Shown here one piece after another: positions 1 through 64,000 of a stretch of 64,000 nt of DNA (position 1 is its first letter; each line of letters begins with the position of its first letter). The stretch is from a bacterium (GTDB lineage: Bacteria > Bacillota_I > Bacilli_A > RF39 > UBA660): the NCBI GenBank assembly GCA_044432745.1, contig JAWXUH010000003.1, positions 27,283-91,282 on the forward strand, written 5' to 3'. The position numbers and the translations under genes are program-made. The notes under the pieces were generated by a model. That model saw nothing but the letters and a program-made list of their open reading frames with translations. It searched no databases and was not told the origin of the DNA.

Positions 1-690
1 TAATAAATGAGAACTTTCGTAAATAAAGTAATCATTTGGAAGTTTAACTCTGATAGTTAATCCTTCATACGGAGATAATTCTTCATATATAGTACCATAT
101 ATTGTATTATCTACAACTGAATAATCTACATTATAATTACTTGTAGATCCGTATTGACCTGATGCAAAACCTACTAACGATTCATCAAAATCCTTTGGCA
201 TAGTAATTTGAAAATTTACATTCTTAATATAACTATTCCAATTAGTTCCTATTAAATTAAAATATAATTCATCATAACTTACAGTGCTATCTCTACTAAG
301 TTGATAATCATATTCAATAATATATTGTTTATCACCTACTATACCATTTACACCATCACCTACTATTAAATATAAAACATCTGACGTAGCATAAGAATAA
401 TAATATTCACTAACATGCAAATTGGATATGTTTGATTTGATTATATCCATTGTTCCATCTAGTCTAAAAACATTATTTGAAAGAGGTAATTCCCTAAATA
501 TACCAAAACTTTCTTCAAGAAAATAAACATCAATTATTTCAGTTATCTCAAGAAGATTATTTTCATTTACATTGATTTTAATATCATAATTTGAAATATA
601 ATAATTTTCTTCAGCGTATATGGATAAAGGTAATATTACTACAATTAAAAAAATTGTAGTAAATATTGTTTTCTTAATTAAATTAAACAT
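1..690 (-). CDS. DUF2207-like secreted or membrane protein; N-terminal part only, the 3' end runs off the left edge
   Basis: ATG at 690 on the minus strand. Hand translation gives MFNLIKKTIFTTIFLIVVILPLSIYAEENYYISNYDIKINV..FGIFRELP, i.e. a signal peptide followed by a DUF2207-like N-terminus. It sits directly downstream of lemA, which is the usual lemA-DUF2207 pairing. The frame is open to position 1. Confidence 0.55.
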   Translation of the reverse strand, partial: MFNLIKKTIFTTIFLIVVILPLSIYAEENYYISNYDIKINVNENNLLEITEIIDVYFLEESFGIFRELPLSNNVFRLDGTMDIIKSNISNLHVSEYYYSYATSDVLYLIVGDGVNGIVGDKQYIIEYDYQLSRDSTVSYDELYFNLIGTNWNSYIKNVNFQITMPKDFDESLVGFASGQYGSTSNYNVDYSVVDNTIYGTIYEELSPYEGLTIRVKLPNDYFIYESSHLL

Positions 691-709
691 ATTTACACAA
701 TCCTTTCAA

Positions 710-1264
710 TTAGAACTTAACGTTAACGTTTTCTCTTTGAGAAACTTCTGCTTCAAACATTGATTTAGCTGAAAATTTAAACATTTTAGCGATAATATTA
801 CTTGGAACCATTCCTACCATATCGTTAAAAGTTCTTACTACTGCGTTATAGTATTTTCTTGAATTAGCAATATCATTTTCAATACTTGAAAGTGAACTAC
901 TTAATTGTTTAAAATTTTCATTAGCTTTTAATTCAGGATAATCTTCTGATATAGCCATAAGTCTACCTAGACCTTGACTAAGTTGATTATTTAGATCAAT
1001 TTTTTCTCCTTCATTAAGTTTATCATAAGATGAATTTCTAAGTTTAATAACTTCTTCTAAAGTTTTTGATTCATGATTAGCGTAACCTTTAACAGTTTCA
1101 ACTAAGTTAGGAATTAAATCCCATCTTTTTTTAAGATAAACATCCATAGTTGAAAATGCTTCTAAAACCTTATTATTATTTTTTACAAACTTATTATAAG
1201 TCCCTAAAACATAAAGTAAAATTAACATTAACACAATAATTAAAATATACAACATATATAACAC
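710..1264 (-). CDS. lemA: LemA family protein
   Basis: N-terminal TM helix followed by YNKFV..[28 protein letters not shown]-type LemA signature. 184 aa. Confidence 0.85.
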   Translation of the reverse strand: [184 protein letters not shown]

Positions 1265-1411
1265 TCCTATAATAAAAGTATATCATAAGAAGAAATATAT
1301 GTAAAATAAAAAGAACTCGTATTCGAGTTCTATAATTATAGAAAAAAATATATACTAATTTTTTACTATACATATATTATAATCAAAAAAATTTATAATA
1401 TACAAAGAAAG

Positions 1412-1441
1412 AGAAAAAAAAACGAGAGCTTTCGCTCTCTC
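1412..1441 (-). terminator. Rho-independent terminator
   Basis: Minus strand reads GAGAGC-GAAA-GCUCUC (1424-1439) followed by a U9 run (A-run 1414-1422 on the plus strand). Confidence 0.75.
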
Positions 1442-1508
1442 AGGGGGTTTTAGTAATCTTTCTCACATTATATTCGTAAGAATGATTAAGCATGACATCT
1501 ATCATGCT
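1412..1508 (-). ncRNA. Candidate small RNA, or a long argS 3' UTR, ending at the terminator above
   Basis: Minus-strand promoter-like TTGACA (1538-1543), 17 nt spacer, TAAACT (1515-1520). Then a 7-bp hairpin AGCAUGA-UAGAUG-UCAUGCU, an unpaired ACCCCCU motif, and the terminator. No ORF. Confidence 0.3.
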
Positions 1509-1578
1509 AAACTAAGTTTAATATATAAATTCAACTTTGTCAAACCTTTTTTCTCTTTTTTTTGTAAAAGTTTACATT

Positions 1579-3270
1579 TTACATTTTTGTTGGTAGTTTT
1601 ATAACTAATAAATCTAATAATAAATTTACATATTTATTAGTAAGTGTAAGTACAAATATATAATCGTTTAATTCTTGTTCACTATCTAATTTATTTAGAT
1701 AATTATTTTGATAAAAATTATTTGCTACACTACATAAGTTATATACGTAATCTGCTACATAACTAGGTTTTCTTTCGTCAAATGCTAGTGTCAACGACTT
1801 ACCTATTTCTAATAATTTTAATCTTAAATTTCTATCATAAACATTATATATATTATCACTAAAATCACATGTTACAGTATACTCTGATAACATTTTTTTA
1901 ATTCTTAAATATGTATAAAGTATATATGGACCAGTTTTACCATTTACTTCTGAGAATTTAGATAAATCAAAAATATAATCTTTATCACGAGAATTTTGTA
2001 AATCTGCAAATTTTAAAATTGAATTAACAATTATATTAAGATCATCTTCACTTAAATATTTGTTTTCTTCTTTTTTAGAAATAAATATATTTTTTGCATC
2101 ATCAAATAACGTTTCAAGTTTAGGAGTATCACCACTTCTTGTTTTGTAAGGTTTATTATCCTCACCATTAACAGTACCATAAGCAAGATGTTCTAAATTG
2201 TTTATAGAAAATAAATTAACTTTATCTGCTGCTCTAAAAACTTGTTTAAAATGAAGTGATTGTCTTAAATCTGTAACATATAGTATTTTATCAGGATTAA
2301 AATCTCTTTTTCTTTGAACTATAGTAGCCAAATCACTAGAAGCATATAAATAAGCACCATTACTCTTTTGAAATAACAAAGGAGGTAATTCTAGTTTATC
2401 TTCTTCGTTTGATACATTTATTATTTTAGCTCCTTGACTTTCTTCTATTACAGAAGAAAATACTTCTTTAGTTTCTTCAAGATCATCGTAAGAATCACTC
2501 TCACCATACCAGTAATCAAAAGATACATCTAAGAAATCATAATTCTTTTTAATATCCATAACTGATACTTCACATATTTTTTTCCAATAATCAACATATA
2601 AAGGATCTTTTTCTTGTAACTTTTTAGTAATTAAAGCACACTTTTCTTTTACTTCTTCGTTTTCTTTACAAAGAGCACTCATTTTAGGATAAACATCATT
2701 TAAATAATTAATATTAATATTATCTACACTTAGATTATCTTCCACAATTTTATAAATTACTTGACCTATTTGAAGACCTATATCACCTAAATGCACATCA
2801 GATATAACATTAGTATTAAAGAAGTTTAAAATTCTTTTTATAGATTCCCCTACTATAGCTGTTCTCATATGACCAACGTGTAGTGGTTTAGCAACATTAG
2901 GTCCGCCATAATCAAGTACTACGTTACATTCTTTTTCAAGTTTCACAGTGCTTTTAATATCATTATTAAATAAATATAAATACTTATTTATAAAACAATT
3001 AGATAATGTTAAATTAATAAACCCTGGTTTACAAAATTCTACTGAAGAAAAATAATTTTCTATACCACTATACTCATTAATACCTTTTACAATTTTTTCT
3101 CCAACCTCAATAGGATTTGATCCACTATTCTTAGCTATCTTAAAAACATCGTTACATTGATAATCACAAAGTTCTGGTCTATTAGACAAAGAAATTGAAA
3201 CTGAAACGTCTTCATATCCTAAACTTAAAATGATTTTATTTAATAATTTATTAATATCTTCTATATACAT
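1579..3270 (-). CDS. argS: Arginine--tRNA ligase
   Basis: 563 aa. Class I HIGH-type motif PLHVGHMRT, ArgRS-like KTRSGDT region, and a C-terminal anticodon-binding region ending in M. Confidence 0.9.
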   Translation of the reverse strand: MYIEDINKLLNKIILSLGYEDVSVSISLSNRPELCDYQCNDVFKIAKNSGSNPIEVGEKIVKGINEYSGIENYFSSVEFCKPGFINLTLSNCFINKYLYLFNNDIKSTVKLEKECNVVLDYGGPNVAKPLHVGHMRTAIVGESIKRILNFFNTNVISDVHLGDIGLQIGQVIYKIVEDNLSVDNININYLNDVYPKMSALCKENEEVKEKCALITKKLQEKDPLYVDYWKKICEVSVMDIKKNYDFLDVSFDYWYGESDSYDDLEETKEVFSSVIEESQGAKIINVSNEEDKLELPPLLFQKSNGAYLYASSDLATIVQRKRDFNPDKILYVTDLRQSLHFKQVFRAADKVNLFSINNLEHLAYGTVNGEDNKPYKTRSGDTPKLETLFDDAKNIFISKKEENKYLSEDDLNIIVNSILKFADLQNSRDKDYIFDLSKFSEVNGKTGPYILYTYLRIKKMLSEYTVTCDFSDNIYNVYDRNLRLKLLEIGKSLTLAFDERKPSYVADYVYNLCSVANNFYQNNYLNKLDSEQELNDYIFVLTLTNKYVNLLLDLLVIKLPTKM

Positions 3271-3433
3271 AATAAACCTCTTTTCTATAAAGAATTATAT
3301 ATCTTTACACTATTTTTGTCAATTAATGTGGTCTTATACGGTAAATGAATGAAAAAACTATTATTTTATTTAAAAAAAATTAAAATTATGATATTATTAT
3401 AAAAGAAAAATATTGAATTGAGGAAATTATAAA

Positions 3434-4594
3434 ATGATTACAAAAGTAGGACATAGTACAAATAAAGATAGTGATAAACAAGGGATTGAATGTGTAACAA
3501 AAAGTAAAATTAGTGATAAGAGTAAACTTGGATTAGTATTTACTTCATGTAATAATGATCATAGTAAAATTGTTGAAGGTATTAGAAGCAAAACTCAAAT
3601 ACCAGTAATTGGAATGACATCATCAGATAACTTACTAGTACCTGGTGCAATATTAGAAACAAAGAAAAATGGATATTGTGCTATGATGAATTTTGAATCA
3701 GAAGAGTTAATTGTAGGTGTTGGTAGTTCAAAAAGAGGAACAGATCCAAGAGAGTCAGGAAGAAAAGCAGCTAAAGAAGCTTTAAAAAGTTCTGGACTTA
3801 TGAAAGTTCCAAATTACTTTTATATGGTAGCATCACCAGGTGAAGAAAATGAATACCTATTAGGTATCCAAGATATTATTGGAAGAGTTAAATTTTTTGG
3901 AGGAAGTGCTGCAGATGATAAAAATACAGGTAATTGGAAAATTATATGTAATGATGCAGTTATAACTAATGGTGTTGCAGTTGCATTCTTCTATACTAAC
4001 GATGAAATGATAACAAGTTTATCTCATGATTATAAAGAAACTTCAAATGTAGGAGTTATAACAAAAATTAGTAAAACTAAAGAATTAATAGAAATAAACA
4101 ATACTGAACCATTACAAATATATTTAAATTGGACAAATAAGAATATTAAAGATTTAGATAAAAAAGATTTTATTAACGAAATTATATTAAATCCAATAGG
4201 AATTAAAACTGAGAATAATGGTATAGTAAACTTTACCTACCCTTTAAATACAAGTGATAAAAATAATGTATTGTTTGGAAATAATGTAGATCTTAATACA
4301 GCTATAGTACAATTTACAAGCACAACTGAAAATTTAATTAATTCATTTGGTAAATCACTTAGATATACAAATAGAGCTATGTACGAAAAACCATCGGGTT
4401 ATATAATAATGCATAGTACTGCAAGAAAAATACCTTTTGATACTAAATTAAAAGAAGTACATAAAATTCTTGAAGAAAAAACTAAAGGTAAACCATACAT
4501 AGTAGCGTTTACTTATGGAGAATATGGATATAACGAACATTCTGCAAATCAATGTACGAATTTATCTTTATCGTTTACTGGATTTAGTGAATAA
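3434..4594 (+). CDS. FIST-domain-like sensory protein
   Basis: 386 aa and cytoplasmic. The layout (LGLVFTS.., IPVIGMTSS.., FFGGSAADD) resembles FIST_N/FIST_C proteins as recalled from memory. Confidence 0.4.
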   Translation: MITKVGHSTNKDSDKQGIECVTKSKISDKSKLGLVFTSCNNDHSKIVEGIRSKTQIPVIGMTSSDNLLVPGAILETKKNGYCAMMNFESEELIVGVGSSKRGTDPRESGRKAAKEALKSSGLMKVPNYFYMVASPGEENEYLLGIQDIIGRVKFFGGSAADDKNTGNWKIICNDAVITNGVAVAFFYTNDEMITSLSHDYKETSNVGVITKISKTKELIEINNTEPLQIYLNWTNKNIKDLDKKDFINEIILNPIGIKTENNGIVNFTYPLNTSDKNNVLFGNNVDLNTAIVQFTSTTENLINSFGKSLRYTNRAMYEKPSGYIIMHSTARKIPFDTKLKEVHKILEEKTKGKPYIVAFTYGEYGYNEHSANQCTNLSLSFTGFSE

Positions 4595-4596
4595 AA

Positions 4597-4618
4597 AATA
4601 ACCAAAGGTTATTTTTTT
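4597..4618. terminator. Bidirectional hairpin terminator between convergent genes
   Basis: AATAACC-AAA-GGTTATT flanked by an A-run and a T-run. Confidence 0.6.
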
Positions 4619-5465
4619 ATTTGTAATCAATTTTAATTAATTTAGCATGCATAACTACCCTATCATAATCTCCATCACAGGTACTAAGAGTTATTATATT
4701 ATCATCATAATTTACAGTAGTTTCAAAATCAAACTCACTTCTTTTATATATTAAATTTAAAAACTCTGTATATGAATTATTACTTGGAAAATCTATATAT
4801 AAATAATCATTAGTAACTGGCACTTTATAGACACTAAATACCTGCCATATAGAGTTAGCACTTTCAAATGAAAGAGATATTAAAAAATTTTCTTTATTAC
4901 TAAGCCAATCATTATTAAAAATATTTTTTAGTGTTCCAAACATAGTACCATCTACTCTAGAGTGACCATAAAAAATTAAATTTTTATTATTCATATAAAG
5001 ATCATTTCTATAATCAAGAAATATCCAACCTGCAGAATTTATAATATTATTAAAAGAATATTTAAGATAATAATCATTATCATTATTTTGAACTACAGGA
5101 TAATTAATATTAGTTCCACTAACATTAATCCAAGCAACTGTATCTTTATTAATATCCTTAAGAGAATTTATGTTAACATCTATAAATTCAGTTTTTATAT
5201 AATCCCAGTATATATTTGATTCGTCTATATAAGTATCTTGAGGAATAATAATTGTTTCTTCAGTATCTTCTAAATAAAGAACCTCAACAGAAGTATAAAT
5301 TTTATTTGATATATCCTTAGATTGATAAGATTCAAATATATATATAAAAACCTTAGAAAGGGAAAATACAGAAAGAATAATACAAATACTAAATATTATA
5401 AATTGAAATTTATTATTATATATTTTTAAGAAATTCTTTTTAACTCTATGAAAATAATTTTGCAC
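4617..5465 (-). CDS. srtB: Class B sortase
   Basis: N-terminal TM anchor, then VAWINVSGTNINYPVVQ..DNDYYL, GWIFLDYRN, IFYGHS, LSTC and RVVMHAKL, as in SrtB-type sortases. Confidence 0.8.
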   Translation of the reverse strand: MQNYFHRVKKNFLKIYNNKFQFIIFSICIILSVFSLSKVFIYIFESYQSKDISNKIYTSVEVLYLEDTEETIIIPQDTYIDESNIYWDYIKTEFIDVNINSLKDINKDTVAWINVSGTNINYPVVQNNDNDYYLKYSFNNIINSAGWIFLDYRNDLYMNNKNLIFYGHSRVDGTMFGTLKNIFNNDWLSNKENFLISLSFESANSIWQVFSVYKVPVTNDYLYIDFPSNNSYTEFLNLIYKRSEFDFETTVNYDDNIITLSTCDGDYDRVVMHAKLIKIDYK

Positions 5466-5547
5466 TATACCACCATAGTTATTATAACCATATTAATATA
5501 AATAACTATCAATTTAAAGAATAAGTAATATATTATATAAAAGGAAG

Positions 5548-6339
5548 GTGTTTAAAGTAAAAAATCAGGAGGAATTTTTAAAAACTTTAAAAAGAGAAAA
5601 GTTTTTTATAACAGCAACACAGACTTTTATATTAATATTTCTTTTTTTAATATGGGAATTATTATCTGAAAATAATATAATAAATTCGTTCATATACTCT
5701 TCTCCATCTAGAATTTTAGAAACTATTTTTTCATTGTATAAAGATGGATCGTTATTTACTCATATATATACAACTATATATGAAACAATAATAGCTTTCA
5801 CATTAGGAATAAGTATAGGTTTTATAATAGCAATAATATTATACGAATTTAAAATAATAGCAAAAATAATAGAACCTTTTTTAGTAGTATTAAATTCTTT
5901 ACCCAAAGTAGCACTTGGACCACTTATAATAATTATAGTTGGCGCAAATACAAAAAGTATAATAGTTATGGCATTACTAATAAATTTAATAATAAATATC
6001 ACTACTATATATTCTGGATTTTTAGGTACAGATGAAAATACAATTAAGTTATTTGATTCTTTAAAAGCTAGTAGTATGCAAAAACTTAGATATTTAATTA
6101 TACCTAGTTCAGGAAAAATAATAATAAGTAGTTTAAAATTAAACATATCAACATCTTTGATTGGTGTAATAATGGGAGAATTTTTAACAAGTAAAGCTGG
6201 ACTTGGATATTTAATAATATATGGAACTCAGGTATTTAATTTAAACTTAGTAATGAGTGGAATATTGATACTAGCGTTAATATCATTTATACTATATAAA
6301 ACTATTGAAGTAATTGAAAAAAAACTAATTAAAAATTAG
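5548..6339 (+). CDS. ABC transporter permease (NitT/TauT, SsuC-like family)
   Basis: 263 aa and polytopic, with an EAA-like loop SLKASSMQKLRYLIIPSS. The GTG start at 5548 is uncertain. Confidence 0.75.
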   Translation: MFKVKNQEEFLKTLKREKFFITATQTFILIFLFLIWELLSENNIINSFIYSSPSRILETIFSLYKDGSLFTHIYTTIYETIIAFTLGISIGFIIAIILYEFKIIAKIIEPFLVVLNSLPKVALGPLIIIIVGANTKSIIVMALLINLIINITTIYSGFLGTDENTIKLFDSLKASSMQKLRYLIIPSSGKIIISSLKLNISTSLIGVIMGEFLTSKAGLGYLIIYGTQVFNLNLVMSGILILALISFILYKTIEVIEKKLIKN

Positions 6340-7453
6340 TTTTTTCATTACAATCAATTAAAATCATAGGAACAATCATCTCTTCTTCAGTAAGACCTCC
6401 GTGATCCGCCTTTAAAGAATCAAATACTTTATTATCAACATTATAAGTAATGCTAACATCACTTATAGCAGTTGCAACATAATCTCCTAAAAAATCATCT
6501 AGTAAAATATGTTTATTACCGTTGCCTAGTAAACCTGAAGTAATAAATTTTTCTTTAGTATATAAGACATAACTATTGTGAAATCTATCATTAAAAATAT
6601 TTTCAAAAGTTTTTTCCATTCCCCTTTTTATATGAAATATAGGACATCTAAATTCACCTGTTGGAATATAAGAAAAACAATCCGTTAATTCCTTGTCTCC
6701 TGAAATGTCACAAATGTTAGTATCTATTAAACCGTGATCAGCTGTAATTACAATTAAAGTATCATTTAATTTTTTAGACAATTTAGATATTTTAATAGAA
6801 ATATCTTCTAATATTAAATTCACTTCACTAGAATTTATACCATAGTTATGAAGAAGTCCATCTGGTTCATTACTATATACAGAGAAAAAATTTATTTCTT
6901 CTGCTGATGATTGATTATTTTCTATAAAAGAAAACATATCTGATAAGTTTTCATACTCTCCGCCAGCACATTTAGGATACATCCTAAAGAAATTTATTTT
7001 ATTATTAGAAGATACCATTTGAGAGTATATATCTTCATAAGAAACATAATCTAAAACATTATGTTTTTCGTTTGTCAAATACGTATTATTTAAAAACATT
7101 TCTACCGATTGATTAATATCTTTAAAATACTGATGCCACCCTATCCATGAAGTATTATAAGGAGCAAGTCCACTATGAAGCGCGGTTGTTGCTGGTACTG
7201 TTGATGAGGGATAAACTGTTGTTATATATGATGAAAGATTAGTTCTAAAAAAAGAATCTTCTTCAAAATGTTTTTCTAAAACATTTTTACCCATTCCATC
7301 AAGTATTATATATACAATATTTTTATAATTTTTTTTGAGTTTATCGTCTAATAATTTATTAGTATTATAAAACTTTTTACCACAAAAATAATTTAAAAAA
7401 GAATTAGGAATTCCTATATTGCTATTAGAATAATCTGGATATATAAATTTCAT
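6329..7453 (-). CDS. Alkaline phosphatase superfamily protein (type I phosphodiesterase / nucleotide pyrophosphatase-like)
   Basis: Metal and nucleophile motifs ILDGMG, PSSTVPATTALHSG, ITADHG and ADHGG. Confidence 0.7.
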   Translation of the reverse strand: MKFIYPDYSNSNIGIPNSFLNYFCGKKFYNTNKLLDDKLKKNYKNIVYIILDGMGKNVLEKHFEEDSFFRTNLSSYITTVYPSSTVPATTALHSGLAPYNTSWIGWHQYFKDINQSVEMFLNNTYLTNEKHNVLDYVSYEDIYSQMVSSNNKINFFRMYPKCAGGEYENLSDMFSFIENNQSSAEEINFFSVYSNEPDGLLHNYGINSSEVNLILEDISIKISKLSKKLNDTLIVITADHGLIDTNICDISGDKELTDCFSYIPTGEFRCPIFHIKRGMEKTFENIFNDRFHNSYVLYTKEKFITSGLLGNGNKHILLDDFLGDYVATAISDVSITYNVDNKVFDSLKADHGGLTEEEMIVPMILIDCNEKTNF

Positions 7454-7494
7454 ATAATCGCTCTCCTATTACTAGTTTAACACAATTAAAAAAA

Positions 7495-8010
7495 TTATAA
7501 TACTATAATTTCTAAAAATAAATCGATGTTATTAATTTTTTTATAAAATAATATATCACAGTCCATACCTAAATTTTTAAGGAAAATTCTTTTAAATAGT
7601 AAGTATCTTTTATCAAAACTTAAAGAATCTACTTTGTTTACTTCATGAAATTCGTTAAGACAATTAAAATCTTCTTTATATTTTTTTATATTGTTTAAAA
7701 AATTTTCTAAAAGTAGTTCTTTCATTATATTGTAAAACAGAGCTTCATCGTAATTGTTTGAAAATAAATTTAATAAATCAATGTTATTAAATACTGATGA
7801 TATTACCAAATAATCGTTATTCAAAAAATAAAAATCTTTCAAAAATAATTCACCAAATTTATCTATTTTATTTAAAAAATCATCACAAGTAAAATATTTA
7901 CTAAGTATATCATTATCAAGAAGTTCTAAAATTAAATCTGGATTATAAAAATTATCGTATTTTTTTTTAAGTTCATCAATATAATTTTGCTTCATAATAA
8001 TCAACCTCAA
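7495..8010 (-). CDS. Hypothetical protein
   Basis: 171-aa ORF with no recognisable motif. Confidence 0.4.
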   Translation of the reverse strand: MRLIIMKQNYIDELKKKYDNFYNPDLILELLDNDILSKYFTCDDFLNKIDKFGELFLKDFYFLNNDYLVISSVFNNIDLLNLFSNNYDEALFYNIMKELLLENFLNNIKKYKEDFNCLNEFHEVNKVDSLSFDKRYLLFKRIFLKNLGMDCDILFYKKINNIDLFLEIIVL

Positions 8011-8136
8011 ATAAAGTATAACATAAAATAGTTACGAAAATATAACTGAGAATAGCAAATAGTATTTTCATAACTTAAAATAGCAAAATCAGTATAAACA
8101 CTACTCTTAATGGGAAAATTAATATAGGTGGTGTAA

Positions 8137-8562
8137 ATGATAGATATTTGTAAATTAAAAGATATAAGAGAAGATAATGACGTGAGTCAAGTACAAATGT
8201 CAAAGATATTAAAAATAAATAGATCTACATATTCACTATGGGAACTAGGAATCAATATAATACCTTTAAAAGAGTTATGTGATTACGCTAATTATTTTAA
8301 CTTAAGTATAGACTATGTACTTGGTTTAACTAACGAAAGAAATAATTTTGATAAAAAAATTATTCTTAATTTAGAAACACTTGGTAAAAATCTTAAAAAA
8401 TTAAGATTAGAACATAATTTATCACAAGAAACATTATCTGAGATACTAGGAGTAACACAAGCATGTATCACTAGATACGAAAAAGGTTTAATATGTATAT
8501 CTACTACAAATTTATATAACTATTCAAAATTTTTTAATACAACAATGACTGAATTAATATAA
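8137..8562 (+). CDS. XRE-family transcriptional regulator with two tandem HTH domains
   Basis: Two HTH_3-like repeats: SQVQMSKILKINRSTYSLWELG and SQETLSEILGVTQACITRYEKG. Confidence 0.8.
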   Translation: MIDICKLKDIREDNDVSQVQMSKILKINRSTYSLWELGINIIPLKELCDYANYFNLSIDYVLGLTNERNNFDKKIILNLETLGKNLKKLRLEHNLSQETLSEILGVTQACITRYEKGLICISTTNLYNYSKFFNTTMTELI

Positions 8563-8592
8563 AAAAAAATTACCAAACGGTAATTTTTTTTA
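8561..8592. terminator. Bidirectional terminator between the XRE gene and nusG
   Basis: A9-ATTACC-AAAC-GGTAAT-T8. Confidence 0.7.
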
Positions 8593-8594
8593 AA

Positions 8595-9134
8595 TTAAAC
8601 TCTAGATACTTGAGATAATTCCACTTCAACAATAGTTTCTTGACGGAATAAATCAATAACAACGTTAAGCATTCCTGTTTCTTCGTCGATAGATTCGATT
8701 GTACCAACCATTCCTTTGAAAGGTCCATCAACAATACTAACTGAATCTCCAACAACGTAATCATTGTCTTCTACCATTCTACTCATTCCAACAGTAGATA
8801 AAATTCTGTCTATTTCTTCATCAGCTAAAGCAGTAGGTTTCGCACCTTTACCACTAGAACCAATAAATCCTGTAACTCCTGGAGTATTTCTGATAACAGA
8901 CCAAGATTCGTCAGTCATAATCATTTCAACTAAAACGTAACCTGGAAACATTTTTACAATTTTTTCCTTCATAACTCCATCTTTATTTTCAACTTCAGTC
9001 ATTTCTGGAACAATTACTCTATAAATGTAATCTTGCATACCAGTAGATTCAGTACGCATAACTAATTTTTCTGCTACTTTATTTTCATGTCCTGAGTATG
9101 TATTAGCAACATACCATAATTTGTTTTCTTCCAT
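8595..9134 (-). CDS. nusG: Transcription termination/antitermination factor NusG
   Basis: WYVANTYSGHENKV NGN start and a C-terminal KOW (GDSVSIVDGPFKGMVGTI). Position after secE is the conserved one. Confidence 0.92.
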   Translation of the reverse strand: MEENKLWYVANTYSGHENKVAEKLVMRTESTGMQDYIYRVIVPEMTEVENKDGVMKEKIVKMFPGYVLVEMIMTDESWSVIRNTPGVTGFIGSSGKGAKPTALADEEIDRILSTVGMSRMVEDNDYVVGDSVSIVDGPFKGMVGTIESIDEETGMLNVVIDLFRQETIVEVELSQVSRV

Positions 9135-9325
9135 TATCCTACCATCCTTATAATCATTGATAAAATTAAATTAATTAATAAAAAGTATGAAACAACAACG
9201 AATATAAAAACTAATGTAGCAATTGTATACTTCACAACATCTTTAAATTCTGGCCAGCTTACTTTTTGCATTTCTGCTTTTACACCTTTAATATAACCAA
9301 CTTTATTCTTTTTTTTAGAACTCAT
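9134..9325 (-). CDS. secE: Preprotein translocase subunit SecE
   Basis: 63 aa with a single C-terminal TM and KGVKAEMQKVSWP motif. Overlaps the nusG start by 1 nt. Confidence 0.85.
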   Translation of the reverse strand: MSSKKKNKVGYIKGVKAEMQKVSWPEFKDVVKYTIATLVFIFVVVSYFLLINLILSMIIRMVG

Positions 9326-9434
9326 TTTTGCCCTCCACTAAAAAAACACTTTCGTGCTTGATTAAATTTATTGTAACATATTTTCAAAAAAAATCAAGTC
9401 ATATAGTGTTATTTAACATATTTTTAAGAAGAAA

Positions 9435-10046
9435 TTATTCCTTAAAAATATCGGTATTTAAAATGTTTTTTATTTTTAATTTTATCCTTTGAATAGCATT
9501 ATCAATTTGTTTAGGATCTTTTTCTAATTTATCAGCTATTTCAGTATAATTTATATTGTCTAACATATATTTATAAACTTCAATTTCAAAAGAAGATAAC
9601 ACTTCTAAAATTTTAGAATTTAACAAAGTATCTGTTTCTTTACTTTCTAGTATTTTCATAGGATCTTCGTTATTTTCATCTACAACTATATCAAGAAGTG
9701 CCATACCAAAATCTTCATATACATAATCAAGAGAATATGTATTTAAATTAAATTTATTTTTTAAAGTACTTGCACTTCTTATAACTTTAACTAAGCGTCT
9801 TTGTACACATAAAGACAAAAATGTAGAAAAAGTAGAATCTTTATTTGGATCATAATTATTTATAGCATCGTAAAAAGCATATAAACATTCTGCATGAGCA
9901 TCCTGATATTCAATAGAGATTTTATAAAAAGTATTTTTATATTTTTTTAGATAAAAAAATATAATATATTCATAATTTTTAAAAAGTATTTCTCTAGCTT
10001 CATCAGAATTTTCCATTATAAGGTCTACTACTTCTTCATTAATCAT
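9435..10046 (-). CDS. sigH: Sigma-70 family sigma factor, SigH-like
   Basis: TFSTFLSLCVQRRLVKVIRSASTLKNKFNLNTYSLD and KQIDNAIQRIKLKIKNIL parallel B. subtilis SigH regions 2 and 4 (from memory). rlmB-sigH-secE-nusG synteny. Confidence 0.75.
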   Translation of the reverse strand: MINEEVVDLIMENSDEAREILFKNYEYIIFFYLKKYKNTFYKISIEYQDAHAECLYAFYDAINNYDPNKDSTFSTFLSLCVQRRLVKVIRSASTLKNKFNLNTYSLDYVYEDFGMALLDIVVDENNEDPMKILESKETDTLLNSKILEVLSSFEIEVYKYMLDNINYTEIADKLEKDPKQIDNAIQRIKLKIKNILNTDIFKE

Positions 10047-10716
10047 TAAAGTCCCTCATTTCATAAATCATAACACCTGCAGCTACACTAGCATTTAAAC
10101 TTTCTGTATTTGGCATTATATCAATAGAAACTACTTCATCACTATTTTTTAACACTAAAGAAGATACACCATCACCCTCATTACCTATTACTAAAATTTT
10201 CTTAGGAGCATAAGAAATTTTTTTAAAATTCCTTCCACCCATTTCAGTTGAATAAACAAAATAGTTTTTCTTCTTTAAAGCATTTAGAGCATTAACAATG
10301 TTACTAACCATAACAATATTTACTTTATCTATATTACCTGCACTAACTTTGATAACAGTATCATTAACACTTACACTTCTTTTGCTTGGTATAATAATGT
10401 CTTTTACACCGGCACAAGCACAAGTTCTAATAATAGCACCAAAATTGTGGGGATCAGATAAATGATCTAAAACTACAACAAAGTCTCCTGTTATAGATTC
10501 TAAATTACCATAATCATAATCAAGAATATCTAAAACAACACCTTGATGAACACCATTTACAAGTGTATCAAGTTTTCTGTTATCAACAAAGTCGTATGAT
10601 ATTTTCTTTTCTCTTAAATATTCAATATATTCCTTCCTAGAAATATAAACTTTTTTTATTTTTTTTACATCTGTCTCAAGTAAGACATTTTTTCCATATA
10701 CTAGCATATTAACCAC
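10039..10716 (-). CDS. rlmB: TrmH/SpoU-family 23S rRNA 2'-O-methyltransferase (RlmB/YacO-like)
   Basis: SpoU motifs DPHNFGAIIRT, VIGNEGDGVS and LNASVAAGVMIYE, plus synteny with sigH. Confidence 0.8.
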   Translation of the reverse strand: MVNMLVYGKNVLLETDVKKIKKVYISRKEYIEYLREKKISYDFVDNRKLDTLVNGVHQGVVLDILDYDYGNLESITGDFVVVLDHLSDPHNFGAIIRTCACAGVKDIIIPSKRSVSVNDTVIKVSAGNIDKVNIVMVSNIVNALNALKKKNYFVYSTEMGGRNFKKISYAPKKILVIGNEGDGVSSLVLKNSDEVVSIDIMPNTESLNASVAAGVMIYEMRDFND

Positions 10717-10801
10717 CTAAATTCAAAATTATAATACCATAAATAATTAAAGGAAGAAAGTCTTTTCAAATAAAAAACAATTTTTGAACAAAAAATTGTT
10801 T

Positions 10802-11704
10802 TTACATCGACATAAATGTAGTTAAAAATAAATACATTCCACCTATAAATCCTAAAATAATTATAAATATAAATAACTTTAACCATATACTAACTTTTAG
10901 TTCATCTTGATCAAATAATTCCTCAAAATCTGAAGAATCAAATTCTTGAGAAGAAGATGACTTTACTGGTTCATCTTTCTTTTCATACATTTTATCTGCT
11001 ATAGCTTTAATATCATTTTTATTAAGCTCTTCTGCTATGTTAATTGCTTCTATTTTAATTGTTTCATCTAACTTTCTTGGAGCTGGTTCTGTAACTAAAT
11101 TAATAGGATCAGTTAAATCAGTATCCCCTTCGTCAGATTTTAAATCTTCAAATAAATCTAAAGCAACGTTTGTATACTCTTCTTTTATTTTATTTTCATG
11201 AATAACTATAGTATTTATTAAATCTAGTAGTTCTTCTGGTTCTTCTGCAACAACTGAAGTATTAGATAAAACTTCAACCTCATCGGCAAGTTCTTCAGGA
11301 TCTTCTGCAATATCTAAATTTTTTAAAATTTCATAATGAGAATCTACTGATTTTTTAACCTTATCTTCTTCATAAGTTACAACATTTTCACTTTTAGCCT
11401 TATCTAAAATTGCATTTATATCATACTCTTTTGTTTGTTCAAGTTCCTTAACTTGAATTACTTCTTCCTCTATTTTAATAGATTTTCTTTTTGGAACTTC
11501 GTTATATTTAGTATCAAGAATTCTTTTAATTCTCTCTACGTCTATAGTAGCTGTTTCACTGTTATCAATCACTGAAGTATTACTAGATATGTTAAAATCA
11601 TCAATATTTGTATTACTTATTTTGTCGTATAAATTTTTATTTTTTTCAAGTCTAGATGACCTTGTTAAAGTATCATCTTTATTAATAAATTCTCTACTTT
11701 CCAT
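10802..11704 (-). CDS. Acidic hypothetical protein with a C-terminal TM anchor
   Basis: The ORF is open from 11713. The ATG at 11704 has an AGAGG SD 9 nt upstream. E/D-rich body with internal EDPEELADEV / EEPEELLDL repeats and a single C-terminal TM. Confidence 0.5.
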   Translation of the reverse strand: MESREFINKDDTLTRSSRLEKNKNLYDKISNTNIDDFNISSNTSVIDNSETATIDVERIKRILDTKYNEVPKRKSIKIEEEVIQVKELEQTKEYDINAILDKAKSENVVTYEEDKVKKSVDSHYEILKNLDIAEDPEELADEVEVLSNTSVVAEEPEELLDLINTIVIHENKIKEEYTNVALDLFEDLKSDEGDTDLTDPINLVTEPAPRKLDETIKIEAINIAEELNKNDIKAIADKMYEKKDEPVKSSSSQEFDSSDFEELFDQDELKVSIWLKLFIFIIILGFIGGMYLFLTTFMSM

Positions 11705-11812
11705 AAATTTCAACCTCTTTATGAAAATAATAACATAAAATCAAAAAAATTCATAATAAACATTGCTTTTTTTTTATTACTTGACTATAATTGTACGTGG
11801 AGGAATAAAATA

Positions 11813-12055
11813 ATGAAAAATTTAATATTAAACGAAGATGCATGCATAGGATGTGGATGTTGTATAGCTATAGATCCTGATCATTTTGATTTTAATGAAG
11901 ATGGTCTTGCTAAAGTAATTAATACAGAAAACATCGAGACAAACTCAGTAATTAATGCTGTTGAATCTTGTCCAGTAGCTGCTATTTCTTTTGAAAGTGA
12001 AAATAGTTGTAACTGTGAATCTTGTCCAAACTCATGTGGTTGTGGATGTAATTAA
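11813..12055 (+). CDS. Small 4Fe-4S ferredoxin with a Cys-rich C-terminal tail
   Basis: CIGCGCC...SCP cluster ligands, then the tail CNCESCPNSCGCGCN. Promoter-like TTGCTT-17-TATAAT and a GGAGG SD lie upstream. Confidence 0.75.
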   Translation: MKNLILNEDACIGCGCCIAIDPDHFDFNEDGLAKVINTENIETNSVINAVESCPVAAISFESENSCNCESCPNSCGCGCN

Positions 12056-12060
12056 TAAAT

Positions 12061-12087
12061 AAAAAAATAGCTAACGCTATTTTTTTT
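12061..12087. terminator. Bidirectional terminator
   Basis: A7-TAGC-TAAC-GCTA-T8 between convergent genes. Confidence 0.6.
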
Positions 12088-14647
12088 ATACAACTTTTTG
12101 TAATCTTTTTCTTTCATAAGTCATTTGTTTTTTTGTCGCATTTAATTTATCTAGTTCAAGTAATACTAATTTTTTCATATTTAGTAATTTCTTTAAATCT
12201 GATTTTGTTAATTTTAATGGATCATATGCAACATAATCTATATTTTTCTTTTTCAATTTTTCAACTGAACCATAACCATCAGATATAACTCTTGCACTTT
12301 CACTAAATGAACCTTTAGATAAAAGTATTTTTAAATTATGTGCAGAAACTTTAAGCGCGCATATTTTACCATTTGCAACAACAGCTTTCTTATCCTCTTT
12401 AAAAGTTTCTTTGAATTTATCAGCACCAGTTTTAACTAAAGGTTTTACTTTGTCGTTTACAAAAGGAACTACATTTTTTTCTACAAAAGGTTTTACACTT
12501 TCGTCTACAAAAGGTTTTATGTTTTCATCTACAAAAGGTTTGCTATATTCTTTTACTTCTTCTATTTTTTGAGTAGTATAAGGTTTTGCATTTTGATAAC
12601 CGTAGAAAAGAACTTCTTTACAAATAACAGCTGCTTCTTTTAAATATTCATAATATTCATTGTCATAAGTACTTAACTTTTCATCAAGTTTATCTAAATT
12701 TTCTTTAGATTTTTCAACATCTATAAATTTTATTTTAGCTAATATATTATCATAAAATTCTTTCATATCTATTTGAAATTGTTCTTCTTCTAATTCATCA
12801 TTTATTGCATCTATTTCTGCTTGTTTTTTCTCAGCTTCATATAACGCATGAAATTTTTTATTAAATTCTTCTGATATTGCACTAAAGTCTTCATTTGGTA
12901 AAAATTTACCTGCACAATTTTCTAATTCAGATACAGAATAACCGTATCCAACCTTAACATTTTTACTATCTATCTTATCAGTTAATTCAGATATAAATTC
13001 ATCTTTTTTTATTAAACTTTTATATTTTTGATAAAATTCATCTTCTGGTTCATCTCTAGTAAATTTTTCTTTTAGATTGTTATAACTAGAAACTAAGTTA
13101 TCTTTTACTGTTTTACCGCAAAATGATAAATTTGCTAACATTAACATATAAAAATTTTTAGAATCAGATACAGCTTTCATTCTTAATCTTCTTAATTCTT
13201 TTTTATTTTTTGTTGTTTTTATATTTCTTTGATGAACTTTTGCAGCAGCCATACGTTCATTTTCTTGTTTTTTACGAAGTAAAGCTCTTGCTTTAAGATT
13301 TTTTTCTTTTTCTTTTTCTTCTTTTTTAAGATTAAGTTTTTCTTTTTTTAGAAGATCATCTTCTAATTTTTGAAATTCTAAAATTTCTTTCTTTTCAAGT
13401 TTAAGTTGAGCTTTTACTATTGATTTTTCTTTTTGAGTTTCAATAAATTTAGCAAATGCTTCTTTTACTTGTTTTACTTTTGTTTCGAAGTTTAATTTTC
13501 TTAATTGTTTTTGATTAAATCTATGAGCAGCTTTTTTATCTGCTTCAACTTTCTTAAGAACTAAAGCTTTTTCCTTAGCAATCTTAGCATTTGCTTTTAA
13601 AACTTCTGCTTCTTTCATTTTTGTAGCTTTAATTTCTTCTTTATTTTTAAGTTCTTCTGCTTTACGAACTGCAGTTGTTTCTTTTAAAACTACTTTTTCT
13701 TCACGTTTAATAGCTGCAGCCTTTTTAGCTTCTGCTTCTTTACGTATAAGTTCTGCTTCTTTTATAATTCTTTTTTCTTCAAATTTTTTTGCCATTTCTT
13801 TTGTAGATCTTTTAATTGAATTTACTACAAAAGTTGTATTAGCTATTATATCAATGTAGAAAAATTCAACATTTTGACTAAAGTTATATTTTACTTTCTC
13901 AAATTCAGATTTCTTGCTTTCATCAAGTTTTTCAATAGTAAAATTGCTATTTTTAGAACTTTTCTTAACATCAGATTTAAATTTATTTAAAGTCTTTTTA
14001 ACATCTTTAATAAACATATGAGTACCTGGTTTTATAATATCTGTATTTAGCGCTTTAAGATCTGACATGAATGTTATAAAATGTTCAATCATGTTGTCAA
14101 TAGAATCTAAAGTTGTATCAAATACTACTTTAGTTGCTGCTGCTGTACTAGGTTTAACAACAGTTCTATTATATTCATTTAGTTCTTCTGTGATTATATT
14201 TATTTGTTTTTTTATTCTTTCTTCTACTTTAGATAGGTTATATCCTTTATTTTTTAATTTTTTCAAATCAACTTTTTTTATAGAAAAACTAAGTGAAGAT
14301 TTTAATTCATCTAATTTAGTAATTGTTTTTTCAAAAAACAATTTATTTTTAAGTAACTCTTCCTCTTCTTCTTTTCTAGTTTGAATTCTATCTGCTATAA
14401 GTAAATTCTTAATTCTTCTACTCTCTTCTTCCATTCTTCTTTGGAATTCAGCATCAACAACTATAAGGTCATATGATTCAGTAGTTTTTTCTCCAACGTA
14501 ACCATAACCAGGTTTAATATGTTCTGGTGGTATTTTTTCAAGTAAAGCTCCTATAAAAGGATCTTTGAATTCTTCTTTTTCATATTTTTTATGTAGACTT
14601 TCAGGTAGTAAAATTACATTATTATTATTCGCTATAACCTTTTTCAT
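12086..14647 (-). CDS. Large K/E-rich coiled-coil protein of unknown function
   Basis: 853 aa with a long charged heptad-like central region. A duplicated module (..KPGYGYVGE.. and ..KVGYGYSVSE..) and a C-terminal 8-aa tandem repeat. Confidence 0.6.
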   Translation of the reverse strand: MKKVIANNNNVILLPESLHKKYEKEEFKDPFIGALLEKIPPEHIKPGYGYVGEKTTESYDLIVVDAEFQRRMEEESRRIKNLLIADRIQTRKEEEEELLKNKLFFEKTITKLDELKSSLSFSIKKVDLKKLKNKGYNLSKVEERIKKQINIITEELNEYNRTVVKPSTAAATKVVFDTTLDSIDNMIEHFITFMSDLKALNTDIIKPGTHMFIKDVKKTLNKFKSDVKKSSKNSNFTIEKLDESKKSEFEKVKYNFSQNVEFFYIDIIANTTFVVNSIKRSTKEMAKKFEEKRIIKEAELIRKEAEAKKAAAIKREEKVVLKETTAVRKAEELKNKEEIKATKMKEAEVLKANAKIAKEKALVLKKVEADKKAAHRFNQKQLRKLNFETKVKQVKEAFAKFIETQKEKSIVKAQLKLEKKEILEFQKLEDDLLKKEKLNLKKEEKEKEKNLKARALLRKKQENERMAAAKVHQRNIKTTKNKKELRRLRMKAVSDSKNFYMLMLANLSFCGKTVKDNLVSSYNNLKEKFTRDEPEDEFYQKYKSLIKKDEFISELTDKIDSKNVKVGYGYSVSELENCAGKFLPNEDFSAISEEFNKKFHALYEAEKKQAEIDAINDELEEEQFQIDMKEFYDNILAKIKFIDVEKSKENLDKLDEKLSTYDNEYYEYLKEAAVICKEVLFYGYQNAKPYTTQKIEEVKEYSKPFVDENIKPFVDESVKPFVEKNVVPFVNDKVKPLVKTGADKFKETFKEDKKAVVANGKICALKVSAHNLKILLSKGSFSESARVISDGYGSVEKLKKKNIDYVAYDPLKLTKSDLKKLLNMKKLVLLELDKLNATKKQMTYERKRLQKVV
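12434..12552 (-). repeat. Five tandem 24-bp coding repeats (KPFVDExx)x5 inside the coiled-coil gene
   Basis: Plus strand shows reiterated CTACAAAAGGTTTTA(C/T)..., which translates as KPFVDENI KPFVDESV KPFVEKNV VPFVNDKV KPLVKTGA. Confidence 0.8.
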
Positions 14648-14737
14648 TTTTTAAATTCCCCCTCATTTAAAAATTTCACAATACTATAACACAAAGTAAC
14701 ATATATGTCTAGCAAAAAAGCAAAAAAAAACGAAAAA

Positions 14738-15460
14738 CTATAGATTATTTGAGTTTTTCATTAAATTTCGCACTTCTTTTATAGAAAGTTCCCTATATTC
14801 ACCTGATTGTAAGTTACCTATATTTACGTCTCCAAAGTACGTTCTAGTAAGCTTTATAACAGGAAAACCTAGCTTTTCAAATACTTTTTTTACTATATGA
14901 TTTCTACCTTCTTCAATAGAAATTTCTATCATTGTTGTGTTTTTAACTTTGTCTTTTTTTCTTACTTTAAAATTAACAATAGCAACTCTTCTTTTATTAA
15001 GAAAAATTCCTTCTTTTAATTTATCAATAGCTGTTTTGTCAAGAACCCCTTCCAATTTTGCAAGATAAGTCTTTCTTATTTTGTTTGAAGGATGTGTTAA
15101 GTAATTAGCAAAATCTCCATCATTTGTTAAAAATAATACTCCTGTTGTATCGTAGTCAAGTCTACCAACTGGATATATTCTTTCTTCAGTATTTATTAAA
15201 TCAACTACTGTTATTCTGCCAAGATCATCACTTGCAGTACTAACAACATTTCTAGGTTTATTTAATAAATAGTATTTTTTATTAGCTTCTTTATTAATAA
15301 CTACTCCATCAATAGTAATAGTATCATTAAAAGTAACCTTGTAACCCATTTCTGTAATTAGTTCTCCATTTACGTAAACTTTTTTGTTAGAAATGAGCTT
15401 TTCTGCCTCTCTTCTTGATGCATAACCATAATTGGCTATAACCTTTTGTAATCTTTCCAT
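14738..15460 (-). CDS. rluB: Pseudouridine synthase, RsuA/RluB family
   Basis: N-terminal S4 domain (RLQKVIANYGYASRREAEKLI) and catalytic GRLDYDTTGVL. Confidence 0.85.
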   Translation of the reverse strand: MERLQKVIANYGYASRREAEKLISNKKVYVNGELITEMGYKVTFNDTITIDGVVINKEANKKYYLLNKPRNVVSTASDDLGRITVVDLINTEERIYPVGRLDYDTTGVLFLTNDGDFANYLTHPSNKIRKTYLAKLEGVLDKTAIDKLKEGIFLNKRRVAIVNFKVRKKDKVKNTTMIEISIEEGRNHIVKKVFEKLGFPVIKLTRTYFGDVNIGNLQSGEYRELSIKEVRNLMKNSNNL

Positions 15461-15711
15461 GAATTTCGCTCCTGCAATAAGTATAACATATTATACATCA
15501 AATTTGCTACTTTTCAAGTAAAACTTTATATAACAAAGTTGATACTATGCAATTTAAGTATTTTATTTAGTTTTTACAAATAGATATATTAGTATTAAAT
15601 TTTTTTTAATTATTACAACGTATTAAATAAATATTGTGGCGCTTTAACTAAGAAATAATGTAGACATAATAAGTAAAAATAGATATAATAAAAACTCAGA
15701 AAGGCCATACT

Positions 15712-16230
15712 ATGCAAATAACAATTTTAAGTATATTAATAACTGCATTAATACATACTTATGGAAATTTAAAAATATATAAACAAATTGCCGATGAAGG
15801 ATTTAAATGTGATCTACATAAATATCAAAGTTATAAAAATACAAAATTAGATCAGTATGTACTAAATACACCATACTTTAAACAATTGTTAGATTTTATA
15901 AAATATATTTTACCTGGTATAAACATTTTTGAAGCTTTAAAAGATGTTCAACAAAAATTAAAAAATGAACTTAATTATCTTATGTTAAATAGTTTATTAA
16001 AAGAAATGAGTTATGAAGAAGTAATAACTTACAATCAATTAAAAGGATTTTTTAAAAAGGTAGAATATTCTACAAAAATATCTTATGATTATGTGGATCA
16101 CACTTACAAACCAGATAATATTGTTATGTACGTTGATAAAATAGAAAATCCTGAAGTTTGCAGTGAACCTAGTATTAAATATATAGAAAGTTCTAATGAC
16201 AAACCAAAAGTAAGAGTTAGAAAAAATTAA
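15712..16230 (+). CDS. Hypothetical protein with an N-terminal hydrophobic segment
   Basis: 172-aa ORF with no recognised motif. Confidence 0.4.
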   Translation: MQITILSILITALIHTYGNLKIYKQIADEGFKCDLHKYQSYKNTKLDQYVLNTPYFKQLLDFIKYILPGINIFEALKDVQQKLKNELNYLMLNSLLKEMSYEEVITYNQLKGFFKKVEYSTKISYDYVDHTYKPDNIVMYVDKIENPEVCSEPSIKYIESSNDKPKVRVRKN

Positions 16231-16237
16231 TTAATTA

Positions 16238-16271
16238 AAAAAAATTATTTTATTAGTAAAATAATTTTTTT
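16238..16271. terminator. Bidirectional AT-rich hairpin terminator
   Basis: AAAAAATTATTTTA-TTAG-TAAAATAATTTTTT between convergent genes. Confidence 0.5.
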
Positions 16272-16280
16272 ATTGTTTAT

Positions 16281-18014
16281 TTATTTTTTTTCTTCGATTT
16301 TATTATTTATATGAGTTACAAACTCATCATAAGTTAAAGTCGTAGTTTCAGTTTCTCCAAATAATCTATAACTAATAGTTTTATTATCAACTTCGTTTTG
16401 ACCTATTATTAAAGTAAGTGGAACCTTAGACATTTGACTTTCACGCATTTTATATCCAAGTTTTTCTTCTCTCTTATCAAGAGTTACTCTGTAACCAAGT
16501 TCTTTAAATTTAGAATATATTTCTTCACTGTATTCTAAATGGTAAGAATTATTAACTGGTATAATATTCATTTGAACTGGTGCAATCCAAAGTGGAAATA
16601 CACCTGCATAATGTTCAATTAAGATGCCAATAAATCTTTCAATAGAACCAAATATAACTCTATGAACCATAACTGGTCTTTTCTTCTCACCATCTTTAGC
16701 AATATAATTAAGATCAAATCTCTCTGGTAAATTCATATCTAGTTGAATAGTACCACATTGCCAAACTCTACCTAAAGAATCTCTTATATGGAAATCAAGT
16801 TTAGGCCCATAAAATGCACCATCACCTGGATTAATTTTACATTCTTTACCAGCTTTTTTACAAGCAGATTCTAATGCTTTTTCAGATTTTTCCCAGATAT
16901 CCAAATCACCTATGTATTTATCTTCTGGTCTAGTAGATAATTCAATTTTATAAGTTAAACCAAATACACTATATACTCTATCTATAAAGTTAATTAAACT
17001 TACTATTTCACTTTCAATTTGATCTTCTGTCATAAAAATATGTGCATCATCTTGAGTAAAATTTCTAACTCTAAACAAACCATTAAGAGCGCCACTTGCT
17101 TCATGTCTATGAACTAAACCAAGTTCACCACTTCTTATTGGTAGATCTTTGTAAGAATGTAAACCATTTTTGTAAACCAATAGTCCTCCTGGACAATTCA
17201 TTGGTTTAATAGCAAATTCTCTATCATCTATACTAGAAGTATACATGTTTTCTCTATAATTATGCCAATGTCCTGATATTTCCCATAAATCTTTATTAAG
17301 CATTATAGGAGTTTTTATAAACTCATAATTTTCCTTAGCATGCTCTTCATACCAAAAATTTTCAAGAATATTTCTAAGAACCATACCTTTGTGAAGGAAA
17401 AATGGAAAACCTGGGCCGTATTCACTCATCATGAACAATCCCATATCCTTACCTATTTTCTTATGATCTCTTTTTTTAGCTTCTTCCAATAATTCTAAAT
17501 GATTATTTAATTCTTCTTCAGTAGGAAAACACACACCATATATTCTTTGTAATACTTTATTATTAGAATCACCTTTATAATATGCACCTGAAAATTTAAG
17601 TAATTTAAAATATTTACATTCTTTTACAGTATCAACATGTGGTCCTCTACATAAATCTGTAAAATCTGCTTGTGAATAACAAGATATTTCTACATCTTCA
17701 TCCATATTGTTAATTAAATCTAATTTATATTCATCATTAGAAAATTTTTCTAAAGCTTCTTCTTTAGATAAAACATTTCTAATAATTCTCTTTCCATCTT
17801 TAGATATTTTTTTCATTTCTTTAGATATTTTTTCAATATCACTTTCATCTATAGATTTATCACCTAAATCTATATCATAGTAAAAACCTTCTTCTATAAC
17901 AGGACCAACCCAAAATTTAGCCTCTGGAAAAAGATTTTTTACTGCTTGAGCAAGCATATGTGCACAACTATGATTTAGTACACTAAGCTTTTCATCTTCT
18001 TTAATATTTATCAT
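16281..18014 (-). CDS. thrS: Threonine--tRNA ligase lacking the N-terminal TGS domain
   Basis: 577 aa that starts just before the editing-domain HxxxH (NHSCAHMLAQAV). Class II motifs (FRVRNFTQDDAHIF, GDGAFYGPKLD) and an anticodon-binding C-terminus. Confidence 0.92.
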   Translation of the reverse strand: MINIKEDEKLSVLNHSCAHMLAQAVKNLFPEAKFWVGPVIEEGFYYDIDLGDKSIDESDIEKISKEMKKISKDGKRIIRNVLSKEEALEKFSNDEYKLDLINNMDEDVEISCYSQADFTDLCRGPHVDTVKECKYFKLLKFSGAYYKGDSNNKVLQRIYGVCFPTEEELNNHLELLEEAKKRDHKKIGKDMGLFMMSEYGPGFPFFLHKGMVLRNILENFWYEEHAKENYEFIKTPIMLNKDLWEISGHWHNYRENMYTSSIDDREFAIKPMNCPGGLLVYKNGLHSYKDLPIRSGELGLVHRHEASGALNGLFRVRNFTQDDAHIFMTEDQIESEIVSLINFIDRVYSVFGLTYKIELSTRPEDKYIGDLDIWEKSEKALESACKKAGKECKINPGDGAFYGPKLDFHIRDSLGRVWQCGTIQLDMNLPERFDLNYIAKDGEKKRPVMVHRVIFGSIERFIGILIEHYAGVFPLWIAPVQMNIIPVNNSYHLEYSEEIYSKFKELGYRVTLDKREEKLGYKMRESQMSKVPLTLIIGQNEVDNKTISYRLFGETETTTLTYDEFVTHINNKIEEKK

Positions 18015-18504
18015 TTTTTACCTTTCTCATTCTAGCAATGCATTCTTGTGGCATAGTAGAATTTGTAACACTATCAATATTTAATGCTACTACAACATCA
18101 CGTCTTAAATCTAACGTTTTTTCAACTACAGTAACAGTTTCTTCTAGTTCAACTTCTTCTTTTATAATGTCTATAACTGGAGAAGTTACTAAAGCTTCTA
18201 CCTCTACTTCACTTAAGTTAGTTCTATATTTAGAAATTAATTCATCTAATTTAACACCTTCACTCAAGTGTATAACAGGAAAACCATCACATCTATATTC
18301 ATAAACAAATGATGGACATGTATATCTAAGATCTTCGTATACTTCTCTTACAAAATTGAAAATTATTTTTTTATCACTTTTTGCATTTACAGAAGCTACA
18401 ACATCTACCGCATACTCGGAAAGTTCGTGGGTGGTTATAAAATTTCTGTTACTATCAAAAAGTTCTATAAATAAATTACCTAATAAAAATTCTACATCAT
18501 ACAT
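18001..18504 (-). CDS. Hypothetical 167-aa protein, first gene of the T-box-controlled thrS operon
   Basis: The ORF begins right after the T-box terminator. Its stop overlaps the thrS start by 14 nt. No recognisable domain, and it is not TGS-like. Confidence 0.55.
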   Translation of the reverse strand: MYDVEFLLGNLFIELFDSNRNFITTHELSEYAVDVVASVNAKSDKKIIFNFVREVYEDLRYTCPSFVYEYRCDGFPVIHLSEGVKLDELISKYRTNLSEVEVEALVTSPVIDIIKEEVELEETVTVVEKTLDLRRDVVVALNIDSVTNSTMPQECIARMRKVKNDKY

Positions 18505-18714
18505 AATACTACTTCTCCCAAAAGAAAAACCGCCTACATGCCAAGGAGCAAATATGCGGTACCATCCTATTTTTTTCTTAATTCGTATAACGGCATTACC
18601 CGAAGTTTATTAACTTACTTAGAAAGGAGTAATAAAAAAATTCATTATTAGTTCTCACCTACCACTAACTCTCTTAAAATAAAATTCTTTTTATCGTATC
18701 TTTCTTCATCGATT
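18505..18714 (-). promoter_or_regulatory. T-box riboswitch leader, probable Thr specifier
   Basis: Minus strand has an AGAGA bulge, a GGTGAGA distal-loop-like element and the T-box sequence AGGAUGGUACCGC (18556-18568). A terminator CCGCAUAU..AUGUAGGCGG plus U-run follows. ACU (18628-18630) lies in the predicted specifier loop UACUC. Confidence 0.8.
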
Positions 18715-18720
18715 TCATTA

Positions 18721-18749
18721 ATTATAACACTACATTATTGCTATTGCAA
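18721..18749 (-). promoter_or_regulatory. Sigma-A-type promoter of the T-box/thrS operon
   Basis: TTGCAA (18744-18749), 17 nt spacer, TATAAT (18721-18726). Confidence 0.6.
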
Positions 18750-18764
18750 TAACTAAGAAAAACT

Positions 18765-19580
18765 TTACATATTATTAACCTTGATTTTTTTTAAACGCAC
18801 TGCACCTTTATTACACTCTGAAGTTATTTCATCTATAGATATGTTATATGTTCTTATAAATTCATCAAACTCATATTTAAGTTTATCATCCATATAACCA
18901 TTAGTTTGTAAAATATGAATTGCACTTATCATAGCCTCTTGGCTTTTGAAATTAACTATATCATCTACAAGTTTATTTAATTCTTCTGTAGATAAGTTTA
19001 TATTATTTTGTATATCATTAAATTGCTTAACGTTAGCTTCATATTCTACATTTTTAACACTACTATAAAAAAAGATACTAAGTAGTGATATCATTAAAGA
19101 TGATTTTATTATACTTAACACTAAGCTTTCTTCTTTAATTATGTTTTCGTTTTCAAAAACATAATATTGATCTGCTAAAAATATTTCTATTTTATTTTCT
19201 TTAGTTTCACTACTATAGACACTTCCTTCACCAAGTAATTCTATTAATTCGTTAAAAGTATTAGTTTTTAGTATATCTAGTAATAAATTTTTATCAATGT
19301 CATATTTAGTTATTTTGTTATTATGAACTAAAATAAAATCTCCATTATTTACATTTTTAAATATTGTTGATTCGTAACTACTATTTATAAATTCCCCTTC
19401 TTGTTTATCAAATTCATGCTTATCACTATTTAATAAACAAATAAAATAAACAGTAAATAAGAAACCTGATACTAACTGAGTATTGCTTAATTTTTTATAC
19501 TTTTCTTTTGAAAACTTATTTCTTTCATTTAGGATTTTTAATATTTCTTTTTGTTTAATCAATTCTTCTTTGTTATACAT
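18765..19580 (-). CDS. Hypothetical membrane-associated protein
   Basis: 271-aa ORF with two hydrophobic segments and no recognised motif. Confidence 0.45.
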   Translation of the reverse strand: MYNKEELIKQKEILKILNERNKFSKEKYKKLSNTQLVSGFLFTVYFICLLNSDKHEFDKQEGEFINSSYESTIFKNVNNGDFILVHNNKITKYDIDKNLLLDILKTNTFNELIELLGEGSVYSSETKENKIEIFLADQYYVFENENIIKEESLVLSIIKSSLMISLLSIFFYSSVKNVEYEANVKQFNDIQNNINLSTEELNKLVDDIVNFKSQEAMISAIHILQTNGYMDDKLKYEFDEFIRTYNISIDEITSECNKGAVRLKKIKVNNM

Positions 19581-19636
19581 ACTTCCTGCCTTCAGACAAA
19601 CATTTTAACATAAAAAAACTATAAAATGCATAAATT

Positions 19637-21637
<2,001 letters not shown>

Positions 21638-23734
21638 TTATCTTTTTTTCAAACCTTTATAATTAATAAGTACTTTCTTAATACCAAACCTTTTATCAAA
21701 AGCACAAGTTACAAATTTTTCATCTATAGCTGTTACTACACCTTTTCCAAACATAATATGCATTACGACATCACCTTCACTGTATGATGAAGATGTTGAA
21801 GAAGATGAAGAATAAATATTAGCTCTAGTTGGATTACTTGTTATAGTGTTAACTTTTTTATCAGTAGAAATATCTAATAAATTTTTATTTATTTCATCTA
21901 TGAATCTACTTGTTTTATGATCTTCAATCTTACCATACAACATTCTTCTATCACTACTTGAAATATATAATTTTTCTTTTGCTCTAGTAATAGCTACATA
22001 ACATAGTCTTCTTTCTTCTTCAAGTTCCATCTTAGAATTCAAAGAATTTACATGAGGTAAAATACCTTCTTCAAGACCTATTAAGAATACTACCTTAAAT
22101 TCAAGTCCTTTTGCTGCATGAATAGTCATTAGTGTAACTAAATCACTATCTTCTTTGTGTTCAGTTAAGTCAGCTACTAAAGATATTTCTTCTAAGAAAT
22201 CCTCTAAATTAGCAGAACCTGTTTCTTTTTGATAATTTTCAGTAATACTTCTAAATTCCATTAAGTTTTCTATTCTAAGATCTGCATCTAAAGTCTTCTC
22301 TGCCTTAAGTTCATCTATTATTCCAGATTTTTCAAGTACTAAATCTATTAATTCTGTTAAATCTAAATCAGCTCTAGTATCCTTTATATATTGGATTAAT
22401 TCTTTAAATGCATACTCTTTTCCTGAAGAAATAGCATCATATAAACATGTATGATTTTCATTTGCTACGTTTCTTATCTTCTCAACAGTACTATTACCTA
22501 TTCCTCTTTTAGGAACATTTATAATTCTCTCTAAAGATATATCATCATATGAATTAGATATTAATTTTAAATAAGCTATTAAATCCTTAATTTCTTTTCT
22601 TTTGTAGAATAAAAAACTTCCTACTACTCTGTATGGTATATTTCCCTTAATCATAGCTTCTTCAATACCACGTGACTGAGCATTAGTTCTATAAAATATA
22701 GCAAAATCTCTCTTAGAATATCCTTTTTCTAACAATTTCTTTATTTCACTTGCTACATATGTATTCTCATCTTTATCATTTGATGATTTATAATATTTAA
22801 TCAATTGTCCATCTCCAAGTTCTGAAAATAAATCAACGTCTTTTGTTTCAGTATTATTTTTTATTACATCGTTAGCTGCTTTTAATATATTTGTAGTACT
22901 TCTATAATTTTGATCTAAAGTTATAACTGAAACATTTGAAAAATCTTTTTCAAAATTCATTATATTTTTATAATTAGACCATCTAAATGAATAGATACTT
23001 TGATTAACATCACCTACTACAAAAATATTTTTATGTTTAGCACTAAGCATTTTAACAAGTTTATATTGAACTTCGTTAGTATCTTGATATTCATCAACTA
23101 AAATATATTTAAATTTTTCTTGATATTTTAAAAGAGTACTTGGATTTTCTTCAAATAATCTTACAGGTAACATTAACAAATCGTCAAAATCTATAGCATT
23201 ATTTTTAGATAAAATATCTACATATCTTCTATAAATTGTAACTACTTTTTTATCTATAAAATTAGTGAACTCTCTATCAATTCCTGATTCACTTAACATT
23301 TGATTCTTTATATAACTTATTTTATTTTTTATATAATTAACACTTATTTCCTTAGAATCTATAAGTAGGTCTTTCATTATTTTTTTTATAATACTACCTA
23401 CATCATCACTATCAATTATAGTAAAATTTTTCATTAGATTTAATTCTTCGTAATTCTCTCTAACTATTTTTACACCGAAGGAATGAAATGTTCCTACAAA
23501 AGCATAATTATAACCAATTATATTACTAAGTCTTACTCTCATTTCTTTTGCTGCTTTATTGGTAAACGTTATTGCTAGTATCTCGCTAGAATCAACATAA
23601 TTCTCTACTAAATAAGCAATTCTAGTAGTAAGAACCTTAGTCTTACCACTTCCTGCCCCTGCAACTACTAAGCATGGTCCTTCATTGTGAAGTACTGCTT
23701 TTTTTTGATTAACATTTAAACTATCTAAATTCAT
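21638..23734 (-). CDS. pcrA: ATP-dependent DNA helicase PcrA (UvrD family)
   Basis: Walker A AGAGSGKT, DEYQDTN, and the SF1 motifs QNYRS and TIHAAKGLEF. Confidence 0.93.
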   Translation of the reverse strand: MNLDSLNVNQKKAVLHNEGPCLVVAGAGSGKTKVLTTRIAYLVENYVDSSEILAITFTNKAAKEMRVRLSNIIGYNYAFVGTFHSFGVKIVRENYEELNLMKNFTIIDSDDVGSIIKKIMKDLLIDSKEISVNYIKNKISYIKNQMLSESGIDREFTNFIDKKVVTIYRRYVDILSKNNAIDFDDLLMLPVRLFEENPSTLLKYQEKFKYILVDEYQDTNEVQYKLVKMLSAKHKNIFVVGDVNQSIYSFRWSNYKNIMNFEKDFSNVSVITLDQNYRSTTNILKAANDVIKNNTETKDVDLFSELGDGQLIKYYKSSNDKDENTYVASEIKKLLEKGYSKRDFAIFYRTNAQSRGIEEAMIKGNIPYRVVGSFLFYKRKEIKDLIAYLKLISNSYDDISLERIINVPKRGIGNSTVEKIRNVANENHTCLYDAISSGKEYAFKELIQYIKDTRADLDLTELIDLVLEKSGIIDELKAEKTLDADLRIENLMEFRSITENYQKETGSANLEDFLEEISLVADLTEHKEDSDLVTLMTIHAAKGLEFKVVFLIGLEEGILPHVNSLNSKMELEEERRLCYVAITRAKEKLYISSSDRRMLYGKIEDHKTSRFIDEINKNLLDISTDKKVNTITSNPTRANIYSSSSSTSSSYSEGDVVMHIMFGKGVVTAIDEKFVTCAFDKRFGIKKVLINYKGLKKR

Positions 23735-23770
23735 TATACACTCCTTAATACAAATTCATTATATCAAATA

Positions 23771-23795
23771 AAAAAAGGTTATAAAACCTTTTTTA
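23771..23795 (-). terminator. Terminator after the LCP gene
   Basis: AAAAGGTT-ATAA-AACCTTTT with flanking A and T runs. Confidence 0.6.
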
Positions 23796-23809
23796 CACAT
23801 AATTTAAAA

Positions 23810-25792
23810 TTAATTTTCCTCTAATTCATTAGTAGGCATAATATCATCTAATCCTGGTGATTCTTCAGTAGTATCATCTTCAACTTCAGGTTCTTCATAA
23901 TGTTCTTCTGCAGGTTCTTCCTCTATTTCAGGAACAACAGGAGTTGTATTTATGATAGCACCATTTATATAAAGTGTTACTGCAGAAACATTATTAAGTA
24001 ATGTTTTTTCTCTAACAGATTGTGCACCTATTACACCAGTAGAAACTCCTGAATTATAATAATCACTCGTAGAATCTACTGTTACAAAAGAACATACAAT
24101 GTTATTAGTACTACAATATGTTCTAGCAGAAGTCTCACCCATACCAACGAAACTTGTTAATGCTAAATATGAAGTTTCAGATTTGTAACCAGTTCCTGAT
24201 ATTTTTTGTTCGTATATTTCTCCTCTTTCAAAACTAAATGTAGTAATAATTTCTTCTTCATCTAATTCTAAATTATATCTCATTGTTTGAATAATATCAT
24301 CAAGAGAATCTTTATAATATCCAAGTCCTGCTGTTTCTGCACCATAACTTGGCATATAAACTCTTAAGTCATAATATTCTAAATAACTTTTTTCTATATT
24401 AATAATGTCTCCACCTGTAAGGGCATTAGCTAACATTGATTTTAATACATCATATGATGATAAAATTTGACTAGCTGACATGTTAGTAACTATATTTTTT
24501 TCAACTGCTTTTAAAATAGATTCAAAAGTAACATAGCTATTTATATTCATAGCACTGTCTGCAAGTGCACTTATAACTTGTTGTTGATGAGCAATTCTGT
24601 CTATATCTCCAAACAAATATAATTTTCTATTTCTTGCATATGCTAAAGCTTGTTCTCCATCAAGAAGTTGAACTCCTGAATCAAAACAAATTAAATTATC
24701 TCCGAATTGTCTATTAGAATCTTGTTCACAGACTCTTCCGTCATAAGTATCGTAATATGGTTCTTCTACGTCTACCTCAATTCCTCCAAGCGCATCAACT
24801 AAGTCTACTACTCCTTTAAAATTGATTTTAACGTAATAATCTACATCTATTCCTGTTAAGTTTTCAACTGTATCAATTACACAAGAAGTTGAATATGTTG
24901 CTGATGAATTTATTTTTGCTATAGCATTATTATTACATGCTATTGGCACCATCAAATCTCTTGGTAAACTAAACATAGTTACATTCAGTGTTATTGGATT
25001 AAAAGTAATCATCATAAGAGTATCACCATTAAATGCAGCTGAATCATTTAATCCATCTACAGTTGAATCTACTCCCATAATCAAAAACGTTAATGGTTCA
25101 TCAAAAGTTTTATTTGTAGAATTTACTATATCTGTATTAGTTCTCTCTTCACTGTGCGTATAAATAACTTCAGTGTCATCAAGAAAATCTTCAAATTCTT
25201 CTTCACTTTGATATAATGAAATGTAATTATTTTGCATAAATGCAGCATCAATTTCACCATCAAACAAAGCATATAACATCATAATATAAGTATCGTAATA
25301 TACAATTTCATTTTCTAAAGATTGATCTTCAATTATTGAGTTGGCAAGTAAATATCCTTCAACATCTTCTTCATTTGTTATCATTCCTATTATAGAACTT
25401 TCGTCAAATTCTGATTCATCATAAATAACTAATTTTGAAGTGTAATTCAAACTACTACTTTCTCCAACGTTTTCAATACTACTAAAAACATCAGAAATTA
25501 ATGTAGATGACATTATCAATATTAATGATAATAAAAAAGTAAAAAAGTTAAACGACAATGATTTTGTATATTTTTTTATAGTAATTTTTGCAAAACTATA
25601 TAAAGTAGAATATAAAAGATATATAAATAAAATACCTATTGCTAAGTATCTTAAAAAATTTTCTATACCTTCTAAATACAATAAACTAGTAGTTATTTTT
25701 ACAAAACTAAATACAAATAAGATAGTTGTTAACAGATAGATTAAAATAACTAATTTGTTTCTTTTAAGAAACTTATCAAATAACTTCTTCAT
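23810..25792 (-). CDS. LCP (LytR-CpsA-Psr) family cell-wall glycopolymer ligase with a long C-terminal extension
   Basis: Multi-TM N-terminus and an LCP core (FLIMGVDS..GDTLMMITF..SLPRDL..INSSATY..GGIEVDV). Acidic C-terminal tail. Confidence 0.8.
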   Translation of the reverse strand: MKKLFDKFLKRNKLVILIYLLTTILFVFSFVKITTSLLYLEGIENFLRYLAIGILFIYLLYSTLYSFAKITIKKYTKSLSFNFFTFLLSLILIMSSTLISDVFSSIENVGESSSLNYTSKLVIYDESEFDESSIIGMITNEEDVEGYLLANSIIEDQSLENEIVYYDTYIMMLYALFDGEIDAAFMQNNYISLYQSEEEFEDFLDDTEVIYTHSEERTNTDIVNSTNKTFDEPLTFLIMGVDSTVDGLNDSAAFNGDTLMMITFNPITLNVTMFSLPRDLMVPIACNNNAIAKINSSATYSTSCVIDTVENLTGIDVDYYVKINFKGVVDLVDALGGIEVDVEEPYYDTYDGRVCEQDSNRQFGDNLICFDSGVQLLDGEQALAYARNRKLYLFGDIDRIAHQQQVISALADSAMNINSYVTFESILKAVEKNIVTNMSASQILSSYDVLKSMLANALTGGDIINIEKSYLEYYDLRVYMPSYGAETAGLGYYKDSLDDIIQTMRYNLELDEEEIITTFSFERGEIYEQKISGTGYKSETSYLALTSFVGMGETSARTYCSTNNIVCSFVTVDSTSDYYNSGVSTGVIGAQSVREKTLLNNVSAVTLYINGAIINTTPVVPEIEEEPAEEHYEEPEVEDDTTEESPGLDDIMPTNELEEN

Positions 25793-26397
25793 TAACTTTC
25801 TCCCATATATTCTATTATTTCAAGTTTATCATCAACTTTAATAATCATAAAACTACCACTAGTATCATAACCTAAATCTTTTTTATAATCAAAAGTGACT
25901 TCTACATAATATCCAGTATATTCATTAACCTCATAAAGAATATTATCCTCAGAAACATTTTCTACTGTAACTTCAATTATTTCAGGTAATTCAGAATATT
26001 CCATAGTACTTACATATTTATACATTGTATCAGTTGATTTCGAAGAAACGTATTCACTTATATCACTATGCATAAATTCTATTCCACCTACATCATATTT
26101 ACTAACCTTGTTATTTAGTGTGTAAAAATCTATTATAAACATTTTACTAATTTGTTGAGCGTACAATTCATAATCGATTGTTTCTGATTCAAGTATTTCT
26201 TTTAAAATATAAAATTCTTCTTCGTATAAAACAGTGTCTCTATCATATAAATTATAATCAAAATTTTCTATACTATCTATTTTATTAACTACTGTATTGC
26301 TACCTTCACTACTTTTAAAATAAAGAATAAATGCCAAAATAGCTACTATTAAAATTGCAACAATAAATATTAAAAATTTTAAATTAATCTTCTTCAT
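25792..26397 (-). CDS. Membrane-anchored hypothetical protein
   Basis: 201 aa with an N-terminal TM. Translationally coupled, overlapping both neighbours. Confidence 0.5.
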   Translation of the reverse strand: MKKINLKFLIFIVAILIVAILAFILYFKSSEGSNTVVNKIDSIENFDYNLYDRDTVLYEEEFYILKEILESETIDYELYAQQISKMFIIDFYTLNNKVSKYDVGGIEFMHSDISEYVSSKSTDTMYKYVSTMEYSELPEIIEVTVENVSEDNILYEVNEYTGYYVEVTFDYKKDLGYDTSGSFMIIKVDDKLEIIEYMGES

Positions 26398-28420
26398 CAG
26401 CTTTTCTTTCCTCTTTAATTATTAAATCGTATACAATAATACCATTTGATACTTCTAGTATTTTAATTGTTTCGCCTAGGTAATATGAAATATACTCTTC
26501 ATCTAAAATTACGTTGTCTTTTAGTATTTTGTATTCTTCTAAAGAACTATTATAGTAAATATGACTTGTTAAGAAATTAGAACTTGGAAAACTTACAAAA
26601 TTATCATCTTTAACAGTAAAGATATCATTTCCAAGTGCATACTCATTAACTAAACCATACATATTTAATATAGTTGGTGATAAATCAATCATACCCATTG
26701 GATAATCATACTCGCCTACAAATACTTTTCTTAATTCTTCATTCTTAGTCCAGAATATTAAAGGTGTACTTTTATTTAATTCATGATCGTAAGAATCATA
26801 AGATACATCTAAATCAAATTCTCCTGTTTCTTGATTATATGACAAATAATTTCTCATTTCTTTTTCTGAGAATTTAGCATCATGATCACCATAGAATACA
26901 AATAAAGTATCTTCAAAGTTATCACTTTCTCTTACCATATCCATAAATACTCCAAGAGCGTAATCACCATAATGAACGTTAGTAAAATAATCTGCTAATT
27001 TAGATGTATAAAAATTATAAGTATCTTCTACTTCTTCAGCATCTTCATCATCACCTTTTTCTTCTACTTCTGTTTTAAATGACATATCATAATCTATAAA
27101 ATTATCTGCATCTGTAAACGGTGAATGATTAGATAAAGTAATTACTGTACCCATATAATTTTTATTGTTGTTTTCAATTTCTACTAAATAATCAAAAGAT
27201 TGTTCAAAGAACATTAAATCGTTAATACCTAAACCTAGTATATCTTCCTCTGTATAGTCATATTTATCTTCGTAAAAATAATTTTTATAACCTAAAGATG
27301 GATGAGCGTTAAGTCTATTCCACATACTAAAGTTATTACCATGCATACTAAATGTATAATATTCTTGTTCATTCAATATTTTAGGTAACGTTTGATAATA
27401 TCTATTGTAATAAGTTACAAATACTGTACCACTTGAAGTAGGCATTAAACTTGAAAGTAACGTAAATTCAGTATCACTTGAAGTACCTGTTGATATTTGA
27501 GGGAAGAAATTACTAAAATACATTCCTTCTTCTGCTAATTTATTTGTATTAGGTGTAACATCTACTCCGTTAAAATTAACATCTAGTAAAAATGTTTGTA
27601 CACTTTCCATATGAACAAATATAATATTCTTTCCTTCAAGAATACCTGTATATTCGTTTTCTACTGGCGCTTCTTTTTCATCAAAATATGCATGAAATGC
27701 TTCTGCTGCATCATCATATCCTATGAATGAAAATAACCTAGGAGATATAGTTAAAAAGGAATCATTAAGTTGATAAAACAATAAACTAAACCTTTGAACT
27801 GTAGACACCCTATTCCATTGATTAGATAAACGGCTCAAATCAGTTCCTGTACTTGTAGAAATTACAAAAAACATTAATACTGTAGCAACAATTCCATTTA
27901 GAAAAACATCTCTTTTTCTAAATCCTCTTTTTTCATTTATATAAAAATAACAACTTTTTTTAAGTTTTTTATTATAATAATAAAAAATAAGCGGCGATAA
28001 AATAAAGACGAAATCTAAAATAGACAATTTTGCGAATAACGAATCAACAACTGTACCTGTTTGACCTAAAGTCATAAATTCACTAAGTGATGCAAATGAA
28101 GTATAAAATTTATAATAAATTACATTTACAACCTGTATTGTTCCAAAAAAATATATCATACAAGTTAAAAATTTGTATTTATTTTTTTCTTTAAAAAAAA
28201 GTGATATCGCAACGCAGATTAATGACAAAGATAAATCTATTAAAAAAGATCTAATTGTAAAAAATTCTCCTAAAGTCATATATCTTGCAAAAGCAAAACT
28301 AGTTAAAGATAATAAAATAAACATAATAGCTAATTTATTATGTAAAAAATAATTTACTATATTATTTTTTATATCTAAACTATTTATATTCAAACGTTTT
28401 TTCAAATCTAATTTATTCAT
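26384..28420 (-). CDS. ltaS: LTA synthase family protein (sulfatase domain)
   Basis: Five N-terminal TM helices plus an extracellular sulfatase-like domain (FVHMES..TGTSSDTEF..SNHSPF..YGDHD). Confidence 0.8.
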   Translation of the reverse strand: MNKLDLKKRLNINSLDIKNNIVNYFLHNKLAIMFILLSLTSFAFARYMTLGEFFTIRSFLIDLSLSLICVAISLFFKEKNKYKFLTCMIYFFGTIQVVNVIYYKFYTSFASLSEFMTLGQTGTVVDSLFAKLSILDFVFILSPLIFYYYNKKLKKSCYFYINEKRGFRKRDVFLNGIVATVLMFFVISTSTGTDLSRLSNQWNRVSTVQRFSLLFYQLNDSFLTISPRLFSFIGYDDAAEAFHAYFDEKEAPVENEYTGILEGKNIIFVHMESVQTFLLDVNFNGVDVTPNTNKLAEEGMYFSNFFPQISTGTSSDTEFTLLSSLMPTSSGTVFVTYYNRYYQTLPKILNEQEYYTFSMHGNNFSMWNRLNAHPSLGYKNYFYEDKYDYTEEDILGLGINDLMFFEQSFDYLVEIENNNKNYMGTVITLSNHSPFTDADNFIDYDMSFKTEVEEKGDDEDAEEVEDTYNFYTSKLADYFTNVHYGDYALGVFMDMVRESDNFEDTLFVFYGDHDAKFSEKEMRNYLSYNQETGEFDLDVSYDSYDHELNKSTPLIFWTKNEELRKVFVGEYDYPMGMIDLSPTILNMYGLVNEYALGNDIFTVKDDNFVSFPSSNFLTSHIYYNSSLEEYKILKDNVILDEEYISYYLGETIKILEVSNGIIVYDLIIKEERKADEED

Positions 28421-28479
28421 CTGTTAACCTTCCCATGTATCATAATTATAACAAAATTATTTGTTCTTTTCAATAAGTC

Positions 28480-28508
28480 TTGCAAAATATTATGTTATTT
28501 GATATTAT
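28480..28508 (+). promoter_or_regulatory. Promoter of tRNA-Gly
   Basis: TTGCAA (28480-28485), 17 nt spacer, TATTAT (28503-28508), ending 8 nt before the tRNA 5' end. Confidence 0.55.
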
Positions 28509-28516
28509 TTATACAC

Positions 28517-28591
28517 GCAGGTGTAGTATAATGGTTAATATATAACCTTGCCAAGGTTGAGATGGGAGTTCGATTCTCCTCACTTGCTCCA
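28517..28591 (+). tRNA. tRNA-Gly (anticodon GCC) with encoded CCA
   Basis: Acceptor stem GCAGGTG/CACTTGC, anticodon stem AACC/GGTT with loop TTGCCAA, T-arm GGGAGTTCGATTCTCC, then TCCA. Confidence 0.9.
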
Positions 28592-28670
28592 AAAGATAAT
28601 ACAGTCGAACTTAATAGGTTCGATTTTTTAGTGTATAAATTACATGTATTTGAAAGAATTGATTTATTCA
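28581..28670 (+). repeat. Copy 1 of the tRNA 3'-end/terminator flank repeat
   Basis: CACTTGCTCCAAAAGATAAT..TCGAAC-N7-GTTCGATTTTTT..GTATAAATT..ATTTATTCA. Includes a rho-independent terminator at 28605-28629. Confidence 0.7.
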
Positions 28671-28728
28671 ATTTTGTTTTGTATAATAATTTTAATTATA
28701 AAATTCATTTTCATAAGGAGTGAGTAAA

Positions 28729-29229
28729 TTGAAAAAATATAAAACGGGTATATTTATCGGCAAATTTTTCCCATTTCATAACGGTCATCTAAAATGTTTA
28801 ATTGAACTAAATAAATTATGTGATACTGTATATTTAATTTTATACTACGATCATGAAAATGAACTAAATTTACTTAAAGAATTTAATTATAATATTGATT
28901 TAAGATATCAAGATATCAAAAAAATAACTGAAAATATGAATGTAAAATGTTTTTTATATAATAATTCTAAAGGCTATAAATTTCCGGATGATTTTTTGCT
29001 AATAAAGTCGGCTATATTCAAATTAATTAACGTAAAAGAAATAGATTTACAAATAATTGGTGCAAATGAAGAAGCAATATATTCAAAATATATATATGCT
29101 AATAAATATATAGTTTTAAAAAGAAATAAAGTTCATGAAAATGAATTATCTGCAACAATAATTAGAAAAGATTTCGAGAAATATAAAATGCACTTACCAA
29201 ATGTTATTTTAAATAGATTTGATAAATGA
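28729..29229 (+). CDS. Cytidylyltransferase-fold nucleotidyltransferase (NMN adenylyltransferase / NadR-like)
   Basis: HxGH motif FPFHNGH and ISATIIR (ISSTxxR-like). A likely TTG start at 28729 lies 8 nt after AAGGAG; the frame is open from GTG 28720. Confidence 0.6.
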   Translation: MKKYKTGIFIGKFFPFHNGHLKCLIELNKLCDTVYLILYYDHENELNLLKEFNYNIDLRYQDIKKITENMNVKCFLYNNSKGYKFPDDFLLIKSAIFKLINVKEIDLQIIGANEEAIYSKYIYANKYIVLKRNKVHENELSATIIRKDFEKYKMHLPNVILNRFDK

Positions 29230-29296
29230 TATGATAAAAATATTGTTTTTTAAAACTTTTAGTGTTAATTAACAATCATCTTGTAGATATCATTGA

Positions 29297-29380
29297 CTAC
29301 TGCTTCAAAAGATAATTGTATCGAACTTTAATGTTCGATTTTTTTATGTATAAATTTATCAGATCATATAAATTTATTCA
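29297..29380 (+). repeat. Copy 2 of the tRNA 3'-end/terminator flank repeat
   Basis: CTACTGCTTCAAAAGATAAT..TCGAAC-N6-GTTCGATTTTTTT..GTATAAATT..ATTTATTCA. By eye roughly four fifths identical to copy 1. Terminator at 29321-29345. Confidence 0.7.
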
Positions 29381-29397
29381 AAAAAAAAAAAAAAAAA
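29380..29397. repeat. A18 homopolymer
   Basis: 18 consecutive A immediately after repeat copy 2, in an intergenic position. Confidence 0.9.
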
Positions 29398-29482
29398 CAT
29401 ATAATAACAACAAAGTAATCTAGAAAACAATTTACTTTAATTATGTATTTTAAAGATATATCAAATCAGTTTAGTATAGTAT

Positions 29483-30196
29483 TTATTTTGTTCTTTTTAA
29501 TTCATATCCTTTTACTTTTTCTGAACTCCATACATCTAATCCCATACTAAAATCTTCTCTCAAACCTTTACTAATAACTAATTCATTGAATTCTAATATT
29601 TTATTTTCTAATTGAGAATTATTTTCTATGATGATACCAAAATTCCAACCTAAAAATTGATCTAAAAATCCGTTTATAAAATACTTTTTAGCTTCTAATA
29701 GCTGCTCTTTTTTAACTTTGTTATTACGAATAGAATCTTTTGTTAAAACCAAAGAAGCTTTTCCTATATAATTAGGCACAATTTCATCTGTTAATTTAAT
29801 TGCAAAGCTATTTGATGCAATAAACACATTATCATCTATATAATTTTCATATAGATTAATCATTTTTAAAATGATATCATCTAAGTTTGTAATATTTTCA
29901 AATGAAAATTGATTGTCCATAATTTTATCTTTTTTTTCATTATACCAAACAATTGGACAAGTAGGCATCCCATCGTTTGCAGGATACAACAACATGTATT
30001 TACCATCATATAAATAACAAGAATTTTCATATTTTTTGTTATGATTTGTTTTACTTTTTACTTCTTCTAAATATTCAATATTATTATCTTTTGCTATCAT
30101 CGTAGCATCGATTTCACCATAATTGTAATGAAGCAATATTTGTTTTTTGCATATAAGTAATTTTTTCTTTATATTATTTAAATTTTCTTTTATCAT
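29483..30196 (-). CDS. Hypothetical protein
   Basis: 237-aa ORF with no recognised motif. Confidence 0.45.
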   Translation of the reverse strand: MIKENLNNIKKKLLICKKQILLHYNYGEIDATMIAKDNNIEYLEEVKSKTNHNKKYENSCYLYDGKYMLLYPANDGMPTCPIVWYNEKKDKIMDNQFSFENITNLDDIILKMINLYENYIDDNVFIASNSFAIKLTDEIVPNYIGKASLVLTKDSIRNNKVKKEQLLEAKKYFINGFLDQFLGWNFGIIIENNSQLENKILEFNELVISKGLREDFSMGLDVWSSEKVKGYELKRTK

Positions 30197-30375
30197 TATT
30201 TTTTCCTTTTTTATTAAAAATATAATAACCTATTTTATGTACTATTTCAACCTGAAAAAAATTTAAGATTCAATTAAAAAGTTAAAAATGCTAACATTAT
30301 AAGATTAATTGAGTATTATTTTTTTAATTCATGCAAATAAAAAATGATTCTCTCGAACCATTTTATAGATTTTTA

Positions 30376-30963
30376 TTAAATCGTAAGAAGTAAAAAAATA
30401 ATAATAACAATTAATAAAATAATTATTTTTTTAGATTCTTCTTTAAAATTGCTAATATCTAATATTTTATATTCTTTTTTCAAAGTACATATATCGCATA
30501 TAAAACCTAATATAAATAATCCTGTAATAGCTATGCTAGAACCGAACATAAAAAAGATGATCAACCAACCTGCACTTGATTCTGATTCATAACCACTTAA
30601 TTTTTGTTGAACATCTAAATAGTAACTTACAAGCATTACAAATGTAGCAAAAATTGAATAAATAAGTGGCCAATGTACTGTTTTAAGCCATTTAGATTTT
30701 ATTTTTATATATTTATATATCATATCAATATAAATACAAAATAATAATCCTATAAATATGTATACAATTGGATTTAAAAAATTAATGTTGAACGTTATGC
30801 TATCTGTTATTTTTTCTATACCTTCTCCAGATAACAAAAGAATTATAAATATTAGTACTAATTTACTAAAAAAAATAAAATTTGCTATTTTATTATTTTT
30901 TTTCTTTTCAAAAAGATTATCTTTTTGTTCTGATACATTAAGTATATCTTGATTCTCATTCAT
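30376..30963 (-). CDS. Polytopic membrane protein, unknown function
   Basis: ATG at 30963 lies 7 nt after AGGTGA; the ORF is open from 31029. About five TM helices. Confidence 0.5.
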   Translation of the reverse strand: MNENQDILNVSEQKDNLFEKKKNNKIANFIFFSKLVLIFIILLLSGEGIEKITDSITFNINFLNPIVYIFIGLLFCIYIDMIYKYIKIKSKWLKTVHWPLIYSIFATFVMLVSYYLDVQQKLSGYESESSAGWLIIFFMFGSSIAITGLFILGFICDICTLKKEYKILDISNFKEESKKIIILLIVIIIFLLLTI

Positions 30964-31162
30964 TTTATATTCACCTATTAAAATTATAACATAAATAAAC
31001 GAATAATTTAATATTTCAAGCCTTATCAATAAAAAATAAAATTAAGTATAATATTTTTATCACTTACAAAAAAACTCACTAGATATATATCCTAATTAAG
31101 ATATTTACCTTTGTGAATTATATATTCGTTTTAATTATAAACTTAAATTTTTGATAATGCTA

Positions 31163-31936
31163 TTATCTCCAACGTAGATCAGGAATTTCATAATAATATT
31201 GTTCATCACCACTATTATAAATAATAGTTATTTCGTCGTTAAGACCTGCAGCAATGAAATTTGCATAGATATTATTTAAAATAGTTATTTCATCCGATTT
31301 AATTACATCCTTGTATATATTAATTCTTATTTCCACTCCAGTCTTTGAAAAATTAGTAAGCGAATAATTAAAAGTATATTCGTAATTAGAATAATGCTCA
31401 TGAATTATAGGAGTATATTTGTTTTCTATAATATTATTTATTTCTTGTTCTAACATTATTGTTTCATAATCATCTTTATATACACCATCTGATGCAGTTA
31501 CTGAAAATTCAACACCATCTTCACTTACTATTTCTGCTATTATATTATCGTAACTAAACATTTTGTAATTAAAATTCATAATAGACAATCCACCAGATGA
31601 ATTTGTTTTAGGTCTTCTTTCTATTTTAATTTTCGATTCCACTATTTCAAAATTTTCATTGTACTTTTCATTTAAATATAAAAGTAAATTATCTTTTTCT
31701 TTACCTGTTAAATCCCTAGAAACCGAACCAACTATACATATAACTAAAACTAGAAATAAAACAACTATTTGTTTTTTATAATTATTCTTTTTATTAATTA
31801 TAGAAAGAACAATCAATATAAGCAATGGAACATAACCTTGTCCAAAATAAATTAATGTCAAAATTATCATAAGTAATATTATACATAATACTATGTATAT
31901 AAATTTACCTGTATTTTTTACTATATCATTATCCAT
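31163..31936 (-). CDS. Membrane-anchored hypothetical protein
   Basis: 257 aa with three N-terminal TM helices and a soluble C-terminal domain. Confidence 0.45.
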   Translation of the reverse strand: MDNDIVKNTGKFIYIVLCIILLMIILTLIYFGQGYVPLLILIVLSIINKKNNYKKQIVVLFLVLVICIVGSVSRDLTGKEKDNLLLYLNEKYNENFEIVESKIKIERRPKTNSSGGLSIMNFNYKMFSYDNIIAEIVSEDGVEFSVTASDGVYKDDYETIMLEQEINNIIENKYTPIIHEHYSNYEYTFNYSLTNFSKTGVEIRINIYKDVIKSDEITILNNIYANFIAAGLNDEITIIYNSGDEQYYYEIPDLRWR

Positions 31937-32216
31937 ACTCTACCTCATCAAATTATTAAAATATTTTAACTATTTTATAATAATTACATTATAAACTATA
32001 AATATCAAAATTACAATATATTACAATAAAATAGGAATATCAAACTATTCTATATTTTATACAAATATTTAATTGATTAAATTCTATTTTTAATTCAATT
32101 TTAGAGATAAAATTAATAAAATCTACTTATTTTTATAATTTAATATAGTATAATTAATAAGGTTTAAATGTATTTCAATATTAAACTAGTAGAAATAAAA
32201 ATAGAAAGGATTAAAA

Positions 32217-32858
32217 ATGAAAACAATAATATATTTAATTAGACACTCTGAACCTTTAAAAAAACATTTAGGTATTTGTAAAACAGATGAAATTGAAAAG
32301 ATACGAAATGAAAAAAATATCTTAAGCGTAAATGGTGAACAAAAAGCAAAAATATTAAGTGAGGCAACTGAATTTAAAAACATTGATGTTTTATATTCAT
32401 CACACTATGTAAGAGCAGTATCTACTGCTAAATACATCGCTGAAAACAACCAAATTGACATAAACATCGACAAATGTTTTGGAGAAAGAGTATTTGGTGT
32501 CAATGACATAAGTGAAATTCCTGGAGATTATCACGAAAGACAATTCTATGACAGAGATTATAAATTAGAAAATGGAGAATCACTTAACGATTTATTTAAA
32601 AGAATGTCTGAAGGTTTTAACAACGTATATACAACAAATAAATATAAAAACATAGCGATTTTATCACATGGAACAGCTATATGTGCTTTGTTAGAAAAAT
32701 GGTGTGATCTTAAATACAATAAAAATAACGGATTAAACGAAATATTTTTTAATAACAAAATGATTTTTGATGGTAATTTTAATGCTCCAGAAGTATTTAA
32801 ATTAGTATTTGATGAATCTGATATATTAATTGATATTGAAAATATAATAATAAAATAG
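32217..32858 (+). CDS. Histidine phosphatase family protein (phosphoglycerate mutase-like)
   Basis: RHG-type motif IYLIRHSEP and a second catalytic His in ILSHGTAI. Confidence 0.75.
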   Translation: MKTIIYLIRHSEPLKKHLGICKTDEIEKIRNEKNILSVNGEQKAKILSEATEFKNIDVLYSSHYVRAVSTAKYIAENNQIDINIDKCFGERVFGVNDISEIPGDYHERQFYDRDYKLENGESLNDLFKRMSEGFNNVYTTNKYKNIAILSHGTAICALLEKWCDLKYNKNNGLNEIFFNNKMIFDGNFNAPEVFKLVFDESDILIDIENIIIK

Positions 32859-32867
32859 AAATTAAAT

Positions 32868-32915
32868 TCTGAAGATATTTTATTCGAACTTTAAGAGTTC
32901 GTTTTTTTGACAATA
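32868..32915 (+). repeat. Copy 3 (more diverged) of the flank/terminator repeat
   Basis: CTGAAGATATTTTATTCGAACTTTAAGAGTTCGTTTTTTT aligns with copy 2 (TTCAAAAGATAATTGTATCGAACTTTAATGTTCGATTTTTTT). Confidence 0.5.
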
Positions 32916-32990
32916 AATAATATATTTATAATCTTCCTAGCAATAACTAACCTTCCCTATTCAATCATTTTATATTCTAAGTGAAAATAT

Positions 32991-33027
32991 AAAAAGAAGA
33001 ACGTTATTATAACGTTCTTCTTTTTTT
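32991..33027. terminator. Strong bidirectional terminator
   Basis: 11-bp stem AGAAGAACGTT-ATTAT-AACGTTCTTCT flanked by an A-run and a T-run. Confidence 0.7.
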
Positions 33028-33048
33028 GTTAAGTAAATAATTATCCAT

Positions 33049-33696
33049 TTACAATATTTGTTTTTTGTCTAGATTTTCTATTATAACTTCCCCATCTCTC
33101 AATGTAGTATATTTTAATTTTTTTTCATCTAAATATTTTACAACGTTAGGCATCAAATGACTTTCTGCATGATTTGGTGATTCCCAGTGAGGTACTGGTA
33201 AATAATCAATAATTCCAAGACCTTCCCAAATAATAGAATTAACACCATAAGGATCTTGTTCTGGTTCGTCTGCTAAATGTATACCGTCTAAATTCTGTGA
33301 AAGAACACAAATTCCTGCACTAAACCCCATATAGATAAAATTAGTATTATCTACTTGATTATGTACAAAAGTATCAAATCCACTAAATTTCATAGCTTGT
33401 CTTAAAACAAAAACATTTCCACCTAAAACAAAAACACCACCTATATTTTTTAATATTTCATTAAGTTCTTCTTCCTTATTAAAGAATTGTTTTAAATCTA
33501 AAACAAAACTTTCAAAACCAAGCTCACTTAATTCTTTTTGAAACACAATTATGTTATTTGTTTTTCTTTCACCATCAGGATAAACGTCTAAAGCATTAGG
33601 TATAATAGCAATTTTTTTATTCTCATGCCCTTTCGACCAATTTTGTAAAAATTCAAGATTTTCACCTAACTTGTATGAAGATAAATATAGTTGCAT
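33049..33696 (-). CDS. Peptidase S51 (dipeptidase E-like) family protein
   Basis: GGNVFVLRQAM and the nucleophile motif GFSAG. Confidence 0.65.
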   Translation of the reverse strand: MQLYLSSYKLGENLEFLQNWSKGHENKKIAIIPNALDVYPDGERKTNNIIVFQKELSELGFESFVLDLKQFFNKEEELNEILKNIGGVFVLGGNVFVLRQAMKFSGFDTFVHNQVDNTNFIYMGFSAGICVLSQNLDGIHLADEPEQDPYGVNSIIWEGLGIIDYLPVPHWESPNHAESHLMPNVVKYLDEKKLKYTTLRDGEVIIENLDKKQIL

Positions 33697-33836
33697 ATAG
33701 TATCACTCCTTTTAAAAACAATTGTATCATATAATACTGTCGATTACAAACGTTGTATTTTTATTTTTTTCTAAACAAAAACAAAATAATTTGATTAAAT
33801 TTGAAAGCTACTATATAATACACACGAGGTGAAAAT

Positions 33837-34565
33837 ATGTTTAATCAAGAGGAGTTACAAAATGAACTTAGAAAAGAATATCCAATATTTATAGGCGAAG
33901 GAAATATTGGACGTATATATGTTAATGAATCTAAAAATAAAATTTTAAAGTTACCTAAATATAATTTATATTTCAAAGATAATTCACTATTAGAGAAATT
34001 AGTTTTAATTGATCATGATAATTTTTCTTTTCCTATTGATTTGATATATAAGGACATTGATAATTCTAATAGAATTGTAGGATATACTGCAAGATTTTCT
34101 AAAGGAGAATCTATTGAAGATATGAATAAAGAAATTTTATTTGATGATTTTGTTAAATCAGTTGAAAATGGTTTTAAAAACATTTTACTAATGTATGAAA
34201 AAGGTATTATTCCATACGATTTATACTTACAAAATATGTTATACGAAGAGAAAAATATTTATTTTATAGACACTGATTCCTATTTAATAGGCGATAATAA
34301 ATATTATTTTGAAAAAACATTAGATACATATTTTAAAGAAATATTTAATTTTTTAAATAACTCTCTTACTATTACCGATATTTATGAAGGAGATATAAAT
34401 AATCCAAGAACTAAATTAATACAAGATTTTTGGTTTAACAAGATCAGTTTATTAGAATACCTAACAAAATTCAAAGAACTTTACTTTGATATACACAAAA
34501 GTGAGTTAATAACAATCAACGATTTTATGAACGATAGTAAACAATATGTTAGAAAATCAAAATAA
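33837..34565 (+). CDS. Protein-kinase-like fold protein (putative phosphotransferase)
   Basis: Gly-rich GEGNIGRIY, then K in ILKLPK, then YDLYLQNMLY (D..N) and FIDTDS (DxD). Confidence 0.35.
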   Translation: MFNQEELQNELRKEYPIFIGEGNIGRIYVNESKNKILKLPKYNLYFKDNSLLEKLVLIDHDNFSFPIDLIYKDIDNSNRIVGYTARFSKGESIEDMNKEILFDDFVKSVENGFKNILLMYEKGIIPYDLYLQNMLYEEKNIYFIDTDSYLIGDNKYYFEKTLDTYFKEIFNFLNNSLTITDIYEGDINNPRTKLIQDFWFNKISLLEYLTKFKELYFDIHKSELITINDFMNDSKQYVRKSK

Positions 34566-34598
34566 AAAAGATATACATGCTTTAGTATATCTTTTTTT
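34565..34598. terminator. Bidirectional terminator
   Basis: AAAGATATAC-ATGCTTTA-GTATATCTTT plus a T-run. Confidence 0.65.
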
Positions 34599-34601
34599 AT
34601 G

Positions 34602-35471
34602 TTATTTTGTTCTTTTTCTTGTAATTACAGCATCTTGATTATAAGGAATATCACTTGATACATTTATATCTCTATTAACTTGTGAACTTGATTTTTTAAA
34701 GTTAACTTCAAATAAGTTATCTTTTTTATATATTATAGAAAACATATATATTTCTAATTTATTATTTCTATATATAATTAAATAATCTTGAGCAGTTCCC
34801 GTCATAGCACTTCCATATATAACTTGATTTTCTATTTCTTCAAATGTAAATTCTTTTTTTATTACTTCTTTTGTAGAATCATCTTCACCTAAATTCATTA
34901 ACTTAGATGCAAACTGCGCGCTATAATTATAATTATCAGTAAAATCACTTCTTATAGTTTCATTACTTGGTATAACAAAATTATCGCATACTAGTCCATC
35001 TTTGTTATTTCTAGCATAAACTAAACCTTTACTTGCTAAGTATATATACCTTGCTGTTTCTCCGCTAGCATAACCTTTAAATAACGCATCTATAGCCTCT
35101 CTTGTAAAAAGATCGCTAACATAACCTTCCTCTCTTAAATTAGATTGAATTAAGTATACTTCTTTATTTTTTTTAATAAAATAATAGTTATCTATAGCTA
35201 TACCTCTATTTAATAAAATTCTAAAATACATTTTATCAAGTTCTAAACAAAGATTTACTGCATCTAATCCGTTTATAGTATCGCCAGGATACAATTGATT
35301 AGGAAACCCTTTAGTAAGTACGTTATTTTGATTTTTATTAATATCTTCAGATGAAATATTACTAAATAATATTTCATCTGGACTTGTAAAAAATAAACCA
35401 GAAAGCAATAAGTGTATTAACTGAACTTTATTGCCTTTTACATACTTCTTTTCCATTTTGTCTATTTCCAT
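34602..35471 (-). CDS. Hypothetical protein
   Basis: 289-aa ORF with no recognised motif. Confidence 0.45.
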   Translation of the reverse strand: MEIDKMEKKYVKGNKVQLIHLLLSGLFFTSPDEILFSNISSEDINKNQNNVLTKGFPNQLYPGDTINGLDAVNLCLELDKMYFRILLNRGIAIDNYYFIKKNKEVYLIQSNLREEGYVSDLFTREAIDALFKGYASGETARYIYLASKGLVYARNNKDGLVCDNFVIPSNETIRSDFTDNYNYSAQFASKLMNLGEDDSTKEVIKKEFTFEEIENQVIYGSAMTGTAQDYLIIYRNNKLEIYMFSIIYKKDNLFEVNFKKSSSQVNRDINVSSDIPYNQDAVITRKRTK

Positions 35472-35764
35472 ATAAAATCACTCTTTCTTAATGAATTATA
35501 CTAGCACACAATAAGACGTTAATCAACAATAAAAATTCTTACTTTTATCTAAGTGTATAATTTCTAAAGTAAAATCATCCATTATAATTAACACTTTCGC
35601 CTTATTTATATTGATCCTATCTCTACTTAAAATATATTGTATCACTTTTTACATTCTTTAAAAATAGTTCGTAAATCTTAACAAATAGTTTACATATATA
35701 CATTAACTCTGCTTCATATTTCTTATATCACAAATTTATATGTTAAAATAGAATTGGTGATAGT

Positions 35765-36370
35765 ATGTATTTTATAAATATATTTTTAATGTTTATGATT
35801 TATTCAATATTTGGTTATTTCTACGAAATACTGGTTATATTGTGTTTTGAAAAGAAAATTGAAATTAAAAGAGGATTCTTACTAGGTCCATATATTCCGA
35901 TATATGGATTTGGTATGATGTTTATGACCTTATTCTTATTTCCACTTAAAGACAATATTATAATGTTATTTTTAGCTAGTTTGGTATCTGCTGGAATACT
36001 TGAATATATGACAAGCTATGTTATGGAAAAAATATATGGTTATAGATGGTGGGACTACTCTGATGATCCATTTAATATAAATGGAAGGATTACTTTATCA
36101 ATTCTTATTCTATTTGGTATAGGAGGAATATTAGTTGTAAATTATATTGCACCTTTTATTACAAATTTACTAAACAATATAAACAATACTACTCTTTTCA
36201 TTAGTGCCCTTATACTAGGAATAATAATTTTAACTGATCTTTATTTATCAACATACATTTCTTTTAAGATAAAAGCTAATGTACTAAAAAAAGCTTGTAA
36301 AGACTCTACTAAATTTATTAAAGAAGAAACATATAATTATATTAAAAAAGTATTAAAAAATAAGTCATAA
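35765..36370 (+). CDS. Membrane protein of the putative ABC-transporter type IV (CmpB / PF06541-like) family
   Basis: IFGYFYEILV, GPYIPIYGFG and YRWWDYSDDPFNINGRI match that family as recalled. Confidence 0.55.
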   Translation: MYFINIFLMFMIYSIFGYFYEILVILCFEKKIEIKRGFLLGPYIPIYGFGMMFMTLFLFPLKDNIIMLFLASLVSAGILEYMTSYVMEKIYGYRWWDYSDDPFNINGRITLSILILFGIGGILVVNYIAPFITNLLNNINNTTLFISALILGIIILTDLYLSTYISFKIKANVLKKACKDSTKFIKEETYNYIKKVLKNKS

Positions 36371-36390
36371 ACTAATATGACTTATTTTTA
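36359..36390. terminator. Bidirectional terminator
   Basis: AATAAGTCAT-AAACTAAT-ATGACTTATT plus a T-run, overlapping both stop codons. Confidence 0.65.
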
Positions 36391-38205
36391 TTTGTTAAAT
36401 ACTTCTTCAATCATTGATAATATTAAATCTTTTTTAAAAGGTTTAGCTATATAATTAGTAAATCCTAGTTTTTTATATTTAGATTCAGCATCCGATAAAG
36501 CATCCGCTGTAAGAGCTATAACTGGAATATTAAAATCTGGATTTTCTTTTAAACGAAGAAGCGTATCTTCTCCACCTAACTCAGGCATCATAATGTCCAT
36601 TAAAATTAAATCATAAGAATTATTTTTTAATTTATCAATACATTCCAACCCATTGTAACATTCATCAAGTATTAAACCAGTATCTGATAGAAATTTTTTA
36701 GCTACTTTTATATTTAGCGTATTATCATCTACTATTAAAACTTTTTTACCAGTTAAGTTTTTAGAAAAATTAACATTATTTATTGCAACTATTACTTCAT
36801 CTTCTTTTTTTTCTAATTGATCTATTTTCTGAGGTAAATTAACTACGAATAAAGAACCTTCACCAAACTTACTATTACAATTTATATTACCTTGCATAGA
36901 TTCAACTAATTTTTTAGTAATAGCAAGCCCAAGACCTACACCTTCTATTGTTGTATTTTTTTCAGCATCAAGTCTTTCAAACTTTGTAAATAATTTCTTT
37001 AAGAAATCTTCATTAATTCCCCTACCAGTATCTTCAACAGTTATACGTAAAAGAGCTATATCATCTTTATTTATTGTTTGAACGTTTATCTTAACATAAC
37101 CTTCTTTTGTATATTTTATAGCGTTACTAACTAAATTAGATATAATAGTTTTTACATGAGATGAATCTCCAAGTAATTTATAAGGAACGTCTTGTCCTAC
37201 AGTACAAGATAATTCTATATTCTTAGTACCTATTCTAACTCTATTAACATTTAGTATTTGTGTTAAAGCTACTCTTATATCATATGGTCTAGGATTTATT
37301 TCAAGCTTATCACTTTCAATTTTATTAATATCTAATATATTACCCACTATTTCAAGTAATGTTTGAGAAGCATTTAATATATCATTAAGATCTTCCTTCA
37401 TAGATTCATCTATATTTTGGCTTGAAACCATATTTTCACTTAAACCAACTATTGCATTCAAAGGAGTTCTAACTTCATGAGACATACTTGATAAGAAATC
37501 AGATTTAGCAGCATTAGCTTTCTCAGCTCTTTTTTTCTCAATATTTAAATTATCCATTAATTTAACATCTGGATTTTCTATAGTAAAGTACATTATTAGA
37601 TTAACAAAAGATAAGAATAATGATACTAATACTAAACTTGGTAAGTATAATCTACATACTAATAATGTTATAAGTAATATAATTAATATATACACTGGGC
37701 TATATTTTCTATTATTTAAATTTTTGATGTTATGTAAAAATACTACAACAATTAGAATTATATAGGTAAAAAAAGCTAAATAAGCTACATCCATAGCCAT
37801 ACCAGTTGCACTCATAATACCATCTTGATTTATAAGTTCTATTGGAGCAATAACAACAAAGAGCATAACTAAAAGGTTTATTAAACACGTTGATTTTGAA
37901 AACTTAGATAATTTTTTTTCAGGTACATTATAACTAATTAAATATACATAAAAGAATATACCCCAAGCATAATTTAATAAACACATAAGATCTAATTTAT
38001 TAAAAACAAATATCAAAAAAGATTCAGGTAGTGTATAGTTAAGAAATATAATTAATGAACAAAAGATAGAATCGAACAAAGCACAAATAATTAAAAAACT
38101 ATATATTTTTGTTTCATTATTTTTAACATTTTCTTTACTAAAAAACAAAAGAAATAACAAAACTGATATAGCTAACCCTACTAAAGGAAGCTGTAAATTA
38201 TACAT
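36388..38205 (-). CDS. Hybrid sensor histidine kinase / response regulator
   Basis: About six N-terminal TM helices, H-box FLSSMSHEVRTPLNAI, N/G boxes (SNAIKYT, DTGRGI, GVGLGLAI) and a C-terminal REC (VLIVDDN...LILMDIMMP...K). Confidence 0.85.
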   Translation of the reverse strand: MYNLQLPLVGLAISVLLFLLFFSKENVKNNETKIYSFLIICALFDSIFCSLIIFLNYTLPESFLIFVFNKLDLMCLLNYAWGIFFYVYLISYNVPEKKLSKFSKSTCLINLLVMLFVVIAPIELINQDGIMSATGMAMDVAYLAFFTYIILIVVVFLHNIKNLNNRKYSPVYILIILLITLLVCRLYLPSLVLVSLFLSFVNLIMYFTIENPDVKLMDNLNIEKKRAEKANAAKSDFLSSMSHEVRTPLNAIVGLSENMVSSQNIDESMKEDLNDILNASQTLLEIVGNILDINKIESDKLEINPRPYDIRVALTQILNVNRVRIGTKNIELSCTVGQDVPYKLLGDSSHVKTIISNLVSNAIKYTKEGYVKINVQTINKDDIALLRITVEDTGRGINEDFLKKLFTKFERLDAEKNTTIEGVGLGLAITKKLVESMQGNINCNSKFGEGSLFVVNLPQKIDQLEKKEDEVIVAINNVNFSKNLTGKKVLIVDDNTLNIKVAKKFLSDTGLILDECYNGLECIDKLKNNSYDLILMDIMMPELGGEDTLLRLKENPDFNIPVIALTADALSDAESKYKKLGFTNYIAKPFKKDLILSMIEEVFNK

Positions 38206-38212
38206 AAAACTC

Positions 38213-38842
38213 CTAACTAATTTCTAATATATCTTCTAAAGAAATTTCTTTTAATTCGTAAGACTTATCGTTAGATGATATAGAAATTATATGATTATCT
38301 AGCTCGGCAGAACTTATCATAAAACCATTATAACATAAACTTAATTTTTTGTAATCAAATTTTATATTATTAAAATCACTTGAAATACCTGTTCCAACCA
38401 TCTTCAAGTATGCTTCTCTTTTAGTCCAAACATTAGTAAGAAACACTAAATCAGTAAGCAAATCAGAGTATTCTTTTATTTCTATTTCATCAAAGATATA
38501 AGATACTAAATTTTCACTAAATTCGTTAACTTTTTCTACATCTACACCAATTTCATATTCACTAAAAGCTACTACTACCATATTATCAGTGTGACTTATA
38601 TTAAATTTAACAGGACAGTTATTTATAAATGGCTTACCATGTTCATTATATATAAAATTTAGATCTGATTTAATATTGTTAACTTCAAAGTATTTTTTTA
38701 TCAACAAAAAAGAAACTAAGCTATTTAATTTATCTTCTAATTTGATATAATTATTTATCTTAGTTTTTCTTTGATTTGTTATATTAAAATCTTTATCAAA
38801 TAATCTCAGCCACTGAGGTGTTATATAACAATAATAAATCAT
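38213..38842 (-). CDS. Sfp-type 4'-phosphopantetheinyl transferase
   Basis: HGKPF, FNISHTDN, GVDVEKV and WTKREAYLKMVG. One nt separates it from the NRPS stop. Confidence 0.85.
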   Translation of the reverse strand: MIYYCYITPQWLRLFDKDFNITNQRKTKINNYIKLEDKLNSLVSFLLIKKYFEVNNIKSDLNFIYNEHGKPFINNCPVKFNISHTDNMVVVAFSEYEIGVDVEKVNEFSENLVSYIFDEIEIKEYSDLLTDLVFLTNVWTKREAYLKMVGTGISSDFNNIKFDYKKLSLCYNGFMISSAELDNHIISISSNDKSYELKEISLEDILEIS

Positions 38843-38843
38843 T

Positions 38844-41800
38844 TTATTTCTTATCCCTTATTCTAACATTACTAGAAATTTTTAATTTCAAGTTAGTATA
38901 GTCATTAGATATTAGATTAGATGTTGGATTTTCTATATAACTATTTAAATATTGATATACGATTGTGTAGTTAGGATTATGAGTTTCTTCTATCTTAGCA
39001 TCTGCAAATTCAAAAAACTTCTCATCATCTATTACTTCAAATTCTACACCTTTATATCTTAAATAATCTGTTAATAATTCTATTGAATTATCATAAATAT
39101 GATAAGTTTCATTCCCAGTTAAATTAGAAAGCTTAATAATATTTTTTACTGTTTCATCAACAGACATAAGTTGAATCTTAGCATCTATTGCTGCTCTTGG
39201 GAAATATTTTATTTCTTTTATTGTATCAACAATCATTTTAAAAATACTTGTATCTTCATTTATTTGAAATTTATTGTCATAACTACGTTCATCAATGTAA
39301 CCAAGTCTATAAACATTTGAAGCAAGTCCTTTTTCCTTAGCTTTAGATATAAGTTCTTCTGCTTTAAATTTGCTCAACATATAAGCATCATGCGATACAT
39401 CTTGCCCTATATCTAGTCTATCTTCCGTAAATACTAAATTATTATTATTTTGAGTAGACATTCCTATCCCTGATATAGTAATAGTTGATACTTGATTTAA
39501 CACTGCACCATTAATTGCACTAATTTTCATTAAATTATATACAGCATCAACATTATCCTTCTTAGAATCTTCTATAGAAGCAAAATGACTAACATTAGCT
39601 GCAGAATTATATATAATTCCTACTTCTGAAATAAGTGTATTATATTGATCATCTGTTAAACCAAATTTTTCTTTAGACAAATCTCCTATTAATATATTAG
39701 TTCTAGATAAAATTTCTTCTGAATTATCAAAATAAAATTCCAAAGCATTTTTAAATTTTTCTACGTTTCTTACAATAACATAAACATTTTCGTTTCTATA
39801 AGTTAAATATTCTAAAATGTGTGAACCCAAATATCCACCTGCTCCTGTTACTAAAATTGCATTTTGTAAATTAATTTCTTTAATTTCTTCTGAAAAAATA
39901 TTTAAATCATATTCTTCTAAATTAATGTCTTTTTCTCTATTAGCTTTAATTTCTATCAACTCTGCAATAGAAGCAACAGTTACTTTTTTTGGTAAATACA
40001 TTAAATTTATTTTAACAGATAATTCCTTTTCTAATCTAGAAATCATATCAATTTTCATTTTTGAACTTCCACCTAAGGATTCAAAAGTTGAAGAAATACC
40101 AATTGGTTTAATATTAAGTATATCCTCCCATACAGAAATAATTGTTTCTTGAACACTCGTATAAGGTGCTTCATATATACTTTCTAAATGTTTTGAATAA
40201 TCGATTACTGGTAAAGAATTTCTATCTATTTTGCCTGAATTAGTTAATGGAATTTTATCAAGTTTAACAAAAATATGAGGAACCATATAAAGTGGTAATA
40301 TATTTTCCATATGATCTCTAAGTATATTTAAATCTATATCTGTATTTGATTCAAAGTAACCTACTAAGAGACTCTCTTCGTTATTCTTTTGTACGTTTAC
40401 AGAACATAATGCAATATTTTCAAAATTATTCATTACATTTTCTACTTCATCTATTTCAATTCTAAGTCCATTTATTTTTATTTGATTGTCATCTCTTCCA
40501 CAAAAAACAAGTTCACTCTCCATATTTACATAACCATAATCACCTGTTTTATAGAATCTATTACCATTTGAGTTATAGAATTTTTCTGAAGTAAGTTCCT
40601 CTTTATTATAATATCCAAGAGCTACACCAGTACCCATAACTACTATTTCTCCAATTTGATTTGTTGGCAAATCTATACCATGTTTATCTTTAATAAATAA
40701 TTTAAAATTCTTAATAGGTTTACCTACAGAGTGAGTAGAATTTTCTATCAATTTACCACAATTAAACACTGTTGTCTCAGTTGGTCCATATAAATAATAT
40801 ACAGATGGATTATCACATAAAATATTAACTTCATTTATTAAATCTTGACTAAGTTTTTCTCCACCAATAATTATTGTATTTAAATTATTTAATGACACAT
40901 CAGTATTAGAAATTATTTGTTTTAATCTAGTAGGAGTTAAATTTATAGCAAGTGATTCATTTTTTTGAATTAAATCTATAATAGAATTAACATTAACTAA
41001 TTCTTCATTAGTTGTTAAAATTAATGTTTTAGCATTTAATAAAGGAACCCAAACATCTTCTAAAAAAGCATCAAAACCCATGCATATTACAGATAACATA
41101 GAATCACTATCATTTAGTAAATATGAATTATTAATTCCCATATTTAAAACACCTTCATCTGGTATAACTGTTACTTTAGGAACACCTGATGATCCAGAAG
41201 TATGAATTGCACAAAATATATTATCTTTCTTATATTTTTGTCTAACAGGATTTTTTGTATCCAAATGCAATAATTTTATAATATCTATTTTTTCAACTTC
41301 ACTATTATTATAATTAGTACCATAAGTAAGCATTAAATTTGATTGAACTTCATTTATTAAAAAATCTATTCTATTTGTAGGATACTGCTCATCATCTATT
41401 ACAAAATATGCTTTACCTATTTTAAGCATAGCAATTATAGAAACAATAGTATAAAAATTTCTATTTCCTACAATAGGAACTATATCACTTTTAATTAAAT
41501 CCTCTTCTACAAAGTAATTAGCTAATGAATTTGCATAACTATTTAACTCACTATAAGTATAACTTTTACCGTCGTATACTAAAGCAATATTATCTGGATA
41601 ATTTTCTGCATTAGATTCAAAAACATCAATTGTACTTTGATCAAATTCGTTGAATTCTGAAGAATTAAACTCACTCATTATTTCATAATCTTTTTTACTA
41701 AATACTGATATATCGTCTACCTTCATATTCACATCATTCATAACTTGTTTTGCTATTACTAACAATCTATTAAACATATTTTCAATTTCACTTCTTGTAA

Positions 41801-42998
41801 ACAATTCAGTCTTATAATCTATATTAATTTGAAAACTACCAGTACTTGATCTATCATCTATATTAATAATTAAACTATTAACTATATTTTTATTAAAATA
41901 CCATTTTGTATCTACTTCATAATCAAACTTAGAATCTTCTTGTTTTTTTAATACTGATGCATTTTGATAAGAAACTACTATGTCAAATAAATCACCACTA
42001 AAATTGAATTTTTCATTTAATTCAGAAGTTAAATGTTCAAGAGGATAAGTTTGTCTTTTGAACAAATTTCTCTTTTGAATTGCTAATTTGTTTACAACAT
42101 CTAAATAAGTATCTTCATCAGATATATTTACTTTTAACACTTGTGGATTTACAAACATACCACAAATATTTCTCTCAGCACTACCTTTTCTATTTAAAGT
42201 AGGAGAACCAAAAACTACGTCATCTTTATTAGATAACCTTTTTATGTATAAAGCCACTAAAGCTTCAAAAAATATTGATTCATATATACCATTATCTGAA
42301 CAATATTTTTTAATTTCTGCTGCGTCCTCTAAACTATAATTATAGGTAAAACGATCAGCTTCAATACTGTCAGTAATTTTATTAGAAAAGTTAAAAACTT
42401 CCACTTCGTCTTTAAATAAATTACCAAAATATTCTTTATCTTCTAAATATTTATCACTGCTTAAATATTTTTCTTCTCTCTCTATAAATTTTAAATAAGA
42501 ATTATTAGAGTCTACTAACTCCTCACCTAGTAATAACTTTTCATATGCACTTCTTATTTCTCCGCCTGTTATACCAAGTGAAAATGCATCATATATAATA
42601 TGACTAGTTTTTATATATACATCAAATTTATTATCTGAATGCTTTATCAATTTAAAAGTAACTAAATCATCAGTTAATTTTTCTACTGTCCATAGCTCGA
42701 ACATTTCTTCCTTCTCTTCTTCACTAAGTTCAGTAAAATCATATTCTTCTATGTTTTTATTTTTATAATCAGACACATACTGATATGTAGTGTTATCTTT
42801 TTCTAATAATTTAATTCTCATTCCATCACTATTTCTAATAACGTAATTAATAGCTTCATTTAACAAATCATATTTATAAATAAGACCATCTAAAGATAAT
42901 TTCCCAGATAAATATGTGATGTTAGTTTCTTGATGATTTTTTCCCATCATCAAAACAGATTTTTGTGGTTCTGTTAATTCATACAATTTATTGTTCAT
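38844..42998 (-). CDS. Single-module non-ribosomal peptide synthetase, C-A-T-R architecture
   Basis: C domain SHIIYDAF (aa 132-139). A domain AIHTSGSSGVPKV (597-609), YGPTETT (737-743), YKTGD (816-820), GRDDNQIKINGLRIE (834-848) and SGKIDR (921-926). PCP LGGSS (974-978). Thioester reductase VTGAGGYLG (1050-1058) with YMLSK (1206-1210). Confidence 0.9.
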   Translation of the reverse strand: MNNKLYELTEPQKSVLMMGKNHQETNITYLSGKLSLDGLIYKYDLLNEAINYVIRNSDGMRIKLLEKDNTTYQYVSDYKNKNIEEYDFTELSEEEKEEMFELWTVEKLTDDLVTFKLIKHSDNKFDVYIKTSHIIYDAFSLGITGGEIRSAYEKLLLGEELVDSNNSYLKFIEREEKYLSSDKYLEDKEYFGNLFKDEVEVFNFSNKITDSIEADRFTYNYSLEDAAEIKKYCSDNGIYESIFFEALVALYIKRLSNKDDVVFGSPTLNRKGSAERNICGMFVNPQVLKVNISDEDTYLDVVNKLAIQKRNLFKRQTYPLEHLTSELNEKFNFSGDLFDIVVSYQNASVLKKQEDSKFDYEVDTKWYFNKNIVNSLIINIDDRSSTGSFQINIDYKTELFTRSEIENMFNRLLVIAKQVMNDVNMKVDDISVFSKKDYEIMSEFNSSEFNEFDQSTIDVFESNAENYPDNIALVYDGKSYTYSELNSYANSLANYFVEEDLIKSDIVPIVGNRNFYTIVSIIAMLKIGKAYFVIDDEQYPTNRIDFLINEVQSNLMLTYGTNYNNSEVEKIDIIKLLHLDTKNPVRQKYKKDNIFCAIHTSGSSGVPKVTVIPDEGVLNMGINNSYLLNDSDSMLSVICMGFDAFLEDVWVPLLNAKTLILTTNEELVNVNSIIDLIQKNESLAINLTPTRLKQIISNTDVSLNNLNTIIIGGEKLSQDLINEVNILCDNPSVYYLYGPTETTVFNCGKLIENSTHSVGKPIKNFKLFIKDKHGIDLPTNQIGEIVVMGTGVALGYYNKEELTSEKFYNSNGNRFYKTGDYGYVNMESELVFCGRDDNQIKINGLRIEIDEVENVMNNFENIALCSVNVQKNNEESLLVGYFESNTDIDLNILRDHMENILPLYMVPHIFVKLDKIPLTNSGKIDRNSLPVIDYSKHLESIYEAPYTSVQETIISVWEDILNIKPIGISSTFESLGGSSKMKIDMISRLEKELSVKINLMYLPKKVTVASIAELIEIKANREKDINLEEYDLNIFSEEIKEINLQNAILVTGAGGYLGSHILEYLTYRNENVYVIVRNVEKFKNALEFYFDNSEEILSRTNILIGDLSKEKFGLTDDQYNTLISEVGIIYNSAANVSHFASIEDSKKDNVDAVYNLMKISAINGAVLNQVSTITISGIGMSTQNNNNLVFTEDRLDIGQDVSHDAYMLSKFKAEELISKAKEKGLASNVYRLGYIDERSYDNKFQINEDTSIFKMIVDTIKEIKYFPRAAIDAKIQLMSVDETVKNIIKLSNLTGNETYHIYDNSIELLTDYLRYKGVEFEVIDDEKFFEFADAKIEETHNPNYTIVYQYLNSYIENPTSNLISNDYTNLKLKISSNVRIRDKK

Positions 42999-43265
42999 TG
43001 TTACTCTCTCTTTTTTGATTTTTATTTTACTCTAGCTAAAATTAAAAGTCAATCAATATAACACAAAGTATACATAAAAAAAAACATAATTAGTATTATA
43101 TTTTTAATTTTTTTGTATTTCTATTATTATACTAGTTTCAGTTTCTTTTAATTTAATTTCTTCATTATCTTCGATATCAATTATCAATTGTTTCTCATTG
43201 TTTGTAATGACAGCCATAAAATCACCTTTTCTATATTTTAAATAATAACAAAAAAATAATATAAG

Positions 43266-43278
43266 GTCAACAATTGAC
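43266..43278. promoter_or_regulatory. Perfect inverted repeat GTCAA-N3-TTGAC overlapping a promoter-like -35 for the NRPS operon
   Basis: Minus strand reads GTCAATTGTTGACC; TTGACC, 17 nt spacer, TATTAT follows. It lies just downstream of the XRE gene stop. Confidence 0.4.
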
Positions 43279-43296
43279 TTTGAGTTTTATTTCAAC

Positions 43297-43539
43297 TTAG
43301 TTTTTTAAATTACCATCTCCTACACCTAGAAAAAGGTAATCCATAGATACTTTAGCAAAATTACATAGTTCTATTGCTTTATCAAGAGATAAAGATCCTT
43401 TGCCATTGATAACTAGTCCCATGTTTTGACCACTAGTACCTATTGCCCTGCCTAGTTGAACTTGACTCATTCCATCTAACTTCTCTACTCTGATTTTTTC
43501 TATTCTTTTTCCAATTTCTATTTTTCTACTAACTTCCAT
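43297..43539 (-). CDS. XRE-family HTH regulator
   Basis: 80 aa with HTH_3 (IGKRIEKIRVEKLDGMSQVQLGRAIGTSGQNMGLVINGK). Confidence 0.8.
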   Translation of the reverse strand: MEVSRKIEIGKRIEKIRVEKLDGMSQVQLGRAIGTSGQNMGLVINGKGSLSLDKAIELCNFAKVSMDYLFLGVGDGNLKN

Positions 43540-43606
43540 ATTTTACCTCCTATATATAAAAATAAAATATCATAAAAAAATATTTTTCATTAAAACCTTT
43601 TATGTC

Positions 43607-43641
43607 AAACTAGTAGAACTACCAGTTCTACCTTCTAGTTT
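43607..43641. promoter_or_regulatory. 35-bp nested palindrome in the divergent XRE / response-regulator promoter region
   Basis: AAACTAG-TAGAAC-TACCA-GTTCTA-CCTT-CTAGTTT. It overlaps the predicted -35 of the response-regulator promoter. Confidence 0.5.
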
Positions 43642-43656
43642 CATAATATCGATTTA

Positions 43657-43665
43657 TGATATAAT
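43657..43665 (+). promoter_or_regulatory. Extended -10 (TGaTATAAT) for the response-regulator gene
   Basis: TG at 43657-43658 and TATAAT at 43660-43665. AAGGAG SD lies 8 nt before the ATG at 43689. Confidence 0.55.
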
Positions 43666-43688
43666 ATTTTAAAGAAGGAGATAATACT

Positions 43689-44477
43689 ATGGAACCTATG
43701 AATATATTAATATTAGAAGATGATGAAAAAGAAGTAAAAAAATTTACAAGTTGTATTGCATCAAGAGATGAAATCAACTTGATAAGCACTACCAATTCTT
43801 TAGAAGATGCTTTACATATAATCAAAAATAACTTTATAGAAGGAATTGTAGTAGATATAGAATTAAACAAAGGACTTGGTGGATCAGGATTAGATTTCTT
43901 AAAAGAACTTCAAAATTTAGATATAGATTTTAAACCTATTTTAATAGTAACAACTAATAATGAAGCAGACACTGTATATAATGCTTGTAAATCCCTAGGA
44001 GTAGATATGTTATTTCACAAAAGTAAAGAAGATTACGAACCAACATTTGTACTAAATCAATTTATAACATTAAGACCATTTATAAAACGTAATACTAAAC
44101 AAAATATAAAAAGCAAATTAGAAACTGAGATAGAAAGACAAAAAAGAATATCTGAATACATTGAAGAAGAAATGAATTTGATAGGATTACCACCTCACTT
44201 AAAAGGATCTAAATATATAAAAGAAGCTATTGAGTACTTAATTAACAATCAAAATCATGAGGAAAATTACTACACGGCATACTTAGAAGAAAAATATAGA
44301 ATAAGAAAAGGTTCTATTAGTACATCTATGCAAGATTCTATTAACAATGCGTGGAGAAATACACCTGAAGAAGATATATTAGAACATTTTAAAGCAAACA
44401 TTTCTTATTCAAAAGGAACTCCTCTACCCGCACAATTTATACATTATTACGTTGAAAAAATACAAAGAAGAATATAA
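43689..44477 (+). CDS. Response regulator with a REC domain and a Spo0A_C-like DNA-binding domain
   Basis: REC (ILILEDDE..VVDIEL..). The C-terminus IGLPPHLKGSKYIKEAIEYL...SISTSMQDSINNAWRN parallels Spo0A VPAHIKGYLYLREAI...SRVERAIRHAIEVAW (from memory). Confidence 0.7.
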   Translation: MEPMNILILEDDEKEVKKFTSCIASRDEINLISTTNSLEDALHIIKNNFIEGIVVDIELNKGLGGSGLDFLKELQNLDIDFKPILIVTTNNEADTVYNACKSLGVDMLFHKSKEDYEPTFVLNQFITLRPFIKRNTKQNIKSKLETEIERQKRISEYIEEEMNLIGLPPHLKGSKYIKEAIEYLINNQNHEENYYTAYLEEKYRIRKGSISTSMQDSINNAWRNTPEEDILEHFKANISYSKGTPLPAQFIHYYVEKIQRRI

Positions 44478-44499
44478 CACTTAAAAGTGTTATTTTTTT
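44476..44499 (+). terminator. Terminator after the response-regulator gene
   Basis: AACAC-TTAAAA-GTGTT followed by ATTTTTTT. Confidence 0.55.
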
Positions 44500-44634
44500 A
44501 TGTCTTTTTTTATTAGTTATACTTTTTTAACTATTTTTTTTACATGTAATCTCATCAAAGAAAATGCTTATTTCCTATAAACTAACCTTAAGGCTAGAGG
44601 GTATCTAGTCAAGAATAAAAAGGTGGTGAAAAGA

Positions 44635-44676
44635 ATGCAAGGGTTTTTCAAATATTTATCTGGATTTATACTTTAA
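44635..44676 (+). CDS. Stand-alone 13-codon ORF (MQGFFKYLSGFIL), a candidate signalling or leader peptide
   Basis: Strong SD AAAGGTGGTGA 5 nt before the ATG. Its own terminator lies 13 nt after the stop. It sits between the response-regulator and kinase genes. Confidence 0.4.
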   Translation: MQGFFKYLSGFIL

Positions 44677-44689
44677 TATATTTTTAAGA

Positions 44690-44718
44690 AATCAAATGAA
44701 TTTTATTTGATTTTTTTA
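44690..44718 (+). terminator. Rho-independent terminator after the 13-codon ORF
   Basis: AATCAAAT-GAATTTT-ATTTGATT followed by T5. Confidence 0.65.
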
Positions 44719-44733
44719 TTGGAGGAATATATA

Positions 44734-44769
44734 TTGTTTTTTTTATATTTTTTTGTTAGAATATATTAA
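44734..44769 (+). CDS. Possible TTG-initiated 11-codon ORF (MFFLYFFVRIY) just upstream of the kinase gene
   Basis: GGAGG (44721-44725) lies 8 nt before TTG 44734. The stop is 11 nt before the kinase ATG. T-rich DNA could produce this by chance. Confidence 0.15.
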   Translation: MFFLYFFVRIY

Positions 44770-44780
44770 TTGAGGATACT

Positions 44781-46235
44781 ATGGAATATTTTAACAAAAT
44801 TATATCTTTTTTTATTATGTATAATTGTTCTTATTACCTATTTAATAAAAGTTTAAATTTAACTAAAAAAAAAGATTGTAAGGTTTACAAAATAGTTTTT
44901 TCTTTTTTTCTATTATCTTTACTTCATGTGATTTTGCAACCATTTTTAAAAAAATTATTATCACTTATACTTACAAATATTATTTTTATAATAATAATTT
45001 TTTTCGATAATAAACATCATAATATAAAATTCAAAAAAATAATATTAAATGGAATATCATTTTATTTAGTGTGTTATTTTATAAGGTATATTGCATTATT
45101 AATATTTTCTATTCCTATATATAATATATATAATAGAACTACACCATTGTTTATTGACTTTAGAATTACAGATTTAATGACAATATATTTTGTATATAAA
45201 TTTTCAAATTCAAAAAAATTCAAAAAGAAAATAAATATTATAAAGGATACACCAGAGCAGGATGATTTACTGCTAATAATTATATTTTTTTTATTGATAT
45301 CCATTACCATTTATTTATTTTGGATGTTTCATAATGAAAAAAAACTTTTTTTTGATTTGTTTGATTTGTACTTATTTCTACTAATCATTTTCCTATCTAT
45401 ATTCTTCTTTACGTATCTACGAAAGCAAATAAGTGATAGATATAAAGATATAGCTCAAAATAGAACTATAGATAATTTAAATAATATTATTAAAGAAAAA
45501 GATAAAGAAATATCAAGACTCACTGACATAGCTAAACTAGCGCATAAAACAAATCATGAACTTGATATACTTAAAAATAAAATTAATAAACTTAACTCTA
45601 AGGATATGAAAAAAGAGCTTAACAATATAGAAAATTCTTTTAGAAAAGGTATTGATAAAAAAAATAGTTCAAGTTTATTACAAGAGACTAAAGTAAAAAC
45701 AATAGATGATACTTTAAGATACTTTCAAGATAAATGTAAAACAAAAGATATAAACTTTACAATTAAAATAAATGGTAGTGTAAATTATATGACGGATAAC
45801 CTTATAGATGTTAATAAATTAAATACAATATTATCTGATCATTTAAAGAATGCTATAATTTCTATTGAGAATACTGAAGAAAAGTTTAAAAGTATATTAT
45901 TAGTAATAGGAGAACTTGAAAACAATTATGGAATCAAGTTTTATGATACAGGAATTAATTTCAAACCTACTACCCTACTTTCTCTAGGAACTAAACCTAT
46001 AACAACGCATAAAAATAAAGGTGGTACTGGATTAGGAATGCTTACAACTTTTCAAGTTGCTAAAGAATGTAAGGCTAGCATAGAAATAGAAGAAAATGTT
46101 AAAAAAGATTATGAATATAATAAAATTATTAGTATTATATTTGATGATTTAAATGAATTTAGAATTAAATCTTATAGAAATGACAAACTTAAATTAAAAA
46201 ATAAAAACAAAAAAATCAAATTTATTAAGAAATGA
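44781..46235 (+). CDS. Multi-TM GHKL sensor histidine kinase with AgrC/ComD-like topology
   Basis: About 6-7 TM helices in aa 1-215, a coiled linker, a candidate H-box LAHKTNHELD, an N-box SDHLKNAI and a G-box KGGTGLGM. Confidence 0.65.
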   Translation: MEYFNKIISFFIMYNCSYYLFNKSLNLTKKKDCKVYKIVFSFFLLSLLHVILQPFLKKLLSLILTNIIFIIIIFFDNKHHNIKFKKIILNGISFYLVCYFIRYIALLIFSIPIYNIYNRTTPLFIDFRITDLMTIYFVYKFSNSKKFKKKINIIKDTPEQDDLLLIIIFFLLISITIYLFWMFHNEKKLFFDLFDLYLFLLIIFLSIFFFTYLRKQISDRYKDIAQNRTIDNLNNIIKEKDKEISRLTDIAKLAHKTNHELDILKNKINKLNSKDMKKELNNIENSFRKGIDKKNSSSLLQETKVKTIDDTLRYFQDKCKTKDINFTIKINGSVNYMTDNLIDVNKLNTILSDHLKNAIISIENTEEKFKSILLVIGELENNYGIKFYDTGINFKPTTLLSLGTKPITTHKNKGGTGLGMLTTFQVAKECKASIEIEENVKKDYEYNKIISIIFDDLNEFRIKSYRNDKLKLKNKNKKIKFIKK

Positions 46236-46317
46236 TTATAGTTAAATCATTTTTTTATTTGAAATTTTATAAAAAAAGTGATATATTAGTAACTATTAAA
46301 AAAGGGGAAAATATAAA

Positions 46318-47943
46318 ATGAGAAAGAGATTATTAAATGATATGCATTTAAAAAGTAATGATACTTTAACAATAACCGAGGAGGAATATTCAAATTTTTT
46401 AAAAAGACCTACTACAACTTTAACAAGAGTGGAAAATTTTATTAAAGTAGTATCTAATGATGAAAATTATAATCAAATATTAAATTATTACAAAAATGAA
46501 AATTTAGAATTAAAAATATCATATATAAAAAAAATACAAGATAAAGATATAATACTATACGATTCTATTAAAAATTTAAAAGAATATATTAAAGATTCTT
46601 TTGAAGCTTTTGATTTAACAACTGAAGAGAGAAACAGAATTGATCATTTAAACAAAATAATATATATTGATCATTATTTTGAAAACAAGAAAGATGATAT
46701 ATACGAAATAACTATAGATAATATGTTAGTACGTGTACCTGTAAGATTAATTAACTTGGTATTAACACTTGGTAAAGAAGATTTAGAAACATTACTAAAT
46801 GATAAAGATGTATCTGGAATTAAAAAAGAACATTTGATGCATGCTACGTATGCATATTGTGAAAAATATGTAATAAATAAATATGAAATACCTAGTAAAA
46901 TAGAAAAAAGAATATTTAATATAAAAATGCATCAATTAGTAGATACACAATCATTAAATTTATATTTAGAAAATACAGATACTTTATATAAAAAACTAAC
47001 ACTAAATACTAAGTTAAAAGAAGCAATATTAAGTGGTATGCCAGAAGATTATAACTTACTAGAAAAATCTATACATATGTATTTAAATATGTGTAATTTA
47101 TTAACATATGATGAAGCATATTATGCATCAGATGATAAAAATAGAGAAAAATCTAAACATACTAAATTAGAGTATATAGAAGAAATATCACTAGATAACA
47201 ATAAAATCGTATGTTTTGAATTTATATTAATGTATACGCACTTGCTAGATGAATTAGGAATTAAATTCATAACATATTACCAAAATATGGAAGAAATAAA
47301 CTATGGTAAAGGTCATGTAAATGCTAGTTTTAGAATAGATAAATTTTTAATAAATGTAGATCCACTTACATCAATACATCAAGGAGATATTGTGCAAGTA
47401 AAATTAAATCAACCAATATCAGGAATAATCTGTGAAAATTTTAATAACAATACAAATGATGAGTTAGTTAGCACTATAGATAACGTATATAATAATTTTT
47501 TAGAAAATAATAATAGTAAGTTAAATAAAAAACTAATTTCTGAAGATTTTCAAAAATTAGTATTTAAAGAAAAATTAATATTATTTAACGAAAAAATAAA
47601 AGAGAACAAATTAACTAACATGGATTTTATGTCATACTTAATTCAATTAAAAAAAGTGTTATTTACTCAAAAAGAGCATAAAAGCAATATATCAATGTTA
47701 ATGATAATTGAAAATATAAATGAAAATATAAATAGTAGAATGATTGTGTCTATTAATGACGGTACGTTCTTATATAATATCGAAGATACTATATATTATA
47801 TTAGTGATGATTTTGGCAATTTAATTGAAATTAAAAAAGAAGCAATAGAAGATAATTTTAATACAGGTATTTATATGTATACAAACGAATATAATAACAA
47901 AATTCCTGGAATAATCGAAGGTAAAGGAAGAAAATTTAAGTAA
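46318..47943 (+). CDS. Cytoplasmic protein with a transglutaminase-like (papain-fold) Cys-His-Asp core
   Basis: VCFEFILMYTHLLDELGIKF (Cys) ... GKGHVNASFRIDKFLINVDP (His, Asp). Promoter-like TTGAAA-17-(TG)aTATATT and a GGGGA SD lie upstream. Confidence 0.45.
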   Translation: MRKRLLNDMHLKSNDTLTITEEEYSNFLKRPTTTLTRVENFIKVVSNDENYNQILNYYKNENLELKISYIKKIQDKDIILYDSIKNLKEYIKDSFEAFDLTTEERNRIDHLNKIIYIDHYFENKKDDIYEITIDNMLVRVPVRLINLVLTLGKEDLETLLNDKDVSGIKKEHLMHATYAYCEKYVINKYEIPSKIEKRIFNIKMHQLVDTQSLNLYLENTDTLYKKLTLNTKLKEAILSGMPEDYNLLEKSIHMYLNMCNLLTYDEAYYASDDKNREKSKHTKLEYIEEISLDNNKIVCFEFILMYTHLLDELGIKFITYYQNMEEINYGKGHVNASFRIDKFLINVDPLTSIHQGDIVQVKLNQPISGIICENFNNNTNDELVSTIDNVYNNFLENNNSKLNKKLISEDFQKLVFKEKLILFNEKIKENKLTNMDFMSYLIQLKKVLFTQKEHKSNISMLMIIENINENINSRMIVSINDGTFLYNIEDTIYYISDDFGNLIEIKKEAIEDNFNTGIYMYTNEYNNKIPGIIEGKGRKFK

Positions 47944-47982
47944 AAAAAAAGACATATATTTTAAATTTTATATGTCATTTTT
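47942..47982. terminator. Bidirectional terminator
   Basis: A9-GACATATA-N10-TATATGTC-ATTTTT between convergent genes. Confidence 0.6.
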
Positions 47983-49001
47983 CCAAATCTACTAGTTGGT
48001 ACAAAACCAGCTTCAGCAGATACTAATTCTTCTAGCCTGTTTACAACAGTACCACAAGTTAAACCTACTGTATCTGGTCTCTCTATAACTAAATTAGTAT
48101 TAGGTTCACCTATTACACTCCAGTTATTTCTGTCAAAGTCATTCTCACTATAGACTTTACCAATACACTCAGATTCTATATTTATTCCCTCTTTAGTCTT
48201 TGTAGTTACAACCGCACTCATTCCAGTACACATTCCCCTTTTAATATCCATTCCAAGCGTTGTTGAATGTATATCTCCATCAAAATATGTAGGAATGCAT
48301 TTTTGAGTTTGAGAAACTACTGTTAATCCTAAGGCATCACAAAGCCATCCATTAACACTCCACATATAACTTGGTAAAAAATCACCTTTAGCTATAAGTT
48401 CGTCTCTCTCTTCAACTGAGATATTATCAGCTGAAGCAATTTTTTCTTCAAATTCTTCTGTTGTATAACCAGAACCATGAGCTTGCGCTAAAGCAATACC
48501 ATAATCCTCTACATTATAAGAACTTGATCCTTTGATTTCTTTAATTTCTCCTGTTGCACCAGCAATAGTAGTAATTAAATTACCCCAGAAAGCATCTTGA
48601 TATCCACTACCTGTGATTGTACAATTGTTAAGTTTAGCCAATGTATCTATTTTTCTAGTTAACTCTGGGTTACTATTAAATGGATAAAAAGCTTCCTCAC
48701 ACGTAGTAATAGCATTAATACCTAGTTTAGCACATAACATCAGAGCTTCTTCGCAATCACTTAGTAAGCTCATAGTAGTAATTATACAAACATCTGGCTT
48801 TACACTTTGAAGCATAGTTTCTGCGTCCTGAACTGAAACAATTTTTATATTTTTATCTTCAGTACCAAGAATCACACTAATATCTTTTCCTATTAAATCT
48901 TCATTAACATCTACTGCACCAACTACCTCATAACCCTTTTTTAAGGCAAATTTCATAGTGTACAAAGACATTTTACCACATCCATATTGAACAATTTTCA
49001 T
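47961..49001 (-). CDS. DapB-fold NAD(P)-dependent amine dehydrogenase (2,4-diaminopentanoate dehydrogenase-like)
   Basis: N-terminal Rossmann MKIVQYGCGKMS, about 346 aa, overall resemblance to the Ord/AmDH family as recalled. Confidence 0.5.
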   Translation of the reverse strand: MKIVQYGCGKMSLYTMKFALKKGYEVVGAVDVNEDLIGKDISVILGTEDKNIKIVSVQDAETMLQSVKPDVCIITTMSLLSDCEEALMLCAKLGINAITTCEEAFYPFNSNPELTRKIDTLAKLNNCTITGSGYQDAFWGNLITTIAGATGEIKEIKGSSSYNVEDYGIALAQAHGSGYTTEEFEEKIASADNISVEERDELIAKGDFLPSYMWSVNGWLCDALGLTVVSQTQKCIPTYFDGDIHSTTLGMDIKRGMCTGMSAVVTTKTKEGINIESECIGKVYSENDFDRNNWSVIGEPNTNLVIERPDTVGLTCGTVVNRLEELVSAEAGFVPTSRFGKMTYKI

Positions 49002-49112
49002 AACTTTTTCCCTCCTAGTATAAGATTAACATTAAAAAAATTATATATCTACTATTTACACAAAAAAATACAATTACTTTACAAAAAAAAATATAAATGT
49101 AAATTTATATTT

Positions 49113-49550
49113 TTATCTTTTGTTTAAATTACTTATTTTATGATTTTCAATTGTTTCATCTATTTTTTTTATGTCATCTTCACTAAATATACCTGGAACA
49201 AACTTATTAATATTCTTAGCTCTTATAGTTAAATCTCTATAAACTATAAATTCTGTACTTTCTATATTCTCTGCTATTTGACTAACAGTTAAATTTTCCT
49301 CAATATATAAAGAAATTACTCTCAACACTCTATTTTGAACAGTTTCTTTCTTCAAAGAATCTGGCAATCTTTCTTCCATAGCATTACGAACTTCGTTATA
49401 AAGTTTAGGATTATAATCAGATAAACGATTTACTAAATCATTTCTTATTGTAATATGAGATTTGTCATAACAACCTGCTATCTCCCTTAAACTAGAACCA
49501 GACAAATACATATTTGCTATTTCAACCAAATACCCAGAATCATCACGCAT
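49113..49550 (-). CDS. SpoIIID-like HTH regulator with two tandem HTH units
   Basis: SLREIAGCYDKSHITIRNDLVNRLSDYNPKLYNEVRNAM parallels SpoIIID VIAKEFGVSKSTVHKDLTERLPEINPDLANEVKEIL (from memory). A second unit is LTVSQIAENIESTEFIVYRDL. Confidence 0.55.
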   Translation of the reverse strand: MRDDSGYLVEIANMYLSGSSLREIAGCYDKSHITIRNDLVNRLSDYNPKLYNEVRNAMEERLPDSLKKETVQNRVLRVISLYIEENLTVSQIAENIESTEFIVYRDLTIRAKNINKFVPGIFSEDDIKKIDETIENHKISNLNKR

Positions 49551-49624
49551 TATAAAAATTCCTCCTCATTTAAGATAAATTTTAACATACATATATCTAT
49601 ATAACAAGGAAAATACAGAATTTT

Positions 49625-49894
49625 TCACACATCTTTACTATTTTTTAGTAATAATTCAATTTCACGAATTCCTGCTACACTCACTGAAGCATATAAACAC
49701 ATTATTAAAGAAGTAAAAAAATCATCAAACAAACCATAATAATAACACACTACAGAACTAATAAAACCTATCAAAATATTTTGAAATGGAATATATTTAC
49801 TAGGAATTTTATCAAAAAACAAGTCATTTATAGCAGCCATAATGTAAGTAATGATAGATATTATAACTATATACGTTATATGCATATAAAACAC
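49625..49894 (-). CDS. Small membrane protein
   Basis: 89 aa with 2-3 TM helices. Confidence 0.4.
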   Translation of the reverse strand: MFYMHITYIVIISIITYIMAAINDLFFDKIPSKYIPFQNILIGFISSVVCYYYGLFDDFFTSLIMCLYASVSVAGIREIELLLKNSKDV

Positions 49895-49975
49895 CCCTAA
49901 CTTAAATTATTCAAAAACTAAATATATTAACATAACAATTACCTAAATAAGCATAATAATTAATAGGAGATCTAA

Positions 49976-50473
49976 ATGAAAAAATATTTATTATTAACAC
50001 CATTTCTAATGTTTGTATCTGCTTTTCTATTACACTTTATATATGACATCTTTAATCAAAATATTTTAATAGGATTCATATCACCTATTAACGAAAGTAT
50101 ATTTGAACATACTAAATTAATTCTTACTCCGCTTACTATATGTTATGGTTATTATTATATTAAAAATAAAAATTATATAAATTCTGAGAAATATATGTTT
50201 GTAAGTTTAATATCTATATTACTAGGAATAATATCAGTTCCTATGTATTATTATACTTATACACAGGCTCTTGGAATCAATGTAATGATTATAGATATTA
50301 TAATTACATACTTATCTTTAATAACTGCTAATATCTTCTTTTTAAACTATTATAACAATTACGAATTTAAAATAAAAAAAAATATTACTATAATTATATA
50401 TATAGTAATATTCATCTTTTATATTTATGCAAGTTTATATCAAATAAACTTACCAATTTTTATACCTAATTAA
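49976..50473 (+). CDS. Polytopic membrane protein (DUF6512-like)
   Basis: 165 aa. The INESIFEHTKL motif resembles that family as recalled. Confidence 0.4.
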   Translation: MKKYLLLTPFLMFVSAFLLHFIYDIFNQNILIGFISPINESIFEHTKLILTPLTICYGYYYIKNKNYINSEKYMFVSLISILLGIISVPMYYYTYTQALGINVMIIDIIITYLSLITANIFFLNYYNNYEFKIKKNITIIIYIVIFIFYIYASLYQINLPIFIPN

Positions 50474-50957
50474 AGTTATTATAAAAGACCTTTGAAGAAT
50501 CAAAATAATCATTTGATTCTTTTTCTTTGTCAGTATACCCTAAAGATATAACAGATAATACTCTTTTATCTTCTGGAATACTCAAAACTTTTCTAACTTC
50601 ATTCTCGTATTCTTCTATTGGAGCTATTCCCATCCAACATGTACTAATATTTAAAGAAGTAGCCTCTAATAGTATGTTTTGAGTTGTTGCTGACATATCC
50701 TGTTGCCAGTATTCAGTTTTTTCATTACCAAAAACTACAATAGCCTTATCACATTTATTAAGCATAAACATATGTGGTGTTATATTTGATAAAGATTTAA
50801 GTACTTCTTTATTATCAATTATTATAAATTCACTAGGTCTACTATTCTTTGCACTTGGTGCATTCATACCTGCTTTAACTAATTTTAAAATATCAGCATT
50901 ATCTATAACACTTTCGTTATAACTTCTAATACTTCTTCTTTTGTATATTTCGTTCAT
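50466..50957 (-). CDS. Nitroreductase family protein
   Basis: IYKRRSIRSY start motif and an NAPSAKNSRP FMN-binding region. Confidence 0.8.
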   Translation of the reverse strand: MNEIYKRRSIRSYNESVIDNADILKLVKAGMNAPSAKNSRPSEFIIIDNKEVLKSLSNITPHMFMLNKCDKAIVVFGNEKTEYWQQDMSATTQNILLEATSLNISTCWMGIAPIEEYENEVRKVLSIPEDKRVLSVISLGYTDKEKESNDYFDSSKVFYNNFN

Positions 50958-51622
50958 TACTCATCACCTCTAGTAGCCATTATTAAACGTAAAATATTAA
51001 GAGCACTTGCAAGCACACCAGCAACGTATGTCATTGCTGCTGCATCAAGCATTTTCTTAACTCCAAGTTCATCAGATTTAGAAACTTGATATATACTATC
51101 TAATTCTTTTTTAGCTCTAGTACTAGCGTCGAATTCAACTGGTAATGTAACTACTTGAAAAACAAGTCCAAGAGCAGTTAATGCTATACCTAAATTTACG
51201 AAATCCATACTTCCAAGCAACATACCAATAAGTAAGATTATATAAGAAAATTGTGTACCAAAATTTACAACTGGATAAATTGCAGAACGTATTCTCATAA
51301 AAGTATAACCATCTTTATCTTGAATAGCATGACCAACTTCATGAGCAGCTACTGCCATTGAAGCAATTGAAGTACCATTATAAATATCCTTAGAAAGTCT
51401 TACAACTTTTCTTGAAGAATCATAATGATCTGATAAGTTTCCTTCTGTTTCAACAACATAAACTTTTTCAAGTCCATTTTTTTTTAAAATTTCTGCTGCA
51501 ACTTCTTGACCAGTTAAACCTTTTTCATTTTCTATATTTTTATATTTTGAATAACTTGTAGTAACTTGTAATTGAGCAATAGCTGGTATAGATAAGATTG
51601 CTAATATTAATATTAAATCCAT
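50957..51622 (-). CDS. Zinc metallopeptidase (Zn_peptidase_2 / YpfJ-unrelated membrane HExxH family)
   Basis: HEVGHAIQD zincin motif, an N-terminal TM and C-terminal TMs. Confidence 0.75.
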   Translation of the reverse strand: MDLILILAILSIPAIAQLQVTTSYSKYKNIENEKGLTGQEVAAEILKKNGLEKVYVVETEGNLSDHYDSSRKVVRLSKDIYNGTSIASMAVAAHEVGHAIQDKDGYTFMRIRSAIYPVVNFGTQFSYIILLIGMLLGSMDFVNLGIALTALGLVFQVVTLPVEFDASTRAKKELDSIYQVSKSDELGVKKMLDAAAMTYVAGVLASALNILRLIMATRGDE

Positions 51623-53007
51623 TAAACAACCACCTCATATATTGTTCCTTCTCTTGTATCTTTTAAAACAATATTAATTAAAAGTAATTCATCTCTAATT
51701 TGATCGCATAATGCATAATCTTTGTTTGCTTTTGCTACATTTCTTTTTTCTATCATTTGATTTATATATTCCTCATCTACTACTATATCTTTTTTAGTTA
51801 AATCTAGTGATAAAACAGTATCCCAAGATTTTATAAGTTCAAACTTAGTTTTATTATTAATATCACTTTTTAATACATCATAAATTAATGTTATAGCACT
51901 TGCAGTGTTTAAATTATCACTTATAAATTCTTTAAATTTATCATCATAAAGTTTAAACTCATCTTCCATTACATTTCCGTCTAAATCAAGATTAATTATT
52001 TTATTTTTTAATTTTTTATAACTATTAACACTTCCATCTAAAGAATCAAAAGAAAAAGTTAATTGATTTCTATAATGACTCATTAAACATAAAAATCTAT
52101 ATGAAAGAGGATCATATCCTTTATCAATTAAAGTATTAACTGTTAAAGTTTCTCCCTTACTTTTACTCATTTTACCAGTATCATCGTTTAAATGTTCACC
52201 ATGAACCCAGTAGTTACACCATTTTTGGCCAGTATAAGATTCACTTTGAGCTATTTCATTTGTATGATGAGGGAATATATTATCAACTCCGCCACAGTGA
52301 ATATCTAATTGATCACCCAAAAATTTAAGAGCTATTCCAGTACATTCTATATGCCAACCTGGATAACCTAAACCAAACGGACTTTCCCATTTTAATTCTT
52401 GATCATCAAATTTTGATTTTGTAAACCATAAAACAAAGTCTGCTTTGTTCTTTTTATTTTCATCTAATTCTACAGAATCTCTAACTCCAGACATTATGTC
52501 CTCTTCTGTATGATTAGTAAGTGCATAATAATCTTCTAAAGTAGAAGTATCAAAATAAATATTACCTCCACATTCGTAAGCAATATTATTATCAAGTAGT
52601 TTTGAAATTATTTTTATATACTCACCTATATTTTCTGTAGCTGGAGAAATAATATCTGGTTTTCTAATATTTAATTTATCACAATCTTCAAAAAATTTAT
52701 CAGTATAAAAAGCAGCTATATCTAAAACAGTTTTCTTTTCTTTTTTAGCACTGTCTACCATTTTATCACTACCAGTATCACAATCACTTGATAAGTGACC
52801 AACATCAGTAATATTCATTGCTCTTTTTACATCGTATCCTACATATTTTAAAGATTTTTCTAATATATCTTCCATAATATATGTACGAAGATTCCCTATA
52901 TGTGCAAAATGATATACTGTAGGACCACAAGTATACATAGTAACATAATCTTTATTCCAAGGAATAAACTCTTCTACACATTTAGTTTTTGTATTATATA
53001 ATTTCAT
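51622..53007 (-). CDS. cysS: Cysteine--tRNA ligase
   Basis: HIGH motif HFAHIGNLRT, KMSKSKG and a Zn-binding Cys in CGPTVY. Confidence 0.93.
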   Translation of the reverse strand: MKLYNTKTKCVEEFIPWNKDYVTMYTCGPTVYHFAHIGNLRTYIMEDILEKSLKYVGYDVKRAMNITDVGHLSSDCDTGSDKMVDSAKKEKKTVLDIAAFYTDKFFEDCDKLNIRKPDIISPATENIGEYIKIISKLLDNNIAYECGGNIYFDTSTLEDYYALTNHTEEDIMSGVRDSVELDENKKNKADFVLWFTKSKFDDQELKWESPFGLGYPGWHIECTGIALKFLGDQLDIHCGGVDNIFPHHTNEIAQSESYTGQKWCNYWVHGEHLNDDTGKMSKSKGETLTVNTLIDKGYDPLSYRFLCLMSHYRNQLTFSFDSLDGSVNSYKKLKNKIINLDLDGNVMEDEFKLYDDKFKEFISDNLNTASAITLIYDVLKSDINNKTKFELIKSWDTVLSLDLTKKDIVVDEEYINQMIEKRNVAKANKDYALCDQIRDELLLINIVLKDTREGTIYEVVV

Positions 53008-53016
53008 TAAACCCTC

Positions 53017-53898
53017 CTATCTAGGTAATTTACCAATAACTCTTGCTCCATCTGCTGCAGCATTCATCAATTGATAAATGTCTTTTTTAGTTACATCTCC
53101 TATAGCAAATATACCTTTAACCTTAGTTTCAAGATTATCATCTACTTCTATATAACCATTTAAATTTGTAATATCTAAATCTTTTGCAAATGTTACATCT
53201 GGAGAATAACCAGCATAAACAAATAATCCAGATACTTCTAATATATTATCATTATTTAGTGTTAAATTAGTGAAAACACCATCTTCTTGATTTATAGATT
53301 TAATACTAGTTTCAAGCACTACTTCTATTGATGGATGATTCTTAACCTTATCAACAAGTTCTGGACTACCAGCAAATATACTTCTTCTCATAAGTATATA
53401 TACCTTGTTAACAACATTAGCTAAATAAAGAGCCTCTTGAAGTGCGCTATTTCCTGCACCTACTACAGCAACGTCTTTTCCTTTATATAAGTTACCATCG
53501 CATATAGCACAAGTAGATACACCTCTACCAAGAAGTTCCTTCTCATTTTCTAAACCTAAAAGTTTTGGTCTACGACCAGTTGCTATTATAACACTTTTTG
53601 ACAAATATTCACCGTTTTTAGTAATAACTTTCTTACCTTCTTCAGTTACCTCAATATTTATAACTTCTTCAAGTTTAAATTCAATATCATTACTTACAAC
53701 TTGATTATATAAATTGAACGCAAAATCTGGACCTTTAATATCTGTAAATCCTGCAAAATTTTTTACAGAATCGATATTATTAAGAAGTCCACCTGGAGCA
53801 GATCCTTCAAGTAATAATACGTTTTTATTAGCTTGTTTTGCATATATACCAGCACTTATACCGGCAATACCCATTCCAACAATAATTGTATCATACAT
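53017..53898 (-). CDS. trxB: Thioredoxin-disulfide reductase
   Basis: FAD motif GMGIAGISAG, redox CAICDG and NADPH motif VVGAGNSA. Confidence 0.9.
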   Translation of the reverse strand: MYDTIIVGMGIAGISAGIYAKQANKNVLLLEGSAPGGLLNNIDSVKNFAGFTDIKGPDFAFNLYNQVVSNDIEFKLEEVINIEVTEEGKKVITKNGEYLSKSVIIATGRRPKLLGLENEKELLGRGVSTCAICDGNLYKGKDVAVVGAGNSALQEALYLANVVNKVYILMRRSIFAGSPELVDKVKNHPSIEVVLETSIKSINQEDGVFTNLTLNNDNILEVSGLFVYAGYSPDVTFAKDLDITNLNGYIEVDDNLETKVKGIFAIGDVTKKDIYQLMNAAADGARVIGKLPR

Positions 53899-54716
53899 TA
53901 AAACATCACCACGTCTTCATTAGCATTGTAAAGACCATCAAATTTACTCTTTCTTAAAGTTAAAATTAATAGTATTAATCCAGCAATAAACATTACACCA
54001 GAAGCAATTTGTGCAGTTTTAAATGCACCTACCATTAAAGAATCGGTTCTAAGTGATTCTATAGTAAATCTTCCAATAGAATACCATATTAAATAAAATG
54101 CTGTTAATTGAGTAGTCTTAATATACTTAAGTCTTCTAACAATAAATAAAATAGCAAAACCAATCAAACACCATAAAAATTCGTAGTAAAACGTAGGATG
54201 GTGATAATTACCATTAATAAGCATACCATCTATAACGTAAGTTGGTATATTATAACCTTCTAATACTGATTTTTCTACTACTGAACCATATGCTTCACTA
54301 TTGAAAAAATTTCCCCATCTACCTATTGCTTGAGCAATTATTAATGATGGAACAGCCATATCTACTACTTTTAAAATGTTAGCATTATATTTTTTACAAT
54401 ATAGTATTACAGTAAGTAAACCAAATAGTATACCTCCATGAATAGCAAGTCCTCCATTCCAAATTTGAAGAATAGAAAATAAATTGTCTTCATACATATG
54501 AAAATTAAACGCTACATAGTAAAGTCTAGCTCCGATAAATCCAAAAATAATTGCCCAAAAAGCCATATTAAATATAAAATCTGAATTATATTTAAATCTT
54601 TTTGCCTCCCTTGAAAATAAAAACAAACCAACTATAGCAGCTAATAAAATAAAAATTGAATACCATCTGATATCAAACCCATTTATGTTCATAAAAATAG
54701 GATCCATATTATTCAC
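53898..54716 (-). CDS. lgt: Prolipoprotein diacylglyceryl transferase
   Basis: GGLAIHGG and GRWGNFFNSEAYG signatures in a polytopic protein. Confidence 0.9.
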   Translation of the reverse strand: MNNMDPIFMNINGFDIRWYSIFILLAAIVGLFLFSREAKRFKYNSDFIFNMAFWAIIFGFIGARLYYVAFNFHMYEDNLFSILQIWNGGLAIHGGILFGLLTVILYCKKYNANILKVVDMAVPSLIIAQAIGRWGNFFNSEAYGSVVEKSVLEGYNIPTYVIDGMLINGNYHHPTFYYEFLWCLIGFAILFIVRRLKYIKTTQLTAFYLIWYSIGRFTIESLRTDSLMVGAFKTAQIASGVMFIAGLILLILTLRKSKFDGLYNANEDVVMF

Positions 54717-54801
54717 AACCTTTCAAATTAATTATATTATTTTTTTATAAAAAAAGCAATTTTAAAATATAAAATAAATATAATTAGACAGGAGATAATT
54801 T

Positions 54802-55443
54802 ATGTATATAGCAATAACACTTAGATATGAAGAAATGGATAAAAGAAAATTGTTTATAATCAATAAAAAATTCAAAGAAATATTTGATAAATACAATGTA
54901 ACATTAATACCTATATTTCAAGAAATAAATCTAGAAAAGATAGTAGATATGTGTCAAGGATTAATATTAACAGGAAGCCCTATTCATATAAATCCTGGAT
55001 TGTATAATGAACAAGATAATAAATTCTATGATAAAGATTATATAGGAGAAGACTCACTAGATTATAAATTAATTAATCTTTTTTATAGTAAAAATAAGCC
55101 TATTTTAGGAATATGTAGAGGATTACAAATACTAAACGTATATTTTGGAGGAACTCTTAATCAATGTATAGCAAATCATGAAGGAAAAATGCATAAAATT
55201 AAAATTAATAATGAATCTTTTATTAAGAAAATATATGGTAAAAATGAAATAATAGTAAATTCTACTCATACTCAATCTATAAATAAATTAGCTAAAAATT
55301 TCAAAATTTCTGCATCAACTCATGATAATGTAATAGAAGCAATAGAAAATAATAATATATTTGCAGTACAGTGGCATCCTGAAAATATGGATGATTACTC
55401 TTTTTTTGAATATTTCATAAAAAAAATAGTTTTAAATATTTAA
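54802..55443 (+). CDS. Class I glutamine amidotransferase, peptidase C26 (gamma-glutamyl hydrolase-like)
   Basis: Nucleophile elbow GICRGLQ and VQWHPE. Confidence 0.8.
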   Translation: MYIAITLRYEEMDKRKLFIINKKFKEIFDKYNVTLIPIFQEINLEKIVDMCQGLILTGSPIHINPGLYNEQDNKFYDKDYIGEDSLDYKLINLFYSKNKPILGICRGLQILNVYFGGTLNQCIANHEGKMHKIKINNESFIKKIYGKNEIIVNSTHTQSINKLAKNFKISASTHDNVIEAIENNNIFAVQWHPENMDDYSFFEYFIKKIVLNI

Positions 55444-55445
55444 AA

Positions 55446-55919
55446 CTATTTTTTACAAATAAAATTTTCACTTAATAAATCTTTACGAAAATCTACTAAA
55501 GAATCATCAGAAAAATAATAACTATAATCATCTTCTTCAACAGCTTTTTTATTTCCTGCAATATTTATAGTAACAGTAGAACCTTTTACTTTAAATGAAA
55601 CGTCAAAACCTTTTTCTTTTAAATCTTCAACGTATTCATCGTAATATTCAATATATGAATCGATATCCTCATCTTCAAATACACTAATCATTGTCATATC
55701 AAATTTAGACATACCATCTTCATTAAACTTAGCTTTAATTGAATAAAATTCTTCATCTTCTTGAATAGAACAATCTAAATCATATCCAAATACCGAATTG
55801 TACATAACAAAAATCATAAGTACAATAACTAATAAAACTATTAAAATAATTCCTAAAACTTTTTTATCTGTTTTAGCTTTTTCAATTATTTCGTTTACTT
55901 TAACCTTAATATCTTCCAT
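55446..55919 (-). CDS. Membrane-anchored hypothetical protein
   Basis: ATG at 55919 preceded by GAGGAGAAGGTG. One TM plus an acidic ectodomain. Confidence 0.5.
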   Translation of the reverse strand: MEDIKVKVNEIIEKAKTDKKVLGIILIVLLVIVLMIFVMYNSVFGYDLDCSIQEDEEFYSIKAKFNEDGMSKFDMTMISVFEDEDIDSYIEYYDEYVEDLKEKGFDVSFKVKGSTVTINIAGNKKAVEEDDYSYYFSDDSLVDFRKDLLSENFICKK

Positions 55920-56000
55920 AACACACCTTCTCCTCATTAGGAAGATAATACCACAAAAAGACTTTACAGTCAATTTTGTCAACTTTTACAATATCAACAA

Positions 56001-57341
56001 TTATTTTATAGCGTTTACTATTTCTATGAATTTCATACCCTGTGAAGCTTTTACAAATATAATATCTTCTGATTTTTTAATAGAATTAATGTAATCACTT
56101 GCTTCTTTATTAGTATTAAAATGAACAACATTAAGACCGTTTGATTTAGCAGATTCATAAGTATATTTTATGTTTTCACCTACTAAAATTAATATATCTA
56201 CCTCTTCACTAGAAATTTGTGTACCTAATTTTTTATGAATGTCATTAGAAAAATCTCCTAGTTCTAGCATGTCACCTAAACAAGCTATTTTGCGACCATA
56301 GAAATTATTTAAAATTTTAATACCATATAAAACAGCATCATAATTTGAATTATAAGTATCATTGATAATAGTAATTTCTTCTGATTCTGTAATATCCATT
56401 CTATTTTCAGTAGGAATTAAATTTTTCATACCTTGCGAAATAGAATCAATAGTTTGATCAAAATATGATCCTATTAAAATTGCAGGAAGCGAATTTGAAA
56501 CATACTGAATCCCTGGAATAGGAACTGTAAAAGACACATCATTATACATATAAGTAGAACAAGTAAAATCAAGTTTAATATCTTCTATACTAATATCACT
56601 TTCATTGTGTATAGCGTATGTACAAATATTATAATTAGAACTATTATCACTAGCCCACTTATTAAGTAAATCATCATCATTATTGACTATTACTAGCCCA
56701 TTACTACTTAAACCCTCAAGTATTTCTAATTTAGCTTTACAAATATTTTCTCTACTACCAAGATTTCCAATATGGCAAGTTCCAATATTGTTTATAACTG
56801 CTATATCTGGTTGTGCTATTTTAGTTAAATAACTTATTTCATTAAAATGATTCATACCCATTTCTAAAACGGCTATATCTTCATCTTTTATACTAAGTAA
56901 ACTCATAGGTAAACCAATATGGTTATTTTTATTACCTGGAGTTTTAAAAACTTTAAACTTATCACTAAGAGCGCTATGTATTAAATCTTTAGTACCAGTT
57001 TTTCCAGCTGAACCTGTAATAGCTATTATTTTAGTATTAAGAATACTTCTTTTATATATAGCTAGTTGTTCTAAAGCTAGTGAAGAATCTTCAACTAATA
57101 TAACAAATTTACCATCATAATTAGTAGATGGATCTATATCTTGAACTATGCAGCATACTGCACCATTGTTAAATGCATCTGTATAGAAGTGTCCGCCATT
57201 AAACTTATCACCTACTATACCTATATATAAAGAATTGTTAGCTTTAATTCTTGAATCAATGATAAAAGAATCAATAAAACAATCTATTTTATTAAAAATT
57301 TCTTTATATTCTATATTTAAAAGTATATCACTTATTTTCAT
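56001..57341 (-). CDS. murF: UDP-N-acetylmuramoyl-tripeptide--D-alanyl-D-alanine ligase
   Basis: Mur ligase P-loop ITGSAGKTGTKD. ATG at 57341 lies 8 nt after AGGAG; the ORF is open from 57380. Confidence 0.85.
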   Translation of the reverse strand: MKISDILLNIEYKEIFNKIDCFIDSFIIDSRIKANNSLYIGIVGDKFNGGHFYTDAFNNGAVCCIVQDIDPSTNYDGKFVILVEDSSLALEQLAIYKRSILNTKIIAITGSAGKTGTKDLIHSALSDKFKVFKTPGNKNNHIGLPMSLLSIKDEDIAVLEMGMNHFNEISYLTKIAQPDIAVINNIGTCHIGNLGSRENICKAKLEILEGLSSNGLVIVNNDDDLLNKWASDNSSNYNICTYAIHNESDISIEDIKLDFTCSTYMYNDVSFTVPIPGIQYVSNSLPAILIGSYFDQTIDSISQGMKNLIPTENRMDITESEEITIINDTYNSNYDAVLYGIKILNNFYGRKIACLGDMLELGDFSNDIHKKLGTQISSEEVDILILVGENIKYTYESAKSNGLNVVHFNTNKEASDYINSIKKSEDIIFVKASQGMKFIEIVNAIK

Positions 57342-57453
57342 ATTTATTTCTCCTAATAACATATACAATATTTTATTCACAACAAAAAAAAAATTATATA
57401 CATTACAAATCTTTTTATAAATTTAATATATCACTTTTATTTAAAATTTGCAA

Positions 57454-60255
57454 TTATAACATTTTTTTCAAAAATTCACCAGTAAAACTTTCTGGGAATT
57501 CTGCTACTTTTTCTGGAGTACCTGTTACTAAAATAGTACCACCATTAGTACCTCCACCGGGACCTAAGTCTATAATATGATCTGCTACTTTGACAACATC
57601 TAGATTATGCTCTATAACAAGAACGGTATCACCATTATCAACTATTCTATTTAAAATAATCAAAAGTTTACGAACATCCTCAAAGTGTAAACCAGTTGTT
57701 GGTTCATCTAATATAAATATAGATTTACCTGTCGGTTTCTTTTGAAGTTCTTTTGCAAGTTTCACCCTACCGGCTTCTCCTCCTGATAAAGTTGGAGCAC
57801 TTTGACCAAGTTTTAAATAAGATAAACCTACATCGTCAAGTACTTTAAGTTTATTATAAACTTTAGGTACGTTTTCAAAAAATCTTAAAGCTTCACTAAC
57901 TCTCATATCTAATACATCGTGAATATTTTTACCTTTATATTTAACTTCGAGTGTTTCTTTATTATAACGTTTTCCACCACATACATCACATGCTACGTAT
58001 ACATCTGGTAAAAAATGCATTTCTATTTTCTTAACACCATCACCTTGGCAAGCTTCACATCTTCCACCTTTAACATTGAAAGAAAATTTACCAGGACCGT
58101 ACCCTTTAAGTTTTGCTTCCTTCATACTAGCAAAAAGATTTCTTATTTCATCAAATACACCTGTATAAGTAGCTGGATTACTTCTAGGAGTTCTACCTAT
58201 AGCTTCTTGAGAAATTACTACTACTTTGTCTATTAAGTCTATGTTTTTAATTTCCTTAACACGTCCAGGAAGCTCTTTATTTGAAAATAATTTATTACGT
58301 AAATACTTAACAAGTATTTCATTAACTAAAGTACTTTTACCACTTCCACTAACACCCGTTACACATACAAATTTACCAAGTGGTATGTCAACATTTACCT
58401 TTTTCAAATTATTTTCTTCTGCTTTTACTATCTTAAGAGCAGTTCCATTACCTTTACGTCTTTTACTTGGGATTTCAATTTTGCATTTACCACTTAAATA
58501 TTTACCTGTCAATGAATTTTCATTGTTCAGTACTTCCTCTGGAGTACCAAAAGCAATAATTTCTCCACCAAATTCTCCTGCTCCAGGACCTATGTCAACC
58601 AAGTAATCAGCTGCAAGCATAGTATCTTCATCATGTTCAACTACTACAAGGGTATTTCCCAAATCTCTCATTTCTTTAAGAGAGTTTATTAATTTTTCAT
58701 TATCTTTTTGATGAAGACCAATACTTGGTTCATCTAAAACATATAATACACCTGTTAATCTACTACCTATTTGTGTAGCAAGCCTAATTCTTTGTGCTTC
58801 CCCACCTGATAAAGTAGCAGCATTTCTGTGAAGTGTTAAATAAGACAATCCTACATTATTAAGAAAAGATAATCTAGATTTTATTTCTTTTAAAACTAAA
58901 TTACATATATCAAGTTCAGTTTTTGTTAATTTTAATTTATCAAAAAATATACACAACTCATCAATTGGCATTGAGCATAAATCATAAATATTTTTTTCAT
59001 GGATATATATTGATAAAATACTATCATTTAATCTTTTACCACCACATACAGAACAAGTAGATTCAACCATAAAACCTTCAATCCAATCTCTAATCCAACC
59101 ACTAGCTGTTTCTATATATCTTCTTTCTAAATGGTTAACAACACCTTCATAGTTTGAAAAAGTTTTTCTCTCTCCTCCATTTTTAGATTTATAATTTACT
59201 TCTATAACATCTGCAAAACCATACAAAATTATATCTAAATCAACTTTTTTCATATCTTTTACAGGTATATCTAAATTTATATTTTTAAATTTAGCTGCCG
59301 TTCTAAGTAAAGTAAAGAATGTATTATTTTCTTCTGCGTTTTGAGTAACAATTGCTCCTTGATTAATACTTAAATCTTTATTTGGAATAATTAAATCTAC
59401 GTTAATTTTTTGTTTAGAACCAATACCTTTACACTCTGGACAAGCTCCATAAGGAGAATTAAATGAAAACATACGAGGTTCTAACTCTCCGATAGAATAA
59501 TCACATAAAGGACAAGCATAGCTTTCACTCATTAAATATTCATTATTATCATGAAGAACTAAGATTTTACCACCAGATAAAGAACATGCCATTTCTATAG
59601 CTTCAAATACTCTTGATCTTTCCTCATCTGATATAGAAATTTTATCAACCACTAAATCTATATCTTCTTTTTTATTTTTTTCAAACTTTATCTCATCTGA
59701 TAATTTTAATATTTCATTATTAAAACGTATTTTAGTAAAACCTTTTTCTCTCATTTTATCCAGTTGATCTTTGTGAGTTCCTTTTTGTGATCTTATGATA
59801 GGAGATAAAATAGTAACTACCCCCTCATAACTCATAATTTTATTTGTCATTTCTTCAATAGATTGTGAAAAAATTGGTTCATGATGGTTTACACAATATG
59901 GTACACCTATTCTTGCATATAAAAGTCTTAAATAATCATAAATTTCTGTTATTGTTCCAACAGTAGATCTAGGATTTTTATTAGTAGTTTTTTGATCTAT
60001 TGAAATACTTGGAGATAACCCCTCTATAGAATCAATTTCTGGTTTATTAGCAACACCTACAAACTGTCTTGCGTAAGCAGATAAACTCTCTACGTATCTT
60101 CTTTGACCTTCAGCGTATATAGTGTCAAAAGCTAAACTACTTTTTCCGCTTCCACTTACTCCTGTCATTACTATAAATTTATTTTTAGGTAAATTTATAG
60201 ATATATTTTTTAAGTTATTTTCTCTTGCACCTTTTATTACAATTTCATTTTTCAT
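57454..60255 (-). CDS. uvrA: Excinuclease ABC subunit A
   Basis: Two ABC modules (GVSGSGKSS and GVSGSGKST), Zn-finger Cys clusters and LSGGEAQR / LSGGEAGR signatures. ATG at 60255 follows GGTGAG. Confidence 0.95.
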   Translation of the reverse strand: MKNEIVIKGARENNLKNISINLPKNKFIVMTGVSGSGKSSLAFDTIYAEGQRRYVESLSAYARQFVGVANKPEIDSIEGLSPSISIDQKTTNKNPRSTVGTITEIYDYLRLLYARIGVPYCVNHHEPIFSQSIEEMTNKIMSYEGVVTILSPIIRSQKGTHKDQLDKMREKGFTKIRFNNEILKLSDEIKFEKNKKEDIDLVVDKISISDEERSRVFEAIEMACSLSGGKILVLHDNNEYLMSESYACPLCDYSIGELEPRMFSFNSPYGACPECKGIGSKQKINVDLIIPNKDLSINQGAIVTQNAEENNTFFTLLRTAAKFKNINLDIPVKDMKKVDLDIILYGFADVIEVNYKSKNGGERKTFSNYEGVVNHLERRYIETASGWIRDWIEGFMVESTCSVCGGKRLNDSILSIYIHEKNIYDLCSMPIDELCIFFDKLKLTKTELDICNLVLKEIKSRLSFLNNVGLSYLTLHRNAATLSGGEAQRIRLATQIGSRLTGVLYVLDEPSIGLHQKDNEKLINSLKEMRDLGNTLVVVEHDEDTMLAADYLVDIGPGAGEFGGEIIAFGTPEEVLNNENSLTGKYLSGKCKIEIPSKRRKGNGTALKIVKAEENNLKKVNVDIPLGKFVCVTGVSGSGKSTLVNEILVKYLRNKLFSNKELPGRVKEIKNIDLIDKVVVISQEAIGRTPRSNPATYTGVFDEIRNLFASMKEAKLKGYGPGKFSFNVKGGRCEACQGDGVKKIEMHFLPDVYVACDVCGGKRYNKETLEVKYKGKNIHDVLDMRVSEALRFFENVPKVYNKLKVLDDVGLSYLKLGQSAPTLSGGEAGRVKLAKELQKKPTGKSIFILDEPTTGLHFEDVRKLLIILNRIVDNGDTVLVIEHNLDVVKVADHIIDLGPGGGTNGGTILVTGTPEKVAEFPESFTGEFLKKML

Positions 60256-60381
60256 TTTTCTCACCACGGGTATATTCTACCACAAAAATTCAAAAAAAGT
60301 AGTAAAATGATTAAACAATATTTACCAAAAATAAATCACAAAAAATTACTTAATAAATATATTATTAGAAAAGGAGAAAAA

Positions 60382-61377
60382 ATGAAAAAAAATAGATTAT
60401 TTATAATAACAATTTCAATATTTTTAATATTATTAATTAATTTTTATAATTGTAAACAAAATGAAGTTACAAGTGATGGTTTAATAAATATTAAACTAGC
60501 TGAGGTAACACACTCTATATTTTATACACCACTTTACATTGCACTTGAAAATGGATATTTTATAGAAGAAGGACTAAATGTAGAAATAATATTAACCTCT
60601 GGTGCTGATGCTGTTAGTTCGGCGATATTATCGGGTGATGTTAACATAGGATTAGCAGGAGCTGAGTCTGCAATATATATTTACGAAGCTGGACAAAAAG
60701 ACTATCTTCAAATATTCAGTGGACTAACCAAAAGAGATGGACAATTTATAGTATCTAGAGTTGAAAACAATGAATTTGATTTAGTTGATTTGTATGACAA
60801 AGAAATACTTATAGGAAGAGAAAATGGTATGCCTGCACTAAACTTTATGTATTCACTATACTCACTAGGTATTGATGATAAGAAAATTGATATTAACACT
60901 ACAGTAGATTTTGCAGCATTAACTGGTACATTTATTAGTGGGATTGGTGATTATGTAAATTTATTTGAACCTAATGCAAGTATTATTGAAAATGAAGGGT
61001 ATGGAAAAATTGTAGCTAGTGTTGGTCAAATATCTGGTGAAGTGCCTTATACAACTTTTTACGCTAAAAAAAGTTATTTAGATAATAATAAAGAAACGTT
61101 GATAAAATTTACAAATGCCATTGCTAAAGCACTAAGATATGTAAATCTAACTGACTCATTAATAATAGCAAACGATATAATAAATCAGTTTCCTGATCAA
61201 AAAGTTGAAGATTTAAGCACAATGATAGAAAATTATAAAATATATGACTGCTGGTTAGATAATCCATTTATTACATATGATTCTTTTAATAATTTAGAAA
61301 CATTTCTAATTAAGTATGATTTACTTTCAGATTATACTAACTATGAAAATATAGTTAACAATTTATACGTAAATTAA
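60382..61377 (+). CDS. ABC transporter substrate-binding protein (NMT1/THI5-like, NitT/TauT family)
   Basis: ATG at 60382 follows AAGGAG. Signal peptide with Cys24 (possible lipoprotein). The periplasmic-binding fold pattern resembles SsuA/THI5. Confidence 0.65.
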   Translation: MKKNRLFIITISIFLILLINFYNCKQNEVTSDGLINIKLAEVTHSIFYTPLYIALENGYFIEEGLNVEIILTSGADAVSSAILSGDVNIGLAGAESAIYIYEAGQKDYLQIFSGLTKRDGQFIVSRVENNEFDLVDLYDKEILIGRENGMPALNFMYSLYSLGIDDKKIDINTTVDFAALTGTFISGIGDYVNLFEPNASIIENEGYGKIVASVGQISGEVPYTTFYAKKSYLDNNKETLIKFTNAIAKALRYVNLTDSLIIANDIINQFPDQKVEDLSTMIENYKIYDCWLDNPFITYDSFNNLETFLIKYDLLSDYTNYENIVNNLYVN

Positions 61378-61406
61378 AAAAGAGTTATTTTCTAACTCTT
61401 TTTTTT
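61376..61406. terminator. Bidirectional terminator
   Basis: AAAAAGAGTT-ATTTTCT-AACTCTTTTTT overlapping the ankyrin gene stop. Confidence 0.6.
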
Positions 61407-62128
61407 ATACTATCTAACCTATCCTTAGCTTGACTTAGTTCACTTTGTAAATAATTTTCTGTAAAAATAGTTTCTGGAATTTGATTTTCTTTTATTAAAA
61501 AACTTTTTATCAAATTAATTATATGTTCACCATCTACAGGGTTACGTTCCATTACCTCATTAATAGGTTCCTTACCTTTTAAATTTTTTAAATTTATAAT
61601 ACAACCTGACTCTATTAATAATTTAATTACATCGTACTGATTATGTATTGCTGCTGAGTGTAAAGCAGTATCACCATCTGAACACTGCATATCTAGATTA
61701 GCTCCAAGTAATATTAAATCTTCTACAATTTCTATATATCCATATCTAGATGCCCACATTAAAGCGGTAGATAAAAATGAACTTTGAGCGTTTACTTTTG
61801 CTCCTGCCATAGCTAATGTTGCAAATGTAATATAATAACCTTTCTTTACACTATATATAAATGCAGTTTCGCCATTTTCTCTTCTTACATCTAAATTTGC
61901 TCCAGCTAAAATAAGCTTTTCAATATCACATACTGTATTTGTATTATCTAGCTTTCTGTAAGATTTATTTGTAATTACTTCTAGTATTTTATTTCCTAAA
62001 ATATCTGCTTCCTCCTCAGAAATATCAGTATTTATTCTTTTTTGATATTCAGAAATAGATTCAAAAGAAAAAACATTTCTTTTTAATATTTCATTTCTAA
62101 AATCTTCATATTTTTTTAAATCATTCAT
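61385..62128 (-). CDS. Ankyrin-repeat protein
   Basis: At least four ANK repeats (GANLDVRRENGETAFIYSVKKGY; TALMWASRYGYIEIVEDLILLGANLD; GDTALHSAAIHNQYDVIKLLIESGC). Confidence 0.8.
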   Translation of the reverse strand: MNDLKKYEDFRNEILKRNVFSFESISEYQKRINTDISEEEADILGNKILEVITNKSYRKLDNTNTVCDIEKLILAGANLDVRRENGETAFIYSVKKGYYITFATLAMAGAKVNAQSSFLSTALMWASRYGYIEIVEDLILLGANLDMQCSDGDTALHSAAIHNQYDVIKLLIESGCIINLKNLKGKEPINEVMERNPVDGEHIINLIKSFLIKENQIPETIFTENYLQSELSQAKDRLDSIKKRVRK

Positions 62129-62134
62129 ATAATG

Positions 62135-63955
62135 CTACCTTCTTTTTTTAGTTTGTTCTTTACAAACTTCATTATGATCTAATTTTAAAAATGTATAATC
62201 ATCACATGATTTATTAACAATTAATTTTTCTAATAAAGAATTCAAATCACTTGAAAGTGTATTTGAAGAGATAATAGTTTTATCTAACTTATAAACATTA
62301 TCTTTAAGCAAAGGTAAATCTAAATTAATATTATTAAACACATTTGCTGTTGTTGCAAAGTCATAATAACCAGGTATTTTTTCATTTAAGAATATAATCA
62401 TTCTACATATGTCTTCTATTATTTGAAGCGGTACTACAAAACTATTTACGTAAAATGTTAATTTTTCTTTTTGTTCAACTTTTTCTCTTGCGCAAATTAA
62501 ACTAATATCTCCATACCTACCAATTAAAAAACCATCTTCAAAACATATAGTGTTATTAACAGGTGCATTTGAAATTAATTGATTACAAATTTTTAAAGAA
62601 GCACTTTCATCATAAGATAGTGTAGATATTTCAAAAAACTCATCTTTGAATATGTCTGTTATATTTATACCTCTTTTTATGTAAGCAGTTTCTTCAGGAA
62701 AAGTTCTTAAAAAAGAACTTTCTGATATAACTTCTTCTACTAAATCATTATTGATTTGGAAACAATCAGGTTTATTGTTTAAATCATTGTGTGCAGTTTC
62801 AATTCTTTTGAATTTTTCTTCATATTCTTCTATTAAAGAAGTAGCGTCTTCTATTAATGATGTTGCCTCTTCCATTAGTTCGTTATATTTAATTTCTGAT
62901 AATTCTAAATTTTTATGTTCATTTTTAAATATAGTTTTTGATATTAACTGCATTAGATCCAATTCATTTTTTTCTTCTTTATTCTTCATCTCTAATATTA
63001 AATCTTTTAAACCTTGATCATTATTCTTACTATTTTTTTCAAGCATAGATTCAAAAGTATGTATATCATCTCTATCTTTAAACATATTTTCAATAATAGT
63101 TCTGTAAACTATATATTGCGGTGCATTAGCATGCTGAACTAATGAATTTGCATCTTCTATTGCTATAAGCATTTCCGAGCATGATGGCAATCTGTTATAT
63201 ATTTCTTTTGAATCGTATGCATTATTATACATTAACGAAACTAGGTTTAATATACCTTTGTCAACCTTTTGAGTTTGAGTTCTATTGGTAATTAATTTTT
63301 CTTCTGCTACCGAATAAAAAATTTCAGGCAACATATAATCTAGTCTTATAATTCTAATTCTTCTACTTAGAGGACCCGATAAAGTTTCTCTAACATCATT
63401 TTTACATAGTATAACTTGAAGATTGTTTTTATATTCATTTTTTACTTCAATATCCCCATGCTGAGTACTATTTATTTTACCTGATTGTAAAAATTGAAGT
63501 AAAAAAGCATCAGTTTCTTCTCTTGCCTTATCATATTCATCAATAAATAAAATTACCTTCTTACCACTATTAACATAATTAATAGCTTGAATTAATTTTC
63601 CAGGTATATTTACATTATCTGCATCTCCTCTTATAGCTGCCGATATATTTATGTCTTCAAATAATTCACTCTTACCGGTAGTAGCATCACACTGGTAATC
63701 AACAAATTCTACTTCTTCAGACCATAACTCTTTTACAATTTTAGTGTAAACTTTTGCATATTCAGTTTTACCTGCTCCAGGGGGTCCCTCTAAACAAACA
63801 GCGTAAATATCCTGAGCTACACTATTTTTTGTATTATTAAAATTTAGTAATGCTGTAAATGTATTATATTGTAATTCCTCCGTAGCAGTATAACCAAATT
63901 TTTTCATATGATTATTTATTTCTTCTATACTTAAACTTTTTTTATCTTTATCCAT
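62135..63955 (-). CDS. AAA+ ATPase (MoxR/AAA_5-like core) with a long uncharacterised C-terminal region
   Basis: Walker A GPPGAGKT, Walker B ILFIDEYDKA, an arginine region LSRRIRII, an internal EEATSLIEDATSLIEE duplication, and about 250 aa of C-terminus with no motif. Confidence 0.75.
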   Translation of the reverse strand: MDKDKKSLSIEEINNHMKKFGYTATEELQYNTFTALLNFNNTKNSVAQDIYAVCLEGPPGAGKTEYAKVYTKIVKELWSEEVEFVDYQCDATTGKSELFEDINISAAIRGDADNVNIPGKLIQAINYVNSGKKVILFIDEYDKAREETDAFLLQFLQSGKINSTQHGDIEVKNEYKNNLQVILCKNDVRETLSGPLSRRIRIIRLDYMLPEIFYSVAEEKLITNRTQTQKVDKGILNLVSLMYNNAYDSKEIYNRLPSCSEMLIAIEDANSLVQHANAPQYIVYRTIIENMFKDRDDIHTFESMLEKNSKNNDQGLKDLILEMKNKEEKNELDLMQLISKTIFKNEHKNLELSEIKYNELMEEATSLIEDATSLIEEYEEKFKRIETAHNDLNNKPDCFQINNDLVEEVISESSFLRTFPEETAYIKRGINITDIFKDEFFEISTLSYDESASLKICNQLISNAPVNNTICFEDGFLIGRYGDISLICAREKVEQKEKLTFYVNSFVVPLQIIEDICRMIIFLNEKIPGYYDFATTANVFNNINLDLPLLKDNVYKLDKTIISSNTLSSDLNSLLEKLIVNKSCDDYTFLKLDHNEVCKEQTKKRR

Positions 63956-64000
63956 TATATGAATCTCCTTTATATTTTTTTCTAAATAACGTTTAGTAAC

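Follow-up and report, generated by a model that had tools for sequence, protein, structure and literature searches.

The window, a stretch of 64,000 nucleotides, carries a peptide-signalling-like module in which a mini-ORF of 13 codons is clearly a real gene under peptide-level selection. Across the family, the encoded peptide and the transmembrane sensor of the adjacent histidine kinase vary together like the pherotypes of quorum-sensing systems (as in the agrD/agrC and comC/comD groups). In ~70 species-level loci the conserved unit consists of a divergent XRE repressor gene, a response regulator gene, the mini-ORF and a kinase gene. The XRE/regulator/kinase triad is kept in 61–70 of the 70 loci, the kinase being present in every one by construction since the loci were gathered by kinase homology. 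We think it fairly probable that the module is a leaderless peptide-pheromone two-component circuit operating without a dedicated processing or export gene. The original prediction had described a peptide-signalling-like cassette of a regulator, a mini-ORF and a multi-TM kinase, unlike the known types and with a Spo0A_C rather than a LytTR output domain. This description was upheld, as was the claim that there is no AgrB, ComAB-type exporter or RNPP receptor. The four units that it had assigned to one strand all lie on the + strand where expected. Its wider interpretation survived as regards the cassette and the mini-ORF gene, but not as regards the membership of a 541-aa protein, a link to the neighbouring NRPS and the existence of an XRE-NRPS operon.

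The mini-ORF (44635–44676, + strand) encodes MQGFFKYLSGFIL and begins 6 nt after a strong Shine–Dalgarno (SD) sequence (GGTGGTG, 44622–44628). It is followed by a terminator at 44686–44717 (+ strand; hairpin and T-run, −9.5 kcal/mol, z = −3.6), so that the predicted 13-codon ORF with a strong SD and a terminator of its own was borne out. A hairpin with a T-run occupies the terminator position in 53 of the 70 loci. Conservation of the mini-ORF, on which the prediction had been staked beforehand, was found across the ~70 species-level loci: homologous, SD-preceded ORFs of 10–20 codons are present in 70/70 regulator-kinase gaps vs 2/70 on the reverse strand, and the background density of such ORFs is 0.071 per kb-strand. 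Family members have 12–18 codons, and Trp makes up 18.5% of their residues. They share the core [DE]-x-[FLI]-[WLC]-[EKR]-W-[LIV]-[SR]-[YRH]-W-[LMF]-G, of which the window peptide is a Trp-less variant. In the mini-ORF alignment, the hydrophobic columns have an unchanging second codon position but variable first and third positions; this pattern, together with the conserved core, points to selection at the amino-acid level.

With its small size, the family's many Trp codons and a terminator between it and the kinase gene, the mini-ORF might also be a regulatory leader, in which ribosome stalling at the Trp codons would control the terminator and so set kinase expression by transcription attenuation. 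The E. coli trpL leader, with 14 residues, is of similar size. We regard this as extremely unlikely: acidic, basic and aliphatic positions and the terminal Gly are conserved as well, the window and L007 peptides contain no Trp, the downstream gene is unconnected to Trp metabolism, and attenuation gives no reason for co-diversification with the kinase sensor. Moreover, a near-consensus kinase promoter (predicted SigmaA-type, TTGATT-17-TATATT, 44707–44735, + strand; promoter scan) sits downstream of the terminator, the 3′ arm of which overlaps the −35 box. Across the loci, TATTGATT of this promoter is kept in 35/70 and TATATAAT in 43/70.

Evidence for a signal-receptor relationship comes from seven independent pairs of near-identical loci, in which a block of ~750 bp falls to ~60% identity. 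This block is exactly the peptide gene plus the kinase transmembrane sensor, with sharp edges at the mini-ORF start and at the end of the TM region. Within these pairs, identity is 90–100% in the flanks, the regulator and the kinase DHp/CA domains, as against 50–82% in the mini-ORF and 36–83% in the sensor. In a partial Mantel analysis, peptide and sensor distances remained correlated given regulator and catalytic domains (r = 0.20, p = 0.0005); the correlation between peptide and regulator was not significant. Sharply bounded, hypervariable peptide-plus-sensor cassettes are known from agr, comCD and blpCH, where they mark signal-receptor pairs under social selection.

A private housekeeping modulator would not be expected to lie in such a cassette, and this bears on a second reading, according to which the peptide acts in cis in the membrane of the producing cell as a feedback partner of the kinase, with no cell–cell communication. 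MgrB for PhoQ and SaeQ for SaeS are partners of this kind, tuning the kinase from within. As in the MgrB-PhoQ and SafA-PhoQ systems, a membrane histidine kinase would here be the target of a tiny ORF that is probably under transcriptional control of the same system. The peptides lack a leader or tail, and no conserved exporter, protease or modification enzyme was found in the neighbourhood across module loci. Furthermore, the peptide gene still adjoins the kinase gene in loci without a regulator, as the gene of a cognate ligand would also do, and an amphipathic, interface-seeking peptide could reach a short-looped 7-TM sensor from the inside. On the other hand, the PhoQ modulators are transmembrane proteins of 47–65 residues that are not hypervariable, whereas the module peptides, with their 12–18 residues, cannot span a membrane and co-diversify with the sensor. 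Action in cis thus appears rather unlikely.

The predicted properties of the peptides are also relevant to a third reading, in which the peptide would be mainly an effector resembling PSMs or leaderless bacteriocins, with the kinase and regulator controlling or autoinducing its production (as NisK/NisR do for nisin) and signalling being secondary. The Trp-rich peptides are amphipathic helices for which strongly favourable interfacial partitioning is predicted, PSMs and leaderless bacteriocins likewise lack a leader, and the very strong SD and separate terminator imply high output. However, most of the peptides carry a net charge of −2 to +1 rather than being cationic, known PSMs and leaderless bacteriocins are longer than 12–18 residues, and module neighbourhoods contain no conserved immunity or transporter gene. 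In addition, peptide-sensor co-variation implies specific recognition by the kinase, which would fit a dual role but not a pure effector. We therefore judge an effector function as the main one to be improbable.

The kinase (484 aa, 44781–46235, + strand) was examined with an AF2 model, Foldseek, profile comparison with the PDB and a Pfam scan of 100 family members. It belongs to a family of 694 clusters at 50% identity (E ≤ 1e-30). Seven N-terminal TM helices with very short loops (approximately residues 1–215) are modelled ahead of a DHp helix with H255 and a GHKL ATP-binding domain. Foldseek retrieved 82 histidine kinases at E ≤ 1e-3, and a family profile of 100 sequences aligned the DHp and CA domains to ZraS (E = 7e-7) and to KinB. 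H255 and the G1 and G2 boxes are invariant in the family. The predicted assignment as a GHKL kinase is thus supported by fold, profile and invariant residues, although the window protein itself scores only 21.6 bits against Pfam HATPase_c, below the cutoff of 26.4. Judging from model and sequence, it is a 7-TM histidine kinase with an intact catalytic apparatus.

The response regulator (262 aa, 43689–44477, + strand) passed the Pfam check proposed for a REC plus Spo0A_C architecture, with Response_reg at 38.8 bits and Spo0A_C at 49.9 bits, each above its cutoff. E10, D11, D56, T89 and K111 are found in all 65 of 65 family members; with this invariant REC pocket, the phosphoacceptor apparatus is intact by sequence. 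The C-terminal domain aligns to the Spo0A structures 1FC3 and 1LQ1. Spo0A shares the architecture, and the sporulation kinase KinB (3D36) is among the closest solved kinases by sequence, which recalls Spo0A and the clostridial orphan sporulation kinases. However, the module regulator reaches only 64.8 bits against TIGR02875 (Spo0A; cutoff 200), has a different recognition helix (GSISTSMQDSINNAW vs SRVERAIRHAIEVAW in Spo0A) and has a dedicated kinase and a peptide gene as genetic partners. It is a Spo0A paralog-like protein and not Spo0A itself. The gene ends in an intrinsic terminator (44474–44499, + strand; 8-bp hairpin and T-run, −6.1 kcal/mol, z = −3.7).

The fourth conserved member of the module is the XRE gene (43297–43539, − strand), which codes for a small HTH protein (80 aa; Pfam HTH_3, 24.4 bits). 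In 61 of 70 loci a homolog precedes the regulator gene in divergent orientation, and the protein presumably has a role in the module. The putative divergent promoter region (43540–43688) was defined by a promoter scan and direct sequence reading. The − strand carries a putative XRE promoter (TTGACA-18-AATATT, from the scan) and the + strand a putative extended −10 element of the regulator gene (TGaTATAAT, 43657–43665), both probably functional; a related element, TTATGGTATATTA, was found in this region in 25/61 loci.

The control region of the peptide gene (44493–44634, + strand) comprises T-tract-phased repeats, the −10-like element ATGCTTATTT, a 5′ stem-loop (44592–44610; −8.9 kcal/mol, z = −2.2) and the SD. 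The putative peptide promoter is covered by an inverted repeat, which may instead be a terminator or attenuator, or an operator of the XRE protein. Family-wide, an array of 10-bp phased direct repeats lies upstream of a TG(G/A)TA(T/A)TTT element, and self-similarity of the upstream regions at offset 10 is 0.33 vs a background of 0.11. The window module is an outlying member of the family: its own copy of the 10-bp repeats is degenerate and its peptide Trp-less. The position of the array upstream of the promoter suggests the regulator as an activator of the peptide gene, probably through binding to the phased repeats.

In the pheromone circuit that we favour, the peptide would be produced from a short transcript of its own with strong translation, most likely released without dedicated processing and presumably secreted. 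It would then enter the membrane interface and be sensed there by the kinase as the cognate ligand of its transmembrane sensor. The kinase would phosphorylate D56 of the regulator and, from the phased repeats upstream of the peptide promoter, the phosphorylated regulator would drive synthesis of more peptide, closing an autoinduction loop like that of AgrA at P2/P3 or ComE at comC. The regulator and kinase genes would be expressed from constitutive-looking promoters of their own, and the circuit would presumably govern a downstream regulon. Points against this circuit are the leaderless peptides with no conserved export, protease or modification gene nearby, the other possible roles of the inverted repeat, the difference between the regulator's recognition helix and that of Spo0A, and the outlying character of the window module.

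The original prediction had gone further, proposing a four-gene cassette in which a 541-aa protein (46318–47943, + strand) processes the peptide and which controls the adjacent NRPS. The genes are indeed adjacent and on the same strand in the window; no convincing terminator separates the kinase and 541-aa genes, the hairpin after the kinase being weak. The 541-aa protein is possibly a transglutaminase-like Cys protease. The predicted Cys-His-Asp core stands insofar as C299, H333 and D348 are invariant in the four known homologs, but the protein has no Pfam or NCBIfam match, and its only fold matches, to transglutaminase-like Cys proteases (TglA, 3ISR, the vasohibins), are weak, with a best E of 0.22. 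Its homologs form four clusters, all in unrelated contexts, one of them a mobile-element context. Neither the 541-aa protein nor the NRPS occurs in any of the 69 other module loci (0/69 for each), so that the protein's membership of the cassette was not borne out and the co-occurrence test for the NRPS link failed. Both the 541-aa gene and the NRPS have a promoter-like site of their own, and that of the NRPS lies, together with a 37-codon ORF, between the XRE gene and the NRPS; the proposed XRE-NRPS operon is doubtful, the XRE gene belonging to the module. A DUF6512 membrane protein gene (165 aa, 49976–50473, + strand; Pfam DUF6512, 113 bits) has homologs directly after the kinase gene in 15/70 loci and is possibly its ancestral downstream neighbour. 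Compared with these 15 loci, the window copy is displaced by 3.7 kb, which suggests that the 541-aa gene lies inside an insertion. The four-gene version is thus very improbable; rather than being components, the NRPS and the 541-aa protein are neighbours confined to the window's own lineage. Control of the NRPS by the module is conceivable in the window genome.

Among known systems, Agr (AgrBDCA; staphylococci, clostridia and others) resembles the module in that a small peptide gene adjoins genes for a 6–7-TM histidine kinase and a response regulator, that peptide gene and kinase sensor are hypervariable within conserved flanks (specificity groups) and that direct repeats, as presumed regulator sites, precede the autoinduced promoter. 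The module differs in having no AgrB, a Spo0A_C output in place of LytTR, HATPase_c_5 in only 9/100 kinases scanned, a conserved XRE partner and peptides with neither leader nor tail; as Cys accounts for only 1.1% of residues, a thiolactone ring is impossible in most of them. ComCDE and BlpCHR of streptococci likewise combine a linear, unmodified, amphipathic peptide with a polytopic histidine kinase, pherotype diversity focused on the peptide and receptor N-terminus, and positive autoregulation of the pheromone gene via direct repeats (for the module, a probable feature). In contrast, the module lacks a double-glycine leader and a ComAB/BlpAB C39-peptidase ABC exporter, its peptide is half as large as CSP, its regulator is not of the LytTR type and its genes, in the order regulator–peptide–kinase, have separate promoters. 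With ComQXPA of Bacillus it shares a short Trp-centred pheromone (for the module, a presumed one), a multi-TM kinase sensor and strong polymorphism of pheromone and receptor N-terminus (pherotypes), but it has no ComQ isoprenyl transferase, its peptide is not cut from a precursor of ~55 residues and its regulator is of the Spo0A_C rather than the NarL type. No description of such a module was found in the searchable literature; the family apparently represents an undescribed peptide-kinase type that is widespread in uncultured gut Clostridia.

The region under study (43540-47943) lies in very AT-rich DNA (~24% GC) and carries, on the + strand, a gene for a 262-aa response regulator (43689-44477), a 13-codon mini-ORF (44635-44676; translation MQGFFKYLSGFIL), a gene for a 484-aa kinase (44781-46235) and a gene for a 541-aa protein (46318-47943). 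An 80-aa XRE protein with a Pfam HTH_3 match (43297-43539) and an NRPS with the domains C-A-T-R (38844-42998) are encoded on the - strand. The regulator gene has a terminator of its own (-6.1 kcal/mol, z = -3.7). The mini-ORF, located in the gap between regulator and kinase genes, had been predicted to possess its own strong SD and its own terminator, and both are present: a GGTGGTG sequence stands 6 nt 5' of the start codon, and a hairpin of -9.5 kcal/mol (z = -3.6) lies 3' of the ORF. A promoter scan of the window placed a TTGATT-17-TATATT promoter 5' of the kinase gene, where it overlaps the mini-ORF terminator.

Word-indexed homolog searches returned 5 clusters for the kinase and 4 for the 541-aa protein. 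The apparent near-orphan status of the kinase proved to be a sensitivity artefact, since an exhaustive profile search with the kinase family gave about 1000 clusters at 50% identity (694 at E ≤ 1e-30 and 1030 at E ≤ 1e-10) and scanning the GTDB species genomes with a pattern revealed a kinase relative in 134 of them, from which 80 loci were retained. Nearly all records are MAGs of uncultured gut Clostridia sampled from humans, rabbits, goats, deer and termites. Gene content was counted over 70 non-redundant loci, all of which had been found through kinase homology. In this kinase-collected set the regulator and the kinase are present in 70/70 loci and a divergent XRE gene in 61/70 (the XRE partners are 80-130 aa long and consist of an HTH only); any further neighbour is found in at most 16 of the 70. 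One of these is a DUF6512 multi-pass membrane protein, encoded directly 3' of the kinase in 15/70 loci (e.g. at 6778-7353 of locus L091), which may assist export or immunity as an accessory factor, or may simply reflect conserved synteny. One contig (L082, 4321-10536) carries the module twice in tandem; the regulator-kinase gap of the first copy is just 10 nt long and holds no peptide gene, so that this copy may be an 'orphan receptor', and the peptide of the second copy is MSFWEWLAYWLK. The mobile-looking locus L011 (serine recombinase, many small ORFs, prophage-like) prompted us to consider a phage- or plasmid-borne system of the arbitrium type; this was rejected, as zero matches were found in IMG/VR viral contigs, INPHARED phages and PLSDB plasmids.

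The best-SD small ORF in every regulator-kinase gap is 12-18 codons long. The SDs are near-perfect, mostly GGTGGTG, with duplex energies of -9 to -17 kcal/mol. ORFs preceded by such an SD occur on the forward strand of 70/70 gaps vs 2/70 on the reverse strand, and the background for them is 0.071 per kb-strand, i.e. ~0.04 expected per gap. The predicted peptides are rich in Trp (18.5% of residues) and poor in Cys (1.1%), and their core aligns as [DE]-x-[FLI]-[WLC]-[EKR]-W-[LIV]-[SR]-[YRH]-W-[LMF]-G. At the two aliphatic columns the entropy of codon position 2 is 0.00 and 0.11 bits, and that of positions 1 and 3 is 1.4-2.0 bits; position 2 is fixed while the other two vary, as would be expected if the amino acid, rather than the RNA, were under selection. 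To judge from these sequence data, the mini-ORF is a gene, conserved in relatives, as the original proposal required, and predicted to be translated. The window is an outlying member of the family, with degenerate upstream repeats and a peptide that is a Trp-less variant (its FFKYLSGFIL aligns to FWKWLSYWLG); a second Trp-less variant is the peptide of locus L007, MSGFIKFLVGLLG. The peptides of the family are predicted amphipathic alpha-helices (hydrophobic moment peak at 100-110 degrees, mean z of 1.9 vs their own shuffles) with a net charge of mostly -2 to +1 and a predicted interfacial partition energy of ~ -4 kcal/mol. In locus L047 (238-590) two tandem peptide genes, MREWFNAFWKWMSYWAG and MREWFQALMKWISYWI, accompany one kinase.

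A hairpin with a T-run follows the mini-ORF in 53/70 loci. The mini-ORF might have been the leader of a transcription attenuator, a class in which conservation is limited to the regulatory codons, terminator and antiterminator alternate and the genes downstream serve the matching amino-acid pathway; this explanation was judged unlikely because the non-aromatic positions of the peptide are conserved too, Trp-less variants exist and the downstream gene codes for a kinase and has its own promoter. A known RNA element in the gap was likewise set aside: the Rfam search of this region (E ≤ 1) gave a single chance-level snoRNA match, inside the regulator ORF, and no Rfam family matches the region.

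The relation between peptide and kinase was analysed in seven independent pairs of close relatives (loci L072/79, L054/67, L063/88, L010/56, L017/18, L080/89 and L037/41). Within pairs, nucleotide identity is 86-100% (mostly ≥90%) for the XRE gene, both upstream intergenic regions, the regulator gene and the part of the kinase gene coding for DHp and CA; it is 50-82% for the mini-ORF, 24-74% for the spacer between mini-ORF and kinase and 36-83% for the first 660 nt of the kinase gene. In sliding windows, kilobases of 98-100% identity on either side enclose a block of ~750 bp at ~60%, which extends from the mini-ORF start to ~600 nt into the kinase gene, where the TM region ends, with sharp boundaries in three profiles. 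The protein differences follow the same division: 0-7% for the regulator, 0-14% for the catalytic part of the kinase, 39-67% for its sensor and 31-71% for the peptide. Peptide and sensor distances remained correlated when regulator and catalytic distances were controlled (partial Mantel r = 0.20, p = 0.0005), and no significant correlation was found between peptide and regulator with the others controlled (r = 0.03). An assembly artefact as the source of this mosaic is unlikely, because the same boundaries recur in seven lineages (nearly all loci come from MAGs). Mosaics of this kind define the specificity groups of agr and the pherotypes of comCD and blpCH, and the pherotype-type arrangement (a hypervariable signal gene and receptor ligand-binding domain between conserved flanks) is present here. 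Among the in-silico evidence, this mosaic speaks most strongly for the peptide as the ligand of the kinase. Three loci without a regulator gene (L051, L074 and L084) have the XRE gene followed by the peptide gene directly 5' of the kinase.

The window kinase belongs to a divergent subfamily. Its score against Pfam HATPase_c (21.6 bits) does not reach the cutoff of 26.4, and HisKA-type models match neither it nor any family member (0/100). HATPase_c is matched by 61/100 members at E < 0.01 and the AgrC-type HATPase_c_5 (PF14501) by 9/100, the window kinase being without a match to the latter. In five homologs the H-box reads SHKTNH, the N-box DHxKN, the G1 box DTG and the G2 box GGTGxG. In a 100-sequence alignment of the family H255, D389, G415, G417 and G419 are invariant, and the nucleotide-binding N, G1 and G2 boxes are conserved as DHxKN, DxG and GGxGxG. 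The profile built from these 100 sequences aligned the DHp and CA domains of ZraS (E = 7e-7), with H255 on its phospho-His in the H-box, and, again in the PDB, the sporulation kinase KinB (E = 2e-6). The AF2 model (pLDDT 66) consists of seven N-terminal TM helices (2-24, 33-52, 58-75, 82-116, 124-143, 160-185 and from 187 on), a long DHp helix and an alpha/beta catalytic domain. The K-rich loops of the sensor, judged from the sequence itself, alternate in a manner that fits an N-out 7-TM topology. Foldseek searches with this model retrieved 82 histidine kinases at E ≤ 1e-3, among them BceS, HK853, YycG, AgrC and KinB. The 484-aa protein is a genuine but divergent two-component sensor histidine kinase with DHp and GHKL CA domains, and the seven modelled helices bear out the AgrC/ComD-like topology with 6-7 TM helices that had been anticipated. 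Such a polytopic sensor with short loops is a feature of HPK10 kinases of the AgrC/ComD type; these, however, combine HATPase_c_5 with a LytTR partner, and in the window the kinase and the regulator have neither.

The regulator was correctly identified as a combination of REC and Spo0A_C domains: the Pfam scores (Response_reg 38.8 bits, Spo0A_C 49.9 bits) are both above the cutoffs. The REC pocket, with its phospho-acceptor Asp, Thr and Lys, is invariant in 65/65 sequences (E10, D11, D56, T89 and K111). The score for the Spo0A equivalog TIGR02875 (64.8 bits) is below the cutoff of 200, and in the alignment to structures 1FC3/1LQ1 the recognition helix reads GSISTSMQDSINNAW vs SRVERAIRHAIEVAW in Spo0A; the protein, as far as its primary structure tells, is not Spo0A itself. 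Residues 2-187 (window 43689-44250) have their best PDB sequence match in the chain 'SenB' (9qih_A, E = 3e-8), and this match runs past the REC domain into the linker.

Tandem boxes with 10-bp spacing, e.g. TTTTTCGACAT, TTCACCAT and TCTACCAT, stand 5' of the peptide gene in most loci. The self-similarity of this upstream region is 0.33 at offset 10 (background 0.11), with an echo of 0.21 at offset 20; a crude box pattern is 3-fold enriched there and its spacing is exactly 10 bp in 13/17 cases. We infer that the regulator binds these repeats. The boxes are followed by a long inverted repeat whose 3' arm ends in TG(G/A)TATTTTTTTAT, 30-60 nt 5' of the start codon; this end would be the extended -10 of a regulator-activated promoter and the inverted repeat a possible operator, although the inverted repeat region could instead be an attenuator or a terminator. 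The kinase promoter, TTGATTATCT...TATATAAT, is conserved and near-consensus. Canonical Spo0A 0A boxes were rejected as the identity of the upstream repeats, because the motif differs by lineage and the recognition helix is unlike that of Spo0A. Some repeats read TTCGACA, the reverse complement of TGTCGAA, and the repeats may at most be termed 0A-like. An extreme form of the 10-bp phased repeats is found in locus L011 (9210-9300), where about eight tandem 10-bp units, CACGAACATG / TACGAACATA, lie between the regulator stop codon and the peptide gene; the same locus also encodes a further Spo0A_C protein, 118 aa long and stand-alone (13984-14340). A scan for box clusters before the NRPS and 541-aa genes in the window was uninformative owing to extreme AT-richness and the degeneracy of the boxes.

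The original prediction had also included the 541-aa protein in a four-gene cassette and expected the NRPS to co-occur with regulator and kinase; neither proposal held. The NRPS is absent from all other module loci of the 70-locus set. Near the module, the 541-aa protein is confined to contigs L012 and L014, which belong to the lineage of the window, and its other homologs are few and stand in unrelated contexts, one being a mobile element with integrase and relaxase. The homologs in L001, L002 and L003 are each followed by an ORF of 74-75 aa (at 11728-11955, 5796-6020 and 2170-2394, respectively) that overlaps their stop codon; this partner is missing in the window. In L001, homolog and partner ORF have genes for an integrase, a Mob_Pre relaxase and an AAA_25 protein next to them, which suggests mobile-element cargo. 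The window copy of the DUF6512 membrane protein (49976-50473, + strand) is displaced 3.7 kb from the kinase, which points to an insertion made up of the 541-aa gene and three small genes on the reverse strand. Two genes of the putative insertion lie between kinase and DUF6512 on the - strand (47961-49550); one product (346 aa) resembles 2,4-diaminopentanoate dehydrogenase (Ord; NF040740, 121 bits vs a cutoff of 400) and the other (145 aa) has two SpoIIID-like HTH stretches. A TTGAAA-17-TATATT site with TG belongs to the 541-aa gene, and since the hairpin 3' of the kinase is unconvincing (z = -0.09), read-through from the kinase gene is possible.

For the 541-aa protein a transglutaminase/papain-like core had been predicted. 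All four known homologs retain C299, H333 and D348, within a sequence pattern that is transglutaminase-like. No Pfam or NCBIfam model matched, the AF2 model is weak (pLDDT 63.5) and Foldseek gave nothing significant (best E = 0.22). The top weak matches are TglA of S. pyogenes (9crn), 3ISR and vasohibins; because these are three separate transglutaminase-like Cys-protease families, the predicted fold is plausible and the protein may be a transglutaminase-like Cys protease. The proposed XRE-NRPS operon is doubtful: the genes share the - strand, but a TTGACC-17-TATTAT promoter, a 37-codon ORF and a second promoter-like site intervene, and the XRE gene is conserved in the module. The 37-codon ORF (43104-43217, - strand), which follows the TTGACC-17-TATTAT promoter and has a GGTGA SD, encodes the acidic peptide MAVITNNEKQLIIDIEDNEEIKLKETETSIIIEIQKN; gene calls for Logan contigs L012, L013 and L015 include it as well. 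Directly downstream of the NRPS, on the same strand, a 4'-phosphopantetheinyl transferase is encoded at 38213-38842 and a hybrid histidine kinase, composed of HisKA, HATPase_c and REC domains, at 36388-38205, so the NRPS has its own, different two-component-type neighbour.

By analogy, the module would work like the peptide two-component systems Agr, ComCDE/Blp and ComQXPA; we infer translation, release, sensing, phosphotransfer and DNA binding from sequence throughout. As had been proposed, it matches no known type, with no AgrB, C39 exporter, ComQ or TPR receptor among the conserved neighbours. Agr relies on a membrane protease of the AgrB type and on a precursor, AgrD, in which a Cys/Ser closes a (thio)lactone, whereas the module has no AgrB-like conserved neighbour and its peptides of 12-18 residues contain 1.1% Cys. 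ComCDE/Blp peptides have a Gly-Gly leader and a C39-peptidase ABC exporter; those of the module are leaderless and no ABC transporter is conserved nearby. ComQXPA includes ComQ, which the module lacks, and RRNPP/Rgg systems place a TPR-type intracellular receptor beside the propeptide gene, whereas the partners here are XRE protein, regulator and kinase. The output domain of the known peptide two-component systems is LytTR or NarL; that of the module is Spo0A_C. No description of the module was found in full-text literature outside subscription-only papers. The family may have been overlooked because the mini-ORFs, which are below the length that gene callers usually report, are called in no fetched locus and the kinases are without Pfam annotation.

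The components of the module are each unusual and their distribution in uncultured gut Clostridia is wide. We consider the chances even that it represents a previously unrecognised, widespread class of Gram-positive signalling, in which an unmodified, leaderless, Trp-rich peptide of 12-18 residues, the product of one of the smallest known bacterial genes, acts without dedicated processing or export and is sensed by a new subfamily of 7-TM histidine kinases with a Spo0A-like DNA-binding readout, with pherotypes across hundreds of lineages of uncultured gut Clostridia. On the prevailing view, Firmicutes that sense quorum through peptides require one of two things: machinery that processes and exports the signal (Agr, Com/Blp, ComQXPA), or its re-import to a receptor in the cytoplasm (RRNPP). 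If true, the module would be a minimal third design, the gene product of 12-18 residues being itself the signal, and would put the Spo0A DNA-binding domain to a non-sporulation use. Since no modification is needed, the peptides could be synthesised directly, and the natural near-isogenic pherotype pairs offer ready comparisons of specificity. The module is present in at least 134 genomes at species level, and its kinases form about 700-1000 clusters at 50% identity; nearly all come from uncultured Clostridia in the guts of humans, rabbits, ruminants and termites.
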